From Gemmatimonadota bacterium (GTDB taxonomy: Bacteria > Gemmatimonadota > Gemmatimonadetes > Gemmatimonadales > GWC2-71-9): 64,000 nt of DNA. The position numbers were made by a program, and so were the translations under genes. A model generated the notes under the pieces. That model was given only the letters and a program-made list of their open reading frames with translations. It was not told the DNA's origin and did no database searches. Location of the stretch: positions 393 to 64,392 of the forward strand of contig JANNQX010000147.1 of assembly GCA_031400975.1 (NCBI GenBank). The letters run 5' to 3'. Positions 1-64,000 of this stretch are shown piece by piece (position 1 is the stretch's first letter; the number at the start of each line of letters is the position of its first letter).

Positions 1-963
1 CGCGACCTGGCGTTGGCCTCCCGTCCTGAGGAAACGCTCCAGATCCTAGCGCGGGAAGTGGCTCGCTCGCTCGACGCGGCCCATTGCGCGGTGATCTTCT
101 CGCTCGACTCGGGCCGGGGCCGGGTGATCGCCGTGGCGGAGCGGCCCGAGGTTCGAAACCTCGAGATCGATCTGGCGGACTATCCCGAAGTGCAGCACGC
201 CGCCGCCACCGGACAGACCACATTTGTTCCTGAAGCCAGCCAGCATCCCTTGTTCGGCAGGAGCGATCGCAAGGGGTGGAGCGGCCCGAGCGAGCCAACC
301 AGCGCCGTGGCGGTGCCGATCGTGTTTCAAGGGAAGAGCCTCGGATTCTTCGTCGTCCGGACGGCCCTGCCTCGCCCCAACCTGACGGCGGACGGTGTCG
401 CTTTCATCGAGACCTTGGTTGTGAACGCGACCCGGCTTCTTGAGCACGAGGACCGTCGGGCCACCTTGTACCGCCGGCAAGCGGGCACGGGTCTGGCCGA
501 GCCGTCGACCGGGGCCGGCGGGCTCGACGCGCTCGACCGGAGAGTTCGGGAGGAAATGCACCGGGCCGAACGCTACGGTCGCCGGTTCACCCTGATGCTA
601 GTCGACATTGATGGGCTGCGGTTCGTCAACGATCGGCATGGGGTCGAGGCGGGTGACCGGGTCTTGAGCGGGCTGGGCGGAGTACTCCACCGGGAACTCC
701 GATCGCCGGACTTCGTGGCGCGATACGGGGGTGACGAGTTCGCGGTGATCATGCCGGAGACTGGTGAGGCGGGGGCCATCGACACCCTGGCTCGGTTGCG
801 GCGGGCGATTGCGTCGCAACCGGTCGGTGCGGAGCCCGTGGCGGTGAGCGCGGGCTTCGTCTGCTACCCAGGTCCCGGGATTCTGACGTCTGAGGACCTG
901 TTCGCAAAGGCGGAGGCAGCGCTGCAAGCCGGGAAAGACCGTTCGTCGGGCGCCGCCGCTTAG
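1..963 (+). CDS. GAF + GGDEF diguanylate cyclase (5' truncated at window edge)
   Basis: Frame is open from base 1; GAF-like region; DIDGLRFVND..GD and RYGGDEF motifs; RSPD I-site five residues before GGDEF. Confidence 0.85.
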   Translation, partial: RDLALASRPEETLQILAREVARSLDAAHCAVIFSLDSGRGRVIAVAERPEVRNLEIDLADYPEVQHAAATGQTTFVPEASQHPLFGRSDRKGWSGPSEPTSAVAVPIVFQGKSLGFFVVRTALPRPNLTADGVAFIETLVVNATRLLEHEDRRATLYRRQAGTGLAEPSTGAGGLDALDRRVREEMHRAERYGRRFTLMLVDIDGLRFVNDRHGVEAGDRVLSGLGGVLHRELRSPDFVARYGGDEFAVIMPETGEAGAIDTLARLRRAIASQPVGAEPVAVSAGFVCYPGPGILTSEDLFAKAEAALQAGKDRSSGAAA

Positions 964-2174
964 CGGCGGCGGCGGAGCCAATCGGTCGGGTCCAACGCCA
1001 ATTGGTTGTCTCCCCGGATTTCGAAGTAGAGATGGGCGCCGTCGTCGGAGTTCTCACCACCAACCGACCCGAGCCGCTGCCCCTTGGTCACCGAATCGTT
1101 CACGTTCACGGTGGTGGCGGAGAGCTGCATGTAGAGTGAGAAATAGCCGCTGGGGTGTTCGACGATGATCGAGAGTCCATAGGTACCGAGGCGCTGAACG
1201 AGTACCACCCGACCGGCGGAGACGGCCGAGACGGCGGTGCCCGCTGCCGCAGCAATCGAAATGCCGTGGCGGGTGATCCGGCCCCCGCTCGCCAGGGTAT
1301 CGAGTCCGAAGTTGTGAAGGATCCGGCCCTGAACCGGCCAGTCGAGTGTGCCGAGGTCTGCGGTCGAAGTCGTCGCGGAACGAGGGACGGGGGTGCCGCT
1401 GGTCGTCGGAGTGCGAGCGGGTCCCGCCCGCCGGTTTCGCTCGAGCCCCGCGAGCACATCGACCAGGTCTTCCTCGTTCTTGGCGAGCACGGAAAGCCGC
1501 CGCGCGGTTGATTGGGTGTTCTGGCGGAGCCGTCGAATCTGCGCCGTTCGGTCTTCCGCGAGGACCCGGTAGCTCTTCAGTTCGGCCTCTCGCTCTTCCC
1601 GCCGCCGATCAAGTTGGTCCTGGACGATGACCAGTTCGCCGCGTTGGGTCTGAATCCGGCTTCGGAGCCGTTCCACGTCCGAGAGGAGGGCGCGATCCTG
1701 GCGACTGGATAAGAACAGGTATTTATATCGGGACAACAGGTCGGAGAACGATTCGGCGGCCAAGAGAACCTGGAAGGTGTAGAGCGGCCCCCGCTTGTAG
1801 ATGTCGACCAACCTTCGCTCTAGCACGGCTCGGCGGTCGGCGAGGTTGTCCTCAGTCAGGGCGAGCTGGACGCTGGTATTCTCCAACTGGCCGCCGAGGC
1901 CGCCGATTTGGCGTTCGAGCTCATTGACGATCCGATTGGTCGATTCCCGTTGTCGTTCCAGGTTGTCGAGCTCCCGGCCGGCGTCGCGGACTTGGCCTTG
2001 GAGCCGCTCTTGGTCTTGGCGGAGCCGATCCCGTTCGGTGCGGATCTGTTCCAATCGCTGCCGGCTCTTCTCCAGTTCAGTCGGCTGTTGGCCGGCGAGG
2101 GTTCCGGGGCTTTGGAAGATCGAGCCGGCGACCGTGGCGACAACGAAGAGCCGGCGGCCAACTCGGCTACACAT
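960..2174 (-). CDS. envC: Murein hydrolase activator EnvC (coiled coil + degenerate M23/LytM)
   Basis: Long coiled coil, WPVQG...HLYFEIR M23 C-terminus with degenerate Zn ligands, directly downstream of ftsEX; ATG at 2174 overlaps the ftsX stop. Confidence 0.85.
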   Translation of the reverse strand: MCSRVGRRLFVVATVAGSIFQSPGTLAGQQPTELEKSRQRLEQIRTERDRLRQDQERLQGQVRDAGRELDNLERQRESTNRIVNELERQIGGLGGQLENTSVQLALTEDNLADRRAVLERRLVDIYKRGPLYTFQVLLAAESFSDLLSRYKYLFLSSRQDRALLSDVERLRSRIQTQRGELVIVQDQLDRRREEREAELKSYRVLAEDRTAQIRRLRQNTQSTARRLSVLAKNEEDLVDVLAGLERNRRAGPARTPTTSGTPVPRSATTSTADLGTLDWPVQGRILHNFGLDTLASGGRITRHGISIAAAAGTAVSAVSAGRVVLVQRLGTYGLSIIVEHPSGYFSLYMQLSATTVNVNDSVTKGQRLGSVGGENSDDGAHLYFEIRGDNQLALDPTDWLRRRR

Positions 2175-3042
2175 TCTTGAGGTGTCTCCCAACCGAGAGC
2201 AGGCTACCGCCCAGCCCAATCGCGGTGCCAAACACCACGATCAGGAGCATCTGGGTCGGTCCGAAAAACGCCAACGCGGCTCCGGTGTCGGTGGCGGTCC
2301 TGCGGAAGAGAGTGAGGGTGAGCCAACACATCGCGATCGCCAGAATGCCCCCCGTGACACCCTTGAGGGCGCCCTCGATCAGGAACGGTCCTCGAATGTA
2401 GGCGTTGGTGGCCCCGACCAGCCGCATAATGGAGATCTCTTTGGACCGCTGGAGGACGGTGATCCGGATCGTCACGCCGATGATGACGATCGCGACGGCC
2501 GCAAAAGCCAGCCCAATGACCGCGCCGACAGCGGCGGCCATGTTTCGAAGCCGGTCGAGCCGTTCGACCCAGTCGCGGCCATAGCGGACATCCTCGATGA
2601 ATGGGAACCCGCGAAGGCGTTCGGCCACGGCCTGGGCGTGCTCGGCGTCACGAAACGCGGGGCGAAGCCGAACCTCAAACGACGCCGGTAGCGGGTTGAC
2701 CTCCAGATCGCGGTAGGCCTCCTTGAACTCGACCAGCTCCCGGCGGGCTCGCGACAACGCCTGATCCGGACTGACGAACTTGAGGTCGAGAACTTCCGGA
2801 AAGGCCGAGATATCCTGGGTGGCCTGGCTAATCGTTTCGGTCGGTGTCCCGCGCAACACGAAGGCGACGACCTCGACCCGCTCGGCCAAGGTGGCCAGGG
2901 CCCGCTGGAAATTGAGGGCCACGAGCGCGAACAGACCGATCGTAAACAGAGAAAAGCCGATCGATGCGATGGACAGGCCGGACAGGAGCGGCGTTCGTTT
3001 GAACGTCATCATCGCTTCGCCGAACGGGGTTCGATGCCTCAT
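2167..3042 (-). CDS. ftsX: Cell division permease FtsX
   Basis: NPLPASF, VRYG, EISIMRLVGAT..YIRGPFLIEG motifs; 4 TM; follows ftsE. Confidence 0.93.
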   Translation of the reverse strand: MRHRTPFGEAMMTFKRTPLLSGLSIASIGFSLFTIGLFALVALNFQRALATLAERVEVVAFVLRGTPTETISQATQDISAFPEVLDLKFVSPDQALSRARRELVEFKEAYRDLEVNPLPASFEVRLRPAFRDAEHAQAVAERLRGFPFIEDVRYGRDWVERLDRLRNMAAAVGAVIGLAFAAVAIVIIGVTIRITVLQRSKEISIMRLVGATNAYIRGPFLIEGALKGVTGGILAIAMCWLTLTLFRRTATDTGAALAFFGPTQMLLIVVFGTAIGLGGSLLSVGRHLKNV

Positions 3043-3725
3043 CGGGTCGCTCCGTCCTCATCCACGCCACTGTCAAAGACGATCCGGCCGCTCCGCAGCT
3101 CGATCGTTCGGTAGCCGGTGTCGCGGACCAGTTCCATATTGTGGGTCGCCATGACCACCACCGTGCCGCCGGCGTTGATCTCCTGCAACAGCTGAAACAC
3201 GCCCCGAGTGGCACGTTCGTCGAGGTTGCCGGTTGGCTCGTCGGCGATCAAGATATGGGGATCGTTGACCAAGGCCCGCGCAATGGCGACACGCTGTTGC
3301 TCCCCGCCGGACAGTTCCTTTGGATAGGCCCGAGCCTTCGAGGCGAGGCCGACTTGAGTGAGGGCCCGCATGACCCGGTTGGCGATCGTCTCTCGCCGCG
3401 CGCCGGTCACTTCAAGGGCGAACCCGACGTTCTCTTCGACGGTATGGTATTCAAGCAAGCGGAAGTCCTGGAACACGATCCCGAGGCGGCGGCGGAGCCG
3501 AGGAATTTCGTGATGGGTGAGTTTGGCGATCTGATACCCGGATACCCGGACCTCGCCCTCGGACGGGCGTTGCTCGGCCAGGATGAGCGACAGGATCGAT
3601 GATTTGCCGGCCCCCGAGTGGCCGGTCAGAAAGACGAACTGGCCCTTGGGAATCTGGAAGGTGACGTCCTTGAGGCCGACGACGCCGTTGGGGTAGATCT
3701 TCGAAACCCGATTAAAGCGGATCAT
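3039..3725 (-). CDS. ftsE: Cell division ATP-binding protein FtsE
   Basis: Walker [34 protein letters not shown]. Confidence 0.95.
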
Positions 3726-4879
3726 AGTCCATCGAGCGCGTGGCGCAGGTCGTCGACAATGTCGTCGGTGTCTTCAATCCCGCAACTCAGTCGGACGAAA
3801 CCGTCGGGAATGCCCTGCTCCGCCCGTTGTTCGGGGGTGAGCGAGGCATGAGAGGTGATCCGGGGCTCCGACGCCAGGCTCTCCACCCCAGCGAGGCTCG
3901 GCGCGTGGGCGACGAGGCGGAGCCGCCGGAGGAACTTTTCGGCCGCCGGTGCGCCGCCTTTGATGACCAGGCCGATCATGCCCCCAAACCCGTCAAGGAC
4001 CCGAGCCGCGATGGCATGGTCGGGATGGGACGGCAATCCCGGATAGAGCACGGCGCCGACCTTGGCGTGGGTCTCCGCCCAGGTTGCGATCGCCATCCCG
4101 CTGCTGTTCTGCCGGGCAACGCGGAGGGCCAGGGTCTTCATGCCGCGATCGAGCATCCAGGCGGCATGCGAGTCGAGGCAGGGCCCCCACAACCGAGAGA
4201 GCCGGGTGACCTCGTCGACGACCGATTGGGTTCCAGCCACGACACCGGCGGTGACATCCGAGTGCCCGTTGAGCGATTTCGTGGCGCTGGTAATCACGAC
4301 ATCGGCACCATGTTCGAGCGGGCGGAAATTCACCGGCGAGGCGAACGTGCTGTCGACCAGCATGGCAAATCCATGCTCCTTGGTGATCGCCGCCACCGGC
4401 ACCGGGTCGACGACCCGCATGGTCGGATTGGTGGGCGATTCGAAGAAGATGGCTCGGGTCGTCTTTCGGATCGCCCGGCGCCACGCCCGAGGCTGGGTCG
4501 GCTCGACGTAGGTGACCGCGATGCCGAACCGGCCCAGTTCTTCGTCGAACAGCCGCCGGGTGCCGCCGTAAATCCATCGACTGGTAATCAGGTGGTCGCC
4601 GGGACGGAGGACGGCGAGGTGGGCCATTGCGGTCGCGGCCATTCCGCTGGAGACAAAGACCGCCGCTTCGGCGCCTTCGAGCAAGGCGTACTTCGCGGCC
4701 ACCGCTACCTGGTTGGGCGTGTTGCCATAGCGTTCATACTTCACGTCACCGGCGGCCCCAATGGCATTCACGTAGGTGGTGCTCTGATACATGGGCAGGA
4801 CCACCGGTTCGTCCGGTCGCCGGCGTTCGAGAGGACCGTGAACGGAGAGTGTGGAACGACCAGGGCGCGGTGTCGTCAT
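3722..4879 (-). CDS. PLP-dependent Cys/Met metabolism enzyme (cystathionine gamma-synthase/lyase family)
   Basis: YERYGNTPN, SSGMAA, FESPTNP, VDSTFASP, SATKSLNGHSD (PLP Lys), RLSCGIED; ATG at 4879 overlaps the upstream stop (ATGA). Confidence 0.9.
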   Translation of the reverse strand: MTTPRPGRSTLSVHGPLERRRPDEPVVLPMYQSTTYVNAIGAAGDVKYERYGNTPNQVAVAAKYALLEGAEAAVFVSSGMAATAMAHLAVLRPGDHLITSRWIYGGTRRLFDEELGRFGIAVTYVEPTQPRAWRRAIRKTTRAIFFESPTNPTMRVVDPVPVAAITKEHGFAMLVDSTFASPVNFRPLEHGADVVITSATKSLNGHSDVTAGVVAGTQSVVDEVTRLSRLWGPCLDSHAAWMLDRGMKTLALRVARQNSSGMAIATWAETHAKVGAVLYPGLPSHPDHAIAARVLDGFGGMIGLVIKGGAPAAEKFLRRLRLVAHAPSLAGVESLASEPRITSHASLTPEQRAEQGIPDGFVRLSCGIEDTDDIVDDLRHALDGL

Positions 4880-5418
4880 GTGAGGGGCAGGGGGCAGTAG
4901 GTTCCGGAGGCGGCCTGCACCATCCGGCGAAGCGCGAGCGACTGCAGGGCATCGGCGGCCCGTTCCAACGTCCAACCTAACGAATCGGCGACCCGGCCGG
5001 TGTCTCCGGCTCCGAGGGCGATGACCGCGCCGAAGGCCGCCATGAGGTCCGGGGTTCGCCAACCCAGGACCCGGGGGCTCTGGTCGCCGGCTACCATGGC
5101 GATGACGGTAAGCCGGTGGGTTTCCAGGACATGGTCGATCGCTTCACCTTGATCCTCGGAGACGTTGACCAGGACCACGAACCGGGGCCGCTCGAAGTCG
5201 GCGTTAAGCAACAGCCGGGCCACGATTTCGTCGGCGCAGCTGAAATCGAGCAGGCCGATGGCCCCGAAATCCAAGAGAGCGGTGGGGTAGGGACTGATCG
5301 CAATCTGGGCCTCGATCTGTTGCCGGACCGCCACCCCGGTGGGCCGGGTGACCAAGTCGGAGTACGGGGTGCTCACCGCCTCACGGAGCAACGGCGCCAG
5401 GTCAATTCGCTCCCTCAT
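4876..5418 (-). CDS. STAS-like domain + C-terminal winged-helix-like protein
   Basis: LLDFGAIGLLDFSCADEIV resembles the STAS D-S motif; C-terminal VADSLGWTLERAADALQSL helix-turn-helix; ATGA coupling to the upstream HATPase. Confidence 0.6.
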   Translation of the reverse strand: MRERIDLAPLLREAVSTPYSDLVTRPTGVAVRQQIEAQIAISPYPTALLDFGAIGLLDFSCADEIVARLLLNADFERPRFVVLVNVSEDQGEAIDHVLETHRLTVIAMVAGDQSPRVLGWRTPDLMAAFGAVIALGAGDTGRVADSLGWTLERAADALQSLALRRMVQAASGTYCPLPLT

Positions 5419-6317
5419 CGGGTCGGCGGCTCCTGGGCCGGAATAATGATCTGCAATTGTGACCCCGGGAAGAAGGGGAGGTGCTCCGCTAAGGGGACGT
5501 CGTCGTCCCACTCGGGGCGCACCGAGACCCGGGCGGTGCCGCTTCGGACCGAGATCTTTCCTTGCCAGCGGACCAAATATCGCTTGATGCCGGCCAGGCC
5601 CTGCCCCCGCCCGGCGTCGCGGAACCGGCTGACGCCATGGAGCAGCGCTGACTCGATCGCCGCCGCGTCGCCCCACCGGTCACCGACCTTCTTGGCCTCG
5701 CTGGCTTCGAGCGAACGGCGGAAGCCCACCCCCGCGTCGCTGACCGCGATGACGGCGACCTTGCGACCGAGGCGTCGTTTCCAGAAATAGGTTTGAACGG
5801 CCACCCACCCCCCAGTGCCGGCGTGCTCGACCACGTTCTGGCAGGCTTCCGAAAGAGCCATGGCAAATCCCATCGTGGCCTTGGCCTCGAGCTTGAGCTC
5901 CGAGGTCAGGATCCGCATGGCTCCCTCCTGAACCCGGCCGACCACCTCGTGGACGTCCGAGGCGGCCCGAATGGCCGTGACCGGCACGAGGACGTCGGAC
6001 GGGGCATCGCCGGCCCGCTTCGAGACCTTGCCGACCAGGTCGAAATACTCGGCGGCGTGATGGAAGAACCCGGTCCGGGTCCAGTAGCTGCGGGTGTCGT
6101 CGCCGTCAGGCACCGCGAGCCTCGGTGTTGGGGCGTTGAGCTCCTTCATGGCCTGGCCAAGCGTCAGCAACGCCGTTAGGCCAAAGGGGGAGGCCCACGT
6201 CGTGCTGCGGGCGTCGATCAGGAGCCGCTCGGACGGCGGCCAGCTTGACAGGCCCTGGGCCAAGGTATCAAGCCCGCGGTCATCGAGGCTGGCTGGCACT
6301 GGCACGACGTGGATCAT
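5415..6317 (-). CDS. STAS-like + HATPase_c (anti-sigma/serine kinase-like) ATP-binding protein
   Basis: N-box EACQNVVEHA, G1 DAGVG, G2 GRGQGL; no His-kinase H-box seen. Confidence 0.75.
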   Translation of the reverse strand: MIHVVPVPASLDDRGLDTLAQGLSSWPPSERLLIDARSTTWASPFGLTALLTLGQAMKELNAPTPRLAVPDGDDTRSYWTRTGFFHHAAEYFDLVGKVSKRAGDAPSDVLVPVTAIRAASDVHEVVGRVQEGAMRILTSELKLEAKATMGFAMALSEACQNVVEHAGTGGWVAVQTYFWKRRLGRKVAVIAVSDAGVGFRRSLEASEAKKVGDRWGDAAAIESALLHGVSRFRDAGRGQGLAGIKRYLVRWQGKISVRSGTARVSVRPEWDDDVPLAEHLPFFPGSQLQIIIPAQEPPTR

Positions 6318-7276
6318 AGAGTGAGCAACGACCCCCGGAGGTGGCGGTTTAAGGCGGAAGCGCCCCGAAACGTCGCGTTCCGGGCCGCCGCGGCATTGCC
6401 GGCGCCGACGGATCGTTCCAGCGATTCCCCTCGAAGCAAGTGGGCGAAGGTCGTGGACCCGAAGACGTCACCACACCCCGTGGGGTCGGCCGTCTCAACG
6501 GGAGCCCCAGCAATCCGGGCCGTCCGGACCGTGCCGCCGCCGGCCGCCGCCGGCCGCCGCCGATCGGCGAGCGATTCGAAACCGGGTGCCGCCACGTAGG
6601 CTGCGCCCCGGGGACCCAAAGTGACCAAGAGTGCCGACGCTCCGGCCCGGAGGACGTCGCTCGCGAGCCCCAATGGGTCGCCGGAGAGTTGGGCCATCTC
6701 GTCCTCGTTGACCTGCACGATATCGAAACATCGGAACCAGTTCGGCGCGTCCGGGAGTGGCTGGAGGCTTCGCAGTCCGTCGTGGCTCATCCCCAGGAGC
6801 AAGCTGTGGAGATCGGCGTAGATCGGTCCGGCGAACCCATCGCGCAAGGCGTTTGCGGTCCCAAGAGACATCTCGAATCCCGAGATGAAGTTGAGATACA
6901 CCGCGTCCAGGTCCATCACCAACGGGCCCAACTCGGCCCAGGTCCACCCCGGCACCCCACCGGACATCCGTTCGCAGCGGCGCTCGGCCGACTGGTACCG
7001 CAGGACCACCCGGTTATTGGGGGTCGGAACTTCGATGAATCGGGCGGTCGGGTTCCGGTGCGTCAGGGTCCGGAGAAATGACTCGGCGGGGCCGGCCAAG
7101 TCCCGTCCGACCTTGACCAGAGGGACGATTTCCCAGTCATCGCCTAACGCCGCATCAAACCCCGACAAGGCGTAGGCAATGCCCCCCCATTCTTCGGTGA
7201 CGGCGAATCCCGGGTCGCGACCGTGGATTTCGTCCCAGACCAGCGACCCGAGGACACCGAGTTTACGGGCTGGCAT
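6314..7276 (-). CDS. PfkB-family carbohydrate kinase
   Basis: GGIAY, QVNEDE, VTLGPRGA, DPTGCGDVF signature. Confidence 0.85.
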   Translation of the reverse strand: MPARKLGVLGSLVWDEIHGRDPGFAVTEEWGGIAYALSGFDAALGDDWEIVPLVKVGRDLAGPAESFLRTLTHRNPTARFIEVPTPNNRVVLRYQSAERRCERMSGGVPGWTWAELGPLVMDLDAVYLNFISGFEMSLGTANALRDGFAGPIYADLHSLLLGMSHDGLRSLQPLPDAPNWFRCFDIVQVNEDEMAQLSGDPLGLASDVLRAGASALLVTLGPRGAAYVAAPGFESLADRRRPAAAGGGTVRTARIAGAPVETADPTGCGDVFGSTTFAHLLRGESLERSVGAGNAAAARNATFRGASALNRHLRGSLLTL

Positions 7277-8231
7277 CGAGAAAGACCTTAGCCGCTCCGA
7301 CGACGCCGGCGGTTCCCGGCAACAGGCCCGGCACGATCCGGCAGGCGTCGACCGCGGGCCGGAACGCCCGACGGCTGACTTCCTGGCGGAGCGGGGTAAA
7401 GAGCCGGTCGCCCGCCTGGGTCACGCCTCCGCAGATCACGACGATCTCGGGGTTCAGAATATTGACCAGGTTGGCCACGCCGACTCCAAGATACTTCGCC
7501 GTGTCCTTGACGACTTCCAGAGCGAGGGGATCGCCAGTCCCGGCCGCGTGGTACACCGTTTGGGCGTTCACCTGATCGAGGGCGCCGCCGACCAACGAAC
7601 CGATCGACGACTCCATCCCAGCACGGATCGCTTCAACGGCACGACGAGCGATCGCGGGACCGGAGGCGTAGGCCTCGAGACAGCCATCGTTACCGCAGCC
7701 GCAGCGCCGGCCGTTGGCCACGATGGTCATGTGGCCGACCTCCGCAGCGGCGTCGGACGCGCCATGGAGTAGCTGGCCGTGCACCAGGATGCCACCGCCA
7801 ATGCCGGTGCCCAGGGTAACGGTGACGGCGTGCCGAGCGCCTTTGGCGGCCCCGACCCACCCCTCGCCGGCCATCGCACAGTTGGCGTCGTTGTCGAGCC
7901 ACGCCGGCAGGCCGAGGGCGGCGCCGATCCGATCCCGTACCGGCATGTTGATCCAACCGAGGTTGGGGGTCAGGACGACGACGCCGGTCTCCCGGTTGAG
8001 GGGGCCTGGCGATCCGATCCCAACACCATCGATCACGGCGGTGGGGTCGGTCTGGTGGGTTTCTTCGATGGTGGCCCGGCTCATCGCTACGATCCGGTCG
8101 AGCACGCTATCGGCCCCGAGGACGGCACCGGTGGCCTCGGTCCGAAGCCCGACGATCCGGCTCCCGTCAGTCACCACGGCGCCAACCACCAGATTGGTGC
8201 CCCCGATGTCCACTCCAATCACGTATCGCAC
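7263..8231 (-). CDS. ROK-family sugar kinase (glucokinase-like)
   Basis: GVDIGGT, DNDAN, LGTGIGGG, EVGH, CGCGNDGCLE; likely GTG start at 8231. Confidence 0.92.
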   Translation of the reverse strand: MRYVIGVDIGGTNLVVGAVVTDGSRIVGLRTEATGAVLGADSVLDRIVAMSRATIEETHQTDPTAVIDGVGIGSPGPLNRETGVVVLTPNLGWINMPVRDRIGAALGLPAWLDNDANCAMAGEGWVGAAKGARHAVTVTLGTGIGGGILVHGQLLHGASDAAAEVGHMTIVANGRRCGCGNDGCLEAYASGPAIARRAVEAIRAGMESSIGSLVGGALDQVNAQTVYHAAGTGDPLALEVVKDTAKYLGVGVANLVNILNPEIVVICGGVTQAGDRLFTPLRQEVSRRAFRPAVDACRIVPGLLPGTAGVVGAAKVFLDASP

Positions 8232-8233
8232 GG

Positions 8234-9226
8234 CTACCCGATCAGTTGCTGGATGGTGTCGCGAACCGTACTGGCCGGAATCTCGCCCATACAGCGGTGA
8301 TGACCAAGCGGGCAGGTGGCGGGCCCGTGGGCCGAGCACGGGCGACAGGGCAGATCCGACCGCTCGATGATAGCCGAGCGGGGGGCCCGGGGGCCAAATC
8401 CGAACCGGGGTACGGTCGGCCCAAAGATCGCCACGGTCGGGGTGCCGGTCGAACTCGCCAGGTGCAACGGAGCGGAATCGTTGGTGACCAGCACCCCGGC
8501 TCGTTCGAGGATCGCTGCCGAGATCCGAAGTGCCACCGTGCCGGCCGCGTTCGCGACCCGATCCGGGGCCGCGTCGAGCATGGCCTGAGCACCGGCTTGA
8601 TCGGCCGGCCCGCCGACCACCACGATGCGGCCCCTGAGCAGGCGGACTAGGTCTCCATACCCGGGCCACCTCTTGGTTCCCCAGATAGCGCCGGGGGCCA
8701 TGGCCACGAAGCCATCGCCGATCCCGCGAGAGGCAAGCCACGCATAGGCCGCGGCTCGGTCGTCCTCGGTCAACTCGATGTGGACCTGGGCCTTTGCTCC
8801 AGCTTGGGGCCGCGCCAAGGCCAGCAGCCGCTCCGCTTCGTGGCCGCTGGATGGTCGACGAATCCGCTCAGTGTACAGGAAAGCCCCCGCGCCATCCGCA
8901 AATCCGATTCGTACCGGGATCCCGGCGGTCCGGGCCAGGCTGGCCGACCGGAGCGATCGATGGGGTAAATAGGCCCGGGCGTAGTCCTTGAGCCGGAGGA
9001 GTCCGGCCAACCGCCACCAGGCCGAGAGCCCCCGATCCCGTCCGTGCTTGTCGTAGGTCAGGACGGCCCCGACCGCAGGATGGGTCGTGAGGAGCGGCTC
9101 GGCGGCCGGGGTGACCAACACATCGACCGGCCCGAACCGGGCCGCGAGGGCCGAGAGCAGGCCGGTCGTCAACACTACGTCGCCAAGGAACGCGGTCTGA
9201 ATCACCAAGGTGCCGCCGGCCGCCAT
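8234..9226 (-). CDS. waaF: LPS heptosyltransferase II-like (GT9)
   Basis: IQTAFLGDVVL, APGAIWGTKRW, TNDSAPLHLA, FGPT, CRPC..C..GHHRCM. Confidence 0.8.
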   Translation of the reverse strand: MAAGGTLVIQTAFLGDVVLTTGLLSALAARFGPVDVLVTPAAEPLLTTHPAVGAVLTYDKHGRDRGLSAWWRLAGLLRLKDYARAYLPHRSLRSASLARTAGIPVRIGFADGAGAFLYTERIRRPSSGHEAERLLALARPQAGAKAQVHIELTEDDRAAAYAWLASRGIGDGFVAMAPGAIWGTKRWPGYGDLVRLLRGRIVVVGGPADQAGAQAMLDAAPDRVANAAGTVALRISAAILERAGVLVTNDSAPLHLASSTGTPTVAIFGPTVPRFGFGPRAPRSAIIERSDLPCRPCSAHGPATCPLGHHRCMGEIPASTVRDTIQQLIG

Positions 9227-9228
9227 CG

Positions 9229-11034
9229 CTAGTCGCTATCGACTTGGAGAACCGCCAGGAAGGCCTCTTGAGGAATCTCGACCTGGCCGATCTGTTTCAT
9301 CCGCTTCTTACCCTCTTTTTGCTTCTCCAGCAATTTCCGCTTTCTGGTAATGTCGCCGCCGTAACACTTGGCCAAGACGTCTTTCCGGAGGGCCGAGACG
9401 GTTTCGCGGGCGATGATCTTGGCGCCGATGGCCGCTTGAATGGCGACCGGGAACAGTTGCCGAGGAATCAACTCTTTGAGTTTTTCCGCGATTTTTCGGC
9501 CCCAGTCGTAGGCCTTGTCTTCGTGGACGATGATACTGAAGGCGTCGACTTGCTCTCCGTTGATCAGGAGGTCCAACTTGACGAGATCACTGGTTCGGTA
9601 TCCGGCGAGTTCATAGTCGAGCGACGCGTATCCACGCGACAACGACTTGAGCCGATCATAGAAGTCGAGGACGATTTCGCCGAGCGGAAAGTCGAAATGA
9701 AACTCGACTCGAGTGGGGTCGATGAAATGCATTCCGTTGTAGACCCCGCGCCGATCCTGGCCCAGCTTCATGATGGCGCCGATGTACTCGGTGGGCGAAA
9801 CGATCCGGGCCTTGACGTAGGGTTCGTCGATCCGGACTCGCAACCCCGATTCCGGCAGGGTCGAAGGGTTCTCAACCACGAGCTCCTCGCCGTTCGTCAA
9901 CAAGACGTGATACTCCACCGTCGGCACCGTGGTAATCAGGGCGAGATTGAACTCCCGCTCGAGGCGCTCCTGGACGATCTCCATGTGGAGCAGTCCGAGG
10001 AATCCGCATCGGAATCCGAACCCGAGTGCCAGCGATGATTCCGGCTCGTAGTTGAGACTGGCGTCGTTGATCTGGAGTTTCTCCAGGGCGTCGCGGAGAT
10101 CCTCGTACTGATCCGTCGTGGTCGGGTAGACACCGGCGAAGACCATGGAACGGACTTCGCGGTACCCGGCAAGTAGTTCAGTAGCTGGATTGCTGGCGTC
10201 GAGGATCGTATCGCCGACGCGGGCGTCCCGGACCCCGCGGACGCTGGCCACGACGTACCCCACTTCGCCCGCGCTGAGGAAGTCGGTCTCGAATTTCCCC
10301 GATGCTGGAAACCCGACCTCGGCCACTTCGTAGACGTCGTGCGGGTGGGACCCGAACTGGATCTTGGTGCCCTTGGTGATCAGGCCGTCGACCACCCGAA
10401 CGGTCGGAACGGCACCCCGGTATCGGTCGTAGTAAGAGTCGAACACGAGGGCCCGGAGCGGGAGATTAGGGTTCCCCCGAGGAATCGGGACTTTCGCGAC
10501 GATGGCTTCGAGGAGCTCGGGAACCCCGGTGCCCTCCTTGGCGGAAACTGCCAAGATCTGATCGCGGCCGATCCCGAGCAGTTCCATCAGCTCGAGGGCC
10601 CGCTTCTCCGGCTCGGCCCCCGGCAGGTCGATCTTGTTGAGAACCGGGACGATCTCGAGCCCCGCTTCCATGGCCAAAAAGAGGTTGGATAAGGTCTGGG
10701 CCTGCACCCCTTGCGACGCATCAACCACGAGCACCGCACCCTCGCATGCCGCCAAGGAGCGCGACACTTCATAGGTGAAATCGACGTGCCCCGGGGTGTC
10801 GATCAAGTTGAGCTCGTACTCGATCCCATCCTTGGCGTGGTACATCATCCGGCAGGCGTTGAGCTTGATCGTGATGCCGCGCTCCCGCTCCAGGTCCATC
10901 GTGTCGAGGACTTGGTCTCGCATCTGCCGCTTGCCCAGGGTGCCCGTCGTCTCGATCAACCGATCGGCCAAGGTCGATTTGCCATGGTCGATATGAGCGA
11001 CAATACAAAAATTCCTGATTCGTTCCTGCTTCAT
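9229..11034 (-). CDS. lepA: Elongation factor 4
   Basis: [54 protein letters not shown]; ATG at 11034. Confidence 0.98.
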
Positions 11035-11050
11035 GCCGGGAATATAGCTG

Positions 11051-11174
11051 CTCGGCACTCAGTACTCGGCACTCGGCGCTCGGCACTCGGCACTCTACCG
11101 AACGCCCGATTACCTTGCCCCCCCACATGCCACCACAATCCCCGAGTGCCGAGCGCCGAGTGCCGAGTGCCGAG
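11051..11174. repeat. Inverted pair of heptamer tandem arrays (CTCGGCA)n / (TGCCGAG)n
   Basis: 11064-11090 ACTCGGCACTCGGCGCTCGGCACTCGG is the exact reverse complement of 11142-11168; 51-nt spacer. Confidence 0.9.
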
Positions 11175-12035
11175 ATCGGCATGTTGGTGGTGGCGTTGCT
11201 GTGGGGGGCCAATTTTACCATCAACAAGTATGCCCTTGGGTTTGTCCCGCCGGTGGCGTTTTCGGCGGCTCGGTTCGTTTTGGCGAGCGTGGTGTTCTTT
11301 GGACTGGTGACCTTTTTCAATCCGGCGCCGCGGATTCCGACCGGGAGGGGCTGGGCCCTTGCCGGGCTCGGCGTGGTCGGCAACACCGGCTACCAGATTG
11401 CGTTCATGATCGGGCTCGTGACCACGAGCGCGATCAACGCGTCGTTGATCCAGGCGTCGGTTCCGGTCCTGGTCGCGGTGATATCCGCATGGTTTGGGGT
11501 TGAGCGAGCGACTGGCCGGCTTTGGGCCGGGCTTTTGGTCGCGACCGCCGGGGTCTTGTTGGTGGTCGCTGTTCAGGGTGCCGCATTCTCCCTGGCCACC
11601 GCGCGGGGAGATCTCTTGGTCTTTGCTTCCGCTGCCTGCTGGGCGGCGTTTACGGTGGGGGTCAGGGTGGTCGGCCAGGGCCAGGATCCGCTCCGGGTGG
11701 CGGCGCTGACCACTTACGCGGGTGTGCCCGGGTTGTTGTTGGTGTCGTATCCGGAGCTTCGGGCCTTACATTGGGCCGAGCTGCCAGCATCGGTGTGGTT
11801 TGCCCTGGTGTTTTCAGCGGTGTTTGCGTTGGTCCTTTCCTACATCATCTGGAGCTACGCGGTCCGGTCGATCGGGGGAAGCCGGACCGCGATCTACAAC
11901 TGCATTACCCCCGTCTTTGCCGCGATCATCGCCTGGGCGGTTCTGGGCGAACGGCTGGTGCTGGCCCAAGGGGTTGGAGCGGCACTTGTGTTTGGGGGGG
12001 TATTCATGAGCCAGCGCCCGACACCGGTCGAGTGA
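11160..12035 (+). CDS. DMT/EamA-family transporter
   Basis: LLWGANF, ~10 TM, YNCITPVFAAIIAWAVLGE; start uncertain (GTG within the repeat, or ATG 11181). Confidence 0.88.
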   Translation: MPSAEIGMLVVALLWGANFTINKYALGFVPPVAFSAARFVLASVVFFGLVTFFNPAPRIPTGRGWALAGLGVVGNTGYQIAFMIGLVTTSAINASLIQASVPVLVAVISAWFGVERATGRLWAGLLVATAGVLLVVAVQGAAFSLATARGDLLVFASAACWAAFTVGVRVVGQGQDPLRVAALTTYAGVPGLLLVSYPELRALHWAELPASVWFALVFSAVFALVLSYIIWSYAVRSIGGSRTAIYNCITPVFAAIIAWAVLGERLVLAQGVGAALVFGGVFMSQRPTPVE

Positions 12036-12928
12036 GGGTCAAGGGCTGGTCTCGGCACGATACCGGCCTGGTCGTCGTTTCGCTGATTTGGGGCGGCAAC
12101 TACGCGATCTCCAAGGCGGCCCTGGTCCACATTTCGCCGGTGGCGTTCGCGGCCCTCCGATTCATCCTTAGCAGTTCGCTCCTCTGGGTCCTGGTGTGGG
12201 CTCTCAAACAGTTCGGGCCGATCAGTCGAGCGACGCTCGCCAAGTTGCTGGCGTGGGGGGTGGTTGGTCACACCCTGAATCAGCTGGCGTTCCTGTCCGG
12301 CCTCCAACTGACGACGGCGACCAACAGCGCGGTGATTTTTGGCAGCCTCCCCTTCGTCGTGGCCCTGCTCGGGGTCATGCTGGGCTACGAGCGACCGCGG
12401 CCGCGGGTCTGGCTCGGCGTTCTGCTGGGGACGTTGGGCGTGGCGGTGGTGGTGGGGGCCAAGGGGATCCATTTCAGCGCGGCAACGCTGCGAGGCGACG
12501 GGCTTAGTGTCCTTGCCCTGCTTTGTTGGGCCCTCTTTACGGTGGGCCTCCGACATTCGGCCCTCGGTCTGAACTCTGCCCAGGTCTCAGCGCTGACCCA
12601 TTTGGGTGGCACGCCGGGGTTGATTCTGGCCGCGGCGCCCAGTTTCCGCGGGTTTGATCTTGGCAGCGTCCACCCCAGCGTGTGGTTGGGGCTCGCCTAT
12701 TCCTCGATTCTGTCGTCGGTGGTCGCCTCGGTGCTATGGACTCGGAGTCTCAAGGCGCTCGGCGGGAGCCGGACCGCCCTCTACAACTGCGTCACGCCGA
12801 TCTTTGCGGCCATCGTGGCGTGGATCGTGTTGGGTGAAAAGCCAGTGCCGCTCCAAGGTGTCGGAGCGGCACTGGTGATCGTCGGCGTCTTGGTCAGCCG
12901 GGTTCCGGAGGAAGCGGTGGAGTCCTAG
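12032..12928 (+). CDS. DMT/EamA-family transporter (tandem paralogue)
   Basis: LIWGGNY, YNCVTPIFAAIVAWIVLGE; GTGA overlap with the upstream paralogue. Confidence 0.88.
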   Translation: MRVKGWSRHDTGLVVVSLIWGGNYAISKAALVHISPVAFAALRFILSSSLLWVLVWALKQFGPISRATLAKLLAWGVVGHTLNQLAFLSGLQLTTATNSAVIFGSLPFVVALLGVMLGYERPRPRVWLGVLLGTLGVAVVVGAKGIHFSAATLRGDGLSVLALLCWALFTVGLRHSALGLNSAQVSALTHLGGTPGLILAAAPSFRGFDLGSVHPSVWLGLAYSSILSSVVASVLWTRSLKALGGSRTALYNCVTPIFAAIVAWIVLGEKPVPLQGVGAALVIVGVLVSRVPEEAVES

Positions 12929-13281
12929 CCCAACGCCTTCGGCCCTCGGATTTCCTCCAGCCGTCCGACGGCTCGTCGCAGATGAGGGATCACGATCGAC
13001 CCGCCGACCACGAGGCCGATTGAAAAGGCCTCGTGCATCTCCGGATCGGACACGCCCTCCTCACAACATCGCTGGACGTGGTAGGTGATGCAGTCGTCGC
13101 ACCGAAGCACCATCGACGCGACCAGACCGAGGAGCTCTTTGGTCTTTACGTCGAGGGCCCCGGCCTCGTAGGCCCGGGTGTCCAAGTTGAAGAACCGGTT
13201 CGTCGTCAGGTTCCCGGCCGCGAAGATCTTGTCGTTCATCGCGCCGCGAAAGGCGTTGAACTCCCCGAGGGTCTCGCTCAT
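12925..13281 (-). CDS. Carboxymuconolactone decarboxylase/AhpD-family protein
   Basis: GALDVKTKELLGLVAS..LRCDDCITYH. Confidence 0.88.
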   Translation of the reverse strand: MSETLGEFNAFRGAMNDKIFAAGNLTTNRFFNLDTRAYEAGALDVKTKELLGLVASMVLRCDDCITYHVQRCCEEGVSDPEMHEAFSIGLVVGGSIVIPHLRRAVGRLEEIRGPKALG

Positions 13282-13282
13282 C

Positions 13283-14794
13283 TCATGGCACCGAGTTTGG
13301 CTTGTCGACGATCTTGTCGTAGCTGGCGGGGTTCCATTTCGGGCGATCAGTGGTGTTCCCGATCGTGATGGCCAAATGGAAGATCAGCTTGAGGATCCGG
13401 GCTTCCTTTTCGGTGTCGATCTTGTCGGGTGTGTCGGAGACCGCATGGTAGTCGTCGTGGAGCCCGCTGGTGAAAAACAAGACCGGGACGCCCTTACGGG
13501 CGAAGTTATAGTGGTCGGACCGGAAGAACAGGTTCTCCTCGGGCCAGCGGTCGTCGATGGCCGTCATCGAGAGGTCGGGATGCTCGCCGGCGACTTTCGT
13601 CAACGTGGTGCCCAGATCGGAATGTGGCATCCCGATGGCCACCACCGTGTCCTTCCAGTTCCGTCCGATCATGTCGATGTTGAGATTCGCAACCATTGAC
13701 CCGATCGGGACCGGGGGGTTCTTGGCGAATTGTTCGCTACCCCAAAGGCCCTTCTCTTCGCCGCTCACACCTAAGAAAAGGATCGAACGCTTGGGCCGAG
13801 CGCCGACCTGGGCAAACGCCTCGGCTAACTCGACGATGCCGACGGTTCCGGACCCATCGTCGTCCGCTCCGTTGCAGATTCGATCCTTGGCGCCGGATCC
13901 CTTGCAATCGCTCCCGACATGGTCCATGTGAGCGGACACCACGATGTATTCGTTCTTGAGGACCGGATCGGTGCCCTCGGCAATCGCCGCCACATTCGGT
14001 GCCTCCGAACGGCTGAGAATGGTGTCGCGGATAACCGACTTGGCCATCCAGTCCGGCAAAGGCACGACGGTCGGGGTCGTCGCGGCGCGGAGTTGGGCGA
14101 GTTGGGCCGCGGCTTCCGGGACCTGGTCCGCCACAGCGATCTCGTTGGCGAAGAAGATCGCCGGGCCTTCGCTCGGACCCTCGCCCACCATGGTTTGGAC
14201 GCCGCGAGGCCGCGCGGCGAACTGCGCGAACGCCCCGGGGTTGTTGATGACCGCCACGATCAACTTGGCGCCGCCGTTGAAGGCCGCTCCGATCACTTCG
14301 TCGATGGTTGGCGGGAAGCCCGCTCCCCAGTCGGCGACCCAGACGACCGCCTTGCCTTTGAGCTGAGCCGTCGCGGCGGTGTCGATCCCGCCCCCAAGGA
14401 GAACGACCGGGAACTCGCCACCCGCCCCAACCTGGGCCACCGTGGCGTCCTTCGCTTGCAGAGAAATCACGGCGCCCGGGCCGGTGAACGTCACCGATGA
14501 CTGCTCCGGGAGTAGCTGTCGGGTCGTGATCCGATACGGGACCAGGAAGCTGCCGGACGGATGGGCCGCCTTCAGTCCGACACGCTTGAATTCGCCGGCC
14601 ACCCACTGGGCGGTGAGGTCGAGGCCGCGGCTTGGGGTATCCCGTCCTCCCATGGAATCATCGGCCACCAGATAGATCCGCCGTTTGACATCGGCCGCGG
14701 TAATGGTCGCGGCCGCTCGGGTCACGGGGTCGGATTGGGCCTGCATGGTCAGCGGAATCGTACCGATCACCGCAACCAACAACGACAGCTTCAC
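13283..14794 (-). CDS. Secreted M28-family metallopeptidase
   Basis: Signal peptide, SAHMDH, NGADDDGSG, GEEKGLWGS, NIDMIGR, RSDH, DYH; GTG 14794 preceded by GGAGA. Confidence 0.9.
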   Translation of the reverse strand: MKLSLLVAVIGTIPLTMQAQSDPVTRAAATITAADVKRRIYLVADDSMGGRDTPSRGLDLTAQWVAGEFKRVGLKAAHPSGSFLVPYRITTRQLLPEQSSVTFTGPGAVISLQAKDATVAQVGAGGEFPVVLLGGGIDTAATAQLKGKAVVWVADWGAGFPPTIDEVIGAAFNGGAKLIVAVINNPGAFAQFAARPRGVQTMVGEGPSEGPAIFFANEIAVADQVPEAAAQLAQLRAATTPTVVPLPDWMAKSVIRDTILSRSEAPNVAAIAEGTDPVLKNEYIVVSAHMDHVGSDCKGSGAKDRICNGADDDGSGTVGIVELAEAFAQVGARPKRSILFLGVSGEEKGLWGSEQFAKNPPVPIGSMVANLNIDMIGRNWKDTVVAIGMPHSDLGTTLTKVAGEHPDLSMTAIDDRWPEENLFFRSDHYNFARKGVPVLFFTSGLHDDYHAVSDTPDKIDTEKEARILKLIFHLAITIGNTTDRPKWNPASYDKIVDKPNSVP

Positions 14795-14830
14795 GGAGGT
14801 CTCCAAAAGGAATCGGAGCCCCAAAACTAA

Positions 14831-15100
14831 CTACCCGCGAGGTGTTGAGGGGGGCGGGGGCGATGGTGGTGCGGGGGGTTTCCGGCGTCGAAGTTCAGGC
14901 TCCCTCGAGGGGGCCGGTTTCGGCTTTGGACCGGGTGGCGGCTTGGGTTTAACGGAGTCTTGAACGAACGGACTGATCGCCGACGCTACCCAGGGACTCC
15001 CGGGGGAGGAAGGACCTCCAAGCAGCGCGACGACCAACCCCGTTTGTCCGAACAGACCACTCAACACGCGAAATCCATCGTTACAGGCGGTGCCAACCAT
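14831..15100 (-). CDS. Possible small Pro/Lys-rich hypothetical protein
   Basis: Fills the gap upstream of the M28 gene in the same orientation; hydrophobic N-terminus and Pro-rich tail; no family recognised. Confidence 0.3.
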   Translation of the reverse strand: MVGTACNDGFRVLSGLFGQTGLVVALLGGPSSPGSPWVASAISPFVQDSVKPKPPPGPKPKPAPSREPELRRRKPPAPPSPPPPSTPRG

Positions 15101-15259
15101 GGCAGGTCGTGTGCCATCGCAGTCGAAGCCGATAACTGCTTGCCAAACAAGGGGATAGTAAAACGGGTACAAAACCGACTGCGGCCGGGTGTCCCATGGG
15201 CAGGACACCGGTGACCTCGCGTTGACTCTCCCTTCATTCTCCCGTACGTTGCGCCGCCT

Positions 15260-16180
15260 ATGGTGACCACCAGCCGAGCGAAAGAACGCCTCGACCTCCT
15301 TGATCCGATCGAGGTCGCCCGGCTCGGCGGTATCGAGGTCCTCACCCAAGGCATTGTCGAGGGTTTCCTCACGGGGCTTCACCGGTCTCCTCGTCGGGGT
15401 TTTTCGGTCGAGTTCGCCGAACATCGAGCCTATCAACCGGGCGACGAACTTCGGTACGTCGACTGGAAAGTGCTCGCCCGGAGCGATCGGCTCTACGTCA
15501 AGCAATTCGAGGAAGAGACCAATCTCCGGGCGATGGTGGTGCTCGACTCGAGCCAGTCGATGGGGTGGTCCGGCAGCCCGAGTAGCCGGCTCACCAAGCT
15601 CGATTACGCCAAGCGCCTGGTGGCCGCCGTGGTGCTGGTGCTGCTTCGGCAGCGCGACGCCACCGGTCTGATCACCTTCGACGCAGTGGTCCGCTCAGTC
15701 ACTCCGCCGCGGGCCCGGATGACTCATTGGCACCAACTCCTCACGGCGCTGCACCATACTGAGGCCAGTTCGGCCACCGCAGCGGAACCGGCGCTTCGGC
15801 GGGTGGTCGATCAGCTTCGTCGGCGGGGTCTGGTGATCTTTGTGTCGGACCTGCTGCTTGACCGGGAGCTCGCGATCAAGGCCCTTCGGTTCCTCCGGCA
15901 TCGGGGCCATCAAGTGCTGGTACTGCATGTCATGGATCCCGCCGAGCTGGCGTTGGCGGGGCCGGCGGAGGCCCGCTTCGAGGACCCGGAAACCGGCCAA
16001 CACGTGACGATCCGGCCCTCGGATTGGGCCGGGGTCTACGCGAAAACGGTCGAAGGGGTCGTGCATGACTGGCGGCTCGCCTGTCGGCGTCACTCGATCG
16101 GCTACGAACAGGTCACCACCGACACCCCCTTTGGGCTGGCGTTGCGGCAGGCGCTGGTGCAGTCGCTTCATCTCGCATGA
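15260..16180 (+). CDS. DUF58 (MoxR-associated vWA-like) protein
   Basis: GLHRS...GFSVEFAEHRAYQPGDELRYVDWK, KQFEEETN, LDSSQSM. Confidence 0.92.
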   Translation: MVTTSRAKERLDLLDPIEVARLGGIEVLTQGIVEGFLTGLHRSPRRGFSVEFAEHRAYQPGDELRYVDWKVLARSDRLYVKQFEEETNLRAMVVLDSSQSMGWSGSPSSRLTKLDYAKRLVAAVVLVLLRQRDATGLITFDAVVRSVTPPRARMTHWHQLLTALHHTEASSATAAEPALRRVVDQLRRRGLVIFVSDLLLDRELAIKALRFLRHRGHQVLVLHVMDPAELALAGPAEARFEDPETGQHVTIRPSDWAGVYAKTVEGVVHDWRLACRRHSIGYEQVTTDTPFGLALRQALVQSLHLA

Positions 16181-17955
16181 GCTTTGTCTTTCCCTGGGCT
16201 CTCGCCGGGTTGGGGCTGGCGGGTATTCCGATTCTGCTCCATCTGCTGGCCCGGCGGGAGCCGCCCACGGTAGTGTTTCCGGCCACCCGGTATCTGGCCC
16301 AGGCGGCTGAACACCACAAACGGCGACTCCAACTTCAGCACTTCTTGCTGCTTTTGGTCCGGACCCTTCTAGTGGTCGCGCTGGTGCTGGCGGGGTCCGG
16401 GCCGAGTTGGCCAACGGCTGGACTCGGGAACCATGCCCCGACGGCCGCCGTGGTGATTCTGGACAACTCACTGTCAAGCGGCGCCATTTCCGGCGGCGTC
16501 CCGGTCCTCGACGGCCTCAAGGCGGCCGCCCGAACGGTCGTCGATCGGGCCACCCCCGACGATCGTTTGTGGCTGGTGACCGTCGACGGGGTCGCAAGGC
16601 AAGGAACCCCCGCGTCGCAGCGGAGCCGGATCGACACCGCGACCGCTTCCAGCGGGCGAGGGGATCTGGGGGTGCTGGTCGATCTCGCTTCAGACATCCT
16701 CGCCAATCAAACGCTGCCGGGCGAAGTGATCGTGGTCTCCGACCTCCAGTTGTCGGCATTGAGCGGCCAGGCTCGGGTCCCGATCAATGTGTTCCGCCCC
16801 TCGGTGGCGCCCCCCGGAAACGCCGGGATCGTCACCCTCGACGTGGGGAGCCAACCGTGGGGACCTGACGGCGGAACGGCCAGCGTGCAGACCCAGGGTT
16901 CGGTTGGCCAAGCCCGGCCGGTCACGATCGTCGCGGGCGACCGGCCGCCGAAGCAGCTCCTGGTGGCGACGGGCGGCGTGGGCACTCAGCGGCTGGCTGG
17001 GATCGGGCCGGGATGGTGGGGGGTCAAGGCCTCGCTCGATCCCGACGAGCTGCGGGCGGACGACAGCCGGACCGTGGCGGTGCGGGTGGCGCCCGCGGCG
17101 CGGGTTTCGTGGGCGGAGTCGGATCGGTACCTCGCGACCGCGGCGTCGGTGTTGGCCCAGAATGGCCGGATTGTGGCGGGAAACGAAGTCGGTTTGGGGG
17201 CTTTGATCAGCGGGGCGGCGGTGGTGACGCCGCCCGCCGACCCGGCGCAACTCGGCGCCCTCAATCGCTCGTTGGCGGCCCGGGGGTCGGAATGGCGTTT
17301 CGGTGACTTGGCCTTGACGGCGGTCACCACCGACAGCGGCCCGTGGCTCGGGCGGACCCGGATTCTCCGGCGCCACCGGCTGGTGTTCCAGGGCGGGGCG
17401 CCGACCGATGTTTTGGTCACCGCCGGAGGGGAACCGTGGGTCGCCCGCTCAGGCCGAATTGTGCTGGTTGGAAGCCGTCTCGACCCCGACTGGACTGGGT
17501 TGCCGCTGGCGGCCCCCTTCGTGCCCTTTCTGGATGCGCTCCTCAACCGGGCGGCTCGAGGGGAGCTGATCCACCTCACGGCCGCCCCCGGAGACCGGAT
17601 CTTGGTGCCCGATCGGGTCACCAGCGTCGGGTCAGGGGCCCGGCACTGGCCGATCGAAGGCGGATCGGCCTTTCGACCGAGCGGGCCGGGTCCCCATTTC
17701 CTGCTGGCGGGGCGGGACACGATCGGCGTGATCAACGTCAACTCGGATCCGCGGGAGTCTGATCTGGTCCGCGCCACGGACTCCGAGGTGGTGGCGATCT
17801 GGCCGAACGCCCGGGTGTCCGATCTAGCCGACGCGGGGCGGATGGCGTTCCAAGCGGGCGCCCGGAGCGATCTTCGGGGTCCGTTGCTATGGGCCGCCTT
17901 GGTGCTGGCCCTGATCGAAGTGGCCCTGGCCAGCCTCCGGCGGGCTCGGCGCTAG
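16177..17955 (+). CDS. BatA N-terminal + vWA membrane protein
   Basis: IPILLHLL, FPAT, LLLLVRTL, LDNSLSS, VSDLQ, NVNSDPRESDL, C-terminal TM. Confidence 0.85.
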   Translation: MSFVFPWALAGLGLAGIPILLHLLARREPPTVVFPATRYLAQAAEHHKRRLQLQHFLLLLVRTLLVVALVLAGSGPSWPTAGLGNHAPTAAVVILDNSLSSGAISGGVPVLDGLKAAARTVVDRATPDDRLWLVTVDGVARQGTPASQRSRIDTATASSGRGDLGVLVDLASDILANQTLPGEVIVVSDLQLSALSGQARVPINVFRPSVAPPGNAGIVTLDVGSQPWGPDGGTASVQTQGSVGQARPVTIVAGDRPPKQLLVATGGVGTQRLAGIGPGWWGVKASLDPDELRADDSRTVAVRVAPAARVSWAESDRYLATAASVLAQNGRIVAGNEVGLGALISGAAVVTPPADPAQLGALNRSLAARGSEWRFGDLALTAVTTDSGPWLGRTRILRRHRLVFQGGAPTDVLVTAGGEPWVARSGRIVLVGSRLDPDWTGLPLAAPFVPFLDALLNRAARGELIHLTAAPGDRILVPDRVTSVGSGARHWPIEGGSAFRPSGPGPHFLLAGRDTIGVINVNSDPRESDLVRATDSEVVAIWPNARVSDLADAGRMAFQAGARSDLRGPLLWAALVLALIEVALASLRRARR

Positions 17956-20900
17956 TGCTCCAGCCGGTCCTCGATGCCTTTGGCCGCACCGGGTTCGCGC
18001 GGGATGTCATCGGGCGGCTGCCGGCGGCTGGCGGGACACTCCGGATCGGGGGGCTGCCGGGCTCGAGCCCGGCGGTGTTGGCAGCGTGGCTTCGGTCGGA
18101 ACGACCGACTCAACTGATCACCATTGTCGCGACAACGCCGTCGGAGGCAGAGCGATGGCTGGCCGACCTGGGCCAGCTCACGGGTGGCGGGATCGCCCTT
18201 TATCCCCAGCGCGAAGCGCTCGGCGAAGAAGAGCGTCATGTCGAAATTGCCGGCGAACGGACTGAGACACTCCAGGCCCTGATTGGCGGCTCGCTCGGGA
18301 TTTTGGTGACCACCGCCCGGGCCTCCGCCGAGCGGACGGCGATACCAGCCGTCTTGGCCGCCTATCGGCTCGAATTGGTCCGGGGGGCCGCCATGCCGCT
18401 GGGCGACCTGATCGAGCAGTTGGAGTCGATGGGGTACAGCCGGGTGCCGACCGTTACCGAGGTGGCCCAGTTCAGCGTCCGCGGCGGGATCGTCGATCTC
18501 TATGGGTTTGGGATGCCGATCCCGGTGCGGGCTGAGTGGTGGGGCGACGTCATCGAGAGCGTTCGGGGGTTCGACCTGACCTCCCAGCGAAGCGGGCCGG
18601 AACAGGACGCGGTGACCGTTCTCCCGGTCCGGAGCCTTCCGGCTGCCCAACTTTCTGAAGGCGAGGCGCGGGTCCGGCGCTCGTTGCTCGACCTGCTCCC
18701 GACCGGCACCCTCGTCATCGTCGACTCGATGACGTCGAATGCCGAGGAGGTGACCCGGGCCTGGCGGGAAGCCGAACACCACCTCGATGTCGCCCGTCGG
18801 TTGGGCGAAGACCCTCCGAAACGGGCAGACATTTTCCTGTCGCCGGAGCAATGGGCGGCGGCCGGTCAACGGTTTGCTCACCTTTCCTTGCTCGAGGAGC
18901 CGGTCGAGCTCCAGGCTGGTTTCTTCCCGCCGGAAAAGATCGACCGCGATATCCGGCGGCTCCGGAGCATTCTTGACGGCGGGCTGACGACGCTCATTCT
19001 CTGTGACAATGAAGGCCAGCTCGAGCGGTTGAGCGAACTGCTGGACGAGCAGGGGCGGCCCGGCGGGGCGGTGCTTGCCGTGGGCGCTCTCGACGGTGGG
19101 TTCGTGATGCCCGCCCTCCGAGTGATGACCGATCACGAGGTCTTTCGCCGGGCTCGACGGCTCCGACGGGCCCGGCGGTATCGGCAGGCCGCGCCGACGG
19201 TGGTGGCGGGTACCTTGGCCAGCGGCGACTACGTGGTTCATCTCGATCACGGCATCGGGATCTATCGGGGCATCACCTCGATCGAAGTCGAAGGCGGGGT
19301 CATTGAGGTCGCCATCGTTGAGTACGAAGGTGGGGACCGGCTCCACGTCCCCCTCTATCGACTCGACCAGATCGAGCGGTACCGTTCGGCCACCGACGAT
19401 GGTGACGAGGCGCCCCCCCGAATCCACCGGCTCGGCAACAGCTCGTGGAAGAAGGTTCGGGATAAGACCCGAGAGGCCATCCAGCAGATGGCCGCCGAAC
19501 TCCTCGATTTGTATGCCCGCCGGCAGGTCAACGCGGGGTTTGGATTTCCTCCCGATACCAAGTGGCAGCGGGAACTCGAGTCGAGTTTCCTCTACGAAGA
19601 TACCCCGGACCAACGGCGGGCGACGGACGACGTCAAAAAGGATATGGAGCGGCCGGTCCCGATGGACCGGTTGGTGGTCGGGGACGTCGGGTATGGGAAG
19701 ACCGAAATCGCGGTGCGGGCCGCCTTCAAGGCGGTCCAGGGCGGCAAGCAAGTGGCGGTGTTGGTTCCGACGACCGTCTTGGCCGAACAGCACGGCCGGA
19801 CCTTCGCCGAACGGCTGGCCGACTTCCCGCTCAAGGTCGAAGTGTTGTCCCGATTTCGAACCGCCAAGGAGCAGAAACGGGTGTTGGGTGAGCTCGCGGC
19901 CGGGGCGATCGACATCGTGATCGGAACCCATCGGTTGCTGTCGAAGGATGTCGAGTTCAAGGACTTGGGGTTGTTGGTCATCGACGAGGAGCACCGGTTC
20001 GGCGTCAAGCACAAAGACATGATCAAGGCGATCAAGCTCTCGGTCGATGTGTTGACCCTGACCGCCACCCCGATTCCCCGGACCCTCCACATGTCCCTGG
20101 CCGGGATCCGTGACTTGAGCTTGATCGAGACGGCCCCCCGTGATCGGTCGCCGATCTTGACCTTCGTCGAGCCGTGGGACGACGGCCTCCTGGAGGAGTC
20201 GTTTGCCCGAGAACTGGACCGCGGCGGCCAAGTGTTCATGGTCCATAACCGAATCGAAACGATCGAGACGATCGCGGCTCGGGTCCGAGCGCTCGCGCCC
20301 CGGGCTCGGGTCGGGGTCGGGCACGGCCAGATGTCGGCGGATGGGCTGGAAGTGGTGATGCAGAAGTTCGTCGTGGGGGAGATCGACATTCTGGTGTCCA
20401 CGATGATCGTCGAGTCGGGGCTCGACGTACCGAACGCCAACACGATGGTGGTCCACGATGCCCACCGATTCGGCCTGGCCCAGCTGTACCAGCTCCGGGG
20501 GCGGGTCGGCCGGAGCCACCGGCGGGCCTACTGCTACCTGCTGACCCCTGATCTGATCGACCAGGAGGCGGAGGAACGTCTCAAGGTGCTTGAACACCAC
20601 ACGGAGCTCGGGGCCGGATACCGGATCGCCCTCAAGGACCTCGAGATTCGGGGGGCGGGCAATCTGTTGGGCAGTGAGCAATCGGGGCACGCCCATGCGG
20701 TTGGGTTCGATCTTTACCTCCGGTGGCTGGAGGAAACGGTCAAGTCGCTGCGGGCTGGTGGGGGTATCATCGAGACCCCGGCCCCCCCGGATGTCGTGTT
20801 CGACCGGCCGGCCCAACTCCCCGACGACTACGTCGCGGACGATGATTCCAAACTCGATATCTACCGCCGACTGGCGCGAGCGGCCCGCCCTGATGAAATT

Positions 20901-21224
20901 GATGAGTTGCGCCAGGAACTTCGGGAGCGGTTCGGGGTCCTCCCCGATGCTGCCGAGAACTTGCTTGACCTGACCCGGCTTCGGGTCATTGGGGCCCGGC
21001 TCGGGATTCAGCATGTCTTGGTCCGGGGCGACGAGGCGCGGGTGAGTTTCCGGGCGGGAACGACCCCCCGGATGGCCCGACTCACGTCGGCGCTCGAGAA
21101 CGTGCAGCTGTCGGCGGATGTGCGGCGAACGGTGCCGTTGTCGCTTCGGCTGGTGCGGTTGGGTGGGGAGGAGATCATTCGGGCTCTGGTGCGGGCGCTT
21201 CGCCAGGTAGGAGCCGACAAATAG
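17955..21224 (+). CDS. mfd: Transcription-repair coupling factor
   Basis: VVHLDHGIG (CarD/RID), GDVGYGKTE, IDEEHRFG, TATPIPRT, QLRGRVGRS, TRCF C-terminus. Confidence 0.97.
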   Translation: MLQPVLDAFGRTGFARDVIGRLPAAGGTLRIGGLPGSSPAVLAAWLRSERPTQLITIVATTPSEAERWLADLGQLTGGGIALYPQREALGEEERHVEIAGERTETLQALIGGSLGILVTTARASAERTAIPAVLAAYRLELVRGAAMPLGDLIEQLESMGYSRVPTVTEVAQFSVRGGIVDLYGFGMPIPVRAEWWGDVIESVRGFDLTSQRSGPEQDAVTVLPVRSLPAAQLSEGEARVRRSLLDLLPTGTLVIVDSMTSNAEEVTRAWREAEHHLDVARRLGEDPPKRADIFLSPEQWAAAGQRFAHLSLLEEPVELQAGFFPPEKIDRDIRRLRSILDGGLTTLILCDNEGQLERLSELLDEQGRPGGAVLAVGALDGGFVMPALRVMTDHEVFRRARRLRRARRYRQAAPTVVAGTLASGDYVVHLDHGIGIYRGITSIEVEGGVIEVAIVEYEGGDRLHVPLYRLDQIERYRSATDDGDEAPPRIHRLGNSSWKKVRDKTREAIQQMAAELLDLYARRQVNAGFGFPPDTKWQRELESSFLYEDTPDQRRATDDVKKDMERPVPMDRLVVGDVGYGKTEIAVRAAFKAVQGGKQVAVLVPTTVLAEQHGRTFAERLADFPLKVEVLSRFRTAKEQKRVLGELAAGAIDIVIGTHRLLSKDVEFKDLGLLVIDEEHRFGVKHKDMIKAIKLSVDVLTLTATPIPRTLHMSLAGIRDLSLIETAPRDRSPILTFVEPWDDGLLEESFARELDRGGQVFMVHNRIETIETIAARVRALAPRARVGVGHGQMSADGLEVVMQKFVVGEIDILVSTMIVESGLDVPNANTMVVHDAHRFGLAQLYQLRGRVGRSHRRAYCYLLTPDLIDQEAEERLKVLEHHTELGAGYRIALKDLEIRGAGNLLGSEQSGHAHAVGFDLYLRWLEETVKSLRAGGGIIETPAPPDVVFDRPAQLPDDYVADDDSKLDIYRRLARAARPDEIDELRQELRERFGVLPDAAENLLDLTRLRVIGARLGIQHVLVRGDEARVSFRAGTTPRMARLTSALENVQLSADVRRTVPLSLRLVRLGGEEIIRALVRALRQVGADK

Positions 21225-21276
21225 GCGCGACGGTGCACCAGCATCCGTCATCAAGTACTAATGAATGGGAGTGGAC

Positions 21277-22719
21277 ATGAGGCGTTTGGTCATTGGGTTC
21301 GTGCTTGGGGGCGCGCTGCTCTCCGGCTGCGACAAATTCGCGGCGCGGTCAGATGTGGCGGCTCTGGTGGGGACCCACGAATTGTCAGCGGCTCGGGTGG
21401 CCGAAATCATGGGTAAATCCGGAGGTGGGCCGACGATTCAGGCCGCCGAGTTCATCTCGAACCTCTGGCTGGACTATTCGCTCTTCGCGCAGGCCGTGGC
21501 AAAGAACGAAATCAAGACCGACTCCGCGACGGTGGAGAACGTTCTCTGGCCCACCTACGCCTCCGCCCGCGCCAAGATGTGGCGGGATTCAGTGCGGATC
21601 AAGCGGTCTACGTTGTCGCCGGGGGCGGTTGACAGCGCCTACAATGGGAGTGACGCCCGGATTGTCCAACACATCATCTTGATGCCGGCCGGGCCGACTG
21701 CGGCCGACACGGCGGCCGCGGCGAAGCAGGCGGCCGATGCCCTAGCCAAGCTGAAGGGCGGCGCCGATTTCGGTCAGCTGGCCGCCCAAGTCAGCGGCGA
21801 CGGCAGCAAGGCCGATCAAGGCTATTTGCCGTTTGGCCCCCGGGGTCAGTTCGTCAAGGAATTCGACGATGTGGCCTGGAATCTCGCGCCGGGCGAGATG
21901 AGCGGGGTCGTCAAGAGTCAGTTCGGGTTCCATCTCATTCGGCGCCCGACCCTGGACGAGGCGCGGACTCGGATCACCGCAAAGCTGTCGGAACTGACGG
22001 CCGGCAAGACCGACTCGCTCTACGTCGGCGAGTTGGAAAAAGTGTACGGGTTCAAGGTCGCGAGCGGCGGCCCCGCTGCCATGAAGTCCGCGGCCGCATA
22101 TCCGGAAGACGTGCGGAGCTCGAAGCGGACCTTGGTGACCATCAGGGGTGGTGACCTGACCATGGGGGACTTCGTCCGATGGACGGCGATGTTCCCGCTC
22201 CAAGCAAAGATGCAGATCCGGAACGCGCCCGACAGTCTGCTCAACGCATTCGCCAAGGACCTCGCTCTCCAGACCGTGATGCTCAAGGCCGCTGACTCGG
22301 CGGGCATGAAAGTCCAGCCCCAGATGCGGCAGTTCGCGTTGATGCGCTACGCCCAATCGGTCGATCAGTTGCGTACCGAGCTCGGGCTGAGCGTGCCCGA
22401 ACTCGGCGCCGAATCGAAGCTGGCGCCGGCCGACAAATCGAAGCTCGCGTCGGACAAGGTCGAAGACTTCTTCGCCCGGCTTCTCGACGGCAAAGCCCAA
22501 ATGCAAACCTTGCTTCCGGAATTGGGCGATCACCTCCGCGCCGCCGGTGGCGGCCGGGTGAACCAGGCTGGGATTGCCAGGGCGGTTGAGCTGGCGACCG
22601 CGACCTTCCGGCGCGACTCAGCGGCGGCTGCCGCGAAGGGCGTCCCGCCCGGCGGCCCGGATCCGATTCAACAGGCTCCCGGTGGCCCGCCGATCGGCGA
22701 GCCGGCGAAGAAGCCGTAG
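21277..22719 (+). CDS. PpiC-type peptidyl-prolyl isomerase lipoprotein
   Basis: Lipobox LSGC; HIIL, FGQLA, FVKEF, KSQFGFHLI parvulin motifs. Confidence 0.85.
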   Translation: MRRLVIGFVLGGALLSGCDKFAARSDVAALVGTHELSAARVAEIMGKSGGGPTIQAAEFISNLWLDYSLFAQAVAKNEIKTDSATVENVLWPTYASARAKMWRDSVRIKRSTLSPGAVDSAYNGSDARIVQHIILMPAGPTAADTAAAAKQAADALAKLKGGADFGQLAAQVSGDGSKADQGYLPFGPRGQFVKEFDDVAWNLAPGEMSGVVKSQFGFHLIRRPTLDEARTRITAKLSELTAGKTDSLYVGELEKVYGFKVASGGPAAMKSAAAYPEDVRSSKRTLVTIRGGDLTMGDFVRWTAMFPLQAKMQIRNAPDSLLNAFAKDLALQTVMLKAADSAGMKVQPQMRQFALMRYAQSVDQLRTELGLSVPELGAESKLAPADKSKLASDKVEDFFARLLDGKAQMQTLLPELGDHLRAAGGGRVNQAGIARAVELATATFRRDSAAAAAKGVPPGGPDPIQQAPGGPPIGEPAKKP

Positions 22720-22728
22720 CTGAAGGGG

Positions 22729-24075
22729 ATGGCATTGATGTCGTTCACGGCGATTGGGTTGGCCGGTTTGGTGGCGGTGGTGGTGCTGGTGCCATCGCCG
22801 CTCGAGGCCCAGGAGCGGGACACCGCGAATGCCCTCGATCGGATCGTGGCCGTGGTGGGAACCAGGGCGATTCTGTCGTCGCAGCTCCAGGAGCGATTGT
22901 ACACGGAGCTCCAGGGGCGCGAAGTGCCGAAGGACCCCAAGGTTCTCCAGCAAATGCTGGAGACGATCCGTGGCTCGCTGGTCGATGACGAGCTGGTGGT
23001 CCAAGAGGCCCAACGTGATACCACGATCAAGGTGCTCGACGAAGAGGTGACCCAATCGGTCGACGAGCTGTACCGGAATATCCGGAGCAAGTTCAATTCG
23101 GAGGAGCAGTTCCGGACCGACTTGCAGCGGGCCGGGTTTCAAACGCTCGAGGAATGGAGGAGCTACAGTTCGGATCAGCAGCGCCGCCGATTTCTCGGCG
23201 ATCGGTTCTGGCAGATGCTGAACCAAAGCCAGAAGGTCAAAGAACTGCCGCCGACGGATTCGGAGGTTCGGGAGTACTTCGATCAGAACAAGCTCTCGTT
23301 TGCACCGCGGTCTGAAGGAGTCTCGTTTCGCCAGATTATTGTCGGGCCGAAGGCGAGCGATGACGCCAAGGCCAGTGCCCTCAGGGTGGCGGACTCAATT
23401 TTGGTCGAGCTCCGAAAAGGGGGCGATTTTGCGGTCGCGGCCCGGCGTTTTTCGATGGATCCGGCCACCAAAGAGCAGGGCGGATCGCTCAATTGGATCC
23501 GCCGGGGTCAGGGCTACGATCCCAAGTTCGAGGAGGCCGCATTTTCGCTCCGACCGGGCCAAATTTCCGATCCGGTCGAGTCGTCGTTCGGATTCCACCT
23601 GATTCAGGTGGAACGGGTCCAGCCGGCCGAGGTGTCGGTTCGTCACATCTTGATCAGTCCGGTGATCGACTCGACGAACGCGGACAGCTCCAGGCGAGTG
23701 GCCGAGGCGGTCTATGTTGCCATCAAAGCGGGGGCCTCGTTCGATAGCCTTCAGCGGATCTATCACGACAAGATCGAAGAGCGGGAGGTGAGTCAGCTAC
23801 CGCTCGACCAGTTGGCCCGGCAGGCTCCGCCGTACGCCGAGGCCCTCCGGGACGTCAAACAGGGCGAGCTGGCTCCGCTCTTTCGGCTCGACTCGCCCGA
23901 CCCGAACCGGGCCAAGCTCGCCGTTGTTCAGGTCACCGCCAGGATCTCCGCCGGGGAGACTCGTTTTGAGGACGTTCGGGACCAGATTCGGAACCGGTTG
24001 GCCAGCATCCTGGGCCGCCGGAAACACCTAGATCGGCTCCGGTCGGCGACCTTCGTGGAGGTTCGCCCCCTTTGA
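22729..24075 (+). CDS. surA: SurA-like periplasmic chaperone/PPIase
   Basis: DRIVAVVG N-domain, two parvulin-like domains (FAVAARRFSMD..GGSL, ESSFGFHLI), upstream of pdxA. Confidence 0.8.
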   Translation: MALMSFTAIGLAGLVAVVVLVPSPLEAQERDTANALDRIVAVVGTRAILSSQLQERLYTELQGREVPKDPKVLQQMLETIRGSLVDDELVVQEAQRDTTIKVLDEEVTQSVDELYRNIRSKFNSEEQFRTDLQRAGFQTLEEWRSYSSDQQRRRFLGDRFWQMLNQSQKVKELPPTDSEVREYFDQNKLSFAPRSEGVSFRQIIVGPKASDDAKASALRVADSILVELRKGGDFAVAARRFSMDPATKEQGGSLNWIRRGQGYDPKFEEAAFSLRPGQISDPVESSFGFHLIQVERVQPAEVSVRHILISPVIDSTNADSSRRVAEAVYVAIKAGASFDSLQRIYHDKIEEREVSQLPLDQLARQAPPYAEALRDVKQGELAPLFRLDSPDPNRAKLAVVQVTARISAGETRFEDVRDQIRNRLASILGRRKHLDRLRSATFVEVRPL

Positions 24076-24986
24076 CGACTGGGCCCGCGCGCCTCGCCGT
24101 GACGCTCGGCGATCCACGCGGAATCGGGCCAGAGATCGTCGCCAAAGCCCTGGTCGGCCTGACCGGGGCCTCGATTACCCTGATTGGTGCCGACGACCAA
24201 ATCAACGCCATACCGGCGGATCATCGGATTTCGGTCGGCTCGTGGAAGGCAGCATCGGGAGCGCGGCCGGAGGACCGCCCGCGAGTCGTTCGCGCCGGCC
24301 AACTCGCCGGGCACGCGGTTGAGCGGGCTGCGGCCCTAGCCCTGGCTGGTCAGGTTGACGCGGTCGTGACGGCCCCGCTCGAAAAGCACGCGATCAACTT
24401 GGCGGGATTCCGGTACCCCGGCCATACCGAATGGTTGGCCCACCTGGCCGGCGATGTCGAAGTGGCCATGATGTTGGCGGCGGACCGGCTCCGGGTCGTG
24501 CTGGTGACCACCCATGTGGCCTTTCGGGACGTTCCGGCGCTCCTGACAACCGACCGCATCGTCCGGACCGGTAAGGTGACGGTGAAGGGGCTTCAAGACT
24601 GGTTCGGAATCGCCGAGCCGCGGCTGGCGCTCTGCGCGGTCAACCCCCACGCGGGAGAGCAGGGGTTGTTTGGCGACGAGGAAGCCCGGATCTTAGCCCC
24701 CGCCGCCAAGGCCCTCGGGGCGGCGGGACCGCTCCCGGCGGACACGGTATTCGTCCGGGCCATGCAGGGCGAATTCGATGTCGTGCTGGCCCCGTACCAC
24801 GATGTCGGAATGACCGCCATCAAAGTTGCGGCTTTCGGCGAAGGGGTCAACATCACCCTCGGCCTGCCGTTCCCCCGGACCTCCCCCGACCATGGCACCG
24901 CGTTCGACATCGCCGGCCAAGACCGGGCCAACCCCGCCAGCATGCGCCAAGCCCTCAGCCTCGCGGCCCGCCTGGCCCGTCGCTAG
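24072..24986 (+). CDS. pdxA: 4-hydroxythreonine-4-phosphate dehydrogenase
   Basis: TLGDPRGIGPE, GHTE, NPHAGE, YHD, RTSPDHGTAFDIAG. Confidence 0.93.
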   Translation: MTTGPARLAVTLGDPRGIGPEIVAKALVGLTGASITLIGADDQINAIPADHRISVGSWKAASGARPEDRPRVVRAGQLAGHAVERAAALALAGQVDAVVTAPLEKHAINLAGFRYPGHTEWLAHLAGDVEVAMMLAADRLRVVLVTTHVAFRDVPALLTTDRIVRTGKVTVKGLQDWFGIAEPRLALCAVNPHAGEQGLFGDEEARILAPAAKALGAAGPLPADTVFVRAMQGEFDVVLAPYHDVGMTAIKVAAFGEGVNITLGLPFPRTSPDHGTAFDIAGQDRANPASMRQALSLAARLARR

Positions 24987-26319
24987 CGCCGGCCGCCGGT
25001 CGAGTGCCGAGTGCCGACCGCCGAGTGCCGAGAACTTTCTTGACCCGCCTCCCGTCCATGGCCACGATCTCGAAGTCGAACTCGCCGGCGGTGATCCGGT
25101 CGCCGGGTTGGGGGAGGCGGCCCAACTGACCGAAGAGGTAGCCGCCTAACGTGGTGTAGTCGGTGTCGTCGAGCTCGGTGTCGTGGCTGGCGTTGAAATC
25201 GGAGATTGTCATCGCCCCGTCGAGGAGGGGAGCGTCATCAGGGCGGGCGGGTCGTTCGACGGCGTCGTGTTCGTCGAAGATCGGTCCGACGATTTCTTCG
25301 AGCAGGTCCTCCATCGTCAGCAGCCCGGCAGTGCCGCCGTACTCGTCGATGACGATGGCCATGTGGACCTTGAGTCGCTTCATGTCGGCCAGGACGTCTT
25401 CGACTTCGCGAGTGCTGGGCACCAGCAGGGGCGGCCGGATGACGGAGCGCACCGGGGCTTCGGGGGTGGTCCGGAGGGCTCGGAGGAGATCCTTGGCGTG
25501 GACGATGCCGATGATGTCATCGAGGGAGTCGAGATGGACCGGATAGCGGGACCGGCCGGCGGCCCCGACGATATCGGCCGCTTGCTCGATCGTCAGCCCG
25601 GCTTCGAGTGCGACAATCTCGGTCCGCGGGGTCATGACATCCTGGGCGGTCTTCTCGGTGAATTCGAAGACGCCCTCCAGGAGCCGGGCGTCCTGCTTGC
25701 CGATTTGACCGCCCACTTGGCTCTGTTCGACCAGCATCCGGATCTCTTCGGGCGAGTGGAGCCGCTCGAGGGAACCGGTGGTCGCGATGCCCATCAGCCG
25801 GAGTAGCCAATTGGCGGTGTTGTTGAGGATCCGAATCGGGACGGCCATCAACCAAGCAAAAGCGATCAGCGGTGCCGCCATCCAGCTGGCGATGATCTCG
25901 GGGTAGCGGAGCGCGAGGGCCTTCGGCATTAACTCGCCGAGGATGATGAGGGTATAGGTGATGACCCCAAAGCTGATCGCGGTGGCGATGGTTTGCGTCT
26001 GGACCGGGCCGATCCGATCGGGGAGGGTCTCAAACCCCCTGAGGATCAGGGCGGACAGGGCCGGCTCGCCAACCCAGCCGAGGCCCAAGGAGCAGAGGGT
26101 AATGCCGAGCTGGGTAGCCGAAATGTACCGGCCTAGTGATTGATGGACCCGGCTGGCCAGCATAGCTTTGCGGTCGCCTTCGCGGGCCATTTCGTCGAGA
26201 CGGGTCTTTCGGGATCCGACGAGGGCAAACTCCGCGGCGACGAAGAAGGCGTTCGCCCCGACCAGGGCAATCACCGCCGCGAGACCAAGCAACAGGGTCC
26301 CGGCTTGGGGAGGTTCCAT
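24955..26319 (-). CDS. HlyC/CorC-family (CNNM + CBS + CorC) transporter
   Basis: FFVAAEFALV, QLGIT, GELMPK, VMTPR, SRYPV, DEYGGTAG, TLGGY. Confidence 0.92.
   Translation of the reverse strand: MEPPQAGTLLLGLAAVIALVGANAFFVAAEFALVGSRKTRLDEMAREGDRKAMLASRVHQSLGRYISATQLGITLCSLGLGWVGEPALSALILRGFETLPDRIGPVQTQTIATAISFGVITYTLIILGELMPKALALRYPEIIASWMAAPLIAFAWLMAVPIRILNNTANWLLRLMGIATTGSLERLHSPEEIRMLVEQSQVGGQIGKQDARLLEGVFEFTEKTAQDVMTPRTEIVALEAGLTIEQAADIVGAAGRSRYPVHLDSLDDIIGIVHAKDLLRALRTTPEAPVRSVIRPPLLVPSTREVEDVLADMKRLKVHMAIVIDEYGGTAGLLTMEDLLEEIVGPIFDEHDAVERPARPDDAPLLDGAMTISDFNASHDTELDDTDYTTLGGYLFGQLGRLPQPGDRITAGEFDFEIVAMDGRRVKKVLGTRRSALGTRPAAGASDGPGGPRG
25001..25032. repeat. Second copy of the CGAGTGC heptamer array, inside the 3' end of hlyC/corC
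   Basis: CGAGTGC CGAGTGC CGACCGC CGAGTGC CGAG; same unit as 11051-11174. Confidence 0.75.
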
Positions 26320-27271
26320 AAGTACGAACGTTAGTCACCCGGCGCCCTCCGAGCGAGAGGCGGTCTCAAACAAGCTGATCATCGTCCTCGGCCTGACCAC
26401 CGTTTTCATGGTGATCGAGGCGGTCGCCGGCTGGGTCAGCGGGTCGCTCGCCTTGCTGGCGGATGCCGGCCACATGCTGATCGACGTGGCGGCCTTGGCC
26501 CTTTCGGCCTTTACGGCCTGGCTCGCCCGGCGTCCCGCGTCGCCGTCGAAGACGTACGGCTATCTCCGAATGGAGATCCTGGCAGCCGTGGTCAACGGGG
26601 CCGCCCTGATCGGGATTGCGGCGGCGGTGACCGTCGAGGCCTTTGACCGGCTGGGCGACCCCCAACCGATCAGGGTGGACATCTTCCTAGCGGCGGCCGC
26701 CGCCGGCCTGGTGATCAACGTCTTGAGCCTCCGGCTCCTCCATAGCCACCGCCACGGCGGACTCAATGTTCGAGGGGCGTACCTCCATGTGGTCGGGGAT
26801 ACCCTGGGGTCCGTCGGGGCTATGGCGGCAGCCCTGGTGGTGAAATACACCGGGTGGACCCTGATCGACCCGATTATGTCCATCGTGCTCTCGGTCCTGA
26901 TCTTGGGCGGGGCCTGGCAGCTCCTCAAGGAGAGCACCCAGATCCTGCTGGAGGCGGCTCCCCCCCACGTTCCAATGGCCGACGTCCGGGCCAGGCTCCT
27001 GGCGGTGGATGGGGTGCAGGACGTGCACGATCTCCACGTGTGGACCGTCACCAGCGGCGTTGTTGCCATGAGCGGACACATCGTGGTGCCGGAGCTGACC
27101 CGCCATCCGGAGGCCCTGAAGCGGCTTCTTGGGGAGCTCGCGGGGCTTGGAATCCAACATTCGACGCTTCAGCTCGAGGTTGAGGACCACTGTGAAGGGC
27201 TCGATTGTTTGCGGCGAGAGGGACCTGGGGCGGCGGACCCCAGGGGCAGTCATGTTGGGCACCGCCACTAG
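26318..27271 (+). CDS. Cation diffusion facilitator (CzcD/ZitB-like); start uncertain
   Basis: SLALLADAGHM, TYGYLRMEILAA, NVRGAYLHVVGD, HDLHVW, His-containing tail. Confidence 0.88.
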   Translation: MSTNVSHPAPSEREAVSNKLIIVLGLTTVFMVIEAVAGWVSGSLALLADAGHMLIDVAALALSAFTAWLARRPASPSKTYGYLRMEILAAVVNGAALIGIAAAVTVEAFDRLGDPQPIRVDIFLAAAAAGLVINVLSLRLLHSHRHGGLNVRGAYLHVVGDTLGSVGAMAAALVVKYTGWTLIDPIMSIVLSVLILGGAWQLLKESTQILLEAAPPHVPMADVRARLLAVDGVQDVHDLHVWTVTSGVVAMSGHIVVPELTRHPEALKRLLGELAGLGIQHSTLQLEVEDHCEGLDCLRREGPGAADPRGSHVGHRH

Positions 27272-27354
27272 GGGGTCCCGGCTGGTTCCAGGCCCCTCCT
27301 TGCGCCGGTCTGGCTCCCCGATCTATATATGGCCCGCCGAAGGGGGCTAAAGCT

Positions 27355-29208
27355 TTGCAGATTCGTAACATTGCTATCATTGCACACGTCGACCACGGGA
27401 AGACGACGCTGGTGGATCAGATGCTCCGCCAAGCGGGTGTCTTCCGCGAAAATCAGCACGTCGAAGAACGGGTCATGGATTCGAATCCGCTCGAAAAGGA
27501 GCGCGGGATTACGATTCTGGCCAAGAATACCTCGGTCCATTGGGGCGACACCAAGATCAACATTGTCGATACGCCCGGCCACGCCGATTTTGGCGGTGAA
27601 GTCGAACGAATCCTCCGGATGGTTGATGGCGTTTTGATTCTGGTCGATGCGGCGGAAGGCCCGATGCCGCAGACCAGGTTCGTGACTCGGAAGGCGCTGG
27701 CCCTCGGTCTCAAGCCGATCGTGGCCATCAACAAAATCGACCGGCCCGACGCCGAGCCGTATCGGGTCCACGACGAAGTGCTGGGGTTGTTCATCGATCT
27801 CGAAGCGACCCATGAGCAGTTGGACGCGCCGTTTCTGTACACCTCGAGCCGGCACGGTCACGCCACGACGGAACTCGAGACGCGGGGGACGACGTTGACC
27901 CCGTTGTTCGATTCGATCGTCGCCAATGTTCCGGCGCCGACCGGCGATCCGAACGGGCCGTTTCAGATGTTGATTTCGACCCTCGATCACTCCTCGTTCT
28001 TGGGGCGCCTCGGGATCGGCCGGATCGAGCGGGGTCGCCTCAAACTGGGCGACACGGTCTCGGTGCTGCCGTTGGGCGAACCGGGCATGGTAGGGGGTGA
28101 AGAGGTGATCGGCCGGGGGCGGGTCACCCGTCTGTACCAGTTCGAGGGCTTGGCGCGGATCGAGGTGCCGGAGGCCGAAGCCGGCGACATCGTGGTGGTG
28201 TCGGGGTTCGACGGGATTGAAATTGGCAAGACATTGACCGACGTCGAGCATCCGGAACGGCTCGAGGGCATTGCGGTCGAGGAGCCGACAATCTCGGTCG
28301 ATTTCTCCCTCAACAACTCGCCGTTTTCAGGCCGAGAGGGGAAGTTCGTTACCAGCCGCCAGGTTCGGGATCGGTTGTTCAAGGAACTGGAGCGGAACGT
28401 CGCGCTCAAGGTTGAAGAGACCGATTCGCCGGACACCTTGGCGGTCAGCGGCCGGGGCGAGCTCCATTTGGGCATCCTGATGGAGACGATGCGGCGGGAG
28501 GGCTACGAGTTCCAGGTCTCCCGGCCGCGGGTCATCACCCGTGAAGGCCCCGACGGCGAGCGGATGGAGCCGTATGAGGAACTGATGGTCGATGTCCCGG
28601 ACACGTTCATGGGTGCGGTCATGGAAAAGCTGGGGCCGCGACGGGCGGAGTTGACGGAAATGCGGAACCCGGGGCAAGGCAACCTGCGGATGGTGTTTCG
28701 GATTCCGTCACGGGGCCTGTTCGGCTACCGGTCGGAGTTTCTGACCGATACGCGGGGAACCGGAACGCTCAACCACCGGTTCTTGGACTATGGTCCGTGG
28801 GCCGGGCCATTGGCCGGCCGGAAGCGGGGCGTCCTGGTGGCCGATCGGGAGGGCGATGCGGTGGGCTTTGCGCTGGCCAACTTGCAGGAGCGAGCCCAGC
28901 TGTTCGTAGCGCCGGGCGAGGCGGTGTACGAAGGGATGGTCGTGGGGGAGAATTCGCGGCCCGAAGACATGGACGTCAATGTGGCCAAGGAAAAGAAGCT
29001 GACGAACATGCGGACGACGGCGACCGACGACAACATCATGCTGGAACCGCCCCGGGTCATCACGCTGGAGTACGCCCTCGAGTACATCGAGGATGACGAA
29101 TTGATCGAAGTGACGCCGGCATCGATCCGGCTGCGGAAGCGGGCGCTCCAGCAGAATGAGCGCCGGAAAACCGCCCGGGCAACGGCTCGGGCCAACGCGT
29201 CGACGTGA
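27355..29208 (+). CDS. typA: Translational GTPase TypA/BipA
   Basis: IRNIAIIAHVDHGKTTLVD, DTPGHADFGGEVER, GRGELHL, KKLTNMR; TTG start at 27355. Confidence 0.97.
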   Translation: MQIRNIAIIAHVDHGKTTLVDQMLRQAGVFRENQHVEERVMDSNPLEKERGITILAKNTSVHWGDTKINIVDTPGHADFGGEVERILRMVDGVLILVDAAEGPMPQTRFVTRKALALGLKPIVAINKIDRPDAEPYRVHDEVLGLFIDLEATHEQLDAPFLYTSSRHGHATTELETRGTTLTPLFDSIVANVPAPTGDPNGPFQMLISTLDHSSFLGRLGIGRIERGRLKLGDTVSVLPLGEPGMVGGEEVIGRGRVTRLYQFEGLARIEVPEAEAGDIVVVSGFDGIEIGKTLTDVEHPERLEGIAVEEPTISVDFSLNNSPFSGREGKFVTSRQVRDRLFKELERNVALKVEETDSPDTLAVSGRGELHLGILMETMRREGYEFQVSRPRVITREGPDGERMEPYEELMVDVPDTFMGAVMEKLGPRRAELTEMRNPGQGNLRMVFRIPSRGLFGYRSEFLTDTRGTGTLNHRFLDYGPWAGPLAGRKRGVLVADREGDAVGFALANLQERAQLFVAPGEAVYEGMVVGENSRPEDMDVNVAKEKKLTNMRTTATDDNIMLEPPRVITLEYALEYIEDDELIEVTPASIRLRKRALQQNERRKTARATARANAST

Positions 29209-29249
29209 CGCAAACCCGTTACCCTATTCCTAGGAAGGTGGAGAACCCC

Positions 29250-29471
29250 ATGTCGGCCCTGGTGGCGTCGTACGGAGCAGTCGAAATGCGCCGTCGTTTT
29301 GATGAAGACGAAGAGGATCCGGACGGCAATCCTATTGGATTCGAAGACAACGAGGACGATGAGGACCTCGACGACGACGAGTTGGACGACGATGACGATG
29401 GCGACGACGACGAGTTGGATGAGGATCCCGAGGCGGGTTTTGACTTTTCCGAGGATGACGACGAGCGGTGA
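29250..29471 (+). CDS. Small, extremely acidic hypothetical protein
   Basis: SD-like AGGAAGGTGGAG before ATG 29250; Asp/Glu runs. Confidence 0.55.
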   Translation: MSALVASYGAVEMRRRFDEDEEDPDGNPIGFEDNEDDEDLDDDELDDDDDGDDDELDEDPEAGFDFSEDDDER

Positions 29472-29514
29472 GCTGACCCCCCTGTCGTGGCCTAAATGTC
29501 GATGGGGGCTAGGG

Positions 29515-29544
29515 TTGCGTGAGGTGCCAGGGGGCGGCTATTGT
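29515..29544 (+). promoter_or_regulatory. Putative sigma70 promoter for tRNA-Ile
   Basis: TTGCGT (29515-20), 18-nt spacer, TATTGT (29539-44), GC-rich discriminator, ~26 nt before the tRNA. Confidence 0.55.
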
Positions 29545-29569
29545 AACCGGCCCTAGGGATTCGGTCTTT

Positions 29570-29644
<75 letters not shown>

Positions 29645-29719
29645 CTTCGAGCTCGGTGCCCTGCCTGATCCACCTCGGGTCGGGCCGGGCTCTGGTTTGT
29701 GTTTAGGAGGGTTGATCCC

Positions 29720-30145
29720 ATGCCGACCGACTGCTCCAGGCGGACTTTGCTGCAAGCGGCCCTGATGGCGGCGGGGCCGTGGTTCGGGGCACGAGGTTCC
29801 CAAGGCCATGGTGTGCGATCGGCGATGGCGGGCCATCCGGTGCCGCGGCCTGGAGTGACCGCCGGGAAAGTGCTTCCGTCAGCCGAGCTCGAGACGACTC
29901 CGGAAATCGCCGCGATTTTCGATCAGATTCGGGAGATTCCCGCCGTCCTTGATGGGATCCGGTGCCAGTGTGACTGTCCCGATCTCGAGGGCTACTATTC
30001 CCTCCTGACTTGCTATGAAGGACCTGATGCCATGGCGCGCCACTGTGAGATCTGTCAAGCCGAGGGCCGCCTGGTGACTCGGCTCCACCGGAGCGGTCGG
30101 ACCCTCGACCAGATTCGAAGGGCGGTCGATGCGCGGTTTCGTTAG
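29720..30145 (+). CDS. PCYCGC-motif-like Cys-rich protein with Tat-like signal
   Basis: SRRTLL twin-arginine-like signal; CQCDC, SLLTCY, CEIC; AGGAGG SD. Confidence 0.7.
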   Translation: MPTDCSRRTLLQAALMAAGPWFGARGSQGHGVRSAMAGHPVPRPGVTAGKVLPSAELETTPEIAAIFDQIREIPAVLDGIRCQCDCPDLEGYYSLLTCYEGPDAMARHCEICQAEGRLVTRLHRSGRTLDQIRRAVDARFR

Positions 30146-31034
30146 GCTCGTCGCACTGACCCTGCTGGCTGGTGGTGGGGCCGGACGTGCGGTGCTGGCG
30201 CAGGTCCGGGCCAGCGAGCGCGGCACGGTGTCCCAGACGATCGACGGCGCGGTGGTGACAGTGAATTACTCGCGGCCCCGGCTTCGAGGGCGGACGCCGC
30301 TGTTCGGGAAGGTGGTCCATTGGGGCGAGGTCTGGACCCCCGGGGCAAACTGGGCCACCACCCTTGAGCTCAGCCGCGAGGTGCGGCTCGACGGACATCC
30401 GATTCCGAAGGGGAAGTACTCGGTGTGGTTCGTGGTTCAGCCCGAAGAATGGACCCTGATTCTTGATCCGAGGGTGCACCGGTATCACACCGAGATACCG
30501 GACTCGATCGCCGGCCAGTTTCGATGGACGGTACGTCCGGCGGTGGCTCCGCCGACCGAAGTGTTGACCTGGGGCTTTCCCGACCTCAGGCCCGGGGGTG
30601 GGGTCCTTCAGATGGAGTGGGCAACGACCCGAGTGTCGATCAACGTCGCCGTCCCGCCGCGGCACCCCCTTACGATCGCCCGGACCGAGATTGAGCCGTA
30701 CCTCGGGCGTTACCGTCTGAACATGTCAGAGGCGGTTTCGGACAGCGGGGTTGCGAGTGAGGAACTGGTCGAGCTGGTGTACGAGGATGGTTCATTGAAA
30801 GCCCGGTTCGACCAGCCCCCGCCGTGGTATCCGAGCCTCCAGGGTTCGATCATGGTTCGCATCAACGACGATTGGTTCATCCCGACCATCGTTCGCAATG
30901 GGGAGGTCCTCGAGATGGTTGCCGATGCCATTTTCGAGTTTACCGTGGCGGACGGCCGGGCGGTGGCGTTCGAGGTTCGGGACGACCACGATGTCCTCTT
31001 GGGCCGCGGCCATCGGGTTTCGAACCAGCGGTAG
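30129..31034 (+). CDS. DUF2911-domain secreted protein
   Basis: RASERGTVSQ, YSRPRLRGR, VWTPGANWATT, GKYSVW. Confidence 0.8.
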   Translation: MRGFVRLVALTLLAGGGAGRAVLAQVRASERGTVSQTIDGAVVTVNYSRPRLRGRTPLFGKVVHWGEVWTPGANWATTLELSREVRLDGHPIPKGKYSVWFVVQPEEWTLILDPRVHRYHTEIPDSIAGQFRWTVRPAVAPPTEVLTWGFPDLRPGGGVLQMEWATTRVSINVAVPPRHPLTIARTEIEPYLGRYRLNMSEAVSDSGVASEELVELVYEDGSLKARFDQPPPWYPSLQGSIMVRINDDWFIPTIVRNGEVLEMVADAIFEFTVADGRAVAFEVRDDHDVLLGRGHRVSNQR

Positions 31035-31270
31035 TGTCGCCTAACGAATACTGGCGCGGGTTTCGAGAGGAGCGACGACCCTGAGGCTGTCTTGCGGGTT
31101 GCTGTCTTGCGCGTTCTGGATCGGGGGGGTCGCCAGGCGGATTCCCGTCCCGCGCCGCTTCGGCCGGCCCCGGGCTCTGGCGCACCCGGGCCGCTCCCCC
31201 CACATTACTGGAGGCCGGATTCGCCCGCCCCATTGAGCGGGCAACTCAACCCTCAGCGCCGAGCCTCTAA

Positions 31271-33850
31271 ATGCTACGCCCCCGGTTCCTCCGGCTTGTC
31301 CTTTTCGGTGTTGGGTTCCTTGCTCTCGGATGCGAGCGAGAATCGAAGCTGATCTCAGTCCTTCCCACTCTAGCGGTCTCCACAACCTCAGTTTCGTCGG
31401 TTGCCACGGTGGGGGGCGCTCCGGTTACCGAAACGGTGACGATCGTCAACGGCACCGACGGGGGCCTCGAGGGACTCTCCGTTTCGGTGCAGTTCATCGG
31501 AGGCGTCACGGGCTGGTTAACCGCGAACCTGAACCAGACCAGCGCGACCCGAGAACAGCCAGCCTCGATTCAGCTCCGAGCCACGCCGGGCTCTTTGGGC
31601 CTTGGCGTCTATCTTGCCAAGGTGGTGGTGTCGGCGCAGGGCGCCGGGAACGGTCCGATCACCGTCGGGGTCCGACTCACGATCGATCCACGGCCGCCGA
31701 CGAAGCTCGGGATCGTGACCCAGGCGTCGAGCCAAGTTCCGAATGGGGAAACGTTCGACCGTCAGCCGGTGGTTCAATTGCTCAATGCCATCAACGAGCC
31801 GGCGGCAAAGGCCGGGGTGGTGGTCGCGGTCGCGATCGGCAGCGGCGGCGGCCAGCTGGTGGGCGCGACCACCTCGGTGACCGGTCCCGACGGCCGAGCC
31901 ACGTTCGTCGGGCTTGGCCTCCTCGGGTCGGTTGGTAACCGAACGCTGATCTTCTCCGGACCCAATTTGACAGCGGTGAGCTCCAGCCCAGTCGGGTTGG
32001 TTCCAGGCGCCGCGAAGGCGCTTGAAGCGACCTCGGCTCTGGTTCAAACGGCCGATGCCGGCACCGCGGTGGCCGAAGCCCCGCAGGCGCGGGTGGTTGA
32101 TCAATCGGGCAACGGGATTCAGGGATTCCCGGTCACTTTCGTGGCCTCGGCCGGTAGCACCGTGACACCGGCTGGGGCGTTGACTACGTCGGGTACGGGA
32201 ACCGCCGGGCCGACCAGCTGGGTGCTCAATCCGGTAGCCGGCGCGAACAGCGTGACCGCATCGGCGGCAGGCCTGGCCGGCAGTCCACTGACCTTCACCG
32301 CGAGCGGCCGGGTCGGGGCGGCGGCGGCGCTGATCAAACAGTCGGGTGACAATGTGATCGGTCTGGTGAACTCGGTGCTCGGCACCCCCCATGTTGTCCA
32401 GGTCACCGACGCCTTCGGCAATGGGGTCGGCGGAATCGCGATCAGTTGGGGCGTCACGGGAGGCGGGAGCGTCAATCCGACCACCGGTGTCACCGATCAA
32501 GCCGGTCGGGCTCAAGCCGTTCGAACGCTACCGGGGGCGGCGGGCGCGGCGACGACGACGGCCTCCGCCACGATCGGCGGGACAGTCCGGACGGTTGGAT
32601 TTGGGGTCACCGTGGTGAACTCCGGGCCGGCCCTGATCGTCAAACTCACCGGGGACGGCCAGACGGCGGTGGCGGGGTCCACGTTGCCGACCGCACTGCA
32701 GGTTCGGGTCACCAACGGGCTCGGGAATCCCGAGCCGAACGTCGTGGTGACGTTTACGACGCCAAACGGGGGCAGCTTCCCAGGCGGCGCGGCGATCCCA
32801 ACCAATGCCAGTGGGCTGGCTTCGACGACCTGGAGGTTGGGCACCCTGGCTGGCCCGCAGACGGCCCAGGCGGCGGTGGGCGGGCCAGCGCCCGCCGCAT
32901 TCGCCGCCACGGCGACTGCGGGGGCGGTGAGCCCGGCGCAGTCGACAATCGCGGTCAGTCCGACGTCGATTTCGGCCGGTGGCAGCGGGAGTCTGATCAC
33001 CGTCACGGCGAGGGACGCCGGCGGGAATCCGGTCAGTGGCCTTCCGGTGGTTCTTGGGGTCATCGGGGCCGCAACGACGACCCCGATTGGGGCTACCAAT
33101 GCTTCGGGGCAGGCGACCAGCACCCTGACCGCGACGGCGGCGGGGGTCAAAGTCGCCTCGGCGACCGTCGGAGGAACCTTGATCACCCAGACCGCGACCG
33201 TGACGGTCGTGGCCGGCACCCCGACCCAGATCGTGGCGCAAGTGTCGACGACGCCCTCGGTGCGGTTCGGGCAGGCCGTGAGTCCGGCGCCGTCGGTCCG
33301 GGTACTCGACGCGTTCGGCAATGGGGTGCCGAGTGTGGCCATGACATTCGGGATTACCACGGGGCAGAGCACCGTGGCGGGGCCGAGCGCAACCAATTCC
33401 AGCGGGATTGCGACCGCAGCGTGGACTATCGGTGCGCTCTTCGGGGGTCCGGGGGCCAACAACGTGTACAATCGGCTCGTCGTGACCGCGACGGGTGGTG
33501 GTATCAGCAACAACCCGATCACCTTCGTGGGCACCGCGGCGGTCTCGTTTGCCTCGGATCTGGTCCCCTTCTTTCGCCGAACTCAAGCGACCGGCGGCTG
33601 CACCAACTCATCGTGCCACGGAAACTCAAATCCATTCCAGGTCCCTAACTATGACCAGGCCACGGCGAGCCTGTATGCCTTTCTCACCTCCGGAACTCGA
33701 TACGTGGTCGCCTTTGATTCGACCAATAGTTCGGCGTCGGCCAACTTGCTGTGGCGAAATCCGGCGTTGGGCCACACGCCCTCAGCGTTCCCGACGAACC
33801 TCGTGACGATCATCAAGGCCTGGGTTCGCCAGGGCGCCCCCAACAACTGA
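31271..33850 (+). CDS. Lipoprotein with multiple Ig-like (Big_1/invasin-type) domains and a C-terminal cytochrome c-like domain
   Basis: Lipobox ALGC; repeated V.V.D..GN.V.G..V.F / T...G.A units; C-terminal VSFASD...CTNSSCH...IKAWVRQGA. Confidence 0.75.
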   Translation: MLRPRFLRLVLFGVGFLALGCERESKLISVLPTLAVSTTSVSSVATVGGAPVTETVTIVNGTDGGLEGLSVSVQFIGGVTGWLTANLNQTSATREQPASIQLRATPGSLGLGVYLAKVVVSAQGAGNGPITVGVRLTIDPRPPTKLGIVTQASSQVPNGETFDRQPVVQLLNAINEPAAKAGVVVAVAIGSGGGQLVGATTSVTGPDGRATFVGLGLLGSVGNRTLIFSGPNLTAVSSSPVGLVPGAAKALEATSALVQTADAGTAVAEAPQARVVDQSGNGIQGFPVTFVASAGSTVTPAGALTTSGTGTAGPTSWVLNPVAGANSVTASAAGLAGSPLTFTASGRVGAAAALIKQSGDNVIGLVNSVLGTPHVVQVTDAFGNGVGGIAISWGVTGGGSVNPTTGVTDQAGRAQAVRTLPGAAGAATTTASATIGGTVRTVGFGVTVVNSGPALIVKLTGDGQTAVAGSTLPTALQVRVTNGLGNPEPNVVVTFTTPNGGSFPGGAAIPTNASGLASTTWRLGTLAGPQTAQAAVGGPAPAAFAATATAGAVSPAQSTIAVSPTSISAGGSGSLITVTARDAGGNPVSGLPVVLGVIGAATTTPIGATNASGQATSTLTATAAGVKVASATVGGTLITQTATVTVVAGTPTQIVAQVSTTPSVRFGQAVSPAPSVRVLDAFGNGVPSVAMTFGITTGQSTVAGPSATNSSGIATAAWTIGALFGGPGANNVYNRLVVTATGGGISNNPITFVGTAAVSFASDLVPFFRRTQATGGCTNSSCHGNSNPFQVPNYDQATASLYAFLTSGTRYVVAFDSTNSSASANLLWRNPALGHTPSAFPTNLVTIIKAWVRQGAPNN

Positions 33851-33867
33851 GCACCAAAGGATCACTG

Positions 33868-35169
33868 ATGCGTTCGTTCGCACTTCTGACCGCCGTTCTG
33901 GTCGCGATTCCGGGCTCGGCCGCGGCCCAAGGCCTTCGGGGCAAGGTGTCCGATCTGTTCCGGTTTGGAGCCACCTGCAGCACACCGATCTGTCTCGATC
34001 TTGACCCGAATTCCGGCGGGGGGCACGGCGAGCACTACAACCCGGCCGCGCTCGCCAGCGGGGCGAATTTGATCGACTTTCTCACCAATGCCATCGGGGT
34101 CAGCATCTCCAACATCCCCCTGAGCGCGGCGTCGGGCGGGGCGATCTGGGGCCGGTCGGCCACGGGGCTGCCGGTACGGACCGCGACGTCCTCGGGGCCG
34201 ATTTTCGCCGAACGAGGCCAAACACTTGGGCGGGGTCGGGTCCTGTTGTCCACGACCTTCAATCAGATCGGCTATCGGTCGTTGCGGGGAGTGCCGATGT
34301 CCGACCTGGTCTTCACCTTCACGCACCAAGACAGCAACAACGACGGATTGGGTGATCCGAACTTCGAGAGCGACGTGATCGAGATGCGGGCCGACGTGAG
34401 CGTCAACGTTGCAGCCGTCACCCCGGTGCTGAGCTACGGCTTGACGGATCGGATCGACATCAGCGTGGCCCTCCCGTTGATCCGAGCGTCGATGTCGGGG
34501 GTGAGCGAGGCGCAAATCATCCCGTTCGCCAATCCCACGCCGCACCATTTCGGGACCGGCCAGAATCCGTTGCTGCGCGCCACGACGTCGGCCTCAGGGT
34601 CGGCGTCGGGGATCGGCGACGTCGCGATTCGGGCCAAAGCGGGGCTGGTGGCGACGCCGACGGGGGCCTTCGCCCTGCTGGGCGATGTCCGGCTGGCCAC
34701 CGGTAAAGCAGAAGATTTTCTGGGGTCGGGCGGGACGTCCTTCAGTGTGATTGGAATTGGGTCGCTCCGGCGAGGGGCCTTCTCGCCGCATCTCAACGGC
34801 GGCTACATTCATCGGGGCGGAGAATTCCAGAATGACGCGATCATCGCCACGGTGGGATTCGATCATCTGATGGGCCGAAACGCGACGCTGGCGGTAGACG
34901 TGATCACGTCATGGCAGGTGGGCGATTCGAAGCTGGCCTTCCCGGCGCCGATCGCCGTTAACGCGCTGATCGGTACGGCGAACGCGGTCCGGGTGGTCCG
35001 GCCGACCAGCATCCCGGATCGGCGCGACGACTTGGCGCTGGCGTCGCTCGGCGCCAAACTTGGGATTGCCACTGGGGTCAACCTGATCGTCAACACCCTG
35101 GTGCCGCTCCGCCAGAATGGGTTGCAACCGAACGTTGGCTGGACGCTGGGTTTCGAATACAGCTTCTAG
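33868..35169 (+). CDS. Outer-membrane beta-barrel protein
   Basis: Signal peptide, amphipathic strands, SGIGDVAIRAK, C-terminal beta-signal GWTLGFEYSF. Confidence 0.75.
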   Translation: MRSFALLTAVLVAIPGSAAAQGLRGKVSDLFRFGATCSTPICLDLDPNSGGGHGEHYNPAALASGANLIDFLTNAIGVSISNIPLSAASGGAIWGRSATGLPVRTATSSGPIFAERGQTLGRGRVLLSTTFNQIGYRSLRGVPMSDLVFTFTHQDSNNDGLGDPNFESDVIEMRADVSVNVAAVTPVLSYGLTDRIDISVALPLIRASMSGVSEAQIIPFANPTPHHFGTGQNPLLRATTSASGSASGIGDVAIRAKAGLVATPTGAFALLGDVRLATGKAEDFLGSGGTSFSVIGIGSLRRGAFSPHLNGGYIHRGGEFQNDAIIATVGFDHLMGRNATLAVDVITSWQVGDSKLAFPAPIAVNALIGTANAVRVVRPTSIPDRRDDLALASLGAKLGIATGVNLIVNTLVPLRQNGLQPNVGWTLGFEYSF

Positions 35170-35205
35170 AAACGCTCCCGGCGCGGGGCCCGATCGCGAG
35201 GAACG

Positions 35206-37389
35206 GTGACGTCTAATCAAGCAACCGCGGTCCGGACCGCCTGCTCGCGGTGCGGCGAACGACTGGGATCGGACGACAACTTCTGCGTCGGCTGCGGTCA
35301 GCAAGTCGCCGGGATGTCGGCGAGCGGCCCAGCCCCCTCGGGCAGTACCACCGTTCTCGGCACCTCCACGCCGGCGACCAGCACGCCGGCCCCGTTACCG
35401 ACCCGGGCCGAGTTGCGGCTGACCGCCCTGCCCACAGCTCGGTCCGCTATCGTAGCCACCTGTTCCCGCTGCCAGACGACGCTAGGCCCCGAAGAGCGGT
35501 TCTGTTCCGGATGTGGACGACCTCGGGATGGGACCGAGGCCCTCAACGTCACCGGACTCGAATCGAAAGCCGAAGCCGGCTGGCGGGAGGTGCAGGACCG
35601 GCTTCAGGCCGCCACTGAAGGCCGCTACCAAGTAGTCCGTGAGCTTGGCCGAGGTGGGATGGCGGCGGTGTATCTGGCCAAGGAAATCGCCCTCAATCGG
35701 GAAGTGGCGATCAAGGTCATGCGGCCGAGCTTCCTGCTCGATCCGGGCATGGTAGAGCGGTTCCTTCGGGAAGCCCGGACGATGGCCTCGCTCCGGCACC
35801 CGAACATCGTCGCGATCCACTCGGTTGAAGAAGCGAACCAGCTCTATTTTTTCGTGATGCAGTACATTGCCGGGCGATCGCTCGACCGGGTCATCGGGGG
35901 AGAGCAGCTGCCCGTCGCGGCGATGCAAGCGGTCATCTTCGAAGCGGCGGCCGCCCTGACCCATGCCCACAAGCAGGGGGTCGTACACCGGGATATCAAG
36001 CCGGCCAACATCATGCTCGATCGGGAGGGGAACGCGATCGTCACGGACTTCGGGATCGCGAAAGTGGCCGACGTCCAGGCGACGTCGGCCACGATTGGGC
36101 AGATGGGGACTCCGCTGTACATGAGCCCGGAGCAATGCGAAGGCCTCGCGGTGACTCCTCAGGCCGATCAGTACTCGCTCGGCAACGTCGCCTACGAGAT
36201 GTTGACCGGGGCGCCGCCGTTCCAGCGCCCGACCGCGATTGCCCTCGGCACGGCGATCCTTCACGACAAGCCCAAGCCGATTCGGACCTTCCGGGATGAC
36301 TGCCCGCCCGACATTGAGGCAGCCGTGTTGCGAATGCTGGCGAAAACGCCGGCCGAGCGGTTCCCGACGCTCACCGAAGCGGCAGCCGCGCTTGGCGGTG
36401 ATCGGTTGGCCGACGACGATCCGCTCCGGGAATATCTCCGGATCCTGGCCCAGCGAGACTCGCGGTCAGACGGAAGACACCTCACGCCGCGACCTTCGAA
36501 AACGGGGTCGGGCTGGCGCCGCCAGTGGACCGGCCTGGCTGGGCGGCGACTGCGCCGGACAGTGGCGGCGGTGATCCTGATTGGTACCGTCGCCCCGCTC
36601 GGATACTATGCAATTCGCCAAGTGCTCAGCCCGGACGACCCGAAACCGGTGCTAGAAGGGACCACCCGGGATGCAATCGTTGCCGGGCGTGAGACGGTCT
36701 CGCCTTCACCGGCGGCGGGGCCGGTTGTCGGGCCGCCGGCGCCGGAGACCGCACCACTGCGACCAACGGTAGACCCAGCGGCCAGGGCCAAGGCGCTGTT
36801 GGCCTCAGTTCGCGCGGCGATTCGGCGGAACGACTGGCAGCTGGCCAGGGACAGTCTACGGACCGCGATTCGAATTGGGCCTCGAACCCCCGAATTGACC
36901 GGGCTCGAGACTCGAGTGAATGCTGGGCTCGCGGCCGCCGGGTCGGACATTACCCGGGTCGATCCGACGCCCGGCCCGGTTCCGGGTCCGGCCCCGGCCA
37001 CCGTTCCAGCTGTCGTGGAGCCACCGCCCCCTCCGCCGAAGGCCTTCGACGAGGTGCCGGTCCGGGAGGTGATCGACGCCTACGTCGGGGCGATCAATGG
37101 TCGGAATCTCGGTCAGATCCGGGGGATCTACCCGGGCATCACGGCCGAGCAGGCGGGGGCCTGGCAGGAGCGTTTCCTGAAGGAGATCAAACAGCTGACG
37201 GCTACGGCGACGCGGCCGCAGATTGTGGCGACCGCCGGCGGTGCGACAGCAACCTTCACGCTTGACTTGACCCTGGTGCCGGACCACGCGGAGCCTCTGA
37301 AGTATCGGATTCGCTGCGACGCGGTTCTCCGGGCCGAGGCCGGTTCCTGGAAGATCACCTCGCTCATCGAACGCGGCGAGGAGCGGTAG
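35206..37389 (+). CDS. Transmembrane Hanks-type Ser/Thr kinase with two N-terminal Zn ribbons
   Basis: CSRC..CVGC and CSRC..CSGC; GRGGMA, VAIK, HRDIKPAN, DFG, GTPLYMSPE; TM; extracytoplasmic C-terminus. Confidence 0.92.
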   Translation: MTSNQATAVRTACSRCGERLGSDDNFCVGCGQQVAGMSASGPAPSGSTTVLGTSTPATSTPAPLPTRAELRLTALPTARSAIVATCSRCQTTLGPEERFCSGCGRPRDGTEALNVTGLESKAEAGWREVQDRLQAATEGRYQVVRELGRGGMAAVYLAKEIALNREVAIKVMRPSFLLDPGMVERFLREARTMASLRHPNIVAIHSVEEANQLYFFVMQYIAGRSLDRVIGGEQLPVAAMQAVIFEAAAALTHAHKQGVVHRDIKPANIMLDREGNAIVTDFGIAKVADVQATSATIGQMGTPLYMSPEQCEGLAVTPQADQYSLGNVAYEMLTGAPPFQRPTAIALGTAILHDKPKPIRTFRDDCPPDIEAAVLRMLAKTPAERFPTLTEAAAALGGDRLADDDPLREYLRILAQRDSRSDGRHLTPRPSKTGSGWRRQWTGLAGRRLRRTVAAVILIGTVAPLGYYAIRQVLSPDDPKPVLEGTTRDAIVAGRETVSPSPAAGPVVGPPAPETAPLRPTVDPAARAKALLASVRAAIRRNDWQLARDSLRTAIRIGPRTPELTGLETRVNAGLAAAGSDITRVDPTPGPVPGPAPATVPAVVEPPPPPPKAFDEVPVREVIDAYVGAINGRNLGQIRGIYPGITAEQAGAWQERFLKEIKQLTATATRPQIVATAGGATATFTLDLTLVPDHAEPLKYRIRCDAVLRAEAGSWKITSLIERGEER

Positions 37390-38244
37390 ATGGCGCAGTC
37401 CTTTTGGCAATCGCTGTCGCGGGCCAGTTATTTCGGGGGCGCCGTCGGGATGACTGGGGCCGCCGCGGCTTGGATCGGCGCTCAGACGATCACGACGCTC
37501 GGGCCGGTGATTAGCAGCTATGGGGCGCTGGACCTGATCGTGCTCGCGCTCCTGGGAGCCGCGGTCGGCGGATTGGTCGGCGCGGGATCGGCCAGCCTAC
37601 GGGACGAGCCGGTGGGTCGGGCCGCCGGCCTCGGTTTGCTCTTGGGGGCGGGTGGGGCGGCCGCCGGGGGACTGATCGCATTTCTACTGGTCGGGGCGGT
37701 TGGTCTGGATCGGTCGGCAGGGGGCTTTTGGGTTACCCGGGCGTTGGTCTGGACGTTGGCCGGCGGGGCCATGGGCTCGGCGATCGCCGCGCCGACTGCG
37801 CCCGGGGGCCGGACCCGACTCATCCGGGCGGCGTTAGGCGGAGCCGCCGCCGGTTTGCTGGGTGCGGGGCTGCTCTCGGCACCGGGGCCGTCGGCCGTCT
37901 GGCAGCTGGTCGCGTTCCTGATGATGGGCGCGCTGGTGGGGTATGGTTGTCTGGCGGTGGTTCCCGGGTCGTGGGTGGTCGAACGAATCCAGTCCGCGCG
38001 GGCCGTCGGCCTGTGGCAACATCGGGAATGGGAAATCGAAGACGGGCGGCCGGCCGTCATAGGACATCAGGTCCGAGTGGAGTCGACCGGGGGGCAGGGC
38101 CGGGTTGGGCCGACAGGAGCCGGCGGATCGCCGGTGACGATCGGCGGACGGGCGGTTCGAGCGGGAACCGCGTTGTCGCCCGGCGATCGGATCCGAATCG
38201 GTGAGGTCGAGTATCTGGTCCGGCGAACGGGGAGTGGCCGGTGA
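37390..38244 (+). CDS. Multi-pass membrane protein with degenerate FHA-like C-terminus
   Basis: ~6 Gly/Ala-rich TMs; C-terminal TIGGRAV...LSPGDRIRIG FHA-type ending without GR/SxxH. Confidence 0.6.
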   Translation: MAQSFWQSLSRASYFGGAVGMTGAAAAWIGAQTITTLGPVISSYGALDLIVLALLGAAVGGLVGAGSASLRDEPVGRAAGLGLLLGAGGAAAGGLIAFLLVGAVGLDRSAGGFWVTRALVWTLAGGAMGSAIAAPTAPGGRTRLIRAALGGAAAGLLGAGLLSAPGPSAVWQLVAFLMMGALVGYGCLAVVPGSWVVERIQSARAVGLWQHREWEIEDGRPAVIGHQVRVESTGGQGRVGPTGAGGSPVTIGGRAVRAGTALSPGDRIRIGEVEYLVRRTGSGR

Positions 38245-39551
38245 AAAGTGGTTGGCGGCTCGGGCTGTTGGCGGCGGCCGGTTGTGGCGGCAGCCAGGGC
38301 GGGAGACCGGCAGCGCTGATGCGGTGCGCCCCGGACGGTCCGACATCGTGCCTAACGGCCCGGGCCACGTTCGCACCGGACCAGGCTGTCCAATTGATCG
38401 GGATCGATCCGGCCGACCGGGTGGCGGGCTGGCGGGCGCTGTTTCGGGGTGACACGCTGCTGGGAGTCGGAGCCCCGGCTACCACGACCCCGGTTGGCGG
38501 GCGAGTCCTCGTCTTGGTCGACGTGAGCGGCAGTATGAAAGGTTCGAAAATCGGCTCGGCGCGGCTGGTGTTGCGCCAGTTTTTAGGATCGCTCGACTCT
38601 TTGCCGCGGGGTTCGGTTCGGGTGGCGGTGGCCCCCTTCGGCAGTGCGAACGTGGCTCGTCGAATCGGAGCCGCTCGGTTCGAGCCCCCGGATTCGGCGG
38701 GTTCGGCGATCACCGGCCTCCCGAGCCCGGACCGCGAGAACACGGCACTCTACAGCGCCGTCACCCTTGGTATCCGTCGGCTCAGCGACGAAGTGGGCCG
38801 GGCCGGCCCGGCCACGGTTGGCCTCTTGGTGGTCATCACCGACGGCAATAACGACGTTCGGCCCGGCGACGACACGGGCTTGCTGGCGGGCGAGGCTGGA
38901 TTGGCCGAGGCCAGCGCGGCCGTCTCGGCGAGTCCTGCGGCGATTGGGGTCCTCGGGATCGGCAATCTGGATCGGGGCGCGCTCGACCGGCTGGCGGGGC
39001 CCCGGGGACGGGTCTTTGGGATTGCCGCAACCCCGAGCGCCTTCGACTTGTCCAGGCCATTGGCGACGATGGCTGGCGTTCTGCAGACGAGTTGGCTGGT
39101 GAGCTTTCCGATCCCGGCGGCCGAGCGTTCGACGCTGGCGCGGGGCTCGGAGGGACTGGAGCTGGGGCTTACGTTCGACGGGGCACTGATCCCGGCCGGC
39201 GCGGCGACCTGGAGGGGGCCGGTAGTCGCACTGCCGGCATTTGGTGGAATCGTACCCGCTGCCGTGCGCCCGTCGTTGATCGGGGCCGCCCGCCGGGGCG
39301 GGTGGTACGGCGCGGCCTTGGCGGCGGGGGTGTTGCTGATCCTGCTCCTCGAAGTTTGGGTGGTCGTGCCGCGGCTGGTTTGGGGGGCAGGTGCCGGACT
39401 CGTTGGGGGACCCGCGTCCCCGTCGGCTGCCAAACTGACCTCACGTCGCCCGACCGTGGCCCCTCAAGGTTCAGCGATTCGCACCGATGTGACCGAGGCG
39501 CCGCCCCGGAAGCCCTCCGATATCACCGCGTCGCGGGCTAACCGGGCCTAA
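38241..39551 (+). CDS. vWA-domain lipoprotein with C-terminal TM
   Basis: AAAGC lipobox-like; MIDAS DVSGS, NTALY, ITDG. Confidence 0.85.
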   Translation: MKSGWRLGLLAAAGCGGSQGGRPAALMRCAPDGPTSCLTARATFAPDQAVQLIGIDPADRVAGWRALFRGDTLLGVGAPATTTPVGGRVLVLVDVSGSMKGSKIGSARLVLRQFLGSLDSLPRGSVRVAVAPFGSANVARRIGAARFEPPDSAGSAITGLPSPDRENTALYSAVTLGIRRLSDEVGRAGPATVGLLVVITDGNNDVRPGDDTGLLAGEAGLAEASAAVSASPAAIGVLGIGNLDRGALDRLAGPRGRVFGIAATPSAFDLSRPLATMAGVLQTSWLVSFPIPAAERSTLARGSEGLELGLTFDGALIPAGAATWRGPVVALPAFGGIVPAAVRPSLIGAARRGGWYGAALAAGVLLILLLEVWVVVPRLVWGAGAGLVGGPASPSAAKLTSRRPTVAPQGSAIRTDVTEAPPRKPSDITASRANRA

Positions 39552-39561
39552 CGAGGAGATC

Positions 39562-40512
39562 ATGACGAGCCTGTGGTTTCTCGCCGCGATGGTGATGGTC
39601 GGCGTTCAAGGAGTCGATACCAGCCGGCAGGCCGCGACCGATGAGGCCGAAGCCCTCCGAGCGGCCGTCGCGCAAGCCATCGCGGCCGACAATGTCGCGG
39701 ATCCATCGATCGATCATGTCAATGAGCGAATCGAGCGGTGGACCTCGGTGCTGGTCATGGCCCCTCGCGGGAGCGTTGAGGCGACCGACGCGGAGGCGGC
39801 GGTGGCCGTGGCCCGGCGGGATCTCCAGGCGGCCCGGTCGCGGGCGTTCGAGTCCGGGAATCTCGATGAGTCGACCCGGGGTATCTTCGAAGCCAAACTG
39901 GCCGCGGCCCGCGACTACCTCGCCGTCAAGGAATGGGCCGATGCCGAAGAGAACCTTCGGTATGTGCTGGATCGAAGTCCGAGCTACCCGCCCGCGTTGA
40001 GTCTACTTGACGAACTCCAGCGGAAGCAGGCCGCGGCGGACAGCCGCCGAATGCTCATTGTGGTGGGTGTCGGATTGGCCGTGGTCCTGGCGTTAGGCAT
40101 CCTGGTGGTGACGATGGGGCTCCGGGCCCGGGACGACCGTCGGGTCGGCACCAGCGGAGGCTCCGGCCCTCCGGCGAGCCGAAACGTGATGCTCCAGATC
40201 GTCGAGGGCGTCGGCAAGGGCACCGTGGTCACGATCGGGCGAGAGCGGCCGGCCTTTCGGATCGGGGCCGCCCTTGGAGCGGAACGGGGGCAGAGTCGGA
40301 ACGACCTGATCATCAGCGACTCGGCTCGGTTGATTTCCCGATTCCACTGCACCGTAGAGCGGAGTGGAGCCGGCTATTGCTTGGTGGACTCGAGCACCAA
40401 CGGAACGAGCCTCAACGGGGTCGTAGCGGCCCGGGGCCAGCAGGTCCCGCTGGCCGACGGCGACGAGATCACGATCGCCGAAGTGTCGCGGCTCAAGTTT
40501 CAGCAACCCTGA
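39562..40512 (+). CDS. Bitopic protein: helical/TPR-like exported domain, TM, C-terminal FHA
   Basis: Signal peptide, TM, ISRFHC, DSSTNGTSLNG, LADGDEITI. Confidence 0.85.
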   Translation: MTSLWFLAAMVMVGVQGVDTSRQAATDEAEALRAAVAQAIAADNVADPSIDHVNERIERWTSVLVMAPRGSVEATDAEAAVAVARRDLQAARSRAFESGNLDESTRGIFEAKLAAARDYLAVKEWADAEENLRYVLDRSPSYPPALSLLDELQRKQAAADSRRMLIVVGVGLAVVLALGILVVTMGLRARDDRRVGTSGGSGPPASRNVMLQIVEGVGKGTVVTIGRERPAFRIGAALGAERGQSRNDLIISDSARLISRFHCTVERSGAGYCLVDSSTNGTSLNGVVAARGQQVPLADGDEITIAEVSRLKFQQP

Positions 40513-41327
40513 TGCTGGGGCGGGTGCCCGGGCTGACCGATCTCGCGCCGGTGGCGACTCGGGACGGTAGCGAGATCTGGCGAGCCCGTTGGAGGGGCGG
40601 CTCGTTGGTGGCGGTCAAGCTCCTCACGTCGGCCCGGCCCGACCGGGTCGCTCGCTTCGACATCGAAGGTCGCATCCTGATGGCGGTCGGGGGCCGGTGC
40701 GGTCTCGTCGGATTGGTGGCGCGACTGACCGATCCTCCGGCGTTGGTCCTCGAGTATCTATGCTCCGGCCATCTCGGCGACCGGATCCGGGCGGGCTCGG
40801 CCGGCCGGCCGATCGCCGAGGCGTGCCGGGTTTTGGCGCGAGTCGCCGAGGCCACCGCGTGGCTCCACCGGAATGACATCATTCATCGGGACATCAAACC
40901 CTCGAACATTCTGCTCGGCGAACCGGATCAAGTTCGCCTCAGTGACCTCGGAGTCGCCGCGTGGGGCCGTCCCCCGCGGGGATTGCCACCGGGGTTCGTG
41001 GAGGAGGAGGTGGGAACCCTTGGCTGGGCGGCGCCCGAACTACTCCAGCACCCCGGCACGGCTACGGTCGCGGTCGATATCTACGGGCTCGGAGCCACGC
41101 TATACGAGTTGCTCACCGGGCACCTCCCGTACGATTTCGGGGCAACCGAATCGACCGAGTCATACCGGGTCCGAATCAGAGACGGCGAACCAGCGGTTCC
41201 GATCCAGGATCGGGCCACCATCCCGGCGGCCTTGGCGGCGGTGGTTGACGCCGCCTTGGCGACTGAGCCGGACCGCCGGCCCGAATCGGCCGAGGCGTTC
41301 GGTGCTCAGGTCCTCAGATTTGCCTAA
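40512..41327 (+). CDS. Soluble Ser/Thr kinase (kinase domain only)
   Basis: VAVK, HRDIKPSN, DLG, GTLGWAAPE, DIYGLG; Gly-rich loop absent; TGATG coupling. Confidence 0.85.
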   Translation: MLGRVPGLTDLAPVATRDGSEIWRARWRGGSLVAVKLLTSARPDRVARFDIEGRILMAVGGRCGLVGLVARLTDPPALVLEYLCSGHLGDRIRAGSAGRPIAEACRVLARVAEATAWLHRNDIIHRDIKPSNILLGEPDQVRLSDLGVAAWGRPPRGLPPGFVEEEVGTLGWAAPELLQHPGTATVAVDIYGLGATLYELLTGHLPYDFGATESTESYRVRIRDGEPAVPIQDRATIPAALAAVVDAALATEPDRRPESAEAFGAQVLRFA

Positions 41328-42514
41328 CGAGCCGGCACGGTGTACCGATCGCGGCGATCGCGATACCGGTCGATGTGGAGGTGGAGACCGGTGCCGGCCC
41401 GGTCGGCCAGGCCGGCGGCTAGGGCGGCCCTGATCTGGCGCTGGAGGATGTCGTCACTGGAAAAATCCTTGACTCGAACGCCGACGGCCCCGAAACCGGC
41501 GATCAGGAATCCAATCTGCTCCCGGGAGAGATTCTTGACCCGAATGTCGAGCGCCCCGCCCGGTCCGTACAAGGAGAGGTGCTCGGGGTGGTCGGCTCCG
41601 GTGACCTCGATGTCCCGGGTGAAGCGCCGCCGGAATCCGATCCCAACTTGCTCAACCGCCACTCGAAACTGATCGGTCGACAACCGGGCCGGAAGGTTCT
41701 TGCTAAGGTCCATCCGACGACCGCCACCCCGCGAAAAGCCGGCCGGGGCGTCAAGCTGGTTGAAGCGATACACGTCGTAGACGGTGGCGGCCAGAGCCTC
41801 GATGGTCGGCCTGACGAACCGGTTGTCGGCGAGGAGGCTCTTTTCAAAGCCCGCCAGCGCCAAAGCGAATTCTTCCCGGGCGGCGTCCCGAAGCCCGAGT
41901 TCGAGGAGCGTCGATCCTCGCTCGATCGAACGACTCGATTCCGCCATGAGCGAATCGTAGAGCTGAATTTCCCGATAGGTGAACGAATCAGCCGGCTGAC
42001 CGGCCGCTACCTGAGCTTTGGACCAGGCGCGGTACCCGACATAGGCGCCGCCGATGGCCACCACGGCAAGAACGACGAGCAGGGCCGTCGCCCAACCAGG
42101 AAACCGCCCTTGGGGCGAGGCGGCCTTTCGAGGCCGTGACGGCTGACCTGGCGGGGAGGGAGTTGGGGTCGGCGCAGGTCGCGGGGTCACCGGGGCGGGA
42201 GGATCGATTCGCCCCTCTCCGATCGCCACATCCCATTTGGCCACCGGTCCAATCTCGATCCGGTCTCGGTCGCGGAGCTGGGTCGATTTGGTGACGGGCC
42301 GGCCGCCGATCCGAGGCGATGGGGCCCCGGGGAACGGCGAGAAGTAGACGCCGTCGGGGTGGAGCGTGATCGACGCATGTCGCTCGGCCACGCCCGGGAG
42401 TGAGCTTCGGAGGGCCGCGTTGCCACCCGACCCAATCCAAAACGGCGACCGATCCACGGTGACCGGGGCCCCTTGGGTCGGGGGCACCGGGATTAGCCGA
42501 ACGGGCGAGGACAC
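41324..42514 (-). CDS. Degenerate FHA + TM + C-terminal M15/LAS-like metallopeptidase-type domain
   Basis: FWIGS..VAERHA..LRDRDRIEIG; TM; EH..YG.GGALDIRV and terminal HLHID. Confidence 0.6.
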   Translation of the reverse strand: MSSPVRLIPVPPTQGAPVTVDRSPFWIGSGGNAALRSSLPGVAERHASITLHPDGVYFSPFPGAPSPRIGGRPVTKSTQLRDRDRIEIGPVAKWDVAIGEGRIDPPAPVTPRPAPTPTPSPPGQPSRPRKAASPQGRFPGWATALLVVLAVVAIGGAYVGYRAWSKAQVAAGQPADSFTYREIQLYDSLMAESSRSIERGSTLLELGLRDAAREEFALALAGFEKSLLADNRFVRPTIEALAATVYDVYRFNQLDAPAGFSRGGGRRMDLSKNLPARLSTDQFRVAVEQVGIGFRRRFTRDIEVTGADHPEHLSLYGPGGALDIRVKNLSREQIGFLIAGFGAVGVRVKDFSSDDILQRQIRAALAAGLADRAGTGLHLHIDRYRDRRDRYTVPAR

Positions 42515-42529
42515 GAACCGACTCCGCCG

Positions 42530-44275
42530 CTACGAGCCCTTCGCAACCGCCGCTCGCAGCTTGCCGACCTCGGCCTGGGCTTTGGGATGGCCCTTCCTCG
42601 CGGCCTTCTCCATCCACTCCAGAGCGACCGTGTTTGACTTTCCGACCGCGTCTCCATTCTTGTAGAGCAGGGCCATCTGATATTGGGCTTCCGTGACATC
42701 CTTTGCGGCGGCCCGTTCGTACCACCTGAGGCCCTCCGACTTATTTCGATCGATGCCTTCGCCCTTCATGAGCGCCCGGCCCAAAGCGGCCATGGCCTCG
42801 CCATTGCCCGCATCGGCCGCCTTGGTGAACAACCGGACCGCCTGTTCACGGTCGCGGCGAATGCCCCCGCCACCTTCGAGAAGCAATCGGCCGTAGTAAT
42901 ACTGGGCTTTGGCGTTTCCGGCGTCGGCGGCTTTTCGATACCAGTCGGCTGCGGCGACGCGGTTGACCGGGGTTCCCAATCCCTTCTCGAACATGAAGCC
43001 GAGGATTTGCTGAGCAAGAACACCGCCAGCCCCGCCCTCCACCTCGCACTGTTTCAGGACTTGGTCCCAGTCTTGGCTCGCATTGAACGAGGTGGAGCAA
43101 CTGCTCTTGGCCTCTGGTTTCGATTCCACCGCGCCCACTTTGGGCGGGTCGTTCTTGGTGATGACGACCGCTTTCTTCGGAACGGGAGGTGGCGCCGGTT
43201 TCTTGACTCGAGTGAGTCGGGGACCCCAGGTGCTGATGTCGCCGGCCACCAGATCGATTGTTTCCTCGACGGGTTCGAACCCTTGGGCTTCGGCTCGGAT
43301 CTGATGAGAGCCGCTGGCGAGGCGGATCGCCCCGAGTGACACGGTTTCTCCGTCGACGGTGATCAAGGCGGAACCGGGCAAGTTCCCACCGATTTGGAGC
43401 GTCGCGGAATCGGGCGTTGGGGGCTCCGGGCGCGGCACCGGGGGCGGTGCCAGCACGGCCGTTTCGGGAACTTCGGTCGGGGTTTGGTTGCGCCACCACA
43501 TTACACCCAACGCCGTAAGCAGGATCAACGCCCCTGTGGCCAGGCCGGCCATGAGCGGGTTCCGGGCCGGCGGTACAGGGGGCGGCGGCGGGGTGGCGGC
43601 CGTCTTCGTCGCGGTCGTCGTGGTCGGTGCCGTCATCTGGGGCAGGGCCTGAGTCGCGGGGACCCGGCCGAGTTCGCCGAGGACCTCGTACTCACTTCCC
43701 ACGGCCCGCTCGACGGCTTGAAGCAGCTTGGTATCGGGCTTCGGCGCACTGGATCCGGCACCGAGGTCTTGAGCGTACCGGCCCAGGACATTGGTACCGG
43801 CTAAGTCATACACCTGATTTCCCGAGGCGGAGTCGGCCCGCTTGTGAAGGCGAAGCGCCGCCAACCGACCGGCTGCTCGTTCCCTGACAATGAATACGGG
43901 GTTGCCGGTGCCGTGGTCCATCCGGCCCAGGTACTCGTATTGGGTTCCAGTGGCTTGCTTGACCGCCTCGACGACGTCATCCGCTCCGCCGGTCGGTACC
44001 GCGGACAGGTCGGCGCCGCACTTGGCGCAGAACTTGGCCCCTGAGGTCACGACCCGCTGACAGGCGCCGCATCGTTCCTCAAGGCCGGGAAGCGAGGCGT
44101 CGAGCCGGCGAAGCACCTCGAGCCACATTGAGCTGGGGGAGGATCCGGGGTGGAGCTGGAGGGCCACCAGATGTTGGGTCCGGCGCTCCCGGGCCAGATA
44201 GAGAATCCGGTCCTTGGAACCCTGCAAGGAGGGCGGCACCGCATGGAGCTGGGTCATCCCAGTGTAATCGGTCAT
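42530..44275 (-). CDS. Zn ribbon + kinase N-lobe-like repeats + TM + PEGA + 4 SEL1 repeats
   Basis: CGAC..CAKC; YEYLGRM..VRERAAGRLAAL; TM; PGSALITVDG..GSHQIRAEAQGF; four AQ..LG..Y..G.G....A..WY.KAA repeats. Confidence 0.8.
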   Translation of the reverse strand: MTDYTGMTQLHAVPPSLQGSKDRILYLARERRTQHLVALQLHPGSSPSSMWLEVLRRLDASLPGLEERCGACQRVVTSGAKFCAKCGADLSAVPTGGADDVVEAVKQATGTQYEYLGRMDHGTGNPVFIVRERAAGRLAALRLHKRADSASGNQVYDLAGTNVLGRYAQDLGAGSSAPKPDTKLLQAVERAVGSEYEVLGELGRVPATQALPQMTAPTTTTATKTAATPPPPPVPPARNPLMAGLATGALILLTALGVMWWRNQTPTEVPETAVLAPPPVPRPEPPTPDSATLQIGGNLPGSALITVDGETVSLGAIRLASGSHQIRAEAQGFEPVEETIDLVAGDISTWGPRLTRVKKPAPPPVPKKAVVITKNDPPKVGAVESKPEAKSSCSTSFNASQDWDQVLKQCEVEGGAGGVLAQQILGFMFEKGLGTPVNRVAAADWYRKAADAGNAKAQYYYGRLLLEGGGGIRRDREQAVRLFTKAADAGNGEAMAALGRALMKGEGIDRNKSEGLRWYERAAAKDVTEAQYQMALLYKNGDAVGKSNTVALEWMEKAARKGHPKAQAEVGKLRAAVAKGS

Positions 44276-44337
44276 CGGAGGCTCCCGGTCGGTTCAAACG
44301 ATCGACGGCTGGTGGCGACAGTGGGCATGGCGACCTC

Positions 44338-47300
44338 CTACCTCCAGTACTGGGTCATATAGAGACGATGGTTCGGCCGGGTATTCCGCTGGCCGAGTTG
44401 GCAGAAAGCGAAGTGGCTCGCCGCGATCGTCTTGAGCCGCTCGGCGTCGGGCTTGGAGGCGGCCCGCACCAGGAAGACCGAACCAGACCGGAGTTCCCAG
44501 TCGCGGCCGGTCTCGACCACCTGGAGCTGATTCCGGTCGTAGGGGGTGCACTCTTCCTTCTTGATCTCGGTCCGCAAGTCGGAGGGAGATTTCCAATACT
44601 CGACGTAGTACGAGGTCGAATCGGGCCGGTTGGTGCGACGGCCGACATAGCAGTGCTGCTTGTAGCGCTTGGCCAGATTCATCGCTCGCTCGGCCTCGTC
44701 CTTTTTGTCGAAACGGAGCAAGGCCTGGCCCTGATGCTGGACCATCCACCCGCGCTCCTTGTCGTTCTTGAGCCCGAGCAACGAGGGCTCGTAGCTCAGG
44801 CAGTCCTCGCCCCCGGCGACGGAGACGCTCACGCTATCGCTCCGGACTGTGACGTTCGCGGTCGCGGTCTTGGCTTCGACCCGGACCGTAATGACGGCTC
44901 GGCCCACGGCCTTGGCGGTCACCTCCCCGTCGCCGACGGTGGCGACCCCCGGATCGCTGGAGGTCCACTCCGCCGGCCGATCGAGACGTTGTCCGGTGGC
45001 GTCGGTGACGGTTGGGTTGAGCCGGCGGGTCTCGCCGATCGCCAAGGTGAGACCGCTGGGTGCGAGTCGCACCCTCTCGACCGACGGGGCGGCCACGTTG
45101 ATCTGGACATTGATGGGGCTGATCTTGGCGGCCCTGGCGGTGATGACGGTATTCCCAACCCGCTTCGGCAGTACGATGACCGTATCGCCGGCAACGGACA
45201 GCGTCTGCGCGATCGCTGTGTCGCCGGTGACCTCCCAGGTGAGCGACCGGGCGGGCACCCGCTCGCCTTTCTGGTTCTTGATCGTTCCTACGATCCTGGC
45301 CGGGATCCCGAGGGTCGCGGCCACATTGGGAGGGAGGACTTCGATCGATAGAACGGTTTTGGGGATGAGCATATAGACCGCGATCGCCAGCGCGATCAGG
45401 ACCGGAATCACCCCAGTTGGGAGCAGGGCTCGGTGGCCGAACTGGGCCCTGGCCATGGTCGCTTCGGCCGGCATCCCGGCCGTCCGTCCATCGAGCCGAT
45501 CGACCTTGATGGTGCAGGACCGATTTTCCATCGCTCCCAAAGGACGGACTCGGCCCCGGACCGTGAGATCGATGGTGGCACCGACGCCCTGGTCGAGTGA
45601 AATCTCCGGCTGAGAGACGTGGTACCTGAGGGCCCGATCCTCGTCAGCGGCGCTGATACCGCACCGAACCATCGCGTTGCCATGGTTGGTGACGGCGACT
45701 CTGAAGGTGGCCTTCCGAAAGCCGGTGGCTCGGGCAGGCGTTACCACGACCGAGGTGTCGAAGTAGGGGAGGACCGTCCAGCTCATGCCGACAGTGCCGA
45801 CCTCTCCCGACACCGAGGCGACGGCGGAGATATCAACCTCGTAATCGCCGGCGACGTTCTCGGCCGCCCGGGGGACTCGAATGGTGAGGGGGACCGTGGC
45901 TCGTCCGTCCGGCACCAGTTGGATCCGCTCGGTCGGTAGTTCGGCCCACGCCTCCGGCGAGCCTCCGGGTCCCCGGACGCCCTCGACCCGGAGCACGAAG
46001 TGCTCGACTCTCTTACTGGTGTTGGCGATGGTGACGTTGACAATCGCCACCTGTTCGGGCGTTAGGGTCAGGTTGGTCGGCTCGACGACCACCATCACAA
46101 GCCTCGAGGTCCGGCCTTTCGGTCGCGGTTTGTCGGCTCCCGGCCGGTCTGGAGCCGGTTTGTTGGGCCGAGCGGGCGGGGGCCCCACGATCGAATCACC
46201 CAGCCCGCCAGGAGCCAGCGGCACGAACGGCTGGTCGTTTTCGAGTGGTACCGGGATCTGCACCGGGCCTCCGGCCCCGACCTTCCATCCCAACGCCGCC
46301 TCGGGTGAGGCCGGCGGCACCCTCAATCGGGGCGGGGGCGGAGGTGGAGGCGCCGCCGGCACTGGCCCCGGCGATCCGAGGTCGAGGTTGATCTGCCAGC
46401 GGCCCTCGGCCGAGCGCGGTAGTTCCGCCGGTGGCGGCGGGGGCGGCTGCGGAGCTCGTTCGCCTTGGGTCGGCGCGAAGTTGACCACGATATGTGACGG
46501 GTCGGGGCCGGCCGGTCGCTGGGAGGCCGGAGTGCCGAGGTTGACGACGACTTCACCACCCAATCGAAGCTCGGCCAGGGCGTGCTCGACCGCATGAGCC
46601 GTGGGGTAGCGCGCGGCGGGGTCTTTCTCGAGGCAGCGGAGCACGATCTGCTCAAGAGCCGGGGGCAGGGTCGGCACATTGAGGCTCGGCCGAGGCACCG
46701 GACTCGAGAGGTGTTTTTCGAAGGCGTCCTTCAGGGTCTTCACTTGAAAGGGTGGTCCGCCGGCGACGGCTTCGTAGAGCACCACACCTAACGAATAGAC
46801 GTCGCTCCGGGCGTCGACGTTGCCCTTGAAGTGCTCCGGTGACAGGTAGGGCAACGACCCGAACGCCATGTTCCCGCCGATCGTGGCCCCGAGTTCGGCC
46901 AGGCGGGTGAGGCCGAAATCGGCGACCATCGCCGTGGCGTTGCCGAATCCGGCTTGGCCGCTGCTTCGCTGGATCAAGACATTTTCGGGCTTGAGGTCGC
47001 GATGGAGCAGGCCTGCCGCGTGGGCCGCCGCCACGCCGTCGGCGACCTGGCGAAGCAGTAACACCGCACGAGCGAGGGGCAACTCCTGCTGAAACTGCTG
47101 AAGGAGGCCGCGGAGCGAGCCATCGGGGAGATACGGCTGGATCAGGTAGAACCGGCCGGCGGCCTCGCCGTATTGTTCGATCGAGATGATGTTCGGATGA
47201 CGAATGGCAGCGGCAGGTCTGACGATCTCCACAAAGCGATCGGCGAACCCCCGGTCATGAACAAAATGATCATGGAGCAGCTTGACGACGACCTGGCGGC

Positions 47301-47403
47301 CATTGTCCACGCGACGGGCTAAGTAGCTCTCGCCGAGAAAGCCCTTCCCGAGGGCCCGCTCGAACCGAGCGCCGGCGATGACGGTGCCGATTTGAGTGCT
47401 CAC
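44338..47403 (-). CDS. CIS-associated transmembrane Ser/Thr kinase (kinase, Pro-rich linker, tandem Ig-like domains, TM, 2x Big_2, duplicated Cys domain)
   Basis: GKGFLG, VVVK, HRDLKPEN, DFG, GSLPYLSPE, DVYSLG; GTG 47403 overlaps the stop of the FHA-tail gene (GTGA). Confidence 0.88.
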   Translation of the reverse strand: MSTQIGTVIAGARFERALGKGFLGESYLARRVDNGRQVVVKLLHDHFVHDRGFADRFVEIVRPAAAIRHPNIISIEQYGEAAGRFYLIQPYLPDGSLRGLLQQFQQELPLARAVLLLRQVADGVAAAHAAGLLHRDLKPENVLIQRSSGQAGFGNATAMVADFGLTRLAELGATIGGNMAFGSLPYLSPEHFKGNVDARSDVYSLGVVLYEAVAGGPPFQVKTLKDAFEKHLSSPVPRPSLNVPTLPPALEQIVLRCLEKDPAARYPTAHAVEHALAELRLGGEVVVNLGTPASQRPAGPDPSHIVVNFAPTQGERAPQPPPPPPAELPRSAEGRWQINLDLGSPGPVPAAPPPPPPPRLRVPPASPEAALGWKVGAGGPVQIPVPLENDQPFVPLAPGGLGDSIVGPPPARPNKPAPDRPGADKPRPKGRTSRLVMVVVEPTNLTLTPEQVAIVNVTIANTSKRVEHFVLRVEGVRGPGGSPEAWAELPTERIQLVPDGRATVPLTIRVPRAAENVAGDYEVDISAVASVSGEVGTVGMSWTVLPYFDTSVVVTPARATGFRKATFRVAVTNHGNAMVRCGISAADEDRALRYHVSQPEISLDQGVGATIDLTVRGRVRPLGAMENRSCTIKVDRLDGRTAGMPAEATMARAQFGHRALLPTGVIPVLIALAIAVYMLIPKTVLSIEVLPPNVAATLGIPARIVGTIKNQKGERVPARSLTWEVTGDTAIAQTLSVAGDTVIVLPKRVGNTVITARAAKISPINVQINVAAPSVERVRLAPSGLTLAIGETRRLNPTVTDATGQRLDRPAEWTSSDPGVATVGDGEVTAKAVGRAVITVRVEAKTATANVTVRSDSVSVSVAGGEDCLSYEPSLLGLKNDKERGWMVQHQGQALLRFDKKDEAERAMNLAKRYKQHCYVGRRTNRPDSTSYYVEYWKSPSDLRTEIKKEECTPYDRNQLQVVETGRDWELRSGSVFLVRAASKPDAERLKTIAASHFAFCQLGQRNTRPNHRLYMTQYWR

Positions 47404-48380
47404 GCGGCGAACTCCAGGGTATAGCCGACATGCGCCGGTTTGTGGGCCGCGACCAGGTACTCGATGAAATCCCGCCGGACGTCGCTGTTCGGCGGAATTG
47501 TGACCTTGATCTGAAAGGTATGCGGGCGGGCCGGGTTTTCGGAAATCACCGGGGTGATCCCGGTGCAGACTTCGATCATTCGGGACAGGCCATACCGAGT
47601 CCCGCGCCATCGGTACAGTTCCATGGCCTCCCGGAGCAGGCGGCGGCGGCGCGGCTCCGGCCAGTGACGGTCGACCGATAGCTGGAGCCAGCCCGCGAGC
47701 CACGAAAGGAACTCGGCGGGGCAGGTGCGCGGATCGTAGTACATCGCGATCTCGCTCTGGCGCCGTTCCAGGGGTTCCCAGAGGCTCTCGAAAATGAGCA
47801 GCATCCGGCCGAGGAAGGGGATCTTCGGGGCGGTCGTCTCGGAAAGATCGGCCGGCCCGCTGGCGGTGGCCGATGCCCCGTCGTCCTGGAAGATGGCCGG
47901 CAGGTCGTAGAGATAGCGACTGCAGGGGCCGAGGGCGCTCGGCGCGGGGAACCGGGGCCGAGCCTCGATCGGGACGATGTTGTGTTCGCTGGGGCGAGGG
48001 GGCGGGGTCCAGGCCTCGGTGGCGACAATCCCGGCCGGCCGGCTGGGGATCTCGATCCGGATGCCCGCCGTCGCCCACGTGAGCACGAAGGGGCCGATCC
48101 GAATCGGATCGCCCGGCGGTACCACGACGGGCCGGCTCGGCAACAGGGTTTCCGTCCCGACGAATGTTCCGGCCGCGCTGCCCAGGTCGGTAACGACAAG
48201 TCCGCTGTCTTCGAGGCGAATCTCGGCGTGCCGGCGCGAGACGCTATGATGCGGGAGCACCACGCCGTTGTCGGGGAGGCGCCCGACGGTGAGCGGGGCG
48301 GCTCCAAGGGTCAGCGTTCGGACGACCTCGCCTTCGAGCGAGATCGTAAGGATCGGCGATCCGGGTGGTGGTCCAACCAT
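47400..48380 (-). CDS. FHA domain fused to phage tail protein I/baseplate wedge (Tail_P2_I-like)
   Basis: N-terminal VGRLPDN..SVSRRHA..DLGS..GT; C-terminal YLYDLPAIFQ, YYDPRTCP.EFL.WLA.W, LYRWRGT, HKPAHV. Confidence 0.9.
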   Translation of the reverse strand: MVGPPPGSPILTISLEGEVVRTLTLGAAPLTVGRLPDNGVVLPHHSVSRRHAEIRLEDSGLVVTDLGSAAGTFVGTETLLPSRPVVVPPGDPIRIGPFVLTWATAGIRIEIPSRPAGIVATEAWTPPPRPSEHNIVPIEARPRFPAPSALGPCSRYLYDLPAIFQDDGASATASGPADLSETTAPKIPFLGRMLLIFESLWEPLERRQSEIAMYYDPRTCPAEFLSWLAGWLQLSVDRHWPEPRRRRLLREAMELYRWRGTRYGLSRMIEVCTGITPVISENPARPHTFQIKVTIPPNSDVRRDFIEYLVAAHKPAHVGYTLEFAA

Positions 48381-48389
48381 GGGTTTCGC

Positions 48390-50387
48390 CTAGGTCCGGT
48401 TGACGCGGTGGTCGTCGGAGCAGATCAATCCGTTGGGCGGAATGACCAACCGGGTCGGGGCAGGCCGTGGGGCGACGCCGGTGGCGGTTTCGCGGTACAA
48501 CACCTTGAGGTCGTCGACGAATTCCACGCCCGGGATTCGTTGCAACAGCGCGAAGAGCTCGGAGGTGTGGAGCTCCCGGCCGAAGGGCCAGCCCTTGCCG
48601 TCCGGCCCGCCGACGCACGGATTGAGGTAGCGGAGGAGTTCGGTCTCGCAGCGGCGACGCACTTCGGCCACCAGACCCGGCTCAGCGTTAGGCGGAAGAC
48701 CAACCCGGGCTTCCACCGAGACCCAGTAGAACTGGGGGGCCTGGACGGACACCTGGGTCCCGAGCAGTCGGCGCTCCGTGAGGTAGGCCTGAGTTGCTTG
48801 ACTGAGTTCGGTGGAGAGCAGCAGGCGCTCCGGTGGGATGTGGCCGCTCGGATCGTCGACCTCGGACAGAATCGTCACCACCACGTTGCCGGGCTTCGGG
48901 TCATTGGGGCCGCCGGGCTGGGACCCAGGACCCTGACAATGGGCCCGAAGCACGCCGGGTACCTGGCGGGCGAGGGTCTCGAAGTCGTCTTTGGTAACCG
49001 CGCGGGTTTGGGTCCGAAGCCGTTGGGGCGCCCGAAGCTTTGCGTCCTCAAGACTCTGTCCGTCGCGACCGCCCAGGGCCGGCTGCCGGTTTACCACTCG
49101 AGTGATATAGGGAATCGACGACTTGAGGACGGTGATCATGCCTTTGGGGACGTTGCCGGCCGCGCCGCCCCCGTGTTGATAGCGGCTGAACCGAAGCACG
49201 CTACCCTTGGCGGGCACTCGCCCGAACCGATAGACGTTGCCATCGGGCTGGAGGAGGGCCGGCCCCAAGTTCAGGGCGCCGTCATTGCTATCGAGCGTGA
49301 AGTGTGGATCGGTCGGACCTGAGTCGCCGAAGTCGGCGACCTCGGCCCAATGCTCGGGTGCGCCGCCGGGGGCGGTGACGACCAAGTAGTCGCGGCCGGG
49401 ATCCAAGGCGAGCACTGGGGTCTGCGACAGACGAAAGACCTGGCCGGCGGTACCATCGGCCTCGCCGAGGACTTCGTCCAGCACGGTGACCGCGTGCCGG
49501 GCCGGCACCGTCCCGCCGAGCGCCACCAGCCGCAGCTGGCCGATTTCGGGGGACTTTTCGTAGGTCGCCGATCCCGCGGGCGCCTCGACCATTCGAACCC
49601 GGAGCCAGTGGGCGGAGACGTCGCGGAAACTGATTTGAGCCATGGCGGGCAAATGGAGAATGACTTCGCCCGACCAAGTGAAGCCCCCGGTGCCGTCATG
49701 CTCGATGTCGCACGGAGCCCAGCGATCGGCCCCGCCCTGCCACACTTCCCAGATGATCGGGGGGTTGGTTGGATCGACGCCCGCGGTCTCGGCCGCCTGG
49801 CACTCGAGCGTAATGCCCAAGATCTGGTGGCTGTGGTCCTCCTTGAGCGCGAGGTAGAAGGCGTCGCCTGGGTTCGGCTCGCCGGCGAACAGCGGAATCC
49901 GTTGGCCGGGCAAATCGATTTGGCTGAGGTCGTGAGTCACCCACTGGCCTTCGTCGCGACGGTCGATATCGCGGGTGAAGGCGGCGACCAGCTTGGGAGG
50001 CCGGATGACGAGATCCGCCTCGGTCGTGAAGATGATCGCCGCATTGCTCTCGGTCCGCACGGTTCCGACCTCGGTATTCTCCGAGATGGACACGGGGCCA
50101 GGCTGGGGCGCCGAGAGGTAGAACGTGATCGGTACGTTGGCGGAGCGGGGTGGATCGAGCCTCACCCCGATCAAGTCGAGAAACTTCACGTACATCTTGT
50201 CCGGCGTCTGATTGACCCGGTAGAGCAACAGGTCGGTCATCCAGGCAAACAGCTCGATCAACGCAACCCCGGGGTCACTGACGTTGTGGTCAGTCCACTC
50301 CGGGCAATATTGCGGGATCAGGGTCTTGGCCTGATCGACGATGTCCTGAAACCGCCGGTCGTCAAGGCTGACAGTAGGTAAGGGCAT
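48390..50387 (-). CDS. CIS baseplate assembly protein (baseplate J/gp6-like)
   Basis: LDDRRFQDIVD..IPQYCPEWTDHNVSDPGV, GGGAAGNV, RAVTKDDFE, GWPFGR. Confidence 0.93.
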   Translation of the reverse strand: MPLPTVSLDDRRFQDIVDQAKTLIPQYCPEWTDHNVSDPGVALIELFAWMTDLLLYRVNQTPDKMYVKFLDLIGVRLDPPRSANVPITFYLSAPQPGPVSISENTEVGTVRTESNAAIIFTTEADLVIRPPKLVAAFTRDIDRRDEGQWVTHDLSQIDLPGQRIPLFAGEPNPGDAFYLALKEDHSHQILGITLECQAAETAGVDPTNPPIIWEVWQGGADRWAPCDIEHDGTGGFTWSGEVILHLPAMAQISFRDVSAHWLRVRMVEAPAGSATYEKSPEIGQLRLVALGGTVPARHAVTVLDEVLGEADGTAGQVFRLSQTPVLALDPGRDYLVVTAPGGAPEHWAEVADFGDSGPTDPHFTLDSNDGALNLGPALLQPDGNVYRFGRVPAKGSVLRFSRYQHGGGAAGNVPKGMITVLKSSIPYITRVVNRQPALGGRDGQSLEDAKLRAPQRLRTQTRAVTKDDFETLARQVPGVLRAHCQGPGSQPGGPNDPKPGNVVVTILSEVDDPSGHIPPERLLLSTELSQATQAYLTERRLLGTQVSVQAPQFYWVSVEARVGLPPNAEPGLVAEVRRRCETELLRYLNPCVGGPDGKGWPFGRELHTSELFALLQRIPGVEFVDDLKVLYRETATGVAPRPAPTRLVIPPNGLICSDDHRVNRT

Positions 50388-50400
50388 GGGTGTGGCTCTC

Positions 50401-50823
50401 TCACTCCCCTGGGATGCGGTAGAAGGGGAAAACCAAGGAGCGCTGATCGTAAGTTGCTTTGATCTCGTAATGGATCCGAATCATCAACCGCTCGTCGTGG
50501 TCGGGGTCAGCGTCTGCCTCGATGCTGAGCACCGTGATCCGGGGCTCCCACATCTTGAGGGCGTCCTCCACGTAGGACGCGGCCAGGCCCGCTGTCGTCG
50601 CATTGTTTTCCGCGAAGATCAGATCGTGGATCTGGCAGCCGAATTCCGGTCGCATGACCCGTTGGCCCTTAGGCGTGAGGAGGATCATCGCCATCGCTTC
50701 CTCGATGTCCCGCTCCCGGTGGGAGAGGGAAATCCGGCCTCGGACGTCAGTGGTGACCGGGAACGACCAGCCACTCCCGACGAAGTCCCTGCTGCGATGG
50801 TTGCTACCGAAACCTGTTGCCAC
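50401..50823 (-). CDS. GPW/gp25 baseplate protein
   Basis: GSGWSFP, ILLTPKGQRVMRPEFGC, WEPRI, LVFPFY. Confidence 0.93.
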   Translation of the reverse strand: MATGFGSNHRSRDFVGSGWSFPVTTDVRGRISLSHRERDIEEAMAMILLTPKGQRVMRPEFGCQIHDLIFAENNATTAGLAASYVEDALKMWEPRITVLSIEADADPDHDERLMIRIHYEIKATYDQRSLVFPFYRIPGE

Positions 50824-50834
50824 GGAGTTCCATT

Positions 50835-52505
50835 TCAGTTCAGGTTGACCATGGTGCCCTTGACCGTGACCGTGCCACCCCCGCCATCGAGTTTGGCACT
50901 CATTCCTTTCACCTCAACCGCTCCGGTCGCGGCGATATTGCACTTCCCGCCGGCCTTGACGTCGACGTTGCCTTTGGCGTCGATGGTGGCGTCGCCCTTG
51001 ACCGTGATCGTGAGCTTGTCCGACCCGGTGTCGAGCTTGATCGAGTTCCCATTCTTGTCGACGATCTCGATTCCGCCGCCGCCGTCGGTGTCGTCGAAGA
51101 GGAGTTTGTGGCCGACCCGGGTCTGGATCACTCGCTTTTGGACCTTACTGCCGGACACCGCGTCCTTGGCGTCCTTGGGTTGCTTGTCGACGCCGTTCCA
51201 GAGGCCGCCCAGGATGTATGGCTGGTGAATATCGCCCTGCTCGAAGCCGACGAGGACCTCGTCCTCGATTTCAGGCAGGAAACTGATCCCCCGGTCGGCT
51301 CCGGCCCCGATCGAGACAACCCGGGACCAAAAACTCGCCTGGTCCGACGCCAACCAAGGGAATTTGACCTTGACCCGGCCAAGGCTTTGGGGATCGTTGT
51401 TGTCAGTGACGATCGCGATCGCGAGACCGGTGTGGGTTGGCGGCGAGGTGGAGGCGAGGAGTGAGAGTAGGGTCGACGGGTTCTGGCCCGAAACACTGAA
51501 GTGGGTTTTGAAGCTCTTGTCTTCACCGTATTCGTGCCGGCAACTCGTCACCAGATAGGTTCCGCTGAACCGAGTACCGAGGGAAGAGATCTTGACGGGG
51601 GAACCGGCCAGGATCTGGGGGTTCCCGGCACAGACGGCCTCGGCCTCGATGAACCGGCTGGCGTGCTCCCCGGCAAGCGCTTTCGCCAAGGCATCGGCCG
51701 ATGCTTGGTCACGCACCGGAATATGGGCGCCTTGGTTGGTCGCGTTGCCTCCAAAGGCCTGCTCAGCCAGGCTCCCTCCGGGTTTGACTCCGACCTCCGG
51801 TCCGCCTTCGTTGGTCTTGGCCCGACCGACGACCTCCTGTTTTTTCTCTGGATCCCAGCCTCGGACGATGGTCCCGGTGACTTGGTCGACGGTCGTCAAA
51901 CAGGGATGGAATTCCGTGAGCGTGGCGGGCCACTGGAGATCAACCGACGGCCCGTCGGCTTTTGGCTCGGTGAAGTGGAGGGTCTTCCCGTCAACATAGA
52001 CCACGAATCCGAGAGCGGCGGCCCGCTTGCGGAGAAACTCGAGGTTGGTCTCGTTATTCTGGAACAAGTACTTGTGGACCGGCCCGGCTTTTCCATTGAA
52101 GCCCAGGCCGGCTTCACCGGCAAGCTTCTTGGCCACGTCCGCGTCGGTGACGTTGACGAACGAACGAACTTTGCGGCCGCGTGACAACCGGTGCAGCCGG
52201 TCGAACGCTCGGACGACCAACCGGACGGCGTCAAGGCCGAAGGCCGGCTCGAGTCCGACGATCTCGCCGTCGAACACCAAGTGGTCCTTGCCATCGGTAT
52301 TGGCTTTGATCTTGAGAGACTTGCCCGGTTCGAGGACTTGTTGGTCAATCCAATGAAGGCGGCTGTCGTGGAGCACCAAGGTTGCGGAGTCCGGCAAGTG
52401 AAGACTGCTCTCGACCGTCAGTGCGACGAGGTCGACAACCAGCTCGTCATGCAGTTGGCCGTCGATCTCGAGGTGAACATGGTTGAGGAGCGCCGGACTA
52501 CCCAT
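50835..52505 (-). CDS. VgrG-like spike (gp27-gp5)
   Basis: QNNETNLEFL, GWDP..K, GRVKVKFPW, FLPEIEDEVLVGFEQGD..PYILGGLWNG, beta-helix ending VNLN. Confidence 0.93.
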   Translation of the reverse strand: MGSPALLNHVHLEIDGQLHDELVVDLVALTVESSLHLPDSATLVLHDSRLHWIDQQVLEPGKSLKIKANTDGKDHLVFDGEIVGLEPAFGLDAVRLVVRAFDRLHRLSRGRKVRSFVNVTDADVAKKLAGEAGLGFNGKAGPVHKYLFQNNETNLEFLRKRAAALGFVVYVDGKTLHFTEPKADGPSVDLQWPATLTEFHPCLTTVDQVTGTIVRGWDPEKKQEVVGRAKTNEGGPEVGVKPGGSLAEQAFGGNATNQGAHIPVRDQASADALAKALAGEHASRFIEAEAVCAGNPQILAGSPVKISSLGTRFSGTYLVTSCRHEYGEDKSFKTHFSVSGQNPSTLLSLLASTSPPTHTGLAIAIVTDNNDPQSLGRVKVKFPWLASDQASFWSRVVSIGAGADRGISFLPEIEDEVLVGFEQGDIHQPYILGGLWNGVDKQPKDAKDAVSGSKVQKRVIQTRVGHKLLFDDTDGGGGIEIVDKNGNSIKLDTGSDKLTITVKGDATIDAKGNVDVKAGGKCNIAATGAVEVKGMSAKLDGGGGTVTVKGTMVNLN

Positions 52506-53163
52506 TCGGGATCACCAGCGTCATCCCGGGCGGCAGGTGACGGACGGTCTCCAGCTGATTCGCTTCCGCGATCAGCCGCCACATCGACGTGTCGCCATAC
52601 TCCTTGTAGGCGATCCATCCGAGGCTGTCGCCGGCGGTCACGGTCCAGACCCGGTCGCCGCCGATTCCCCCAGAGGTGGGGTTTTGTTTGGCGAGGGCCT
52701 CCTCGTCCTTGGCCTGCTGAAAACTGACCGTGACCATGGCCCGGACCGGGATTCCGTCCTCCAGAAAAAGCGTAAACTTCTGGCTCAGGCTGGTGATGAC
52801 TCCCTCGAACGACCACGTCTTACCCCAGACGAACTTGACCTTCGGTGGGCGTCCTTTCTTGCTCTTCTTGTCCTTGAGCTTGGGATCGACCAGCATCAGC
52901 TTCCACAGCTTGTCGGTGTACTTGGTCCGGACGTCTTCCGGTTTGACCCCGGGCTTCGCGTCGAGGTAGGTATCGAACAGCAATTCCATCGCCAAAGTTG
53001 CTGGTGATCCGCCGCCAAACGTCGTCTGGGGAGTATTGGCCCCGGCTTTCTGATCGCTAGTCCAATTGTTCTTCTTGTCGAACGTGTAAGTGTTCGGATT
53101 GAAGAGACACTCCAACCTCTGGGAGTTCTCCAGATTGATGATTTCTGCTTTGCTGAGCGCCAT
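52498..53163 (-). CDS. CIS tube initiator/LysM protein (Afp7-like)
   Basis: CLFNP, PPKVKFVWG, FLEDGIPVRA, QNPTSGG, LysM GDSL..IA..EYGD..WR.IA.AN. Confidence 0.9.
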   Translation of the reverse strand: MALSKAEIINLENSQRLECLFNPNTYTFDKKNNWTSDQKAGANTPQTTFGGGSPATLAMELLFDTYLDAKPGVKPEDVRTKYTDKLWKLMLVDPKLKDKKSKKGRPPKVKFVWGKTWSFEGVITSLSQKFTLFLEDGIPVRAMVTVSFQQAKDEEALAKQNPTSGGIGGDRVWTVTAGDSLGWIAYKEYGDTSMWRLIAEANQLETVRHLPPGMTLVIPNG

Positions 53164-53180
53164 GGCGGCCTCTCCCTCTC

Positions 53181-55772
53181 CTAATGGGCCCGGCGCCGCT
53201 CACCAGCGAGGCGACGCTTGAGGACCGTATAGACTTGTTTGGCGAGCGTATCGAGGTCGACCTTCGGCGCGCCGCCGATTGCTGCCGGCCCCGTGGGCGC
53301 CGAGGCATGCTGATCCGGCACCTGCCGGTCCGCCCCAGCCGCCTGAATCGGCGGCGGCGTGGTGGTGACCGACCAGGGTCCGGCCGGGGCCGAGGGACTG
53401 GTCGGACCCGCCGACCCCACCTCGGCTACCGGTCCGGACCGACTTGGCGGTAGATCCGGCAGCGGTTCCCAAGGTGCCGGGAGAGTTCCCCACCGCGGCG
53501 GCGCCTCTGGATCGGCCGGCGTTAGGCTCCGGATCGGCGCCTCGTGCGGGTCGAGAATTTCGGTCGCCGGCACCGGCGGCGGAGGGCTCGACCCCCGGGT
53601 GGCACCCGATGTGCGATCGCGGCTGGCCGCGATTGCCGCGGCCTCAACCACCAACGCCATCGCCTCTTCCTCGGCGGCGTGCGTCACACTCGGGGCGCCC
53701 TGGCCCGGACCCCGGGGCGTCGACTGCTGCCGCGCCGAAGGACGGAACGGCGGTCGGCCGGGCTGGACCGGGCGCGGCATGCCTCGAAGAATCGGGGGCA
53801 CGAACCGGGGGGTCCGTTGTCGGGCAACGTGGAGGAGTTCATGGCCCAGCAGGCCAACCGTCTTCGGGTCACTGTCCTGGTGGCCCGGGCCCAGGACGAT
53901 CTGTTCCCCGACCGCCAGCGCATCGGCCTGGAGCGCTCCAGTCGCTTCAGCAGCCTCGGCCCCTTGGTGAACCCGAACCGAACCGACATCGATTCCGATC
54001 AGCGGCTCAAGCAATTCGCGATTGGCAATCGACAGCGGCTGCCCTTGTGGCGGAGCTTTGGCCGGGGTTTGCGGGGCCTGGACTTCCAAAGGTCCGTGGG
54101 CGGCCTGAAGTCGGGCGAGCCACTCCATCGGGCCGGCCGATTCTTCGACCGGCGGCGGCTCGATCGGTGGCGGCTCGATCGGTAGCGACGCGGCCGCGGC
54201 GCCGGCGGGCTGAACCGCTTCGGCGGCTGGCTCCGGCGCGACCGATCGGGTCTCATCCCCGGCGCGGTGTTCGAGGGATCGCTCGGGGCGGCGACCAGGG
54301 GAGCGAGCCTGTCGGGTTTCGACCGGCGCCCAGTTGGGAGCCGGCGGCTTCGGATCGATCGCGGCCGACGGGGGGGCGAGGGCGGTTTCGACCGGCAGCG
54401 TCGGCTGGGCTCCGATCGCAGCCTCGGCGCCGACCGGCTCGCCGCTCGGCCCGGCCCTCACCGGCTCGGCCTCGATCGCCGCTTGGCCGATCAGTTCGCC
54501 GGCAACCGGTTCCCATGCCGGTCCGCTGACCGATTCGTCCGGGGTCGGCTGGAGCGAGTCGGAGATCACGGGGGGCTGCGACGTAGGGCCAGGTTCGGAA
54601 ACCAGCCGGGGGCTCTCGGCGTGACTCACCGGGTCTGAAGGCGGCGGGCCCGAGGTTGCGACGGCCGAAGGCGCTGCGGCTTCCGGGCCTGCCGCTGCCC
54701 GGGCAATCGCCGGTTCGGCACGAGGTGTCGGCTCGGGAACCAAAGCCGGGCTCACGGGGGGCGGGGTCGTCGTCGGCGTCTGGTCAGCGATCGGCGTGGC
54801 CACCGGTTGGTCCGAGGGAGCGGTCCCGACCAGCCCGGGGGTTGGGGCCGATGTCATCGAGGGTTCGGGGGCCGGGGCCGGGGGCAGGATTTCCGGGACT
54901 TGGGCGACTGGAATTGCCGTCTCGCGCCCAACCGGCTCGACCACCGGGTTCCAGGGTGCCTCGACCGTTACCGGTTCCGGTTCTGTGGTGGACGCGACCG
55001 ACGCCGGAGCTTCTCCCACGACCGGCGGTGTCGTCGAGTCGACGTTGGGCGGCTCGGCGGAGGTGGCGGCAAGGGCCGGCCGAGGGGCCGGGGGCATCGG
55101 TGCGGCCTCGGCCTTGAGCGGCTCGACCGTTCGAGGCGATGGGGTGGTCTGGGCAACTCGTGGCTCAAGTGAGGGCGCCGAACGCCCGGGTGATCGAGAT
55201 CCGACGGCAACGCCGGTCACGTCATTCACCTCACTCACCTCACTCACCTCACCCACCTCACCCACCTCACTCACCTCACCCACCTGACCGACGTCACTCA
55301 CCTCACCCACGTCACTCAGGTCACTCACGTCGGCCGGTTCGGGCGTCGGGGTCCCGGGTGCCGCTGCGACGGTCAGGTCGGGCGCCTCGCCGGCGGTGTC
55401 GGCGACGGGGCCTGGGGGGCCCACGGCATCGTCCAGTTCCCAACGTAGGGGCTCAAAGCCCAGGGCAGGGGCCGGATCGTCGGCGGGGCGGAGGCCTGCA
55501 GGGGCTGTCGGTTCTTCAGGCTTCGCGAGGGGCCAACTCGGACGGATGCTCGTTGAGTCGACCGGCTCGACGAACCGTCGCGCCGGAGCGGGCCTGTCAC
55601 GCTCGGGCCGGGGGGCCCAATTGAGCAAGGTGAGTCGGCGCCTGGCGATCCCGACCGTCTCTAGGATGAGCTGCCCAGTCGTCGGGCGCTGGAGGATGGC
55701 ATGGCGGCGCCGGAGCGTCGTCGCGAATCGCTCCATCCGGGCAAGGCGGACTCGATTGAGCCAAGTTAGCAT
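53181..55772 (-). CDS. Pro-rich DUF4157 (eCIS core) protein; tape-measure/lumen-cargo candidate
   Basis: VRVHQG..A..LQADALAVGEQIV...LLGHELLHVARQ; long low-complexity arms; C-terminal DLDTLAKQVY..LKRRL. Confidence 0.8.
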   Translation of the reverse strand: MLTWLNRVRLARMERFATTLRRRHAILQRPTTGQLILETVGIARRRLTLLNWAPRPERDRPAPARRFVEPVDSTSIRPSWPLAKPEEPTAPAGLRPADDPAPALGFEPLRWELDDAVGPPGPVADTAGEAPDLTVAAAPGTPTPEPADVSDLSDVGEVSDVGQVGEVSEVGEVGEVSEVSEVNDVTGVAVGSRSPGRSAPSLEPRVAQTTPSPRTVEPLKAEAAPMPPAPRPALAATSAEPPNVDSTTPPVVGEAPASVASTTEPEPVTVEAPWNPVVEPVGRETAIPVAQVPEILPPAPAPEPSMTSAPTPGLVGTAPSDQPVATPIADQTPTTTPPPVSPALVPEPTPRAEPAIARAAAGPEAAAPSAVATSGPPPSDPVSHAESPRLVSEPGPTSQPPVISDSLQPTPDESVSGPAWEPVAGELIGQAAIEAEPVRAGPSGEPVGAEAAIGAQPTLPVETALAPPSAAIDPKPPAPNWAPVETRQARSPGRRPERSLEHRAGDETRSVAPEPAAEAVQPAGAAAASLPIEPPPIEPPPVEESAGPMEWLARLQAAHGPLEVQAPQTPAKAPPQGQPLSIANRELLEPLIGIDVGSVRVHQGAEAAEATGALQADALAVGEQIVLGPGHQDSDPKTVGLLGHELLHVARQRTPRFVPPILRGMPRPVQPGRPPFRPSARQQSTPRGPGQGAPSVTHAAEEEAMALVVEAAAIAASRDRTSGATRGSSPPPPVPATEILDPHEAPIRSLTPADPEAPPRWGTLPAPWEPLPDLPPSRSGPVAEVGSAGPTSPSAPAGPWSVTTTPPPIQAAGADRQVPDQHASAPTGPAAIGGAPKVDLDTLAKQVYTVLKRRLAGERRRAH
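55212..55328 (-). repeat. 13 x 9-bp coding tandem repeat (V-[SG]-[ED])n
   Basis: + strand units CACCTCACT/CACCTCACC; protein VSD LSD VGE VSD VGQ VGE VSE VGE VGE VSE VSE VND VTG. Confidence 0.9.
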
Positions 55773-55778
55773 CGCCGC

Positions 55779-56216
55779 TCACAGCTTACGAGTAATGCCC
55801 GAGTGCGCCAACTCGAGCGTTTCGACGGCCAGCGCGGTGCCATCGGCGACGAGCTGCGGACCGATCCACTTGACGGGGAACGCACCCAGAAAATCCCAGT
55901 GGGCGATCAACCGGCCGGTCGGATTGAACACGAACAAGGAGAGGTTCTTCTTCTCGATGCCGAGCTGGCTGCCCGCCAAATCGGCATGCCATTTGAAGAA
56001 CTCATTGCCCTTGGTGATGCCTCGTTTGAGGGTCAGATTGCCGACCTTGGAGCGGCCGGGCAACTTATGGACGAAGCCGTTGTTGCCACCTTCCTCGTAG
56101 TCCTGCACGGTCGTCTCAACCTGAAGTCCGCTCGCTTCAGTAAAGACCGCTTGGGTTTCGTTGCCGATCTGGACATAGAACCGGCAGTTGACGAAGCCTT
56201 CGTCCTTGTCAGCCAT
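55779..56216 (-). CDS. CIS minor tube protein (gp19/Afp5-like)
   Basis: FTEASGL, YEEGGNN..HKLPG, LTLKRGI, AFPVKWIGP, ETLELAHSG. Confidence 0.92.
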   Translation of the reverse strand: MADKDEGFVNCRFYVQIGNETQAVFTEASGLQVETTVQDYEEGGNNGFVHKLPGRSKVGNLTLKRGITKGNEFFKWHADLAGSQLGIEKKNLSLFVFNPTGRLIAHWDFLGAFPVKWIGPQLVADGTALAVETLELAHSGITRKL

Positions 56217-56219
56217 GGG

Positions 56220-56369
56220 TCACCCCGGAGTCCGTTGAACCCCACGGGCGCGGTCCAGCTTGGCCTCGGCGTGCATCAGCTGGTAGACCCGCTCGGCCAG
56301 TTTGGCCACGTCGATCTTGGGAAGACCGGCGGCCGCCGGGGCCGGCTGCTGGGCGGATTGGGGCTCCAT
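56220..56369 (-). CDS. 49-aa CIS small protein (missing from the ORF track)
   Basis: Hand-translated MEPQSAQQPAPAAAGLPKIDVAKLAERVYQLMHAEAKLDRARGVQRTPG*; GGAG SD 7 nt upstream; fills the gap between chaperone and tube genes. Confidence 0.7.
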   Translation of the reverse strand: MEPQSAQQPAPAAAGLPKIDVAKLAERVYQLMHAEAKLDRARGVQRTPG

Positions 56370-56372
56370 CGG

Positions 56373-56738
56373 TCAGCTCCCCACCGTTTCGGTCAGATCG
56401 ACGGGGAACCGAGCGCCGCACTCCGGGCACTGGGTTTCGGCAAGGCCAGCTCCGCTGTCGTTGAGGCGAACGAACAAGTCCTGCAGATAGGAGAAATCCG
56501 CCGAGAACAGCCTCTCGACGACCTCCGGCCCCGGGCCTTCAACCGAACCGATCCGGACGAGGACCCGGCTGAGCAGTACCACGCTCAAGTAGGATTCATG
56601 GGCCCGGACTCGGGGATCCTTCATTGCTTCGAGCTCATCAAGCGCGGTGGAGAGCCGCATCACGCCGTCGCGCCGAAGGGTTCCGGTCTGATCGACCAGA
56701 CCGCACGGTAGCGTGAATTCGTACTCGGTTTGCAGCAT
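56373..56738 (-). CDS. Putative tail assembly chaperone of actinobacterial-type CIS
   Basis: QTEYEFTLP.G.VD..G...R.G.MRL.TA.DE, ERLFSADF.YLQD, CPECG. Confidence 0.82.
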   Translation of the reverse strand: MLQTEYEFTLPCGLVDQTGTLRRDGVMRLSTALDELEAMKDPRVRAHESYLSVVLLSRVLVRIGSVEGPGPEVVERLFSADFSYLQDLFVRLNDSGAGLAETQCPECGARFPVDLTETVGS

Positions 56739-56779
56739 GAGCGCCTCTCCCGCGTCTTAATCGGTTGATTCGAATTGCT

Positions 56780-57220
56780 CTACTTGACCCGCTTATATCC
56801 TTCGTGGGTGATGGTCAACTCTTCCAACGCCACCTCGTTGTTGGCGGCGTTGCCGGTCGGCCCTGACAGCTTGCACGGCCACGCATTGACGAAGTCCCAC
56901 CGGGCTATTTCAGTGCCCTTCTGGTCGAACATCACCAGGGACCCATTCTTGCGCGCTTCGTCGATCTTGCCTTGCTCGCATAGTCCGCGCCAGGTCCACA
57001 TCAGCATCGAATCCGAGACCCCCTGCTTGAGGACGATGTCGTTCCATTTCATTCGCCCCGGGAGCTTCTTCATGATGTACTCGCCCTTCGGACCGGTCGC
57101 CTTGTGCTCGACGACCTGGGTCTCACTCCCCATTCCGGTGCACTCTTTGAACGCTCCCTGAATTTTGCCCTGAAACTCAAGGCCGAACCATGCCGATACT
57201 AAAGGGTCCTTCTCAGCCAT
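56780..57220 (-). CDS. CIS major tube protein (gp19/Afp1-like)
   Basis: FKECTGMGSE, KLPGRMKW, RKNGS, ARWDFVNAWP, EELTITHEG. Confidence 0.93.
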   Translation of the reverse strand: MAEKDPLVSAWFGLEFQGKIQGAFKECTGMGSETQVVEHKATGPKGEYIMKKLPGRMKWNDIVLKQGVSDSMLMWTWRGLCEQGKIDEARKNGSLVMFDQKGTEIARWDFVNAWPCKLSGPTGNAANNEVALEELTITHEGYKRVK

Positions 57221-57261
57221 GATGATCTCCTAGCTAGTGAAAGTGTATTTAGGCTCGAAAC

Positions 57262-58824
57262 TCAGGCGCCGCCGTTGGTGAACTGGCTAAATCGGAAGAT
57301 CACGAATTCAGCTGGCTTGACGGGGGCAAGTCCGACTTCGATGATGAGTTGCCCGCGATCCCGGACGTCAGCCGGGTTGTTCTCCGCGTCACATTTCACG
57401 AAGAAGGCTTCCTCGGGGGTGGCGCCGAAGAGCGCCCCGTCCCGCCAGACACCAGTCAGGAACGCGCCCACATCGCGGCGGACCCGGGCCCAGAGATCAG
57501 CGTCGTTCGGTTCGAACACCACCCATTGGGTGCCCCCTTCGATCGATGACTCGACGTAGTTGAACAATCGACGGACACTGACGTAGCGCCACGCCGGGTC
57601 GCTCGATACCGTCCGAGCACCCCAGACCCGCACCCCGCGCCCGGTAAACGACCGGATGCAGTTGATGCCGCTCGGATTGAGCACGTCCTGCTCGCCCTTG
57701 GTGACTTGGGTGGACGGGCCAAGGGCGCCTCGGATGACTTCGTTCGCGGGCGCCTTGTGGACCCCTCGCTCCCGGTCGTTCCGGGCCCAGATTCCGGCAA
57801 CGTGGCCGCTCGGCGGGACATCGATCGGCTTCCCGTCGGGACCGTCGATCCTGATCCACGGATAGTACAGAGCGGCGAACTTGGAGTCGTAGTTGGTGTC
57901 CTTCTCACGCCACTTCTTGACCTCTTGGGGCGACAGCCCGGGGACCGGGTCGATAATGGCCATCCGGTTGGCGAGGCGCTCACAGTGGGCGATCATCGCC
58001 AACTGAACCGCCTTGACGCCGTCGCGGTCGATCGAGCCACTCTGGTAGGCCGACATGACGTCGGGACAGATCAACATGGTGACGTCGTCGGCGACCTCCA
58101 TGCCTTCGAGGCCCGATCGGTCGGATACGTCGCCGACGAAATGCGTCGATCGGAGGGCCGGCAATCCGGCGCTCTTGTCCGGGGCCTTGACGCTATACGA
58201 GCCGAGGGCCGGGGTCCGCTCGGCGAGCGAGCCCGCGCCGGGGATTTCGACCAAGGTGACGAGCCGGCTGGTTTGGTTCACGGTCTCGACCACGTTCTTG
58301 GCGCCGCGGCGGGCCAGACTGACGTTGTCGTAGTTCTCCTCGGTCTCGCCCATCTTGATTTTGATGGTGAAGGTGCCTTCGGCGGTCTCCTCGCCGGTCG
58401 GCCCAGTGACCTCGATCTGGATGTCACTCGATGGCGTGCCCTTCGGCGTGACCGAGAGCGACGGGATGCCCTTGGCGGAACGGCCCGGCAGCTGCACAAT
58501 CGGGCCCTTGGTCTCGCCCTCCTTCCCCTTGGTCGCGGGGACGACCCGGGCGACGTAGCACCGGCCCCCGCCATTGAGGAAATACCCGTAGACCGAGTGG
58601 GAGAGGTAGGCGCCCGGCATGTGTGGATTTCGGCGCCCGCCTTCCTCGAGGCTGCCGAACGTCTCGACGTACTGGCCCCAGTTCGTGATCAGGGTCGGGG
58701 CATTCGCGGGACCCGCAGGAGCGAATCCGACGAAGGCGGCCATAGCTGTTCCGACCCCCTCGATCGGGCGGGCGCCGGTGTTGACCTCCTCGATGTACAC
58801 CCCAGGCGACAGGTATTCAGGCAT
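57262..58824 (-). CDS. Contractile tail sheath protein
   Basis: MPEYLSPGVYIEE, ALYYPW, PPSGH.AG, GVHKAPANE, VWGART, WVVFEPN, APVKPAEFVIF. Confidence 0.97.
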   Translation of the reverse strand: MPEYLSPGVYIEEVNTGARPIEGVGTAMAAFVGFAPAGPANAPTLITNWGQYVETFGSLEEGGRRNPHMPGAYLSHSVYGYFLNGGGRCYVARVVPATKGKEGETKGPIVQLPGRSAKGIPSLSVTPKGTPSSDIQIEVTGPTGEETAEGTFTIKIKMGETEENYDNVSLARRGAKNVVETVNQTSRLVTLVEIPGAGSLAERTPALGSYSVKAPDKSAGLPALRSTHFVGDVSDRSGLEGMEVADDVTMLICPDVMSAYQSGSIDRDGVKAVQLAMIAHCERLANRMAIIDPVPGLSPQEVKKWREKDTNYDSKFAALYYPWIRIDGPDGKPIDVPPSGHVAGIWARNDRERGVHKAPANEVIRGALGPSTQVTKGEQDVLNPSGINCIRSFTGRGVRVWGARTVSSDPAWRYVSVRRLFNYVESSIEGGTQWVVFEPNDADLWARVRRDVGAFLTGVWRDGALFGATPEEAFFVKCDAENNPADVRDRGQLIIEVGLAPVKPAEFVIFRFSQFTNGGA

Positions 58825-59021
58825 AGCGATGCTCCTCGAAGGTTGAGAATGTCCATCCAGGACAACGGGGTACAGGTGCGACGGGGACCGGGAGGCTCCG
58901 ACCTTCGACAGATGTCGGGGGCCAGTTGGGTAAGGCGCTGGAGGTGTCGGCTAGGATCGCGTTGGCCATTCTTGTTCAAGGCGAGGGGCAACTGCCGAAA
59001 CCCAATTTTACGAATCATCTT

Positions 59022-59050
59022 GATATAGCGGTTTGTCCCGGATCTGCCAA
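59022..59050 (-). promoter_or_regulatory. Putative sigma70-type promoter of the CIS operon
   Basis: Minus strand TTGGCA (59050-45), 17-nt spacer, TATATC (59027-22) in a locally AT-rich patch, ~195 nt upstream of the sheath ATG. Confidence 0.45.
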
Positions 59051-59079
59051 GACCCCCAATCGAACTTCGGTCGCGGTCG

Positions 59080-59874
59080 CTACTGAATCACCGGGCGATT
59101 GACCGTTTCGACGACGAGGGATTGGAACGGAAGGGGCGCTAGCTCGGGGAAGAACTCATCGATCAGAGCTCGCATGCCGCGAAAGTGAGCAATCCAGGCC
59201 GGTTCCAAGGATCGATCCACCGTCACTTCGGGGCCTTCGCTGGTCTGGGATTGAAACTGGGCCCACTGGGCCGTCAGGTCGGCGAGTTGCTGTGGTCCGA
59301 GCGCGTCCTCGGCGGCGGCCACCCGCCCGAACACCGCCAACACGTAGTCGCAGAACATTTTAGGGGGCAACGGGCTGGACGGCCGCCACCGATCGATGGC
59401 CGCGTTCCACCGGGCGACCACTTCCACGTAGATATCCCGATGGCGTCGGAGGCGTTGAAGGGTGTCGCGCCAATGGGTGGCTCCCAGGTCGGCCTCATCC
59501 CAGGATTCAGGCGGACACAGCGTCGTCGCTCGCTGATAGACTCGGTCGCCGAACTTCGACATGGGGTACGAACGACAGGTGATTGGGCGATCCTCGTAGA
59601 TCCCGCACCGCGATTGGCCCGGCCCAACTTCCTCCAGAAAGATGCACGGCTGAGTCGGGGCCATTGGCTCCAACTTGAGGAGGGCGAGCCCGTGGGTCGG
59701 GCCGTCGGCCGCTAGCCGGAAGCCAAGCGGGTCTGGGGTTTCCTGCTCAGCGACAAAGGCGAACGACTCTGGCGCAATGCCCCTCTTGGTGGTGATCCGC
59801 CAGAGGTCGTGGCCGAAGATCGGAACCAGATAGGAACGGCAGCAAAGGCCGCAGGCGGCGCAGGGATCCTTCAC
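59080..59874 (-). CDS. YkgJ/FliB-like CxxCxxCC cysteine-cluster protein
   Basis: CAACGLCC, CIFL, CGIYEDRPITCRSYP. Confidence 0.85.
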   Translation of the reverse strand: MKDPCAACGLCCRSYLVPIFGHDLWRITTKRGIAPESFAFVAEQETPDPLGFRLAADGPTHGLALLKLEPMAPTQPCIFLEEVGPGQSRCGIYEDRPITCRSYPMSKFGDRVYQRATTLCPPESWDEADLGATHWRDTLQRLRRHRDIYVEVVARWNAAIDRWRPSSPLPPKMFCDYVLAVFGRVAAAEDALGPQQLADLTAQWAQFQSQTSEGPEVTVDRSLEPAWIAHFRGMRALIDEFFPELAPLPFQSLVVETVNRPVIQ

Positions 59875-59917
59875 CGGTCGAAGCTACGTTCGGTCCGACG
59901 CCGGCGCCACCGAAGGC

Positions 59918-61018
59918 TCAGGACCGGGCCGCTACGACCAGGTGGAGGCGGTACGTCACGGCACTCCGATCGTGAAGCCGGACCGTCCATGACACCTGAT
60001 CGCGCTCCGCGACGACCTGAAGCCCCGGGACCGAGGCCGGGTGGCCCCCCGGGGTGAGGAGGGCCCGGAGTACCTGATCGCTGGCCCCGCCGCCGAATGA
60101 TCGTGGCGAATGGCCGCCGATCCAGGCTTCCACCGCGGTGGCCGCTGGGGCCCAGTCGTACGGCGAGGCAAGGATCACCAAAGCCCCCGGCCGAAGGACC
60201 CGGGCCGTCTCCCGGAGCAGGTCGAGTGGGGCGGCAACACAATCGAGCAAGTTGAGGCAGACCGCGCCGCCGAAACTGCCGGCGCCGAACGGCAGCCGGG
60301 CCGCGTCGCAGGCCCAAAAGTCCACTCGGTCGCCGTCGGAAACCGGGACTGGAAACTCCCGCCAGTCGTACCGGATACCCCCGCGTCGGAGCGGGTAACG
60401 GGCGACTCCGCGCCGGAGGACCCGGGCGGCCACCTTGAGAAAATGAAAGCCGAGGTCGACGCCGACAACCAAGTCAGCCGTCTGCCCGGTCAGGTCGAAG
60501 GTCGAGCGGCCCCCGGCACAGCCGAGATCGAGGAGTGGTCCCTCGCCAAGCGTCCCACCGGCTTGGCGGCAGAGTTCTAATCCGGTGGAGAGCGTGCGAG
60601 CCACGGATCCCGGATGAATGCCTTCCGGCTGGCCTTTGGCGGGGTCGTCGTGATCCCATTCACCGTAGTGGTCCCAACCGTAGCTGCCGAGGTGGGTCCA
60701 GGTTACGTCCAAGTAGGATCCCGGGCCGCTTCCCTCGGCCAGCAGCCCCTCAATCACAGGCGAGAGGTCGTCCCGGTCACGAAGGTGATACAGCTGCGAT
60801 GCGAGGTACCCGGCGACGTCCGGCACCAGAAGCGGGATCCCGTCGACGATCGGATACTCACGAAGGCAGTTGGGACCCGGACATTGGAGGACACCTTCAA
60901 AGACAGCATTCGCGTCGGCAACGGCCTCGATCGACACCCGAAGGGGATGCTCCTCCCCTCGCTCGACCCGGCAGACCGGGCAAATCGGGCGGAGGGTCTC
61001 GAAGTGTCGTCTCTTCAA
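59918..61018 (-). CDS. Trm112-like Zn module + class I SAM methyltransferase
   Basis: CPVC...C...CLREYPIVDGIPLL; LLDLGCAGG, CDA..LPF, RVLRPG. Confidence 0.85.
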   Translation of the reverse strand: MKRRHFETLRPICPVCRVERGEEHPLRVSIEAVADANAVFEGVLQCPGPNCLREYPIVDGIPLLVPDVAGYLASQLYHLRDRDDLSPVIEGLLAEGSGPGSYLDVTWTHLGSYGWDHYGEWDHDDPAKGQPEGIHPGSVARTLSTGLELCRQAGGTLGEGPLLDLGCAGGRSTFDLTGQTADLVVGVDLGFHFLKVAARVLRRGVARYPLRRGGIRYDWREFPVPVSDGDRVDFWACDAARLPFGAGSFGGAVCLNLLDCVAAPLDLLRETARVLRPGALVILASPYDWAPAATAVEAWIGGHSPRSFGGGASDQVLRALLTPGGHPASVPGLQVVAERDQVSWTVRLHDRSAVTYRLHLVVAARS

Positions 61019-61021
61019 ACG

Positions 61022-61408
61022 CTAGCCGCCGATCATGACCGTGGGGCTGCCGGGCGGAATGATCTTGCCGACCGGAGACGGGATTGGAGCGACGCAGGTC
61101 GCGTGCTGGGTCATGTCGCCGACCCGGGCGGCGGGCAGGTTGTTGACCATTACCGTAGCGGATCCCTTCATAATGATGCCGGGCCCGGCCGGTACACACG
61201 ACGGCAGCATGCAAATTTTCGACATGTCGGTGACCCGGGCGGCCGCCATGTTGTTGTACTTCACCGTCGGTGAGCCCGGTGGCATGATGGCGAGGGGCAG
61301 TGCCGGATGCGGCACCGGGGTTGGGACCGGCGCCGGTGGGTGGATCGGCGCGTGACAATGGGGGGCGTCTTGAAGGATGTTATCGCCGACTCTGGCGCCT
61401 GGTGGCAT
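61022..61408 (-). CDS. PAAR-domain spike-tip protein
   Basis: Three PAAR-type motifs (PGARVGD, AAARVTD, PAARVGD), GS.TV repeats, terminal VMIGG; ATG at 61408. Confidence 0.92.
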   Translation of the reverse strand: MPPGARVGDNILQDAPHCHAPIHPPAPVPTPVPHPALPLAIMPPGSPTVKYNNMAAARVTDMSKICMLPSCVPAGPGIIMKGSATVMVNNLPAARVGDMTQHATCVAPIPSPVGKIIPPGSPTVMIGG

Positions 61409-61446
61409 CTCAAGATCTCCGGGATCGGTTTTCGAATCAGTCGGGA

Positions 61447-62784
61447 CTACCCGACCGCCGCACAATGTTCGATCTGCTCAACGGCGGCGCGGTGGCCCGC
61501 CTCCGACAGCGTGCTCGATCGGCGCAGGGCCGAGGTCGTCCTCGCCTTGGTCCATGCCTCGTATCCGGCGTCAATTTCGGCGGGCGTCAGGGTCGGCAGT
61601 GTCAGGACCGAGGTCCGATGATTTGCGGGCCGGTCGAGGTGGTCCGCCGCCAGGTAGCCGTGCTCGATACAATAGCGATGGAGGTGGGTACCGGGATAGG
61701 GGTAGAACACGAAGAACCCGAAATCGTCCGGCTCGATTCGATGGTGGAGCGCCAAGGTCTCGGCCATCTCGGCCGGCGTCTCGGTCGGGAGCCCCATCAT
61801 ATAGTTGGCGGTGACAAGGATCCCGGCCTCTTTGGTCCACTGAAAGACGTCGACGAATCGTTGGTTGGACACCGGACGCCGCATTACTTCACGCCGGAGT
61901 CGCTCGCTACCGCTCTCGACCCCGTAGGTGATGTGCCGGCACCCGGCCGCGGCCAGGCGCCGAAGCAGCTTGGCGTTGACCGTCTCGACCCGGGCATGGA
62001 GCGAAAAGGGAATCCGGAGCTGCTCACCATACCCGTCGCAGAACTGGTGGACCCAGGGGTGGTTGATGGTGAACGTATCATCGAGAAAGATGACGTAATT
62101 GAGGGGACCCTGGGCTTTGATTTCGGTGAGCTCCTGGATCACGTTCGCCAAGGACCGGCGACGGCCGTAGTCGCCAGTCTCGGCGTACAGTTCGTTGTAC
62201 ATCCGAGCGGCGCAGTAGGTGCACTTGAACGGGCAGCCGCGTTGGGTGCTGACGTGAACGACACCGTACCGCTCATCGAGCAGGTCACGGGCCATGAACG
62301 GGAGGTCGTCGAGCGGCTCAAAGGGGGCCCGGAGCGACGGCCGCGGCCCACCTTTGCCCCAGATGTTGGGAATTCGCGCATCCGAAGGCTTCCCGCCGCT
62401 CTCGAGAAACCGAGCCAGGTCGAGAAGCGCCGTTTCGCCCTCGCCGAGACAGACATAGTCGAACCCGGGGGCGGCAAGGACGTCCTCGGGGGAAAAAGTC
62501 GGGTGAAGTCCGCCGGTGACGACCGGGATATCATGATGGTGACGAATCTGCTCGATCAGTCCCCGCGCTCGTAGCCACTGCCGAGTCGTGAGCGAAAGGC
62601 CGATCAGTTGGGGTCGGATGACACCGACCTGCTCGACCAGCTGGTCACCCGCCCAGTCGAGCGGGACTCGAAGAAACTTGACTGAATGACCGGCGGTGCG
62701 GAGGTACGAGGCCAAGAAGGCCGGGCCCAACGAGGCCACGGCCCAAGTGCTCTCGGTATCAATCTCGAGAAACAGGACATCCAT
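61447..62784 (-). CDS. Cobalamin-binding radical SAM enzyme (class B methyltransferase-like)
   Basis: LASYL..AGH, TGGLHPT, GEGE (B12 domain); RGCPFKCTYC; DDTF; GVESGS; MMGLPTET; PYPGT. Confidence 0.9.
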   Translation of the reverse strand: MDVLFLEIDTESTWAVASLGPAFLASYLRTAGHSVKFLRVPLDWAGDQLVEQVGVIRPQLIGLSLTTRQWLRARGLIEQIRHHHDIPVVTGGLHPTFSPEDVLAAPGFDYVCLGEGETALLDLARFLESGGKPSDARIPNIWGKGGPRPSLRAPFEPLDDLPFMARDLLDERYGVVHVSTQRGCPFKCTYCAARMYNELYAETGDYGRRRSLANVIQELTEIKAQGPLNYVIFLDDTFTINHPWVHQFCDGYGEQLRIPFSLHARVETVNAKLLRRLAAAGCRHITYGVESGSERLRREVMRRPVSNQRFVDVFQWTKEAGILVTANYMMGLPTETPAEMAETLALHHRIEPDDFGFFVFYPYPGTHLHRYCIEHGYLAADHLDRPANHRTSVLTLPTLTPAEIDAGYEAWTKARTTSALRRSSTLSEAGHRAAVEQIEHCAAVG

Positions 62785-62899
62785 GATGGGCAAGGTACCC
62801 CGTTTACCGGACCCGGGGGAGGGGACTCCCGGATCGCGAGGCTTCGGTCCAAACTTCGGGGTGGCAGTGGGTTCACCGGGTCGGCGAGGAGGGAGTGCC

Positions 62900-63298
62900 A
62901 TGACGAACCAGATGGTGCCCGAAGGCGGGCCAGGTGTTCAAGTCCTCGCCTTGAGGTCGGGAGCGACCGTCAGCGTTCATCCCGATCCTCGAGGTGAAAC
63001 GATCGTGCTCCGGTCGGCGGCTGGGCTGGTCGACCTCAGCATCAGGATGACCGATCAAGGGCCGGTACTGAGCCTTCGGGGAGTCCGGCTCGAAATCGAA
63101 GCCACGGAAGAACTAGCGGTCCGGTGCCGGGAATTCACCGTCGAGGCCCGGGACGGCATCCGGCTAGCCAGTGGCGGCGAGGTCCATGTCCGAAGCCAGG
63201 GGCAGACTTTCGTCGACGGCGACTTCGTCAATCTCAACTGTCTCGATCGAGCGGGGTACCACGACGCCGAGCCGTCCCCCGGGGATCGGCCCGAATGA
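62900..63298 (+). CDS. Stand-alone spike beta-helix-like protein (VgrG/gp5 C-terminus-like)
   Basis: GGAGGGAG SD; ~8-residue beta-repeats (LEIEATEELAVRC..FTVEA..GIRLAS.GEVHVRS); VDGDFVNLN matches the VgrG terminus VKGTMVNLN. Confidence 0.6.
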   Translation: MTNQMVPEGGPGVQVLALRSGATVSVHPDPRGETIVLRSAAGLVDLSIRMTDQGPVLSLRGVRLEIEATEELAVRCREFTVEARDGIRLASGGEVHVRSQGQTFVDGDFVNLNCLDRAGYHDAEPSPGDRPE

Positions 63299-63344
63299 GG
63301 ACCCCGACCTGGTCTTTGAGTCTGCGGTCGTCAACGGAACCCGG

Positions 63345-64000
63345 CTACCGGGCGCCATCGCGGGTTTCGACTGGTGCGTTCCATCGGGTCCATACCGCAA
63401 TGACGGCGCAGCCATCCTCATGGAACTCGGCCGGCAGTTGGCCCGCTCCCCGGTAGACCTCGATCATTTCGATGTCAGCGGGTGCGATTCGGCTGAGTTT
63501 CTCGATGACGTCACGGGGGGTCTCGTTTGATCCCCCGAAGGTCACCCCAACTCGGGTGTCGCCAAGCTGAACATTGGCCGCTGCTGGCGGGCCCCCCAGT
63601 AATCGAACCCCGTCAACCCACACGGTCGCTTTGGAACTGGGGCCACTGCAGCGGGTAATCTTGAGATTGTTGGCCCAATCGAGTCCGGGCGGACCGACGG
63701 TCACCCGAACCCCCGGAAGGGTTTGAAGGAACTCGAGGGTTTGGATCACAGGCCGTCGGTTCAGCTGCTCCCGGCTGAGATAACTCCCCAGTCCGAGCCG
63801 CTGGCGCCGGAAAAAACCGTCGTACTTGGTCGTGCCCGCGTATCGCACCGGCTTCCAGGGTTTGGCCTCGACCTCGAGGTCCGGCAGCTCCTGGGGGGTC
63901 TCGGTCAAGAACACGGTGACCGTATCGGTCAGGCCCCACCCCTTGGGGAACATGAACCCGGCCGGTTTGAACCCGATTCGCCGAAAGCTGATGCTCGGCG
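63345..64000 (-). CDS. Carboxypeptidase-regulatory/TonB plug-like protein (5' truncated)
   Basis: GFFRRQRLGLGSYLSREQL, VWVDG, DIEMIEVYRG..LPAEF...CAVIAVWT. Confidence 0.65.
   Translation of the reverse strand, partial: PSISFRRIGFKPAGFMFPKGWGLTDTVTVFLTETPQELPDLEVEAKPWKPVRYAGTTKYDGFFRRQRLGLGSYLSREQLNRRPVIQTLEFLQTLPGVRVTVGPPGLDWANNLKITRCSGPSSKATVWVDGVRLLGGPPAAANVQLGDTRVGVTFGGSNETPRDVIEKLSRIAPADIEMIEVYRGAGQLPAEFHEDGCAVIAVWTRWNAPVETRDGAR

What the first reader, a model, noticed from the sequence alone, without database searches (positions are those of the whole stretch)
44338..47403. Transmembrane kinase in the 'membrane adaptor' slot, carrying the tandem Ig + TM module of actinobacterial CIS accessory proteins
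Seen: GTGA coupling to the FHA-wedge gene; intact kinase; long Pro-rich linker; two Ig-like domains (V.VEPTNL.L.P...V.VTIAN....E.F.L.V.G...W....IQL.P.....V.LTI..PR.....AG.Y; VTP....G.....F.VAV.N.GN); RALLP + TM; then 2x Big_2. From recall of the family (unverified), the Ig-Ig-TM block resembles the 'hydrolytic proteins' encoded in Streptomyces CIS loci, which lack a kinase. Inference: a CIS-binding membrane anchor has acquired a kinase, coupling extracytoplasmic sensing to phosphorylation and recruitment of the FHA baseplate.
Basis: partly seen in the sequence, partly recalled or inferred. Interest (0 to 1): 0.8.

Follow-up and report, generated by a model that had tools for sequence, protein, structure and literature searches.

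The report
Membrane kinase wired to injection machine
A membrane-spanning protein kinase is a conserved built-in part of a phage-tail-like injection machine, next to a baseplate protein that carries a phosphothreonine-reading domain, which suggests that phosphorylation switches the machine on or docks it at the membrane.

Summary
Window 47403..44338 (minus strand) encodes a 1021-aa protein. Its GTG overlaps the stop of an FHA::Tail_P2_I (Cis12) baseplate gene inside a 13-gene CIS operon.

The Ig-Ig-TM block matches the Streptomyces CIS-locus "hydrolase/hydrolytic/RICIN/COG1470" proteins reciprocally. S. coelicolor's own SCO4256-58 were not in hand.

The order Cis11, FHA::Cis12, kinase recurs in Gemmatimonadota MAGs (6 loci), in 15 of 17 metagenome contigs and in 5 cultured Deinococcus species. 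Kinase-less Streptomycetaceae loci, and other Gemmatimonadota CIS loci, have Cis12 without FHA.

Best reading (about 0.55): a bitopic receptor kinase on a CIS-associated Ig-Ig-TM scaffold forms, with FHA-Cis12, a phosphothreonine switch. That switch would couple an envelope signal to docking, assembly or firing of a Streptomyces-type CIS, analogous to T6SS PpkA-Fha1. Phosphorylation and binding are inferred; the complex prediction could not be run.

Three library searches found no paper on a kinase or FHA domain in eCIS. I rate it a new variant of a known kind, testable in cultured Deinococcus.

The parts
44338..47403 (-). Whole gene: 1021-aa bitopic Ser/Thr kinase (P0001), stop codon included
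46579..47361 (-). Hanks-type kinase domain, residues 15-275, catalytic motifs intact
   Evidence: Pfam Pkinase 3.5e-38; invariant K41, HRD 134-136, N141, D162; nearest solved relatives are PknE, PknA, PknB and StkP
46111..46536 (-). Pro-rich linker, residues 290-431 (41 Pro of 142; only T291 and T312 as Thr)
   Evidence: poorly conserved in the family alignment
45445..46110 (-). Tandem Ig-like (ASH/PapD-like) module, residues 432-653, on the cytoplasmic side; homologous to the N-termini of Streptomyces CIS-locus 'hydrolase/COG1470' proteins
   Evidence: AF2 model pLDDT 88.7; Foldseek tandem-Ig hits; HMM tests; 2183 representative proteins at E<=1e-3
45358..45426 (-). Single transmembrane helix, residues about 660-682, preceded by the conserved FGHRALLP motif
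   Evidence: hydropathy; helix 236-250 of the model; R658 and P662 invariant
45088..45348 (-). Possible first Ig-like ectodomain, residues 686-772; not confirmed as Big_2
   Evidence: no Pfam match below E 0.1; BLASTP against the second copy E 0.16
44848..45081 (-). Big_2 domain, residues 775-852, extracytoplasmic
   Evidence: Pfam Big_2 1.2e-7
44341..44823 (-). C-terminal duplicated 2-Cys domain, residues 861-1021; no family or fold match; presumed sensor or binding domain
   Evidence: internal repeat E 5e-11; invariant C868/C918 and C952/C1001; model pLDDT 82.3; Foldseek best E 0.39; VIA best Z 5.5 over 40 residues
47400..48380 (-). FHA::Tail_P2_I (Cis12/Afp12-like) baseplate wedge gene; its stop overlaps the kinase start
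   Evidence: Pfam FHA 4.7e-17 and Tail_P2_I 3.3e-19; G33-R34, S48 and H51 invariant in 14 of 14 homologues
48390..58824 (-). Rest of the CIS operon: Baseplate_J, gp25, VgrG-like spike, CIS_tube-LysM, eCIS_core protein, tube, orf121, tube, sheath
   Evidence: Pfam; gaps between genes of -8 to 156 nt
42530..44275 (-). Bitopic Zn-ribbon / TM (241-259) / PEGA / Sel1-repeat protein; follows the kinase in the Gemmatimonadota and closest metagenome loci
   Evidence: Pfam; TM; synteny
41324..42514 (-). Bitopic protein with a weak N-terminal FHA match, a TM helix (142-160) and a C-terminal domain; last gene of the operon
   Evidence: Pfam FHA E 0.0022, below the curated cut-off; TM; homologues in L003 and L009

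Best explanation
The gene encodes a bitopic Hanks-type receptor kinase that is a dedicated accessory subunit of a Streptomyces-type contractile injection system (CIS).

Its cytoplasmic half is a kinase, a Pro-rich linker and a tandem-Ig module that runs straight into the single TM helix. The Ig-Ig-TM part is the same module that stands alone in the Sco4256-58-like 'hydrolase/COG1470' proteins of Streptomyces CIS loci. Its extracytoplasmic half (Big_2 plus a duplicated disulfide-type domain) would sense or bind something in the envelope.

The proposed mechanism has three steps.
1. A signal activates the kinase.
2. A phosphothreonine forms on the kinase itself (the invariant activation-loop T166/T174 are candidates) or on a CIS protein.
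3. The FHA domain fused to the baseplate wedge protein Cis12 reads that phosphothreonine. The baseplate is then recruited to, assembled at, or triggered at the inner membrane.

The Ig-Ig module would supply the phosphorylation-independent contact with the particle. This works like the T6SS PpkA-Fha1 threonine-phosphorylation pathway, on an Afp/eCIS-type machine.

Shown here: the architecture, the homology, the operon coupling, the conserved synteny, and the co-occurrence of the kinase with FHA-Cis12. Inferred: the topology (from the one TM helix and the need for ATP), phosphorylation, FHA binding, and Ig-Ig contact with the CIS.
For: Architecture and intact motifs.

Operon: 13 minus-strand genes with gaps of -8 to 156 nt; the kinase start overlaps the Cis12 stop.

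The module is unique in this genome. There are 48 Pkinase matches, but both the narrow and the broad Ig-Ig HMM hit only this gene at E<1e-3.

Synteny eCIS_core / CIS_tube-LysM / VgrG / gp25 / BaseJ / FHA::P2_I / kinase:
- It is seen in each of the 6 Gemmatimonadota MAG loci as far as the contig reaches.
- 15 of 17 metagenome loci found with the Ig-Ig block alone have FHA::P2_I upstream. The other two contigs hold only 1.4 kb and 0.16 kb of upstream DNA.
- Five cultured Deinococcus species have gp25, Cis11, FHA::Cis12 and a roughly 1600-aa kinase-FHA-IgIg-TM protein. The genes overlap by 4 nt in 4 of the 5. Pfam confirmed FHA plus Tail_P2_I in the 4 of 4 Cis12 proteins tested.

Co-occurrence in a 401-genome Gemmatimonadota sample:
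- 15 genomes have CIS_tube.
- 3 have a strong Ig-Ig match, each about 7 kb from the CIS_tube gene.
- Of 13 CIS loci fetched, 2 have FHA::P2_I plus the kinase. Eight have P2_I matches that start at query residue 142 or later (no FHA) and no kinase. Three have no P2_I match.
- Cis12 is FHA-less in the two Streptomycetaceae loci scanned with Pfam (222 and 183 aa); their Ig-Ig-TM proteins have no kinase.

Same CIS lineage: the window's sheath is 54-61% identical to Deinococcus and 50-54% to Streptomycetaceae, and BaseJ is 49-50% and 40-41%. BaseJ is 23-34% identical to the kinase-less Gemmatimonadota CIS loci.

FHA pThr-binding residues (GR, SxxH) are invariant in 14 of 14 Cis12 homologues.

Literature (passages read):
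- Sco4256 was detected in all three CIS particle purifications (PMC10020575).
- The sco4256-58 deletion phenocopies the CIS deletion (PMC10066040).
- CisA is a bitopic protein in the fibre slot and is needed for firing (PMC12237407).
Against: - No binding or phosphorylation was tested. The one complex prediction (Cis12 with Ig-Ig) was never accepted by the queue.
- No PP2C phosphatase lies on this contig: the 6 PP2C_2 matches are all on other contigs.
- The orthologue in genome G278 has HGA and DAG in place of HRD and DFG. Catalysis is therefore dispensable in at least one lineage.
- The linker has only 2 Thr.
- The module is not strictly tied to CIS loci. Of 13 distinct plasmid loci, 10 are CIS loci, 1 is an orphan next to a PAAR gene, and 2 have no CIS gene within 12 kb. 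The two are the Streptomyces NBC_01471 'hydrolase' and the D. gobiensis kinase, the latter a weak one-domain match.
- The genome contigs and metagenome scans used peptide patterns taken from close relatives, so they are biased towards this clade. The context of most of the 2183 representative proteins is unknown.
- Casu et al. read Sco4256-58 as cargo effectors (empty tube lumen in the mutant, toxicity in E. coli), not as docks.
- The cap gene (Pvc16_N) is on another contig, and no AAA ATPase was seen in the window.
Confidence: 0.55

Rival explanations
1. Phosphorylation-independent membrane anchor or scaffold. The Ig-Ig-TM part tethers the CIS to the membrane. The kinase domain is a structural or pseudokinase appendage, and the FHA on Cis12 reads phosphothreonines made by other kinases.
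For: The G278 orthologue lacks the catalytic Asp and the DFG motif. Streptomycetaceae use the same module with no kinase at all. Two more kinases are encoded within 10 kb in the window, and another lies near the G278 locus.
Against: In this window, and in 11 of 11 aligned family members, all catalytic residues are invariant. Kinase fusion and the FHA fusion on Cis12 co-occur in every locus examined.
Confidence: 0.17
2. Indirect regulator. The kinase senses the envelope and controls CIS gene expression or other cell processes through soluble substrates, with no physical link to the particle.
For: Transmembrane Hanks kinases that control expression of injection systems exist, for example PknS of Xanthomonas citri for a T6SS (abstract listing of PMC13147305). 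The genome has 48 Pkinase matches.
Against: The FHA domain is fused to a structural baseplate protein and is translationally coupled to the kinase. The Ig-Ig module is shared with proteins found in purified Streptomyces particles (passages of PMC10020575). No transcription factor is encoded in the operon.
Confidence: 0.13
3. Cargo or effector. Like Sco4256-58 as read by Casu et al. 2023, the protein is loaded on or in the CIS and delivered as a toxin.
For: It is homologous to Sco4256-58-like proteins, which were reported as toxic in E. coli and required for a filled tube lumen (passages of PMC10066040). An orphan homologue in S. cadmiisoli sits next to a PAAR gene.
Against: A 1021- to 1600-aa membrane protein with a cytoplasmic kinase and a large ectodomain is an unlikely tube cargo (inference). 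It is coupled to the baseplate genes, not to the spike or the DUF4157 genes. Up to five tandem paralogues with FHA domains look like signalling proteins, not toxins.
Confidence: 0.07
4. Tail-fibre substitute. The Big_2 and C-terminal domains act as the receptor-binding part of a released extracellular particle.
For: The gene lies where fibres are encoded in Afp/PVC-type loci (passages of PMC12237407 and PMC10020575). The ectodomains vary between relatives: Kelch, PASTA, PKD, SH3, MBG.
Against: A TM helix and a cytoplasmic kinase hold the protein in the producer's membrane. No fibre-like coiled coil or trimeric repeats were found by Pfam.
Confidence: 0.04
5. Chance neighbour: one of many kinases that happens to lie beside a CIS operon.
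For: There are 48 Pkinase matches in the genome.
Against: The gene order is conserved in two phyla. The gene is the only one in the genome with the module. Start and stop overlap.
Confidence: 0.02

Closest known systems
Sco4256/Sco4257/Sco4258 of the Streptomyces coelicolor CIS cluster and their family ('hydrolase', 'hydrolytic protein', 'COG1470 family', 'RICIN domain-containing' proteins)
   Same: They share a homologous N-terminal tandem-Ig module followed at once by a single TM helix and then a variable extracytoplasmic C-terminus. They are encoded in CIS loci of the same lineage.
   Different: Here the module is preceded by a 430-residue kinase plus linker. The C-terminus is Big_2 plus a new duplicated Cys domain, not a ricin or PG-binding domain. 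The gene follows Cis12 directly instead of lying between the sheath operon and the ATPase. The S. coelicolor sequences themselves were not compared.
CisA (SCO4242), membrane protein required for firing of the S. coelicolor CIS
   Same: [quoted passage not shown] In both, the cytoplasmic part is proposed to contact the baseplate (passages of PMC12237407).
   Different: No sequence similarity to the Zn-ribbon fibre-slot proteins of S. clavuligerus or Kitasatospora (E > 4). CisA has no kinase and no Ig domains. The next gene in the window (Zn ribbon, TM, Sel1) is closer in architecture, but shares only the zinc-ribbon motif (E 0.001 to 0.011).
T6SS threonine phosphorylation pathway (PpkA kinase, Fha1, PppA phosphatase of Pseudomonas aeruginosa H1-T6SS; from my own knowledge, not read here)
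   Same: A transmembrane Hanks kinase and an FHA protein are encoded with a contractile injection machine. The proposed logic is the same: pThr read by FHA promotes assembly or firing.
   Different: The machine is of the Afp/eCIS type (Afp-like tube, sheath, Cis11/12, DUF4157), not a T6SS. The FHA is fused to the baseplate wedge itself. The kinase carries the Ig-Ig module. No PP2C lies in the locus.
PknB/StkP-type bacterial receptor kinases
   Same: Hanks kinase domain (E about 1e-34 to 1e-37 to PknE, PknA, PknB and StkP), a juxtamembrane linker, a single TM helix and repeated ectodomains.
   Different: Two Ig domains lie on the cytoplasmic side of the membrane. The ectodomain is not PASTA. 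The gene is embedded in a CIS operon.

Membership tests
Hanks-type Ser/Thr protein kinase (Pfam PF00069) | Profile match above the curated cut-off | tested here: met
   131.9 bits against a cut-off of 31.7, residues 15-275
Hanks-type Ser/Thr protein kinase (Pfam PF00069) | Catalytic residues: Gly-rich loop, beta3 Lys, HRD, catalytic-loop Asn, DFG, (S/A)PE | tested here: met
   GKGFLG, K41, H134-R135-D136, N141, D162-F-G and S188-P-E are read in the sequence. They are invariant in 11 of 11 family members. One remoter orthologue (G278) lacks HRD and DFG.
Sco4256-58-like CIS-associated membrane proteins (COG1470 / 'hydrolase' family) | Homologous N-terminal Ig-like domain(s) | tested here: met
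   The narrow HMM hits 120 of 120 Streptomyces family members at E 5e-22 to 8e-12 (Z = 1e6). The reverse HMM hits only this gene in the genome, E 2.1e-16. S. clavuligerus 4.5e-19 and Kitasatospora 4.7e-15. SCO4256-58 themselves were not available.
Sco4256-58-like CIS-associated membrane proteins (COG1470 / 'hydrolase' family) | A single TM helix directly after that domain | tested here: met
   TM at 660-682 here, and at about 221 and 224 in the S. clavuligerus and Kitasatospora proteins
Sco4256-58-like CIS-associated membrane proteins (COG1470 / 'hydrolase' family) | Encoded in a CIS gene cluster | tested here: met
Sco4256-58-like CIS-associated membrane proteins (COG1470 / 'hydrolase' family) | The module stands at the N-terminus, with no enzymatic domain before it | tested here: not met
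   A kinase plus linker (430 residues) precedes it. It is therefore a fused variant, not a plain member.
Sco4256-58-like CIS-associated membrane proteins (COG1470 / 'hydrolase' family) | Physical association with CIS particles; required for CIS function | not testable with these tools
   Known only for Streptomyces from the literature
CisA (SCO4242) family | Gene directly downstream of the baseplate wedge genes | tested here: met
   Start overlaps the Cis12 stop
CisA (SCO4242) family | Sequence homology (Cys-rich Zn-binding region before the TM helix, conserved C-terminal domain of about 150 aa) | tested here: not met
   BLASTP of the kinase against the Zn-ribbon fibre-slot proteins of S. clavuligerus (584 aa) and Kitasatospora (662 aa): best E 4.1. 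That these two are CisA homologues is inferred from position and Zn ribbons. SCO4242 itself was not in hand.
T6SS threonine phosphorylation pathway (PpkA/Fha1/PppA) | TM Hanks kinase and FHA protein encoded with the machine | tested here: met
T6SS threonine phosphorylation pathway (PpkA/Fha1/PppA) | Cognate PP2C phosphatase in the locus | tested here: not met
   6 PP2C_2 matches in the genome, none on contig C147
T6SS threonine phosphorylation pathway (PpkA/Fha1/PppA) | T6SS core machine (TssJLM membrane complex and so on) | tested here: not met
   The locus holds Afp/eCIS-type genes: Phage_T4_gp19 tubes, CIS_tube, eCIS_core, Tail_P2_I, Baseplate_J. No Tss membrane-complex family appeared among the scanned ORFs of the window.

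The most novel reading that the evidence does not exclude
The tandem-Ig-TM module is the general membrane dock of the whole Streptomyces/Deinococcus/Gemmatimonadota CIS lineage. In most of its members (kinase+FHA is the commonest architecture) firing or docking is gated by a threonine-phosphorylation switch. That switch is read by FHA domains on the dock and on the baseplate wedge. It would be an independent invention of the T6SS PpkA-Fha1 logic on an eCIS-type machine. It would also mean that Sco4256-58 are membrane receptors or docks rather than cargo, and that arrays of up to five paralogues with different ectodomains let one machine answer several envelope signals.
Probability: 0.4. Interest if true: 0.85.

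Novelty: new variant of a known kind. Interest (0 to 1): 0.75.

Why it matters
How cytoplasmic, Streptomyces-type CIS find the membrane and decide when to fire is an open question. CisA was shown to be needed, but its link to the particle is unproven, and Sco4256-58 are called effectors on indirect grounds.

This locus ties three things together: a receptor kinase, a phosphothreonine reader fused to a structural baseplate protein, and the Sco4256-type module. That gives a concrete, testable signalling route from the envelope to the baseplate. It also prompts a second look at what the Sco4256 family does.

The same arrangement is present in cultured, non-pathogenic Deinococcus species, so genetics, cryo-ET and phosphoproteomics are feasible.

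Three full-text searches found no paper that describes a kinase or an FHA domain as part of an eCIS-type system. Supplementary tables of the eCIS surveys could not be read and may list such genes.

Tried and rejected
There is no result of any kind.
- The search for homologous proteins with alignment A4 was swamped by the FHA columns of some rows and gave mostly FHA/ABC-transporter proteins. It was useless for the Streptomyces question.
- The listing of cluster members gave no organism names.
- The ESM Atlas look-up only hinted at Actinomycetota clusters with FixG_C/Cep192_D3. I used it as a lead.
- A4 was too diverse for the search for related loci, so I used A5.
- C-terminal domain: no Pfam match (best E 0.14), no Foldseek PDB match (best E 0.39), and VIA-align wide best Z 5.5 over 40 residues. 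This is not evidence of a new fold.
- Sel1 protein against the CisA-like proteins: only the zinc-ribbon motif aligns. Homology is not claimed.
- The Ig-Ig tree has no root, so it gives no direction of gain or loss of the kinase.
- Earlier scan notes held nothing on this locus. Two T6SS kinase notes from other genomes did not bear on it.
- Considered and dropped: that the Ig domains are periplasmic. The only TM helix follows them, and the kinase must be cytoplasmic. In Streptomyces homologues the module starts at residue 6 with no signal peptide, and a PG-binding or ricin domain lies beyond the TM helix.

Full report
THE GENE. The finding lies on the minus strand. Read on the + strand, 44338-47403 is full of stops. 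Read on the minus strand it is one 1021-aa frame, P0001. The open frame runs further upstream, but orthologues start with MSTQ at the same GTG. That GTG overlaps the TGA of the upstream gene (…GCCGCGTGAGC…, gap -4), and a GGAG lies about 10 nt before it. The window is contig C147 of a 4.76-Mb MAG with 314 contigs, 92% complete. Its closest relatives in GTDB are Gemmatimonadota MAGs.

ANATOMY.
- Residues 15-275 are a Hanks kinase (Pfam 3.5e-38). The Gly-rich loop, K41, HRD, N141, DFG and SPE are present, and they are invariant in 11 of 11 family members. The nearest solved relatives are PknE, PknA, PknB and StkP.
- Residues 290-431 are a poorly conserved linker with 41 Pro in 142 residues and only two Thr.
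- Residues 432-653 fold as two beta-sandwiches that run into a helix. The AF2 model of 430-690 has pLDDT 88.7 and pTM 0.73. Foldseek places them with tandem ASH/PapD-like Ig pairs such as Cep192, HYDIN-type and RbmA. Pfam sees only weak FixG_C and NPCBM_assoc matches.
- The only hydrophobic segment is at about 660-682. The kinase, the linker and both Ig domains are therefore on the cytoplasmic side.
- Outside lie a possible Ig-like stretch (686-772, unconfirmed) and one Big_2 domain (775-852, 1.2e-7).
It is an internal duplication (E 5e-11) with a conserved Cys pair per repeat. Its model is confident (pLDDT 82.3), but it has no Pfam, Foldseek or VIA match of note.
- A homologue of this last domain sits at the end of a papain-family protease in Autumnicola lenta.

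SURROUNDINGS. The gene is the eleventh of 13 tightly packed minus-strand genes:
1. sheath
2. tube
3. orf121
4. tube
5. an 863-aa eCIS_core (DUF4157) protein
6. CIS_tube-LysM
7. VgrG-like spike
8. gp25
9. Baseplate_J (Cis11)
10. FHA::Tail_P2_I (Cis12)
11. the kinase
12. a bitopic Zn-ribbon/TM/PEGA/Sel1 protein
13. a bitopic protein with a weak FHA match

The cap gene (Pvc16_N) is on another contig. No PP2C lies on this contig. Converging on the operon from the other strand is a second signalling cluster: a Big_1 protein, a Zn-ribbon kinase, a 4-TM protein, a VWA-TM protein, a TM-FHA protein and another kinase.

RELATIVES OF THE WHOLE PROTEIN. A word-indexed search with residues 430-1021 found 13 proteins with the full non-kinase architecture. 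All came from metagenomes, at 34 to 100% identity.

In GTDB species genomes the non-kinase part found six Gemmatimonadota MAG loci. In each, as far as the contig reaches, the order eCIS_core / CIS_tube-LysM / VgrG / gp25 / BaseJ / FHA::P2_I / kinase / Sel1 is kept.

In a sample of 401 Gemmatimonadota genomes:
- CIS_tube is present in 15.
- A strong Ig-Ig match is present in 3 (G000, G145, G278), each about 7 kb from the CIS_tube gene on the same strand.
- Of 13 CIS loci fetched, the 2 with the kinase have FHA::P2_I. Eight have P2_I matches that begin at query residue 142 or later (no FHA) and no kinase. Three show no P2_I match.
- The kinase-less loci belong to other CIS lineages (BaseJ 23-34% identical).
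- The G278 orthologue has HGA and DAG instead of HRD and DFG, so it is a pseudokinase.

THE IG-IG-TM MODULE. An exhaustive phmmer search with residues 430-690 found 2183 representative proteins at E<=1e-3, and 406 at E<=1e-10.

- kinase+FHA: 89
- kinase only: 35
- FHA only: 35
- module at the N-terminus or truncated: 17
- other: 10

The membrane helix follows the module directly in nearly all of them. Pfam found FHA in 28 of the 36 kinase-less representatives scanned. In the own genome, which has 48 Pkinase matches, only this gene carries the module.

IS THE MODULE TIED TO CIS LOCI? Three samples were taken.

(a) A metagenome scan with the Ig-Ig block alone gave 17 loci. Fifteen have a full FHA::P2_I gene, preceded by BaseJ and the rest as far as the contig reaches, upstream of the kinase. 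The other two contigs hold only 1.4 kb and 0.16 kb of upstream DNA. Many of these kinases are kinase-FHA-IgIg-TM. L013, L017 and L020 carry five tandem paralogues: two kinase-FHA-IgIg-TM, one without a TM helix, and two FHA-IgIg-TM. This scan used peptide patterns from close relatives and is biased towards this clade.

(b) tblastn against 72,556 plasmids is blind to context. With two queries it gave 13 distinct loci.
- Ten are CIS loci: S. clavuligerus pSCL4 'hydrolase', Kitasatospora, Streptomyces NBC_01324 'hydrolytic protein', NBC_01426 'RICIN domain-containing protein', S. cattleyicolor pSCAT, and five Deinococcus species.
- One is an orphan followed by a PAAR gene (S. cadmiisoli).
- Two have no CIS gene within 12 kb: the NBC_01471 'hydrolase' and the D. 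gobiensis kinase, the latter a weak one-domain match.

(c) The phylum sample above.

In the five Deinococcus loci the order is gp25, Cis11, Cis12, then a roughly 1600-aa kinase-FHA-IgIg-TM protein. Pfam confirmed FHA plus Tail_P2_I in the 4 of 4 Cis12 proteins tested. The genes overlap by 4 nt in four of the five species.

THE STREPTOMYCES QUESTION.
- An HMM built only from the Gemmatimonadota family matches the S. clavuligerus CIS-locus 'hydrolase' at E 4.5e-19, and the Kitasatospora protein at 4.7e-15 (Z set to 1e6). The match covers their first 200 residues, and a TM helix follows at about 221 and 224.
- The S. clavuligerus N-terminus has 292 relatives at E<=1e-5. The best 120 are almost all named Streptomyces proteins, called hydrolase, COG1470 family, peptidoglycan-binding, RICIN domain-containing or 'hydrogenase expression protein'. 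They include S. venezuelae proteins.
- The narrow HMM hits 120 of those 120. An HMM of their N-termini hits only the kinase gene among 31,924 six-frame ORFs of the own genome (E 2.1e-16), aligned over the Ig-Ig and TM part.
- This family fits what the papers say of Sco4256-58. They have a single TM helix, highly similar N-termini, and a ricin-like C-terminus in two of them (passages of PMC10066040). The first domain resembles pilus chaperones and is followed by a TM region. Homologues occur in class IId eCIS of actinomycetes, cyanobacteria and Chloroflexi (passages of PMC10020575).
- The S. coelicolor sequences themselves were not available to me, so the link to SCO4256-58 rests on family description, annotation and position.
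- Cis12 is short and has no FHA in the two Streptomycetaceae loci scanned with Pfam (222 and 183 aa). The fibre-slot genes there encode Zn-ribbon proteins. Those show no similarity to the kinase, and only a zinc-ribbon match to the window's Sel1 protein.
- The window's CIS is of the same lineage. Its sheath is 54-61% identical to Deinococcus and 50-54% to Streptomycetaceae; BaseJ is 49-50% and 40-41%.

MECHANISM. Five things are shown:
- a catalytically intact receptor kinase;
- translational coupling to an FHA-bearing baseplate wedge protein;
- invariance of the FHA pThr-binding residues in 14 of 14 Cis12 homologues;
- co-occurrence of the kinase fusion and the FHA fusion in every locus examined;
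- a shared module with proteins that co-purify with Streptomyces CIS particles (literature).

From this I infer a phosphothreonine switch. The kinase, held at the membrane and at the particle by Ig-Ig-TM, is activated through its ectodomain. A pThr forms; the invariant activation-loop T166/T174 are candidates, while the linker has few Thr. The Cis12 FHA domain binds it, so that baseplates dock, assemble or fire at that site.

This parallels T6SS PpkA-Fha1 (from my own knowledge). It also parallels the role proposed for CisA in Streptomyces.

Points against:
- No phosphatase is encoded in the locus.
- One orthologue is a pseudokinase.
- Orphan members of the family exist.
- Casu et al. read Sco4256-58 as cargo.
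- There is no binding test at all; the one complex prediction never got into the queue.

NOVELTY. Full-text searches for 'contractile injection', FHA, kinase and eCIS found one paper with all four terms, judged from its title alone to be off this topic. Searches adding forkhead-associated, Deinococcus, Gemmatimonadetes and Hanks, and eCIS, protein kinase, Streptomyces and Cis12, found no description of a kinase or FHA domain as part of an eCIS-type system. The two Streptomyces papers and the CisA paper contain neither 'kinase' nor 'FHA'. A 2026 paper that grew D. grandis for CIS work does not mention them either. Supplementary tables were closed and may list such genes.

I rate this a new variant of a known kind: a CIS accessory family and a T6SS-like regulatory logic, combined in a way not described.

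Noticed in passing
window 44341-44823 (-); L008:9071-10474: The C-terminal 161 residues are a duplicated domain of about 75 aa per repeat, each with a conserved Cys pair and a G-R-x-N-x-R-P-N...Y-x-x-(E/Q)-Y-W motif. It has no Pfam or PDB match. In Autumnicola lenta (Bacteroidota) the same domain ends a Peptidase_C1 (papain-family) protein.
   Followed up: partly
window 42530-44275 (-): The protein has a Zn ribbon (68-90), a TM helix (241-259), PEGA and Sel1 repeats. It is always next to the kinase in the Gemmatimonadota loci. Its architecture recalls CisA-like fibre-slot proteins of Streptomycetaceae, but only the zinc-ribbon motif aligns. By eye, its N-terminus holds two short stretches that look like kinase N-lobe fragments; this was not tested.
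   Followed up: partly
window 41324-42514 (-): The last gene of the operon encodes a weak FHA match (E 0.0022, below the cut-off), a Pro-rich linker, a TM helix at 142-160 and a C-terminal domain of about 235 aa with no family. Homologues are in L003 and L009.
   Followed up: no
window 31271-41327 (+): A convergent signalling cluster: a Big_1/invasin-like protein, an unknown 472-aa protein, a double-Zn-ribbon kinase (727 aa, one TM helix), a 4-TM protein, a VWA-TM protein, a TM-FHA protein and a second kinase. It may feed the same FHA readers.
   Followed up: no
L034:7280-10330 (genome G278; same record as L004): The orthologue of the kinase has HGA instead of HRD and DAG instead of DFG. It is a likely pseudokinase in an otherwise identical CIS context, with another kinase gene a few kb away.
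   Followed up: partly
L013:8513-20672; L017:8474-19821; L020:8396-20565: Arrays of five tandem paralogues follow FHA::Cis12: two kinase-FHA-IgIg-TM, one kinase-FHA-IgIg without a TM helix, and two FHA-IgIg-TM. A gene of about 1.6 kb, not characterised, lies between Cis12 and the first kinase.
   Followed up: partly
L051:11986-13807 (Streptomyces cadmiisoli plasmid): An orphan Ig-Ig-TM protein is directly followed by a PAAR-domain gene, away from any CIS structural genes. The pairing looks like an effector island.
   Followed up: no
window 53181-55772 (-): The eCIS_core (DUF4157) protein has about 570 residues of Pro/Ala/Glu-rich low-complexity sequence before the core domain, including a run of (E/D)V(S/G) repeats (residues about 150-185).
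   Followed up: no
G000:C123:1830-2330: The only Pvc16_N (cap, DUF4255) gene of the genome is on another contig, and no AAA ATPase was seen in the window. The CIS genes are therefore split over at least two loci or contigs, as in the Deinococcus plasmids where the operons diverge.
   Followed up: no

What the first reader, a model, noticed from the sequence alone, without database searches (positions are those of the whole stretch)
59080..62784. PAAR spike tip embedded in a methylation/Fe-S tailoring cassette (B12-radical SAM, PAAR, Trm112-MTase, YkgJ/FliB-like)
Seen: the only PAAR gene lies outside the structural operon, ~2.2 kb upstream of the sheath. It sits between a cobalamin radical SAM gene (38-bp gap) and a methyltransferase gene (3-bp gap), followed by a CxxCxxCC protein. 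The PAAR has no toxin extension but has a His/Cys/Pro-rich loop (PHCHAPIHPPAPVPTPVPHP) and several Cys/Met residues. Established: class B radical SAM enzymes methylate unactivated carbons, including on peptides and proteins; FliB is a Cys-cluster flagellin lysine methylase; Trm112 partners methyltransferases. Inference: three potential methylating enzymes may post-translationally modify the spike or other CIS subunits (RiPP-like tailoring of an injection tip), or make a small-molecule payload. I know of no description of this.
Basis: partly seen in the sequence, partly recalled or inferred. Interest (0 to 1): 0.85.

Follow-up and report, generated by a model that had tools for sequence, protein, structure and literature searches.

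The report
Spike-tip protein with its own methyltransferase
The needle-tip (PAAR) gene here belongs to a widespread subfamily that is always accompanied, usually immediately downstream, by one particular methyltransferase gene, mostly inside type VI secretion clusters, so the tip may be chemically modified before use; the other two neighbouring enzymes are only sometimes, or never, part of this unit.

Summary

**Core pair.** The conserved unit is a 128-aa PAAR with an invariant N-terminal His/Cys motif, followed a few bases later by a Trm112-zinc-ribbon/class I SAM methyltransferase.
- Of 80 genomes carrying this PAAR subfamily, 78 have the methyltransferase within 10 kb, 77 of them directly downstream.
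- The other two encode it about 11 kb away or on a broken contig.
- In 201 Rhizobiales-order genomes, the full-length methyltransferase and the PAAR occur in the same 2 genomes, adjacent.
- The enzyme's closest solved relatives are the ovothiol/ovoselenol imidazole N-methyltransferases.

**Context.** Fifty of the 80 loci sit among canonical T6SS genes, and none showed a phage-type sheath. This genome also has a complete T6SS on another contig, and the window's gene is its only PAAR.

**The other two enzymes.**
- The B12-radical SAM gene, with a small beta-rich protein, joins the pair only in a minority of loci (6 of 80, plus one metagenome relative).
- The CxxCxxCC gene never does (0 of 80).

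**Best reading (inferred).** The methyltransferase, and the radical SAM enzyme where present, modify the tip protein in the producer cell. A rival is that the methyltransferase is a PAAR-borne cargo effector.

I found no description of this pairing in print.

The parts
62900..63298 (+). Small beta-rich protein (about 132 aa), transcribed divergently from the rSAM gene. It is weakly DUF3540/DUF2345-like (VgrG C-terminal type). I read it as an optional member of the rSAM-type module.
   Evidence: The first ~68 codons of the 200-aa ORF 62696-63298 are the antisense shadow of the rSAM N-terminus. Homologues lie beside the PAAR or the rSAM in L022, L036, L089, L090, L099 and L102, beside the rSAM fragment in L103, and 6.5 kb from the PAAR in L038. 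Pfam hits are weak: DUF2345 in 5 of 9 members (best E 0.032) and DUF3540 in 2 of 9 (best 9.5e-4). Atlas: DUF3540 cluster at score 0.91.
61447..62784 (-). Cobalamin-binding (class B) radical SAM enzyme of an unnamed subfamily. It is an optional member of the module.
   Evidence: Pfam B12-binding 73.7 bits and Radical_SAM 89.4 bits. All named NCBIfam rSAM families score far below their cut-offs; the best is HpnJ at 109.6 against 577.6. Orthologues of 46-80% identity lie near PAAR-MTase, within 5 kb, in L022, L060, L089, L090, L099 and L102. None of the 78 more distant metagenome rSAMs (39% identity or less) has a PAAR.
61022..61408 (-). PAAR spike-tip protein, 128 aa, no toxin domain. It belongs to a distinct subfamily with an N-terminal extension carrying an invariant His/Cys motif.
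   Evidence: PF05488 E 1.7e-14. It is the only PAAR in the assembly. There are 2690 homologues at E<=1e-5, and 119 of the 120 best listed are 71-89% identical (one 164-aa hit is 54%), across phyla. The N-terminal ~30 residues are not covered by any solved PAAR.
59918..61018 (-). Trm112-like four-Cys zinc ribbon fused to a class I SAM-dependent methyltransferase. It is the obligate partner of this PAAR subfamily.
   Evidence: Pfam Methyltransf_11/25/31. TIGR04345 ovoA_Cterm E 7e-24 and Trm112_arch E 1.2e-6, both below cut-off. The family profile against the PDB gives OvoA 1e-29, OvsM 1.6e-29, OvoM 2.5e-26 and the next hit 9e-15. SAM-binding motifs are conserved in 39 sequences.
59080..59874 (-). 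CxxCxxCC (YkgJ-type) protein. It is a neighbour, not part of the conserved PAAR module.
   Evidence: PF03692 E 2.2e-9; no NCBIfam family, so no FliB match. It is found in 0 of 80 PAAR loci. It occurs in 2 of 300 other genomes of the phylum, both next to DUF4157-domain genes.
47400..58824 (-). Adjacent phage-tail-like (eCIS-type) structural operon, given as context. Gene order: sheath, tube, 121-aa protein, tube, DUF4157/eCIS_core protein, CIS_tube+LysM, VgrG-like spike, gp25, Baseplate_J, FHA+Tail_P2_I. It has no PAAR of its own.
   Evidence: Pfam. There is no room for a PAAR gene between VgrG (50835-52505), gp25 (50401-50823) and Baseplate_J (48390-50387).

Best explanation
**Shown: two juxtaposed units.** Unit 1 is a conserved spike-tip module. 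Its core is a PAAR of a distinct subfamily and, a few bases downstream, a dedicated methyltransferase made of a Trm112-like zinc ribbon fused to a class I SAM methyltransferase. In a minority of mostly non-proteobacterial lineages, including this one, the pair also carries a B12-radical SAM enzyme and a small DUF3540/DUF2345-like beta protein. Unit 2 is the CxxCxxCC gene plus the eCIS operon.

**Inferred mechanism.**
1. In the producer's cytoplasm the methyltransferase binds the newly made PAAR.
2. It methylates a side chain in the invariant N-terminal H-C-H-x3-H...H cluster. An imidazole nitrogen is the likeliest target, because the enzyme's nearest characterised relatives (OvoA C-domain, OvoM, OvsM) methylate the imidazole N of thio- or selenohistidine.
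3. Where present, the B12-rSAM adds a second, radical modification (probably C-methylation) to the PAAR or to the small beta protein.
4. The matured tip is then mounted on a VgrG trimer.

**Which machine it caps here is open.** My estimate is about 50% the T6SS on contig C237, about 30% the adjacent eCIS, and about 20% both.
For: **The pairing.**
- The MTase lies within 10 kb in 78 of 80 loci, and directly downstream on the same strand in 77.
- The two exceptions encode it 11 kb downstream on the same contig, or as a fragment at a contig edge.
- In 60 of 77 loci the MTase ORF's first start codon lies within -30 to +60 nt of the PAAR stop, with a median gap of 5 nt among those 60.
- Five of 5 genomes tested have a single MTase copy. 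I checked one of them by coordinates, and it lies right after the PAAR.
- In 201 Rhizobiales-order genomes, the full-length MTase and the PAAR subfamily occur in the same 2 genomes, adjacent.

**The enzyme looks active.** The DxGCxxG motif and the acidic residues D188, D238 and D259 are conserved in 39 sequences.

**Specific kinship to imidazole N-methyltransferases.** Profile E-values are 1e-29 to 2.5e-26 against 9e-15 for the next family. Extended shared motifs lie outside the SAM pocket.

**The PAAR has a family-specific extension.** Its N-terminal extension carries invariant His and Cys and is absent from solved PAARs.

**The rSAM argues for chemistry in the producer cell.** Six orthologues of 46-80% identity lie near PAAR-MTase, within 5 kb, in five phyla or lineages, and no distant rSAM does. 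An Fe-S/cobalamin enzyme can only plausibly act in the producer cytoplasm (established knowledge of the family).

**Spike context.**
- T6SS core genes lie in 50 of 80 loci.
- Annotated examples exist in Aureimonas and Thiodictyon plasmids.
- An eCIS-like baseplate and ATPase lie upstream of the module in G041, a genome with no T6SS sheath or TssF found.
Against: - No experiment or model shows PAAR methylation.
- The characterised relatives of the MTase act on free amino acids, not proteins. The MTase scores below the ovoA_Cterm cut-off (84.6 against 170 bits).
- Genes directly downstream of PAAR are classically cargo effectors. A review reports that a T6SS-cluster methyltransferase-domain protein, Tsb1 of Bradyrhizobium sp. 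LmicA16, was proposed as an effector. Its homology to this family is untested.
- The rSAM is missing from 74 of 80 loci, so radical chemistry is not essential to the pair.
- The 80 loci were picked by the PAAR's own motif and are the best 80 of 399, and many are kin (for example 9 Shinella, counting one uncultured MAG). The counts therefore overstate independence.
Confidence: 0.45

Rival explanations
1. The methyltransferase is a cargo effector. It docks on this PAAR's special N-terminal extension, is fired into target cells, and methylates a target-cell molecule. The PAAR is its dedicated carrier.
For: - It sits immediately downstream of the PAAR with a median 5-nt gap among the 60 of 77 loci with a nearby start. 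That is the usual place for PAAR-dependent cargo (established T6SS knowledge, recalled).
- A review says Tsb1, a methyltransferase-domain protein in a Bradyrhizobium T6SS cluster, was suggested to be an effector, and that its mutant had an intermediate symbiotic phenotype (passage read).
- The Trm112-type zinc ribbon is typical of methyltransferases that act on the translation machinery (recalled), which would be a plausible target.
Against: - The pairing is fixed across at least 7 phyla and is single-copy. Effectors usually vary between strains.
- No conserved immunity-like gene follows it. The next conserved genes are structural or regulatory T6SS genes.
- The associated B12-rSAM cannot be a delivered enzyme.
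- Homology between Tsb1 and this family was not tested, because the primary paper is not held.
Confidence: 0.3
2. One reading: a four-gene, eCIS-specific tailoring cassette in which rSAM, MTase and a FliB-like CxxCxxCC enzyme all methylate the eCIS spike or make a small-molecule payload.
For: - All four genes are co-oriented and closely spaced, directly upstream of the sheath gene.
- The eCIS operon has no PAAR of its own.
- A second genome (G041) has PAAR-MTase...rSAM...DUF4157 downstream of eCIS-like baseplate genes and no T6SS sheath or TssF found.
Against: - CxxCxxCC is found in 0 of 80 PAAR loci, and a phage-type sheath in 0 of 80.
- The closest metagenome relative, L102 (rSAM 73%, PAAR 87%, MTase 67% identity), has the small protein, rSAM, PAAR and MTase. 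It has no CxxCxxCC and no sheath homologue anywhere in the 13.3-kb locus, and the next large ORFs after the MTase are on the opposite strand.
- The nearest eCIS sheath relative in the genus (G021, 54% identity) lies in a genome with no PAAR at all.
- The CxxCxxCC protein matches no NCBIfam family, FliB included.
Confidence: 0.1
3. The methyltransferase acts on another component or has a non-catalytic role. It might methylate VgrG or a regulator, or serve as a chaperone that keeps the Cys/His-rich PAAR soluble and metal-loaded until assembly.
For: - Strict co-occurrence shows a shared function but does not name the substrate.
- A zinc-ribbon domain could be a protein-docking platform.
- In Rhizobiales-type clusters the pair sits among regulators: a STAS protein, an anti-sigma-like ATPase and an FHA protein.
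Against: - The SAM-binding residues are conserved, so catalysis is probably retained.
- In several genomes the pair is far from every other T6SS gene yet stays together.
Confidence: 0.15

Closest known systems
T6SS PAAR-repeat proteins (solved: 4JIV, 4JIW)
   Same: The PAAR_motif domain is shared (PF05488). The subfamily profile matches 4jiw at E 9e-9 and 4jiv at E 9e-8 over positions 33-101. Most relatives lie in T6SS clusters next to VgrG.
   Different: - It is 128 aa against 93 aa.
- It has an extra N-terminal ~30 residues with invariant H-C-H-x3-H that no solved PAAR covers.
- Cys stands where the solved proteins have His in the aligned PHDKPKH segment.
- It has an obligate methyltransferase partner.
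- It scores below the NCBIfam T6SS_PAAR_dom cut-off (53.5 against 124 bits).
eCIS tip proteins (Afp10/Pvc10/Cis10 class; solved: SalCis10, 9RCE chain c)
   Same: This is the best PDB hit of the subfamily profile (E 1.6e-9). In the window the gene lies next to an eCIS-type operon.
   Different: - The gene is not inside the structural operon between gp25 and Baseplate_J.
- None of the 80 relatives showed a phage-type sheath within 10 kb.
- A genus relative's eCIS (G015) has its own 93-aa PAAR about 4 kb from its sheath.
Ovothiol/ovoselenol imidazole N-methyltransferases (OvoA C-terminal domain 8KHQ, OvsM 9BXH, OvoM 9BXL)
   Same: These are the closest solved relatives of the methyltransferase by a wide margin. 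Shared motifs extend beyond the SAM site.
   Different: - Those enzymes act on free 5-thio- or 5-selenohistidine.
- This family adds a Trm112-like zinc ribbon and a conserved linker.
- It is encoded with a PAAR, with no conserved sulfoxide-synthase gene among the recurrent neighbours (one SUMF1/EgtB/PvdO-family gene lies about 9 kb from the pair in the Thiodictyon plasmid).
- It scores below the TIGR04345 cut-off.
B12-radical SAM methylases of proteins and peptides (MCR glutamine C-methyltransferase TIGR04014; RiPP C-methyltransferases TIGR03975; ApyD)
   Same: The domain architecture is the same (B12-binding plus radical SAM), with partial matches at E 8e-23 to 8e-30. The gene is encoded next to a small protein that could be a substrate.
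   Different: Every named family scores far below its cut-off. No leader-peptide-type precursor was recognised, and the context is a secretion-system spike.
Tsb1 of Bradyrhizobium sp. LmicA16
   Same: A review describes it as a protein of unknown function with a methyltransferase domain, whose mutant phenotype lies between wild type and a T6SS vgrG mutant (passage read in review PMC10879055). That it is encoded inside the T6SS cluster is my recollection of the primary paper's abstract.
   Different: Its sequence and its position relative to a PAAR were not available. The primary paper is not held, so identity with this family is untested.
FliB / YkgJ CxxCxxCC proteins
   Same: The 264-aa neighbour carries the PF03692 domain.
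   Different: It matches no NCBIfam family, FliB included. It does not travel with the PAAR (0 of 80).

Membership tests
PAAR_motif (PF05488) | Score above the Pfam gathering threshold | tested here: met
   54.2 bits against a 27-bit cut-off, E 1.7e-14.
NCBIfam T6SS_PAAR_dom (NF033420) | Score above the curated cut-off | tested here: not met
   53.5 bits against 124. It is a relative, not a member of that equivalog.
Class B (cobalamin-binding) radical SAM | N-terminal B12-binding domain, radical SAM core and a CxxxCxxC cluster motif | tested here: met
   PF02310 73.7 bits and PF04055 89.4 bits. The motif CPFKCTYC was listed among the conserved patterns.
Named B12-rSAM families (HpnJ, ApyD, BchE, PhpK, MCR Gln C-methyltransferase) | Score above each curated cut-off | tested here: not met
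   The best is HpnJ at 109.6 bits against 577.6. All 25 listed families are far below their cut-offs.
OvoA C-terminal / OvoM / OvsM imidazole N-methyltransferases | Score above the TIGR04345 cut-off | tested here: not met
   84.6 bits against 170. It is nevertheless the closest solved clade by about 15 orders of magnitude.
OvoA C-terminal / OvoM / OvsM imidazole N-methyltransferases | Methylation of an imidazole nitrogen of a histidine derivative | not testable with these tools
   This needs an enzyme assay or MS.
Trm112 | Four-Cys zinc ribbon with a Trm112 profile match | tested here: inconclusive
   NF038101 scores 28.6 bits against 77. PDB 6zxw_H matches positions 1-65 at E 1.1e-6. C13, C16, C46 and C51 are invariant or nearly so. 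PF03966 is precomputed on only 6 of the 120 listed homologues.
CxxCxxCC / YkgJ (PF03692) | Score above the gathering threshold | tested here: met
   38.3 bits against 23.
FliB flagellin lysine methylase | Match to an NCBIfam FliB model | tested here: not met
   The 264-aa protein has no NCBIfam family at E<=0.01.
eCIS / phage-tail-like particle operon (neighbour) | Sheath, tube, VgrG-like spike, gp25 and Baseplate_J in one operon | tested here: met
   PF04984/PF17482, PF06841 twice, PF19266, PF04717/PF05954, PF04965 and PF04865. No eCIS-type AAA ATPase or cap was found among the window ORFs I scanned.
Type VI secretion system (same genome, contig C237) | TssB, TssC, TssF, TssG, TssK, TssM, ClpV and VgrG clustered | tested here: met
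   VipB E 6e-122. tblastn found all eight on C237. Hcp, TssJ and TssL queries found nothing there at E 1e-6; TssA and TssE were not searched. The contig's composition fits the bin.
RiPP-like tailoring system | A recognisable precursor with leader and core next to the maturase | tested here: inconclusive
   The only small neighbours are the PAAR and a 132-aa beta-rich protein. Neither resembles a known precursor family.

The most novel reading that the evidence does not exclude
The tip of contractile injection machines is enzymatically matured in this PAAR subfamily. A dedicated OvoM-like methyltransferase installs an N-methylhistidine at the invariant H-C-H-x3-H motif. It might even be an ovothiol-like methylated thio-histidine formed from the adjacent His and Cys. 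This would change the metal site or the chemistry of the very point that first touches the target membrane. In some lineages a B12-radical SAM enzyme adds a C-methyl or a cross-link. The same matured tip module is shared between T6SS and eCIS. This would be the first post-translationally tailored spike tip.
Probability: 0.3. Interest if true: 0.85.

Novelty: new variant of a known kind. Interest (0 to 1): 0.66.

Why it matters
PAAR proteins are treated as passive, zinc-stabilised cones that sharpen the spike and carry toxins. This work points to something different.

- **A dedicated enzyme partner.** One strictly conserved, very widespread PAAR subfamily has about 2,700 homologues at E<=1e-5 (generic PAAR proteins may be among the weaker hits). 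Its closest members are more than 70% identical across Proteobacteria, Acidobacteriota, Planctomycetota, Gemmatimonadota, Nitrospinota and Desulfobacterota. A PAAR that never travels without one particular methyltransferase implies an unrecognised maturation or loading step in T6SS and CIS biology.
- **Directly testable.** Culturable, non-pathogenic hosts carry the pair, for example Shinella, Xanthobacter, Azospirillum doebereinerae and Aureimonas. Co-expression and mass spectrometry would settle whether the tip is modified.
- **Annotation.** Both genes currently carry only generic names: 'PAAR domain-containing protein' and 'methyltransferase domain-containing protein'.
- **Machine sharing.** The pair may show how spike-tip modules move between T6SS and phage-tail-like particles.

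Tried and rejected
- **Complex prediction.** Complex prediction of MTase plus PAAR, both as alignments, returned 'no answer' with score 0.00. It is not used as evidence either way.
- **Structure models.** The AlphaFold2 model of the PAAR was poor: mean pLDDT 55.4, with the His/Cys loop (residues 15-36) below 50. The model of the small beta protein reached pLDDT 66.9. Both were too weak for fold searches, so none were run.
- **Promoter and terminator scan.** The scan of 58600-63400 found 0 promoter-like sites and 3 terminator-like sites against 3.0 expected. It is uninformative about co-transcription with the sheath gene.
- **Contamination check.** I considered that the T6SS contig C237 might be a binning contaminant. 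Its GC (0.660 against 0.650 +/- 0.011) and tetranucleotide distance (62nd percentile) fit the bin, so I rejected this on composition alone.
- **Closed or unavailable sources.**
  - The record behind L102 is not held for whole-record searches.
  - The primary Tsb1 paper is not held.
  - Supplementary files were not consulted.
- **Literature.** The following searches found nothing describing a PAAR-methyltransferase or PAAR-rSAM unit:
  - 'PAAR + methyltransferase + type VI secretion' (65 papers, 25 listed)
  - 'T6SS + methyltransferase + rhizobia + PAAR' (7 papers)
  - 'PAAR + Trm112' (1 irrelevant paper)
  - 'PAAR + radical SAM + contractile injection' (2 irrelevant papers)
  - 'PAAR + SAM-dependent methyltransferase + T6SS' (6 papers)

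  The Re87 methyltransferase fragment of R. etli (passages read) is a truncated copy of a chromosomal gene that the authors say is not in a T6SS context. The S. fredii paper (passages read) does not mention one. A search for OvsM/OvoM papers returned only ovomucin papers.

Full report
**1. Observation**

| Gene | Coordinates | Evidence |
|---|---|---|
| B12-binding radical SAM | ORF 61447-62901 | B12-binding and Radical_SAM domains |
| PAAR, 128 aa | 61022-61408 | PF05488 |
| Methyltransferase | 59918-61018 | Class I methyltransferase core; N-terminus matches archaeal Trm112 |
| CxxCxxCC protein | 59080-59874 | PF03692 |

- Homologues of the rSAM align only from its residue 40.
- The gaps are 38, 3 and 43 nt between the four genes, and 255 nt to the sheath gene.
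- Downstream follows an eCIS-type operon: sheath, two gp19-type tubes, a DUF4157/eCIS_core protein, CIS_tube+LysM, a VgrG-like spike, gp25, Baseplate_J and an FHA+Tail_P2_I protein. It has no PAAR of its own.
- The window's PAAR is the only PF05488 match in the 4.76-Mb assembly.
- The closest named record is a Gemmatimonadota MAG.

**2. The PAAR is a member of a large, sharply conserved subfamily**

- A search of the 5.8-billion-protein set gave 2690 hits at E<=1e-5. Of the 120 best listed, 119 are 71-89% identical (one 164-aa hit is 54%) and most are 126-130 aa long. The few that carry source names come from Mesorhizobium and Planctomycetaceae.
- Against solved structures, the profile matches an eCIS tip protein (SalCis10, E 1.6e-9) and the classical T6SS PAARs (4jiw, 4jiv) only from about position 27-33 onward.
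- The N-terminal H-C-H-x3-H stretch is therefore a family-specific extension.
- I infer from that alignment that C66 and C71 stand where the solved proteins have His.

**3. What travels with it**

A scan of one genome per species (185,579 species) with the family's own motifs found 399 relatives, and the best 80 loci were fetched with +/-10 kb flanks. I searched them by tblastn with the window's proteins at E<=1e-5.

| Window protein | Loci with a hit (of 80) | Note |
|---|---|---|
| Methyltransferase | 78 | 77 directly downstream on the same strand, one at +9.7 kb |
| rSAM | 6 | L022 80%, L089 60%, L060 58%, L099 55%, L090 46%, L088 30% identity |
| CxxCxxCC | 0 | |
| Sheath, tubes, gp25, Baseplate_J | 0 | |
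| Small protein | 6 | |

- The two loci without a methyltransferase were followed up. One genome encodes it about 11 kb downstream on the same contig. In the other, the contig ends about 100 bp after the PAAR, and a methyltransferase C-terminal fragment lies at the edge of another contig.
- In 60 of 77 loci the methyltransferase ORF's first start codon lies within -30 to +60 nt of the PAAR stop. The median gap among those 60 is 5 nt.
- Reverse test 1: five of 5 genomes have a single family member. For the one I checked by coordinates (G330), it lies right after the PAAR.
- Reverse test 2: in 201 genomes sampled from the order of a Shinella carrier, full-length matches occur in 2 genomes, and the PAAR subfamily occurs in the same 2, adjacent.
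- Six weaker hits in that sample cover only the catalytic core. Five of them lie inside ORFs of 700-740 aa, which by their length I take to be OvoA-like proteins (inference).

**4. The usual context is the T6SS**

- I clustered all ORFs of the 80 loci without prior labels and ran Pfam on cluster representatives.
- The recurrent neighbours are VgrG, ClpV, Hcp, TssB, TssC, TssF, TssG, TssJ, TssK, TssL, TssM and DUF6931.
- Fifty of 80 loci hold at least one T6SS core gene and 37 hold three or more.
- Two annotated plasmids show the same thing in NCBI's own words.
  - In Aureimonas sp. AU20, 'PAAR domain-containing protein' and 'methyltransferase domain-containing protein' sit between regulators and FHA-tssJ-tssK-dotU-tssM.
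  - In Ca. Thiodictyon syntrophicum they diverge from vgrG.
- On a tree of 71 methyltransferases, 39 of 43 rows in the proteobacterial clade are T6SS-linked. The Acidobacteriota, Planctomycetota, Gemmatimonadota, Nitrospinota and Desulfobacterota rows lie outside that proteobacterial clade (midpoint root, for drawing only) and are more often unlinked.

**5. This genome has a T6SS too**

- Contig C237 (33 kb) carries VgrG, ClpV, TssG, TssF, TssC, TssB, two TssK and TssM. It has no PAAR.
- Its composition fits the bin.
- Among 41 relatives, only this genome has a T6SS sheath. Apart from this genome, only G001 (1 of 40 relatives) has the PAAR orthologue.
- Genomes that carry unlinked rSAM-type modules (L089, L090, L099, L088) have a T6SS sheath elsewhere and no phage-type sheath.
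- The adjacency to an eCIS is not unique, however. In G041, where no VipB or TssF was found, the module lies on the same strand a few kb downstream of an eCIS-like AAA+WHD ATPase, a VgrG-OB protein, gp25-like and Baseplate_J-like genes. A DUF4157 protein follows it.
- Within the genus, the eCIS sheath relatives are mixed.
  - G021 (54% identity) has no PAAR at all.
  - G015 has its own 93-aa PAAR about 4 kb from its sheath.
- Which spike the window's PAAR caps therefore stays open.

**6. The radical SAM gene and a missed small gene**

- A metagenome scan with the rSAM gave two close relatives.
  - L102 (73% identity) has the same layout: small gene divergent, then rSAM-PAAR-MTase. It has no CxxCxxCC or sheath homologue anywhere in the 13.3-kb locus, and the next large ORFs after the methyltransferase are on the other strand.
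  - L103 is too short to judge.
- The other 78 rSAMs (28-39% identity) have no PAAR.
- L088's rSAM (30% identity) is also a B12-rSAM, directly after the methyltransferase.
- The 200-aa ORF opposite the rSAM start is partly an antisense shadow. The real gene is about 132 aa (62900-63298, +). It recurs beside the PAAR or the rSAM in L022, L036, L089, L090, L099, L102 and L103.
- It gives weak DUF2345 and DUF3540 matches and a DUF3540 cluster in the atlas.
- On the methyltransferase tree, the rSAM-bearing rows need 4 changes, though a single origin is not excluded.

**7. The CxxCxxCC gene**

- Only 2 of 300 other genomes of the phylum have a homologue.
- In both, a DUF4157-domain gene lies within a few kb on the same strand. 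No PAAR, methyltransferase or rSAM is there.
- It belongs with the DUF4157/eCIS side, if anywhere. Two cases are too few to say more.

**8. The enzyme**

- The methyltransferase family keeps four zinc-ribbon cysteines, the DxGCxxG SAM motif, and acidic residues D188, D238 and D259. I therefore expect it to be active.
- Its profile hits OvoA's methyltransferase domain (E 1e-29), OvsM (1.6e-29) and OvoM (2.5e-26). The next family scores 9e-15.
- Motifs are shared well outside the SAM pocket.
- It scores below the TIGR04345 cut-off, so it is a relative of that family and not a member.

**9. Interpretation**

Shown:
- There is a fixed PAAR-methyltransferase pair.
- It has an optional rSAM and small-protein extension.
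- It sits mostly in T6SS contexts.

Inferred:
- The methyltransferase modifies the PAAR, most likely an imidazole in the invariant His/Cys motif, in the producer cell.
- The rSAM adds radical chemistry where present. An Fe-S/cobalamin enzyme makes sense only inside the producer, and that is my main reason to prefer maturation over the cargo-effector rival.
- The rival stays serious. The position downstream of a PAAR is classic for cargo. A review reports that a T6SS-associated methyltransferase-domain protein, Tsb1, was proposed as an effector. I could not test whether Tsb1 is a member.

**10. Novelty**

- Five literature searches and passages of three papers gave no description of the pairing.
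- Database names are generic.
- I rate it a new variant of a known kind: a spike-tip module with a dedicated modifying enzyme.

**Limits**
- The 80 loci were chosen through the PAAR's own motif and include close kin.
- No structure or complex model was usable.

Noticed in passing
window 35206-48380: The far end of the eCIS operon is embedded in Ser/Thr-kinase and FHA signalling genes. The last baseplate protein is an FHA+Tail_P2_I fusion (47400-48380). It is followed by a kinase with Ig-like domains, about 1,000 aa after resolving the overlap (ORF 44338-48078). Then come a Sel1/zinc-ribbon protein, FHA proteins (41324-42514 and 39562-40512), two more kinases (35206-37389 and 40377-41327) and a VWA protein. 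This recalls the PpkA/Fha threonine-phosphorylation switch of T6SS (recalled), here possibly wired to a phage-tail-like particle.
   Followed up: partly
G000 contig C237 (loci L188, L189): A complete-looking T6SS cluster lies in the same assembly. It is the only one among 41 relatives searched. Downstream of its VgrG lie a CsgG-like protein, an unknown 391-aa protein and a protein of more than 1,771 aa with Ig-like domains that runs off the contig.
   Followed up: partly
L186 (G179:C52) 105-5460; L187 (G155:C122) 3075-4345: The only two homologues of the CxxCxxCC protein in 300 genomes of the phylum lie next to DUF4157/eCIS_core-domain genes. One of them is a tandem pair.
   Followed up: partly
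window 53181-55772 (-): The 863-aa DUF4157/eCIS_core protein is mostly Pro/Ala-rich low-complexity sequence with short Ser-Glu-Val-Gly-type repeats. It sits between the second tube gene and the LysM tube gene, where a length-determining protein might be expected.
   Followed up: no
L190 (Aureimonas sp. AU20 pAU20a) 10046-13961; loci L032, L040, L041, L043 and others at -1.0 kb: In Rhizobiales-type T6SS clusters, the PAAR-methyltransferase pair is preceded by a STAS protein and an anti-sigma-like HATPase_c_2 protein and followed by an FHA protein. This suggests partner-switching control of the same operon.
   Followed up: no
G519:C4:1587038-1587688 and five further places: Weaker methyltransferase-profile hits (E 1e-24 to 1e-29) cover only the catalytic core. 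Five of the six lie inside ORFs of 700-740 aa in Rhizobiales-order genomes. By their length and the PDB kinship I take them to be OvoA-type fusion proteins (inference).
   Followed up: no
window 56373-56738 (-): A 121-aa protein between the two tube genes ends in a CPxC zinc-ribbon-like motif. It has no Pfam family, and only a sub-threshold MJ0042 zinc-finger hit.
   Followed up: no
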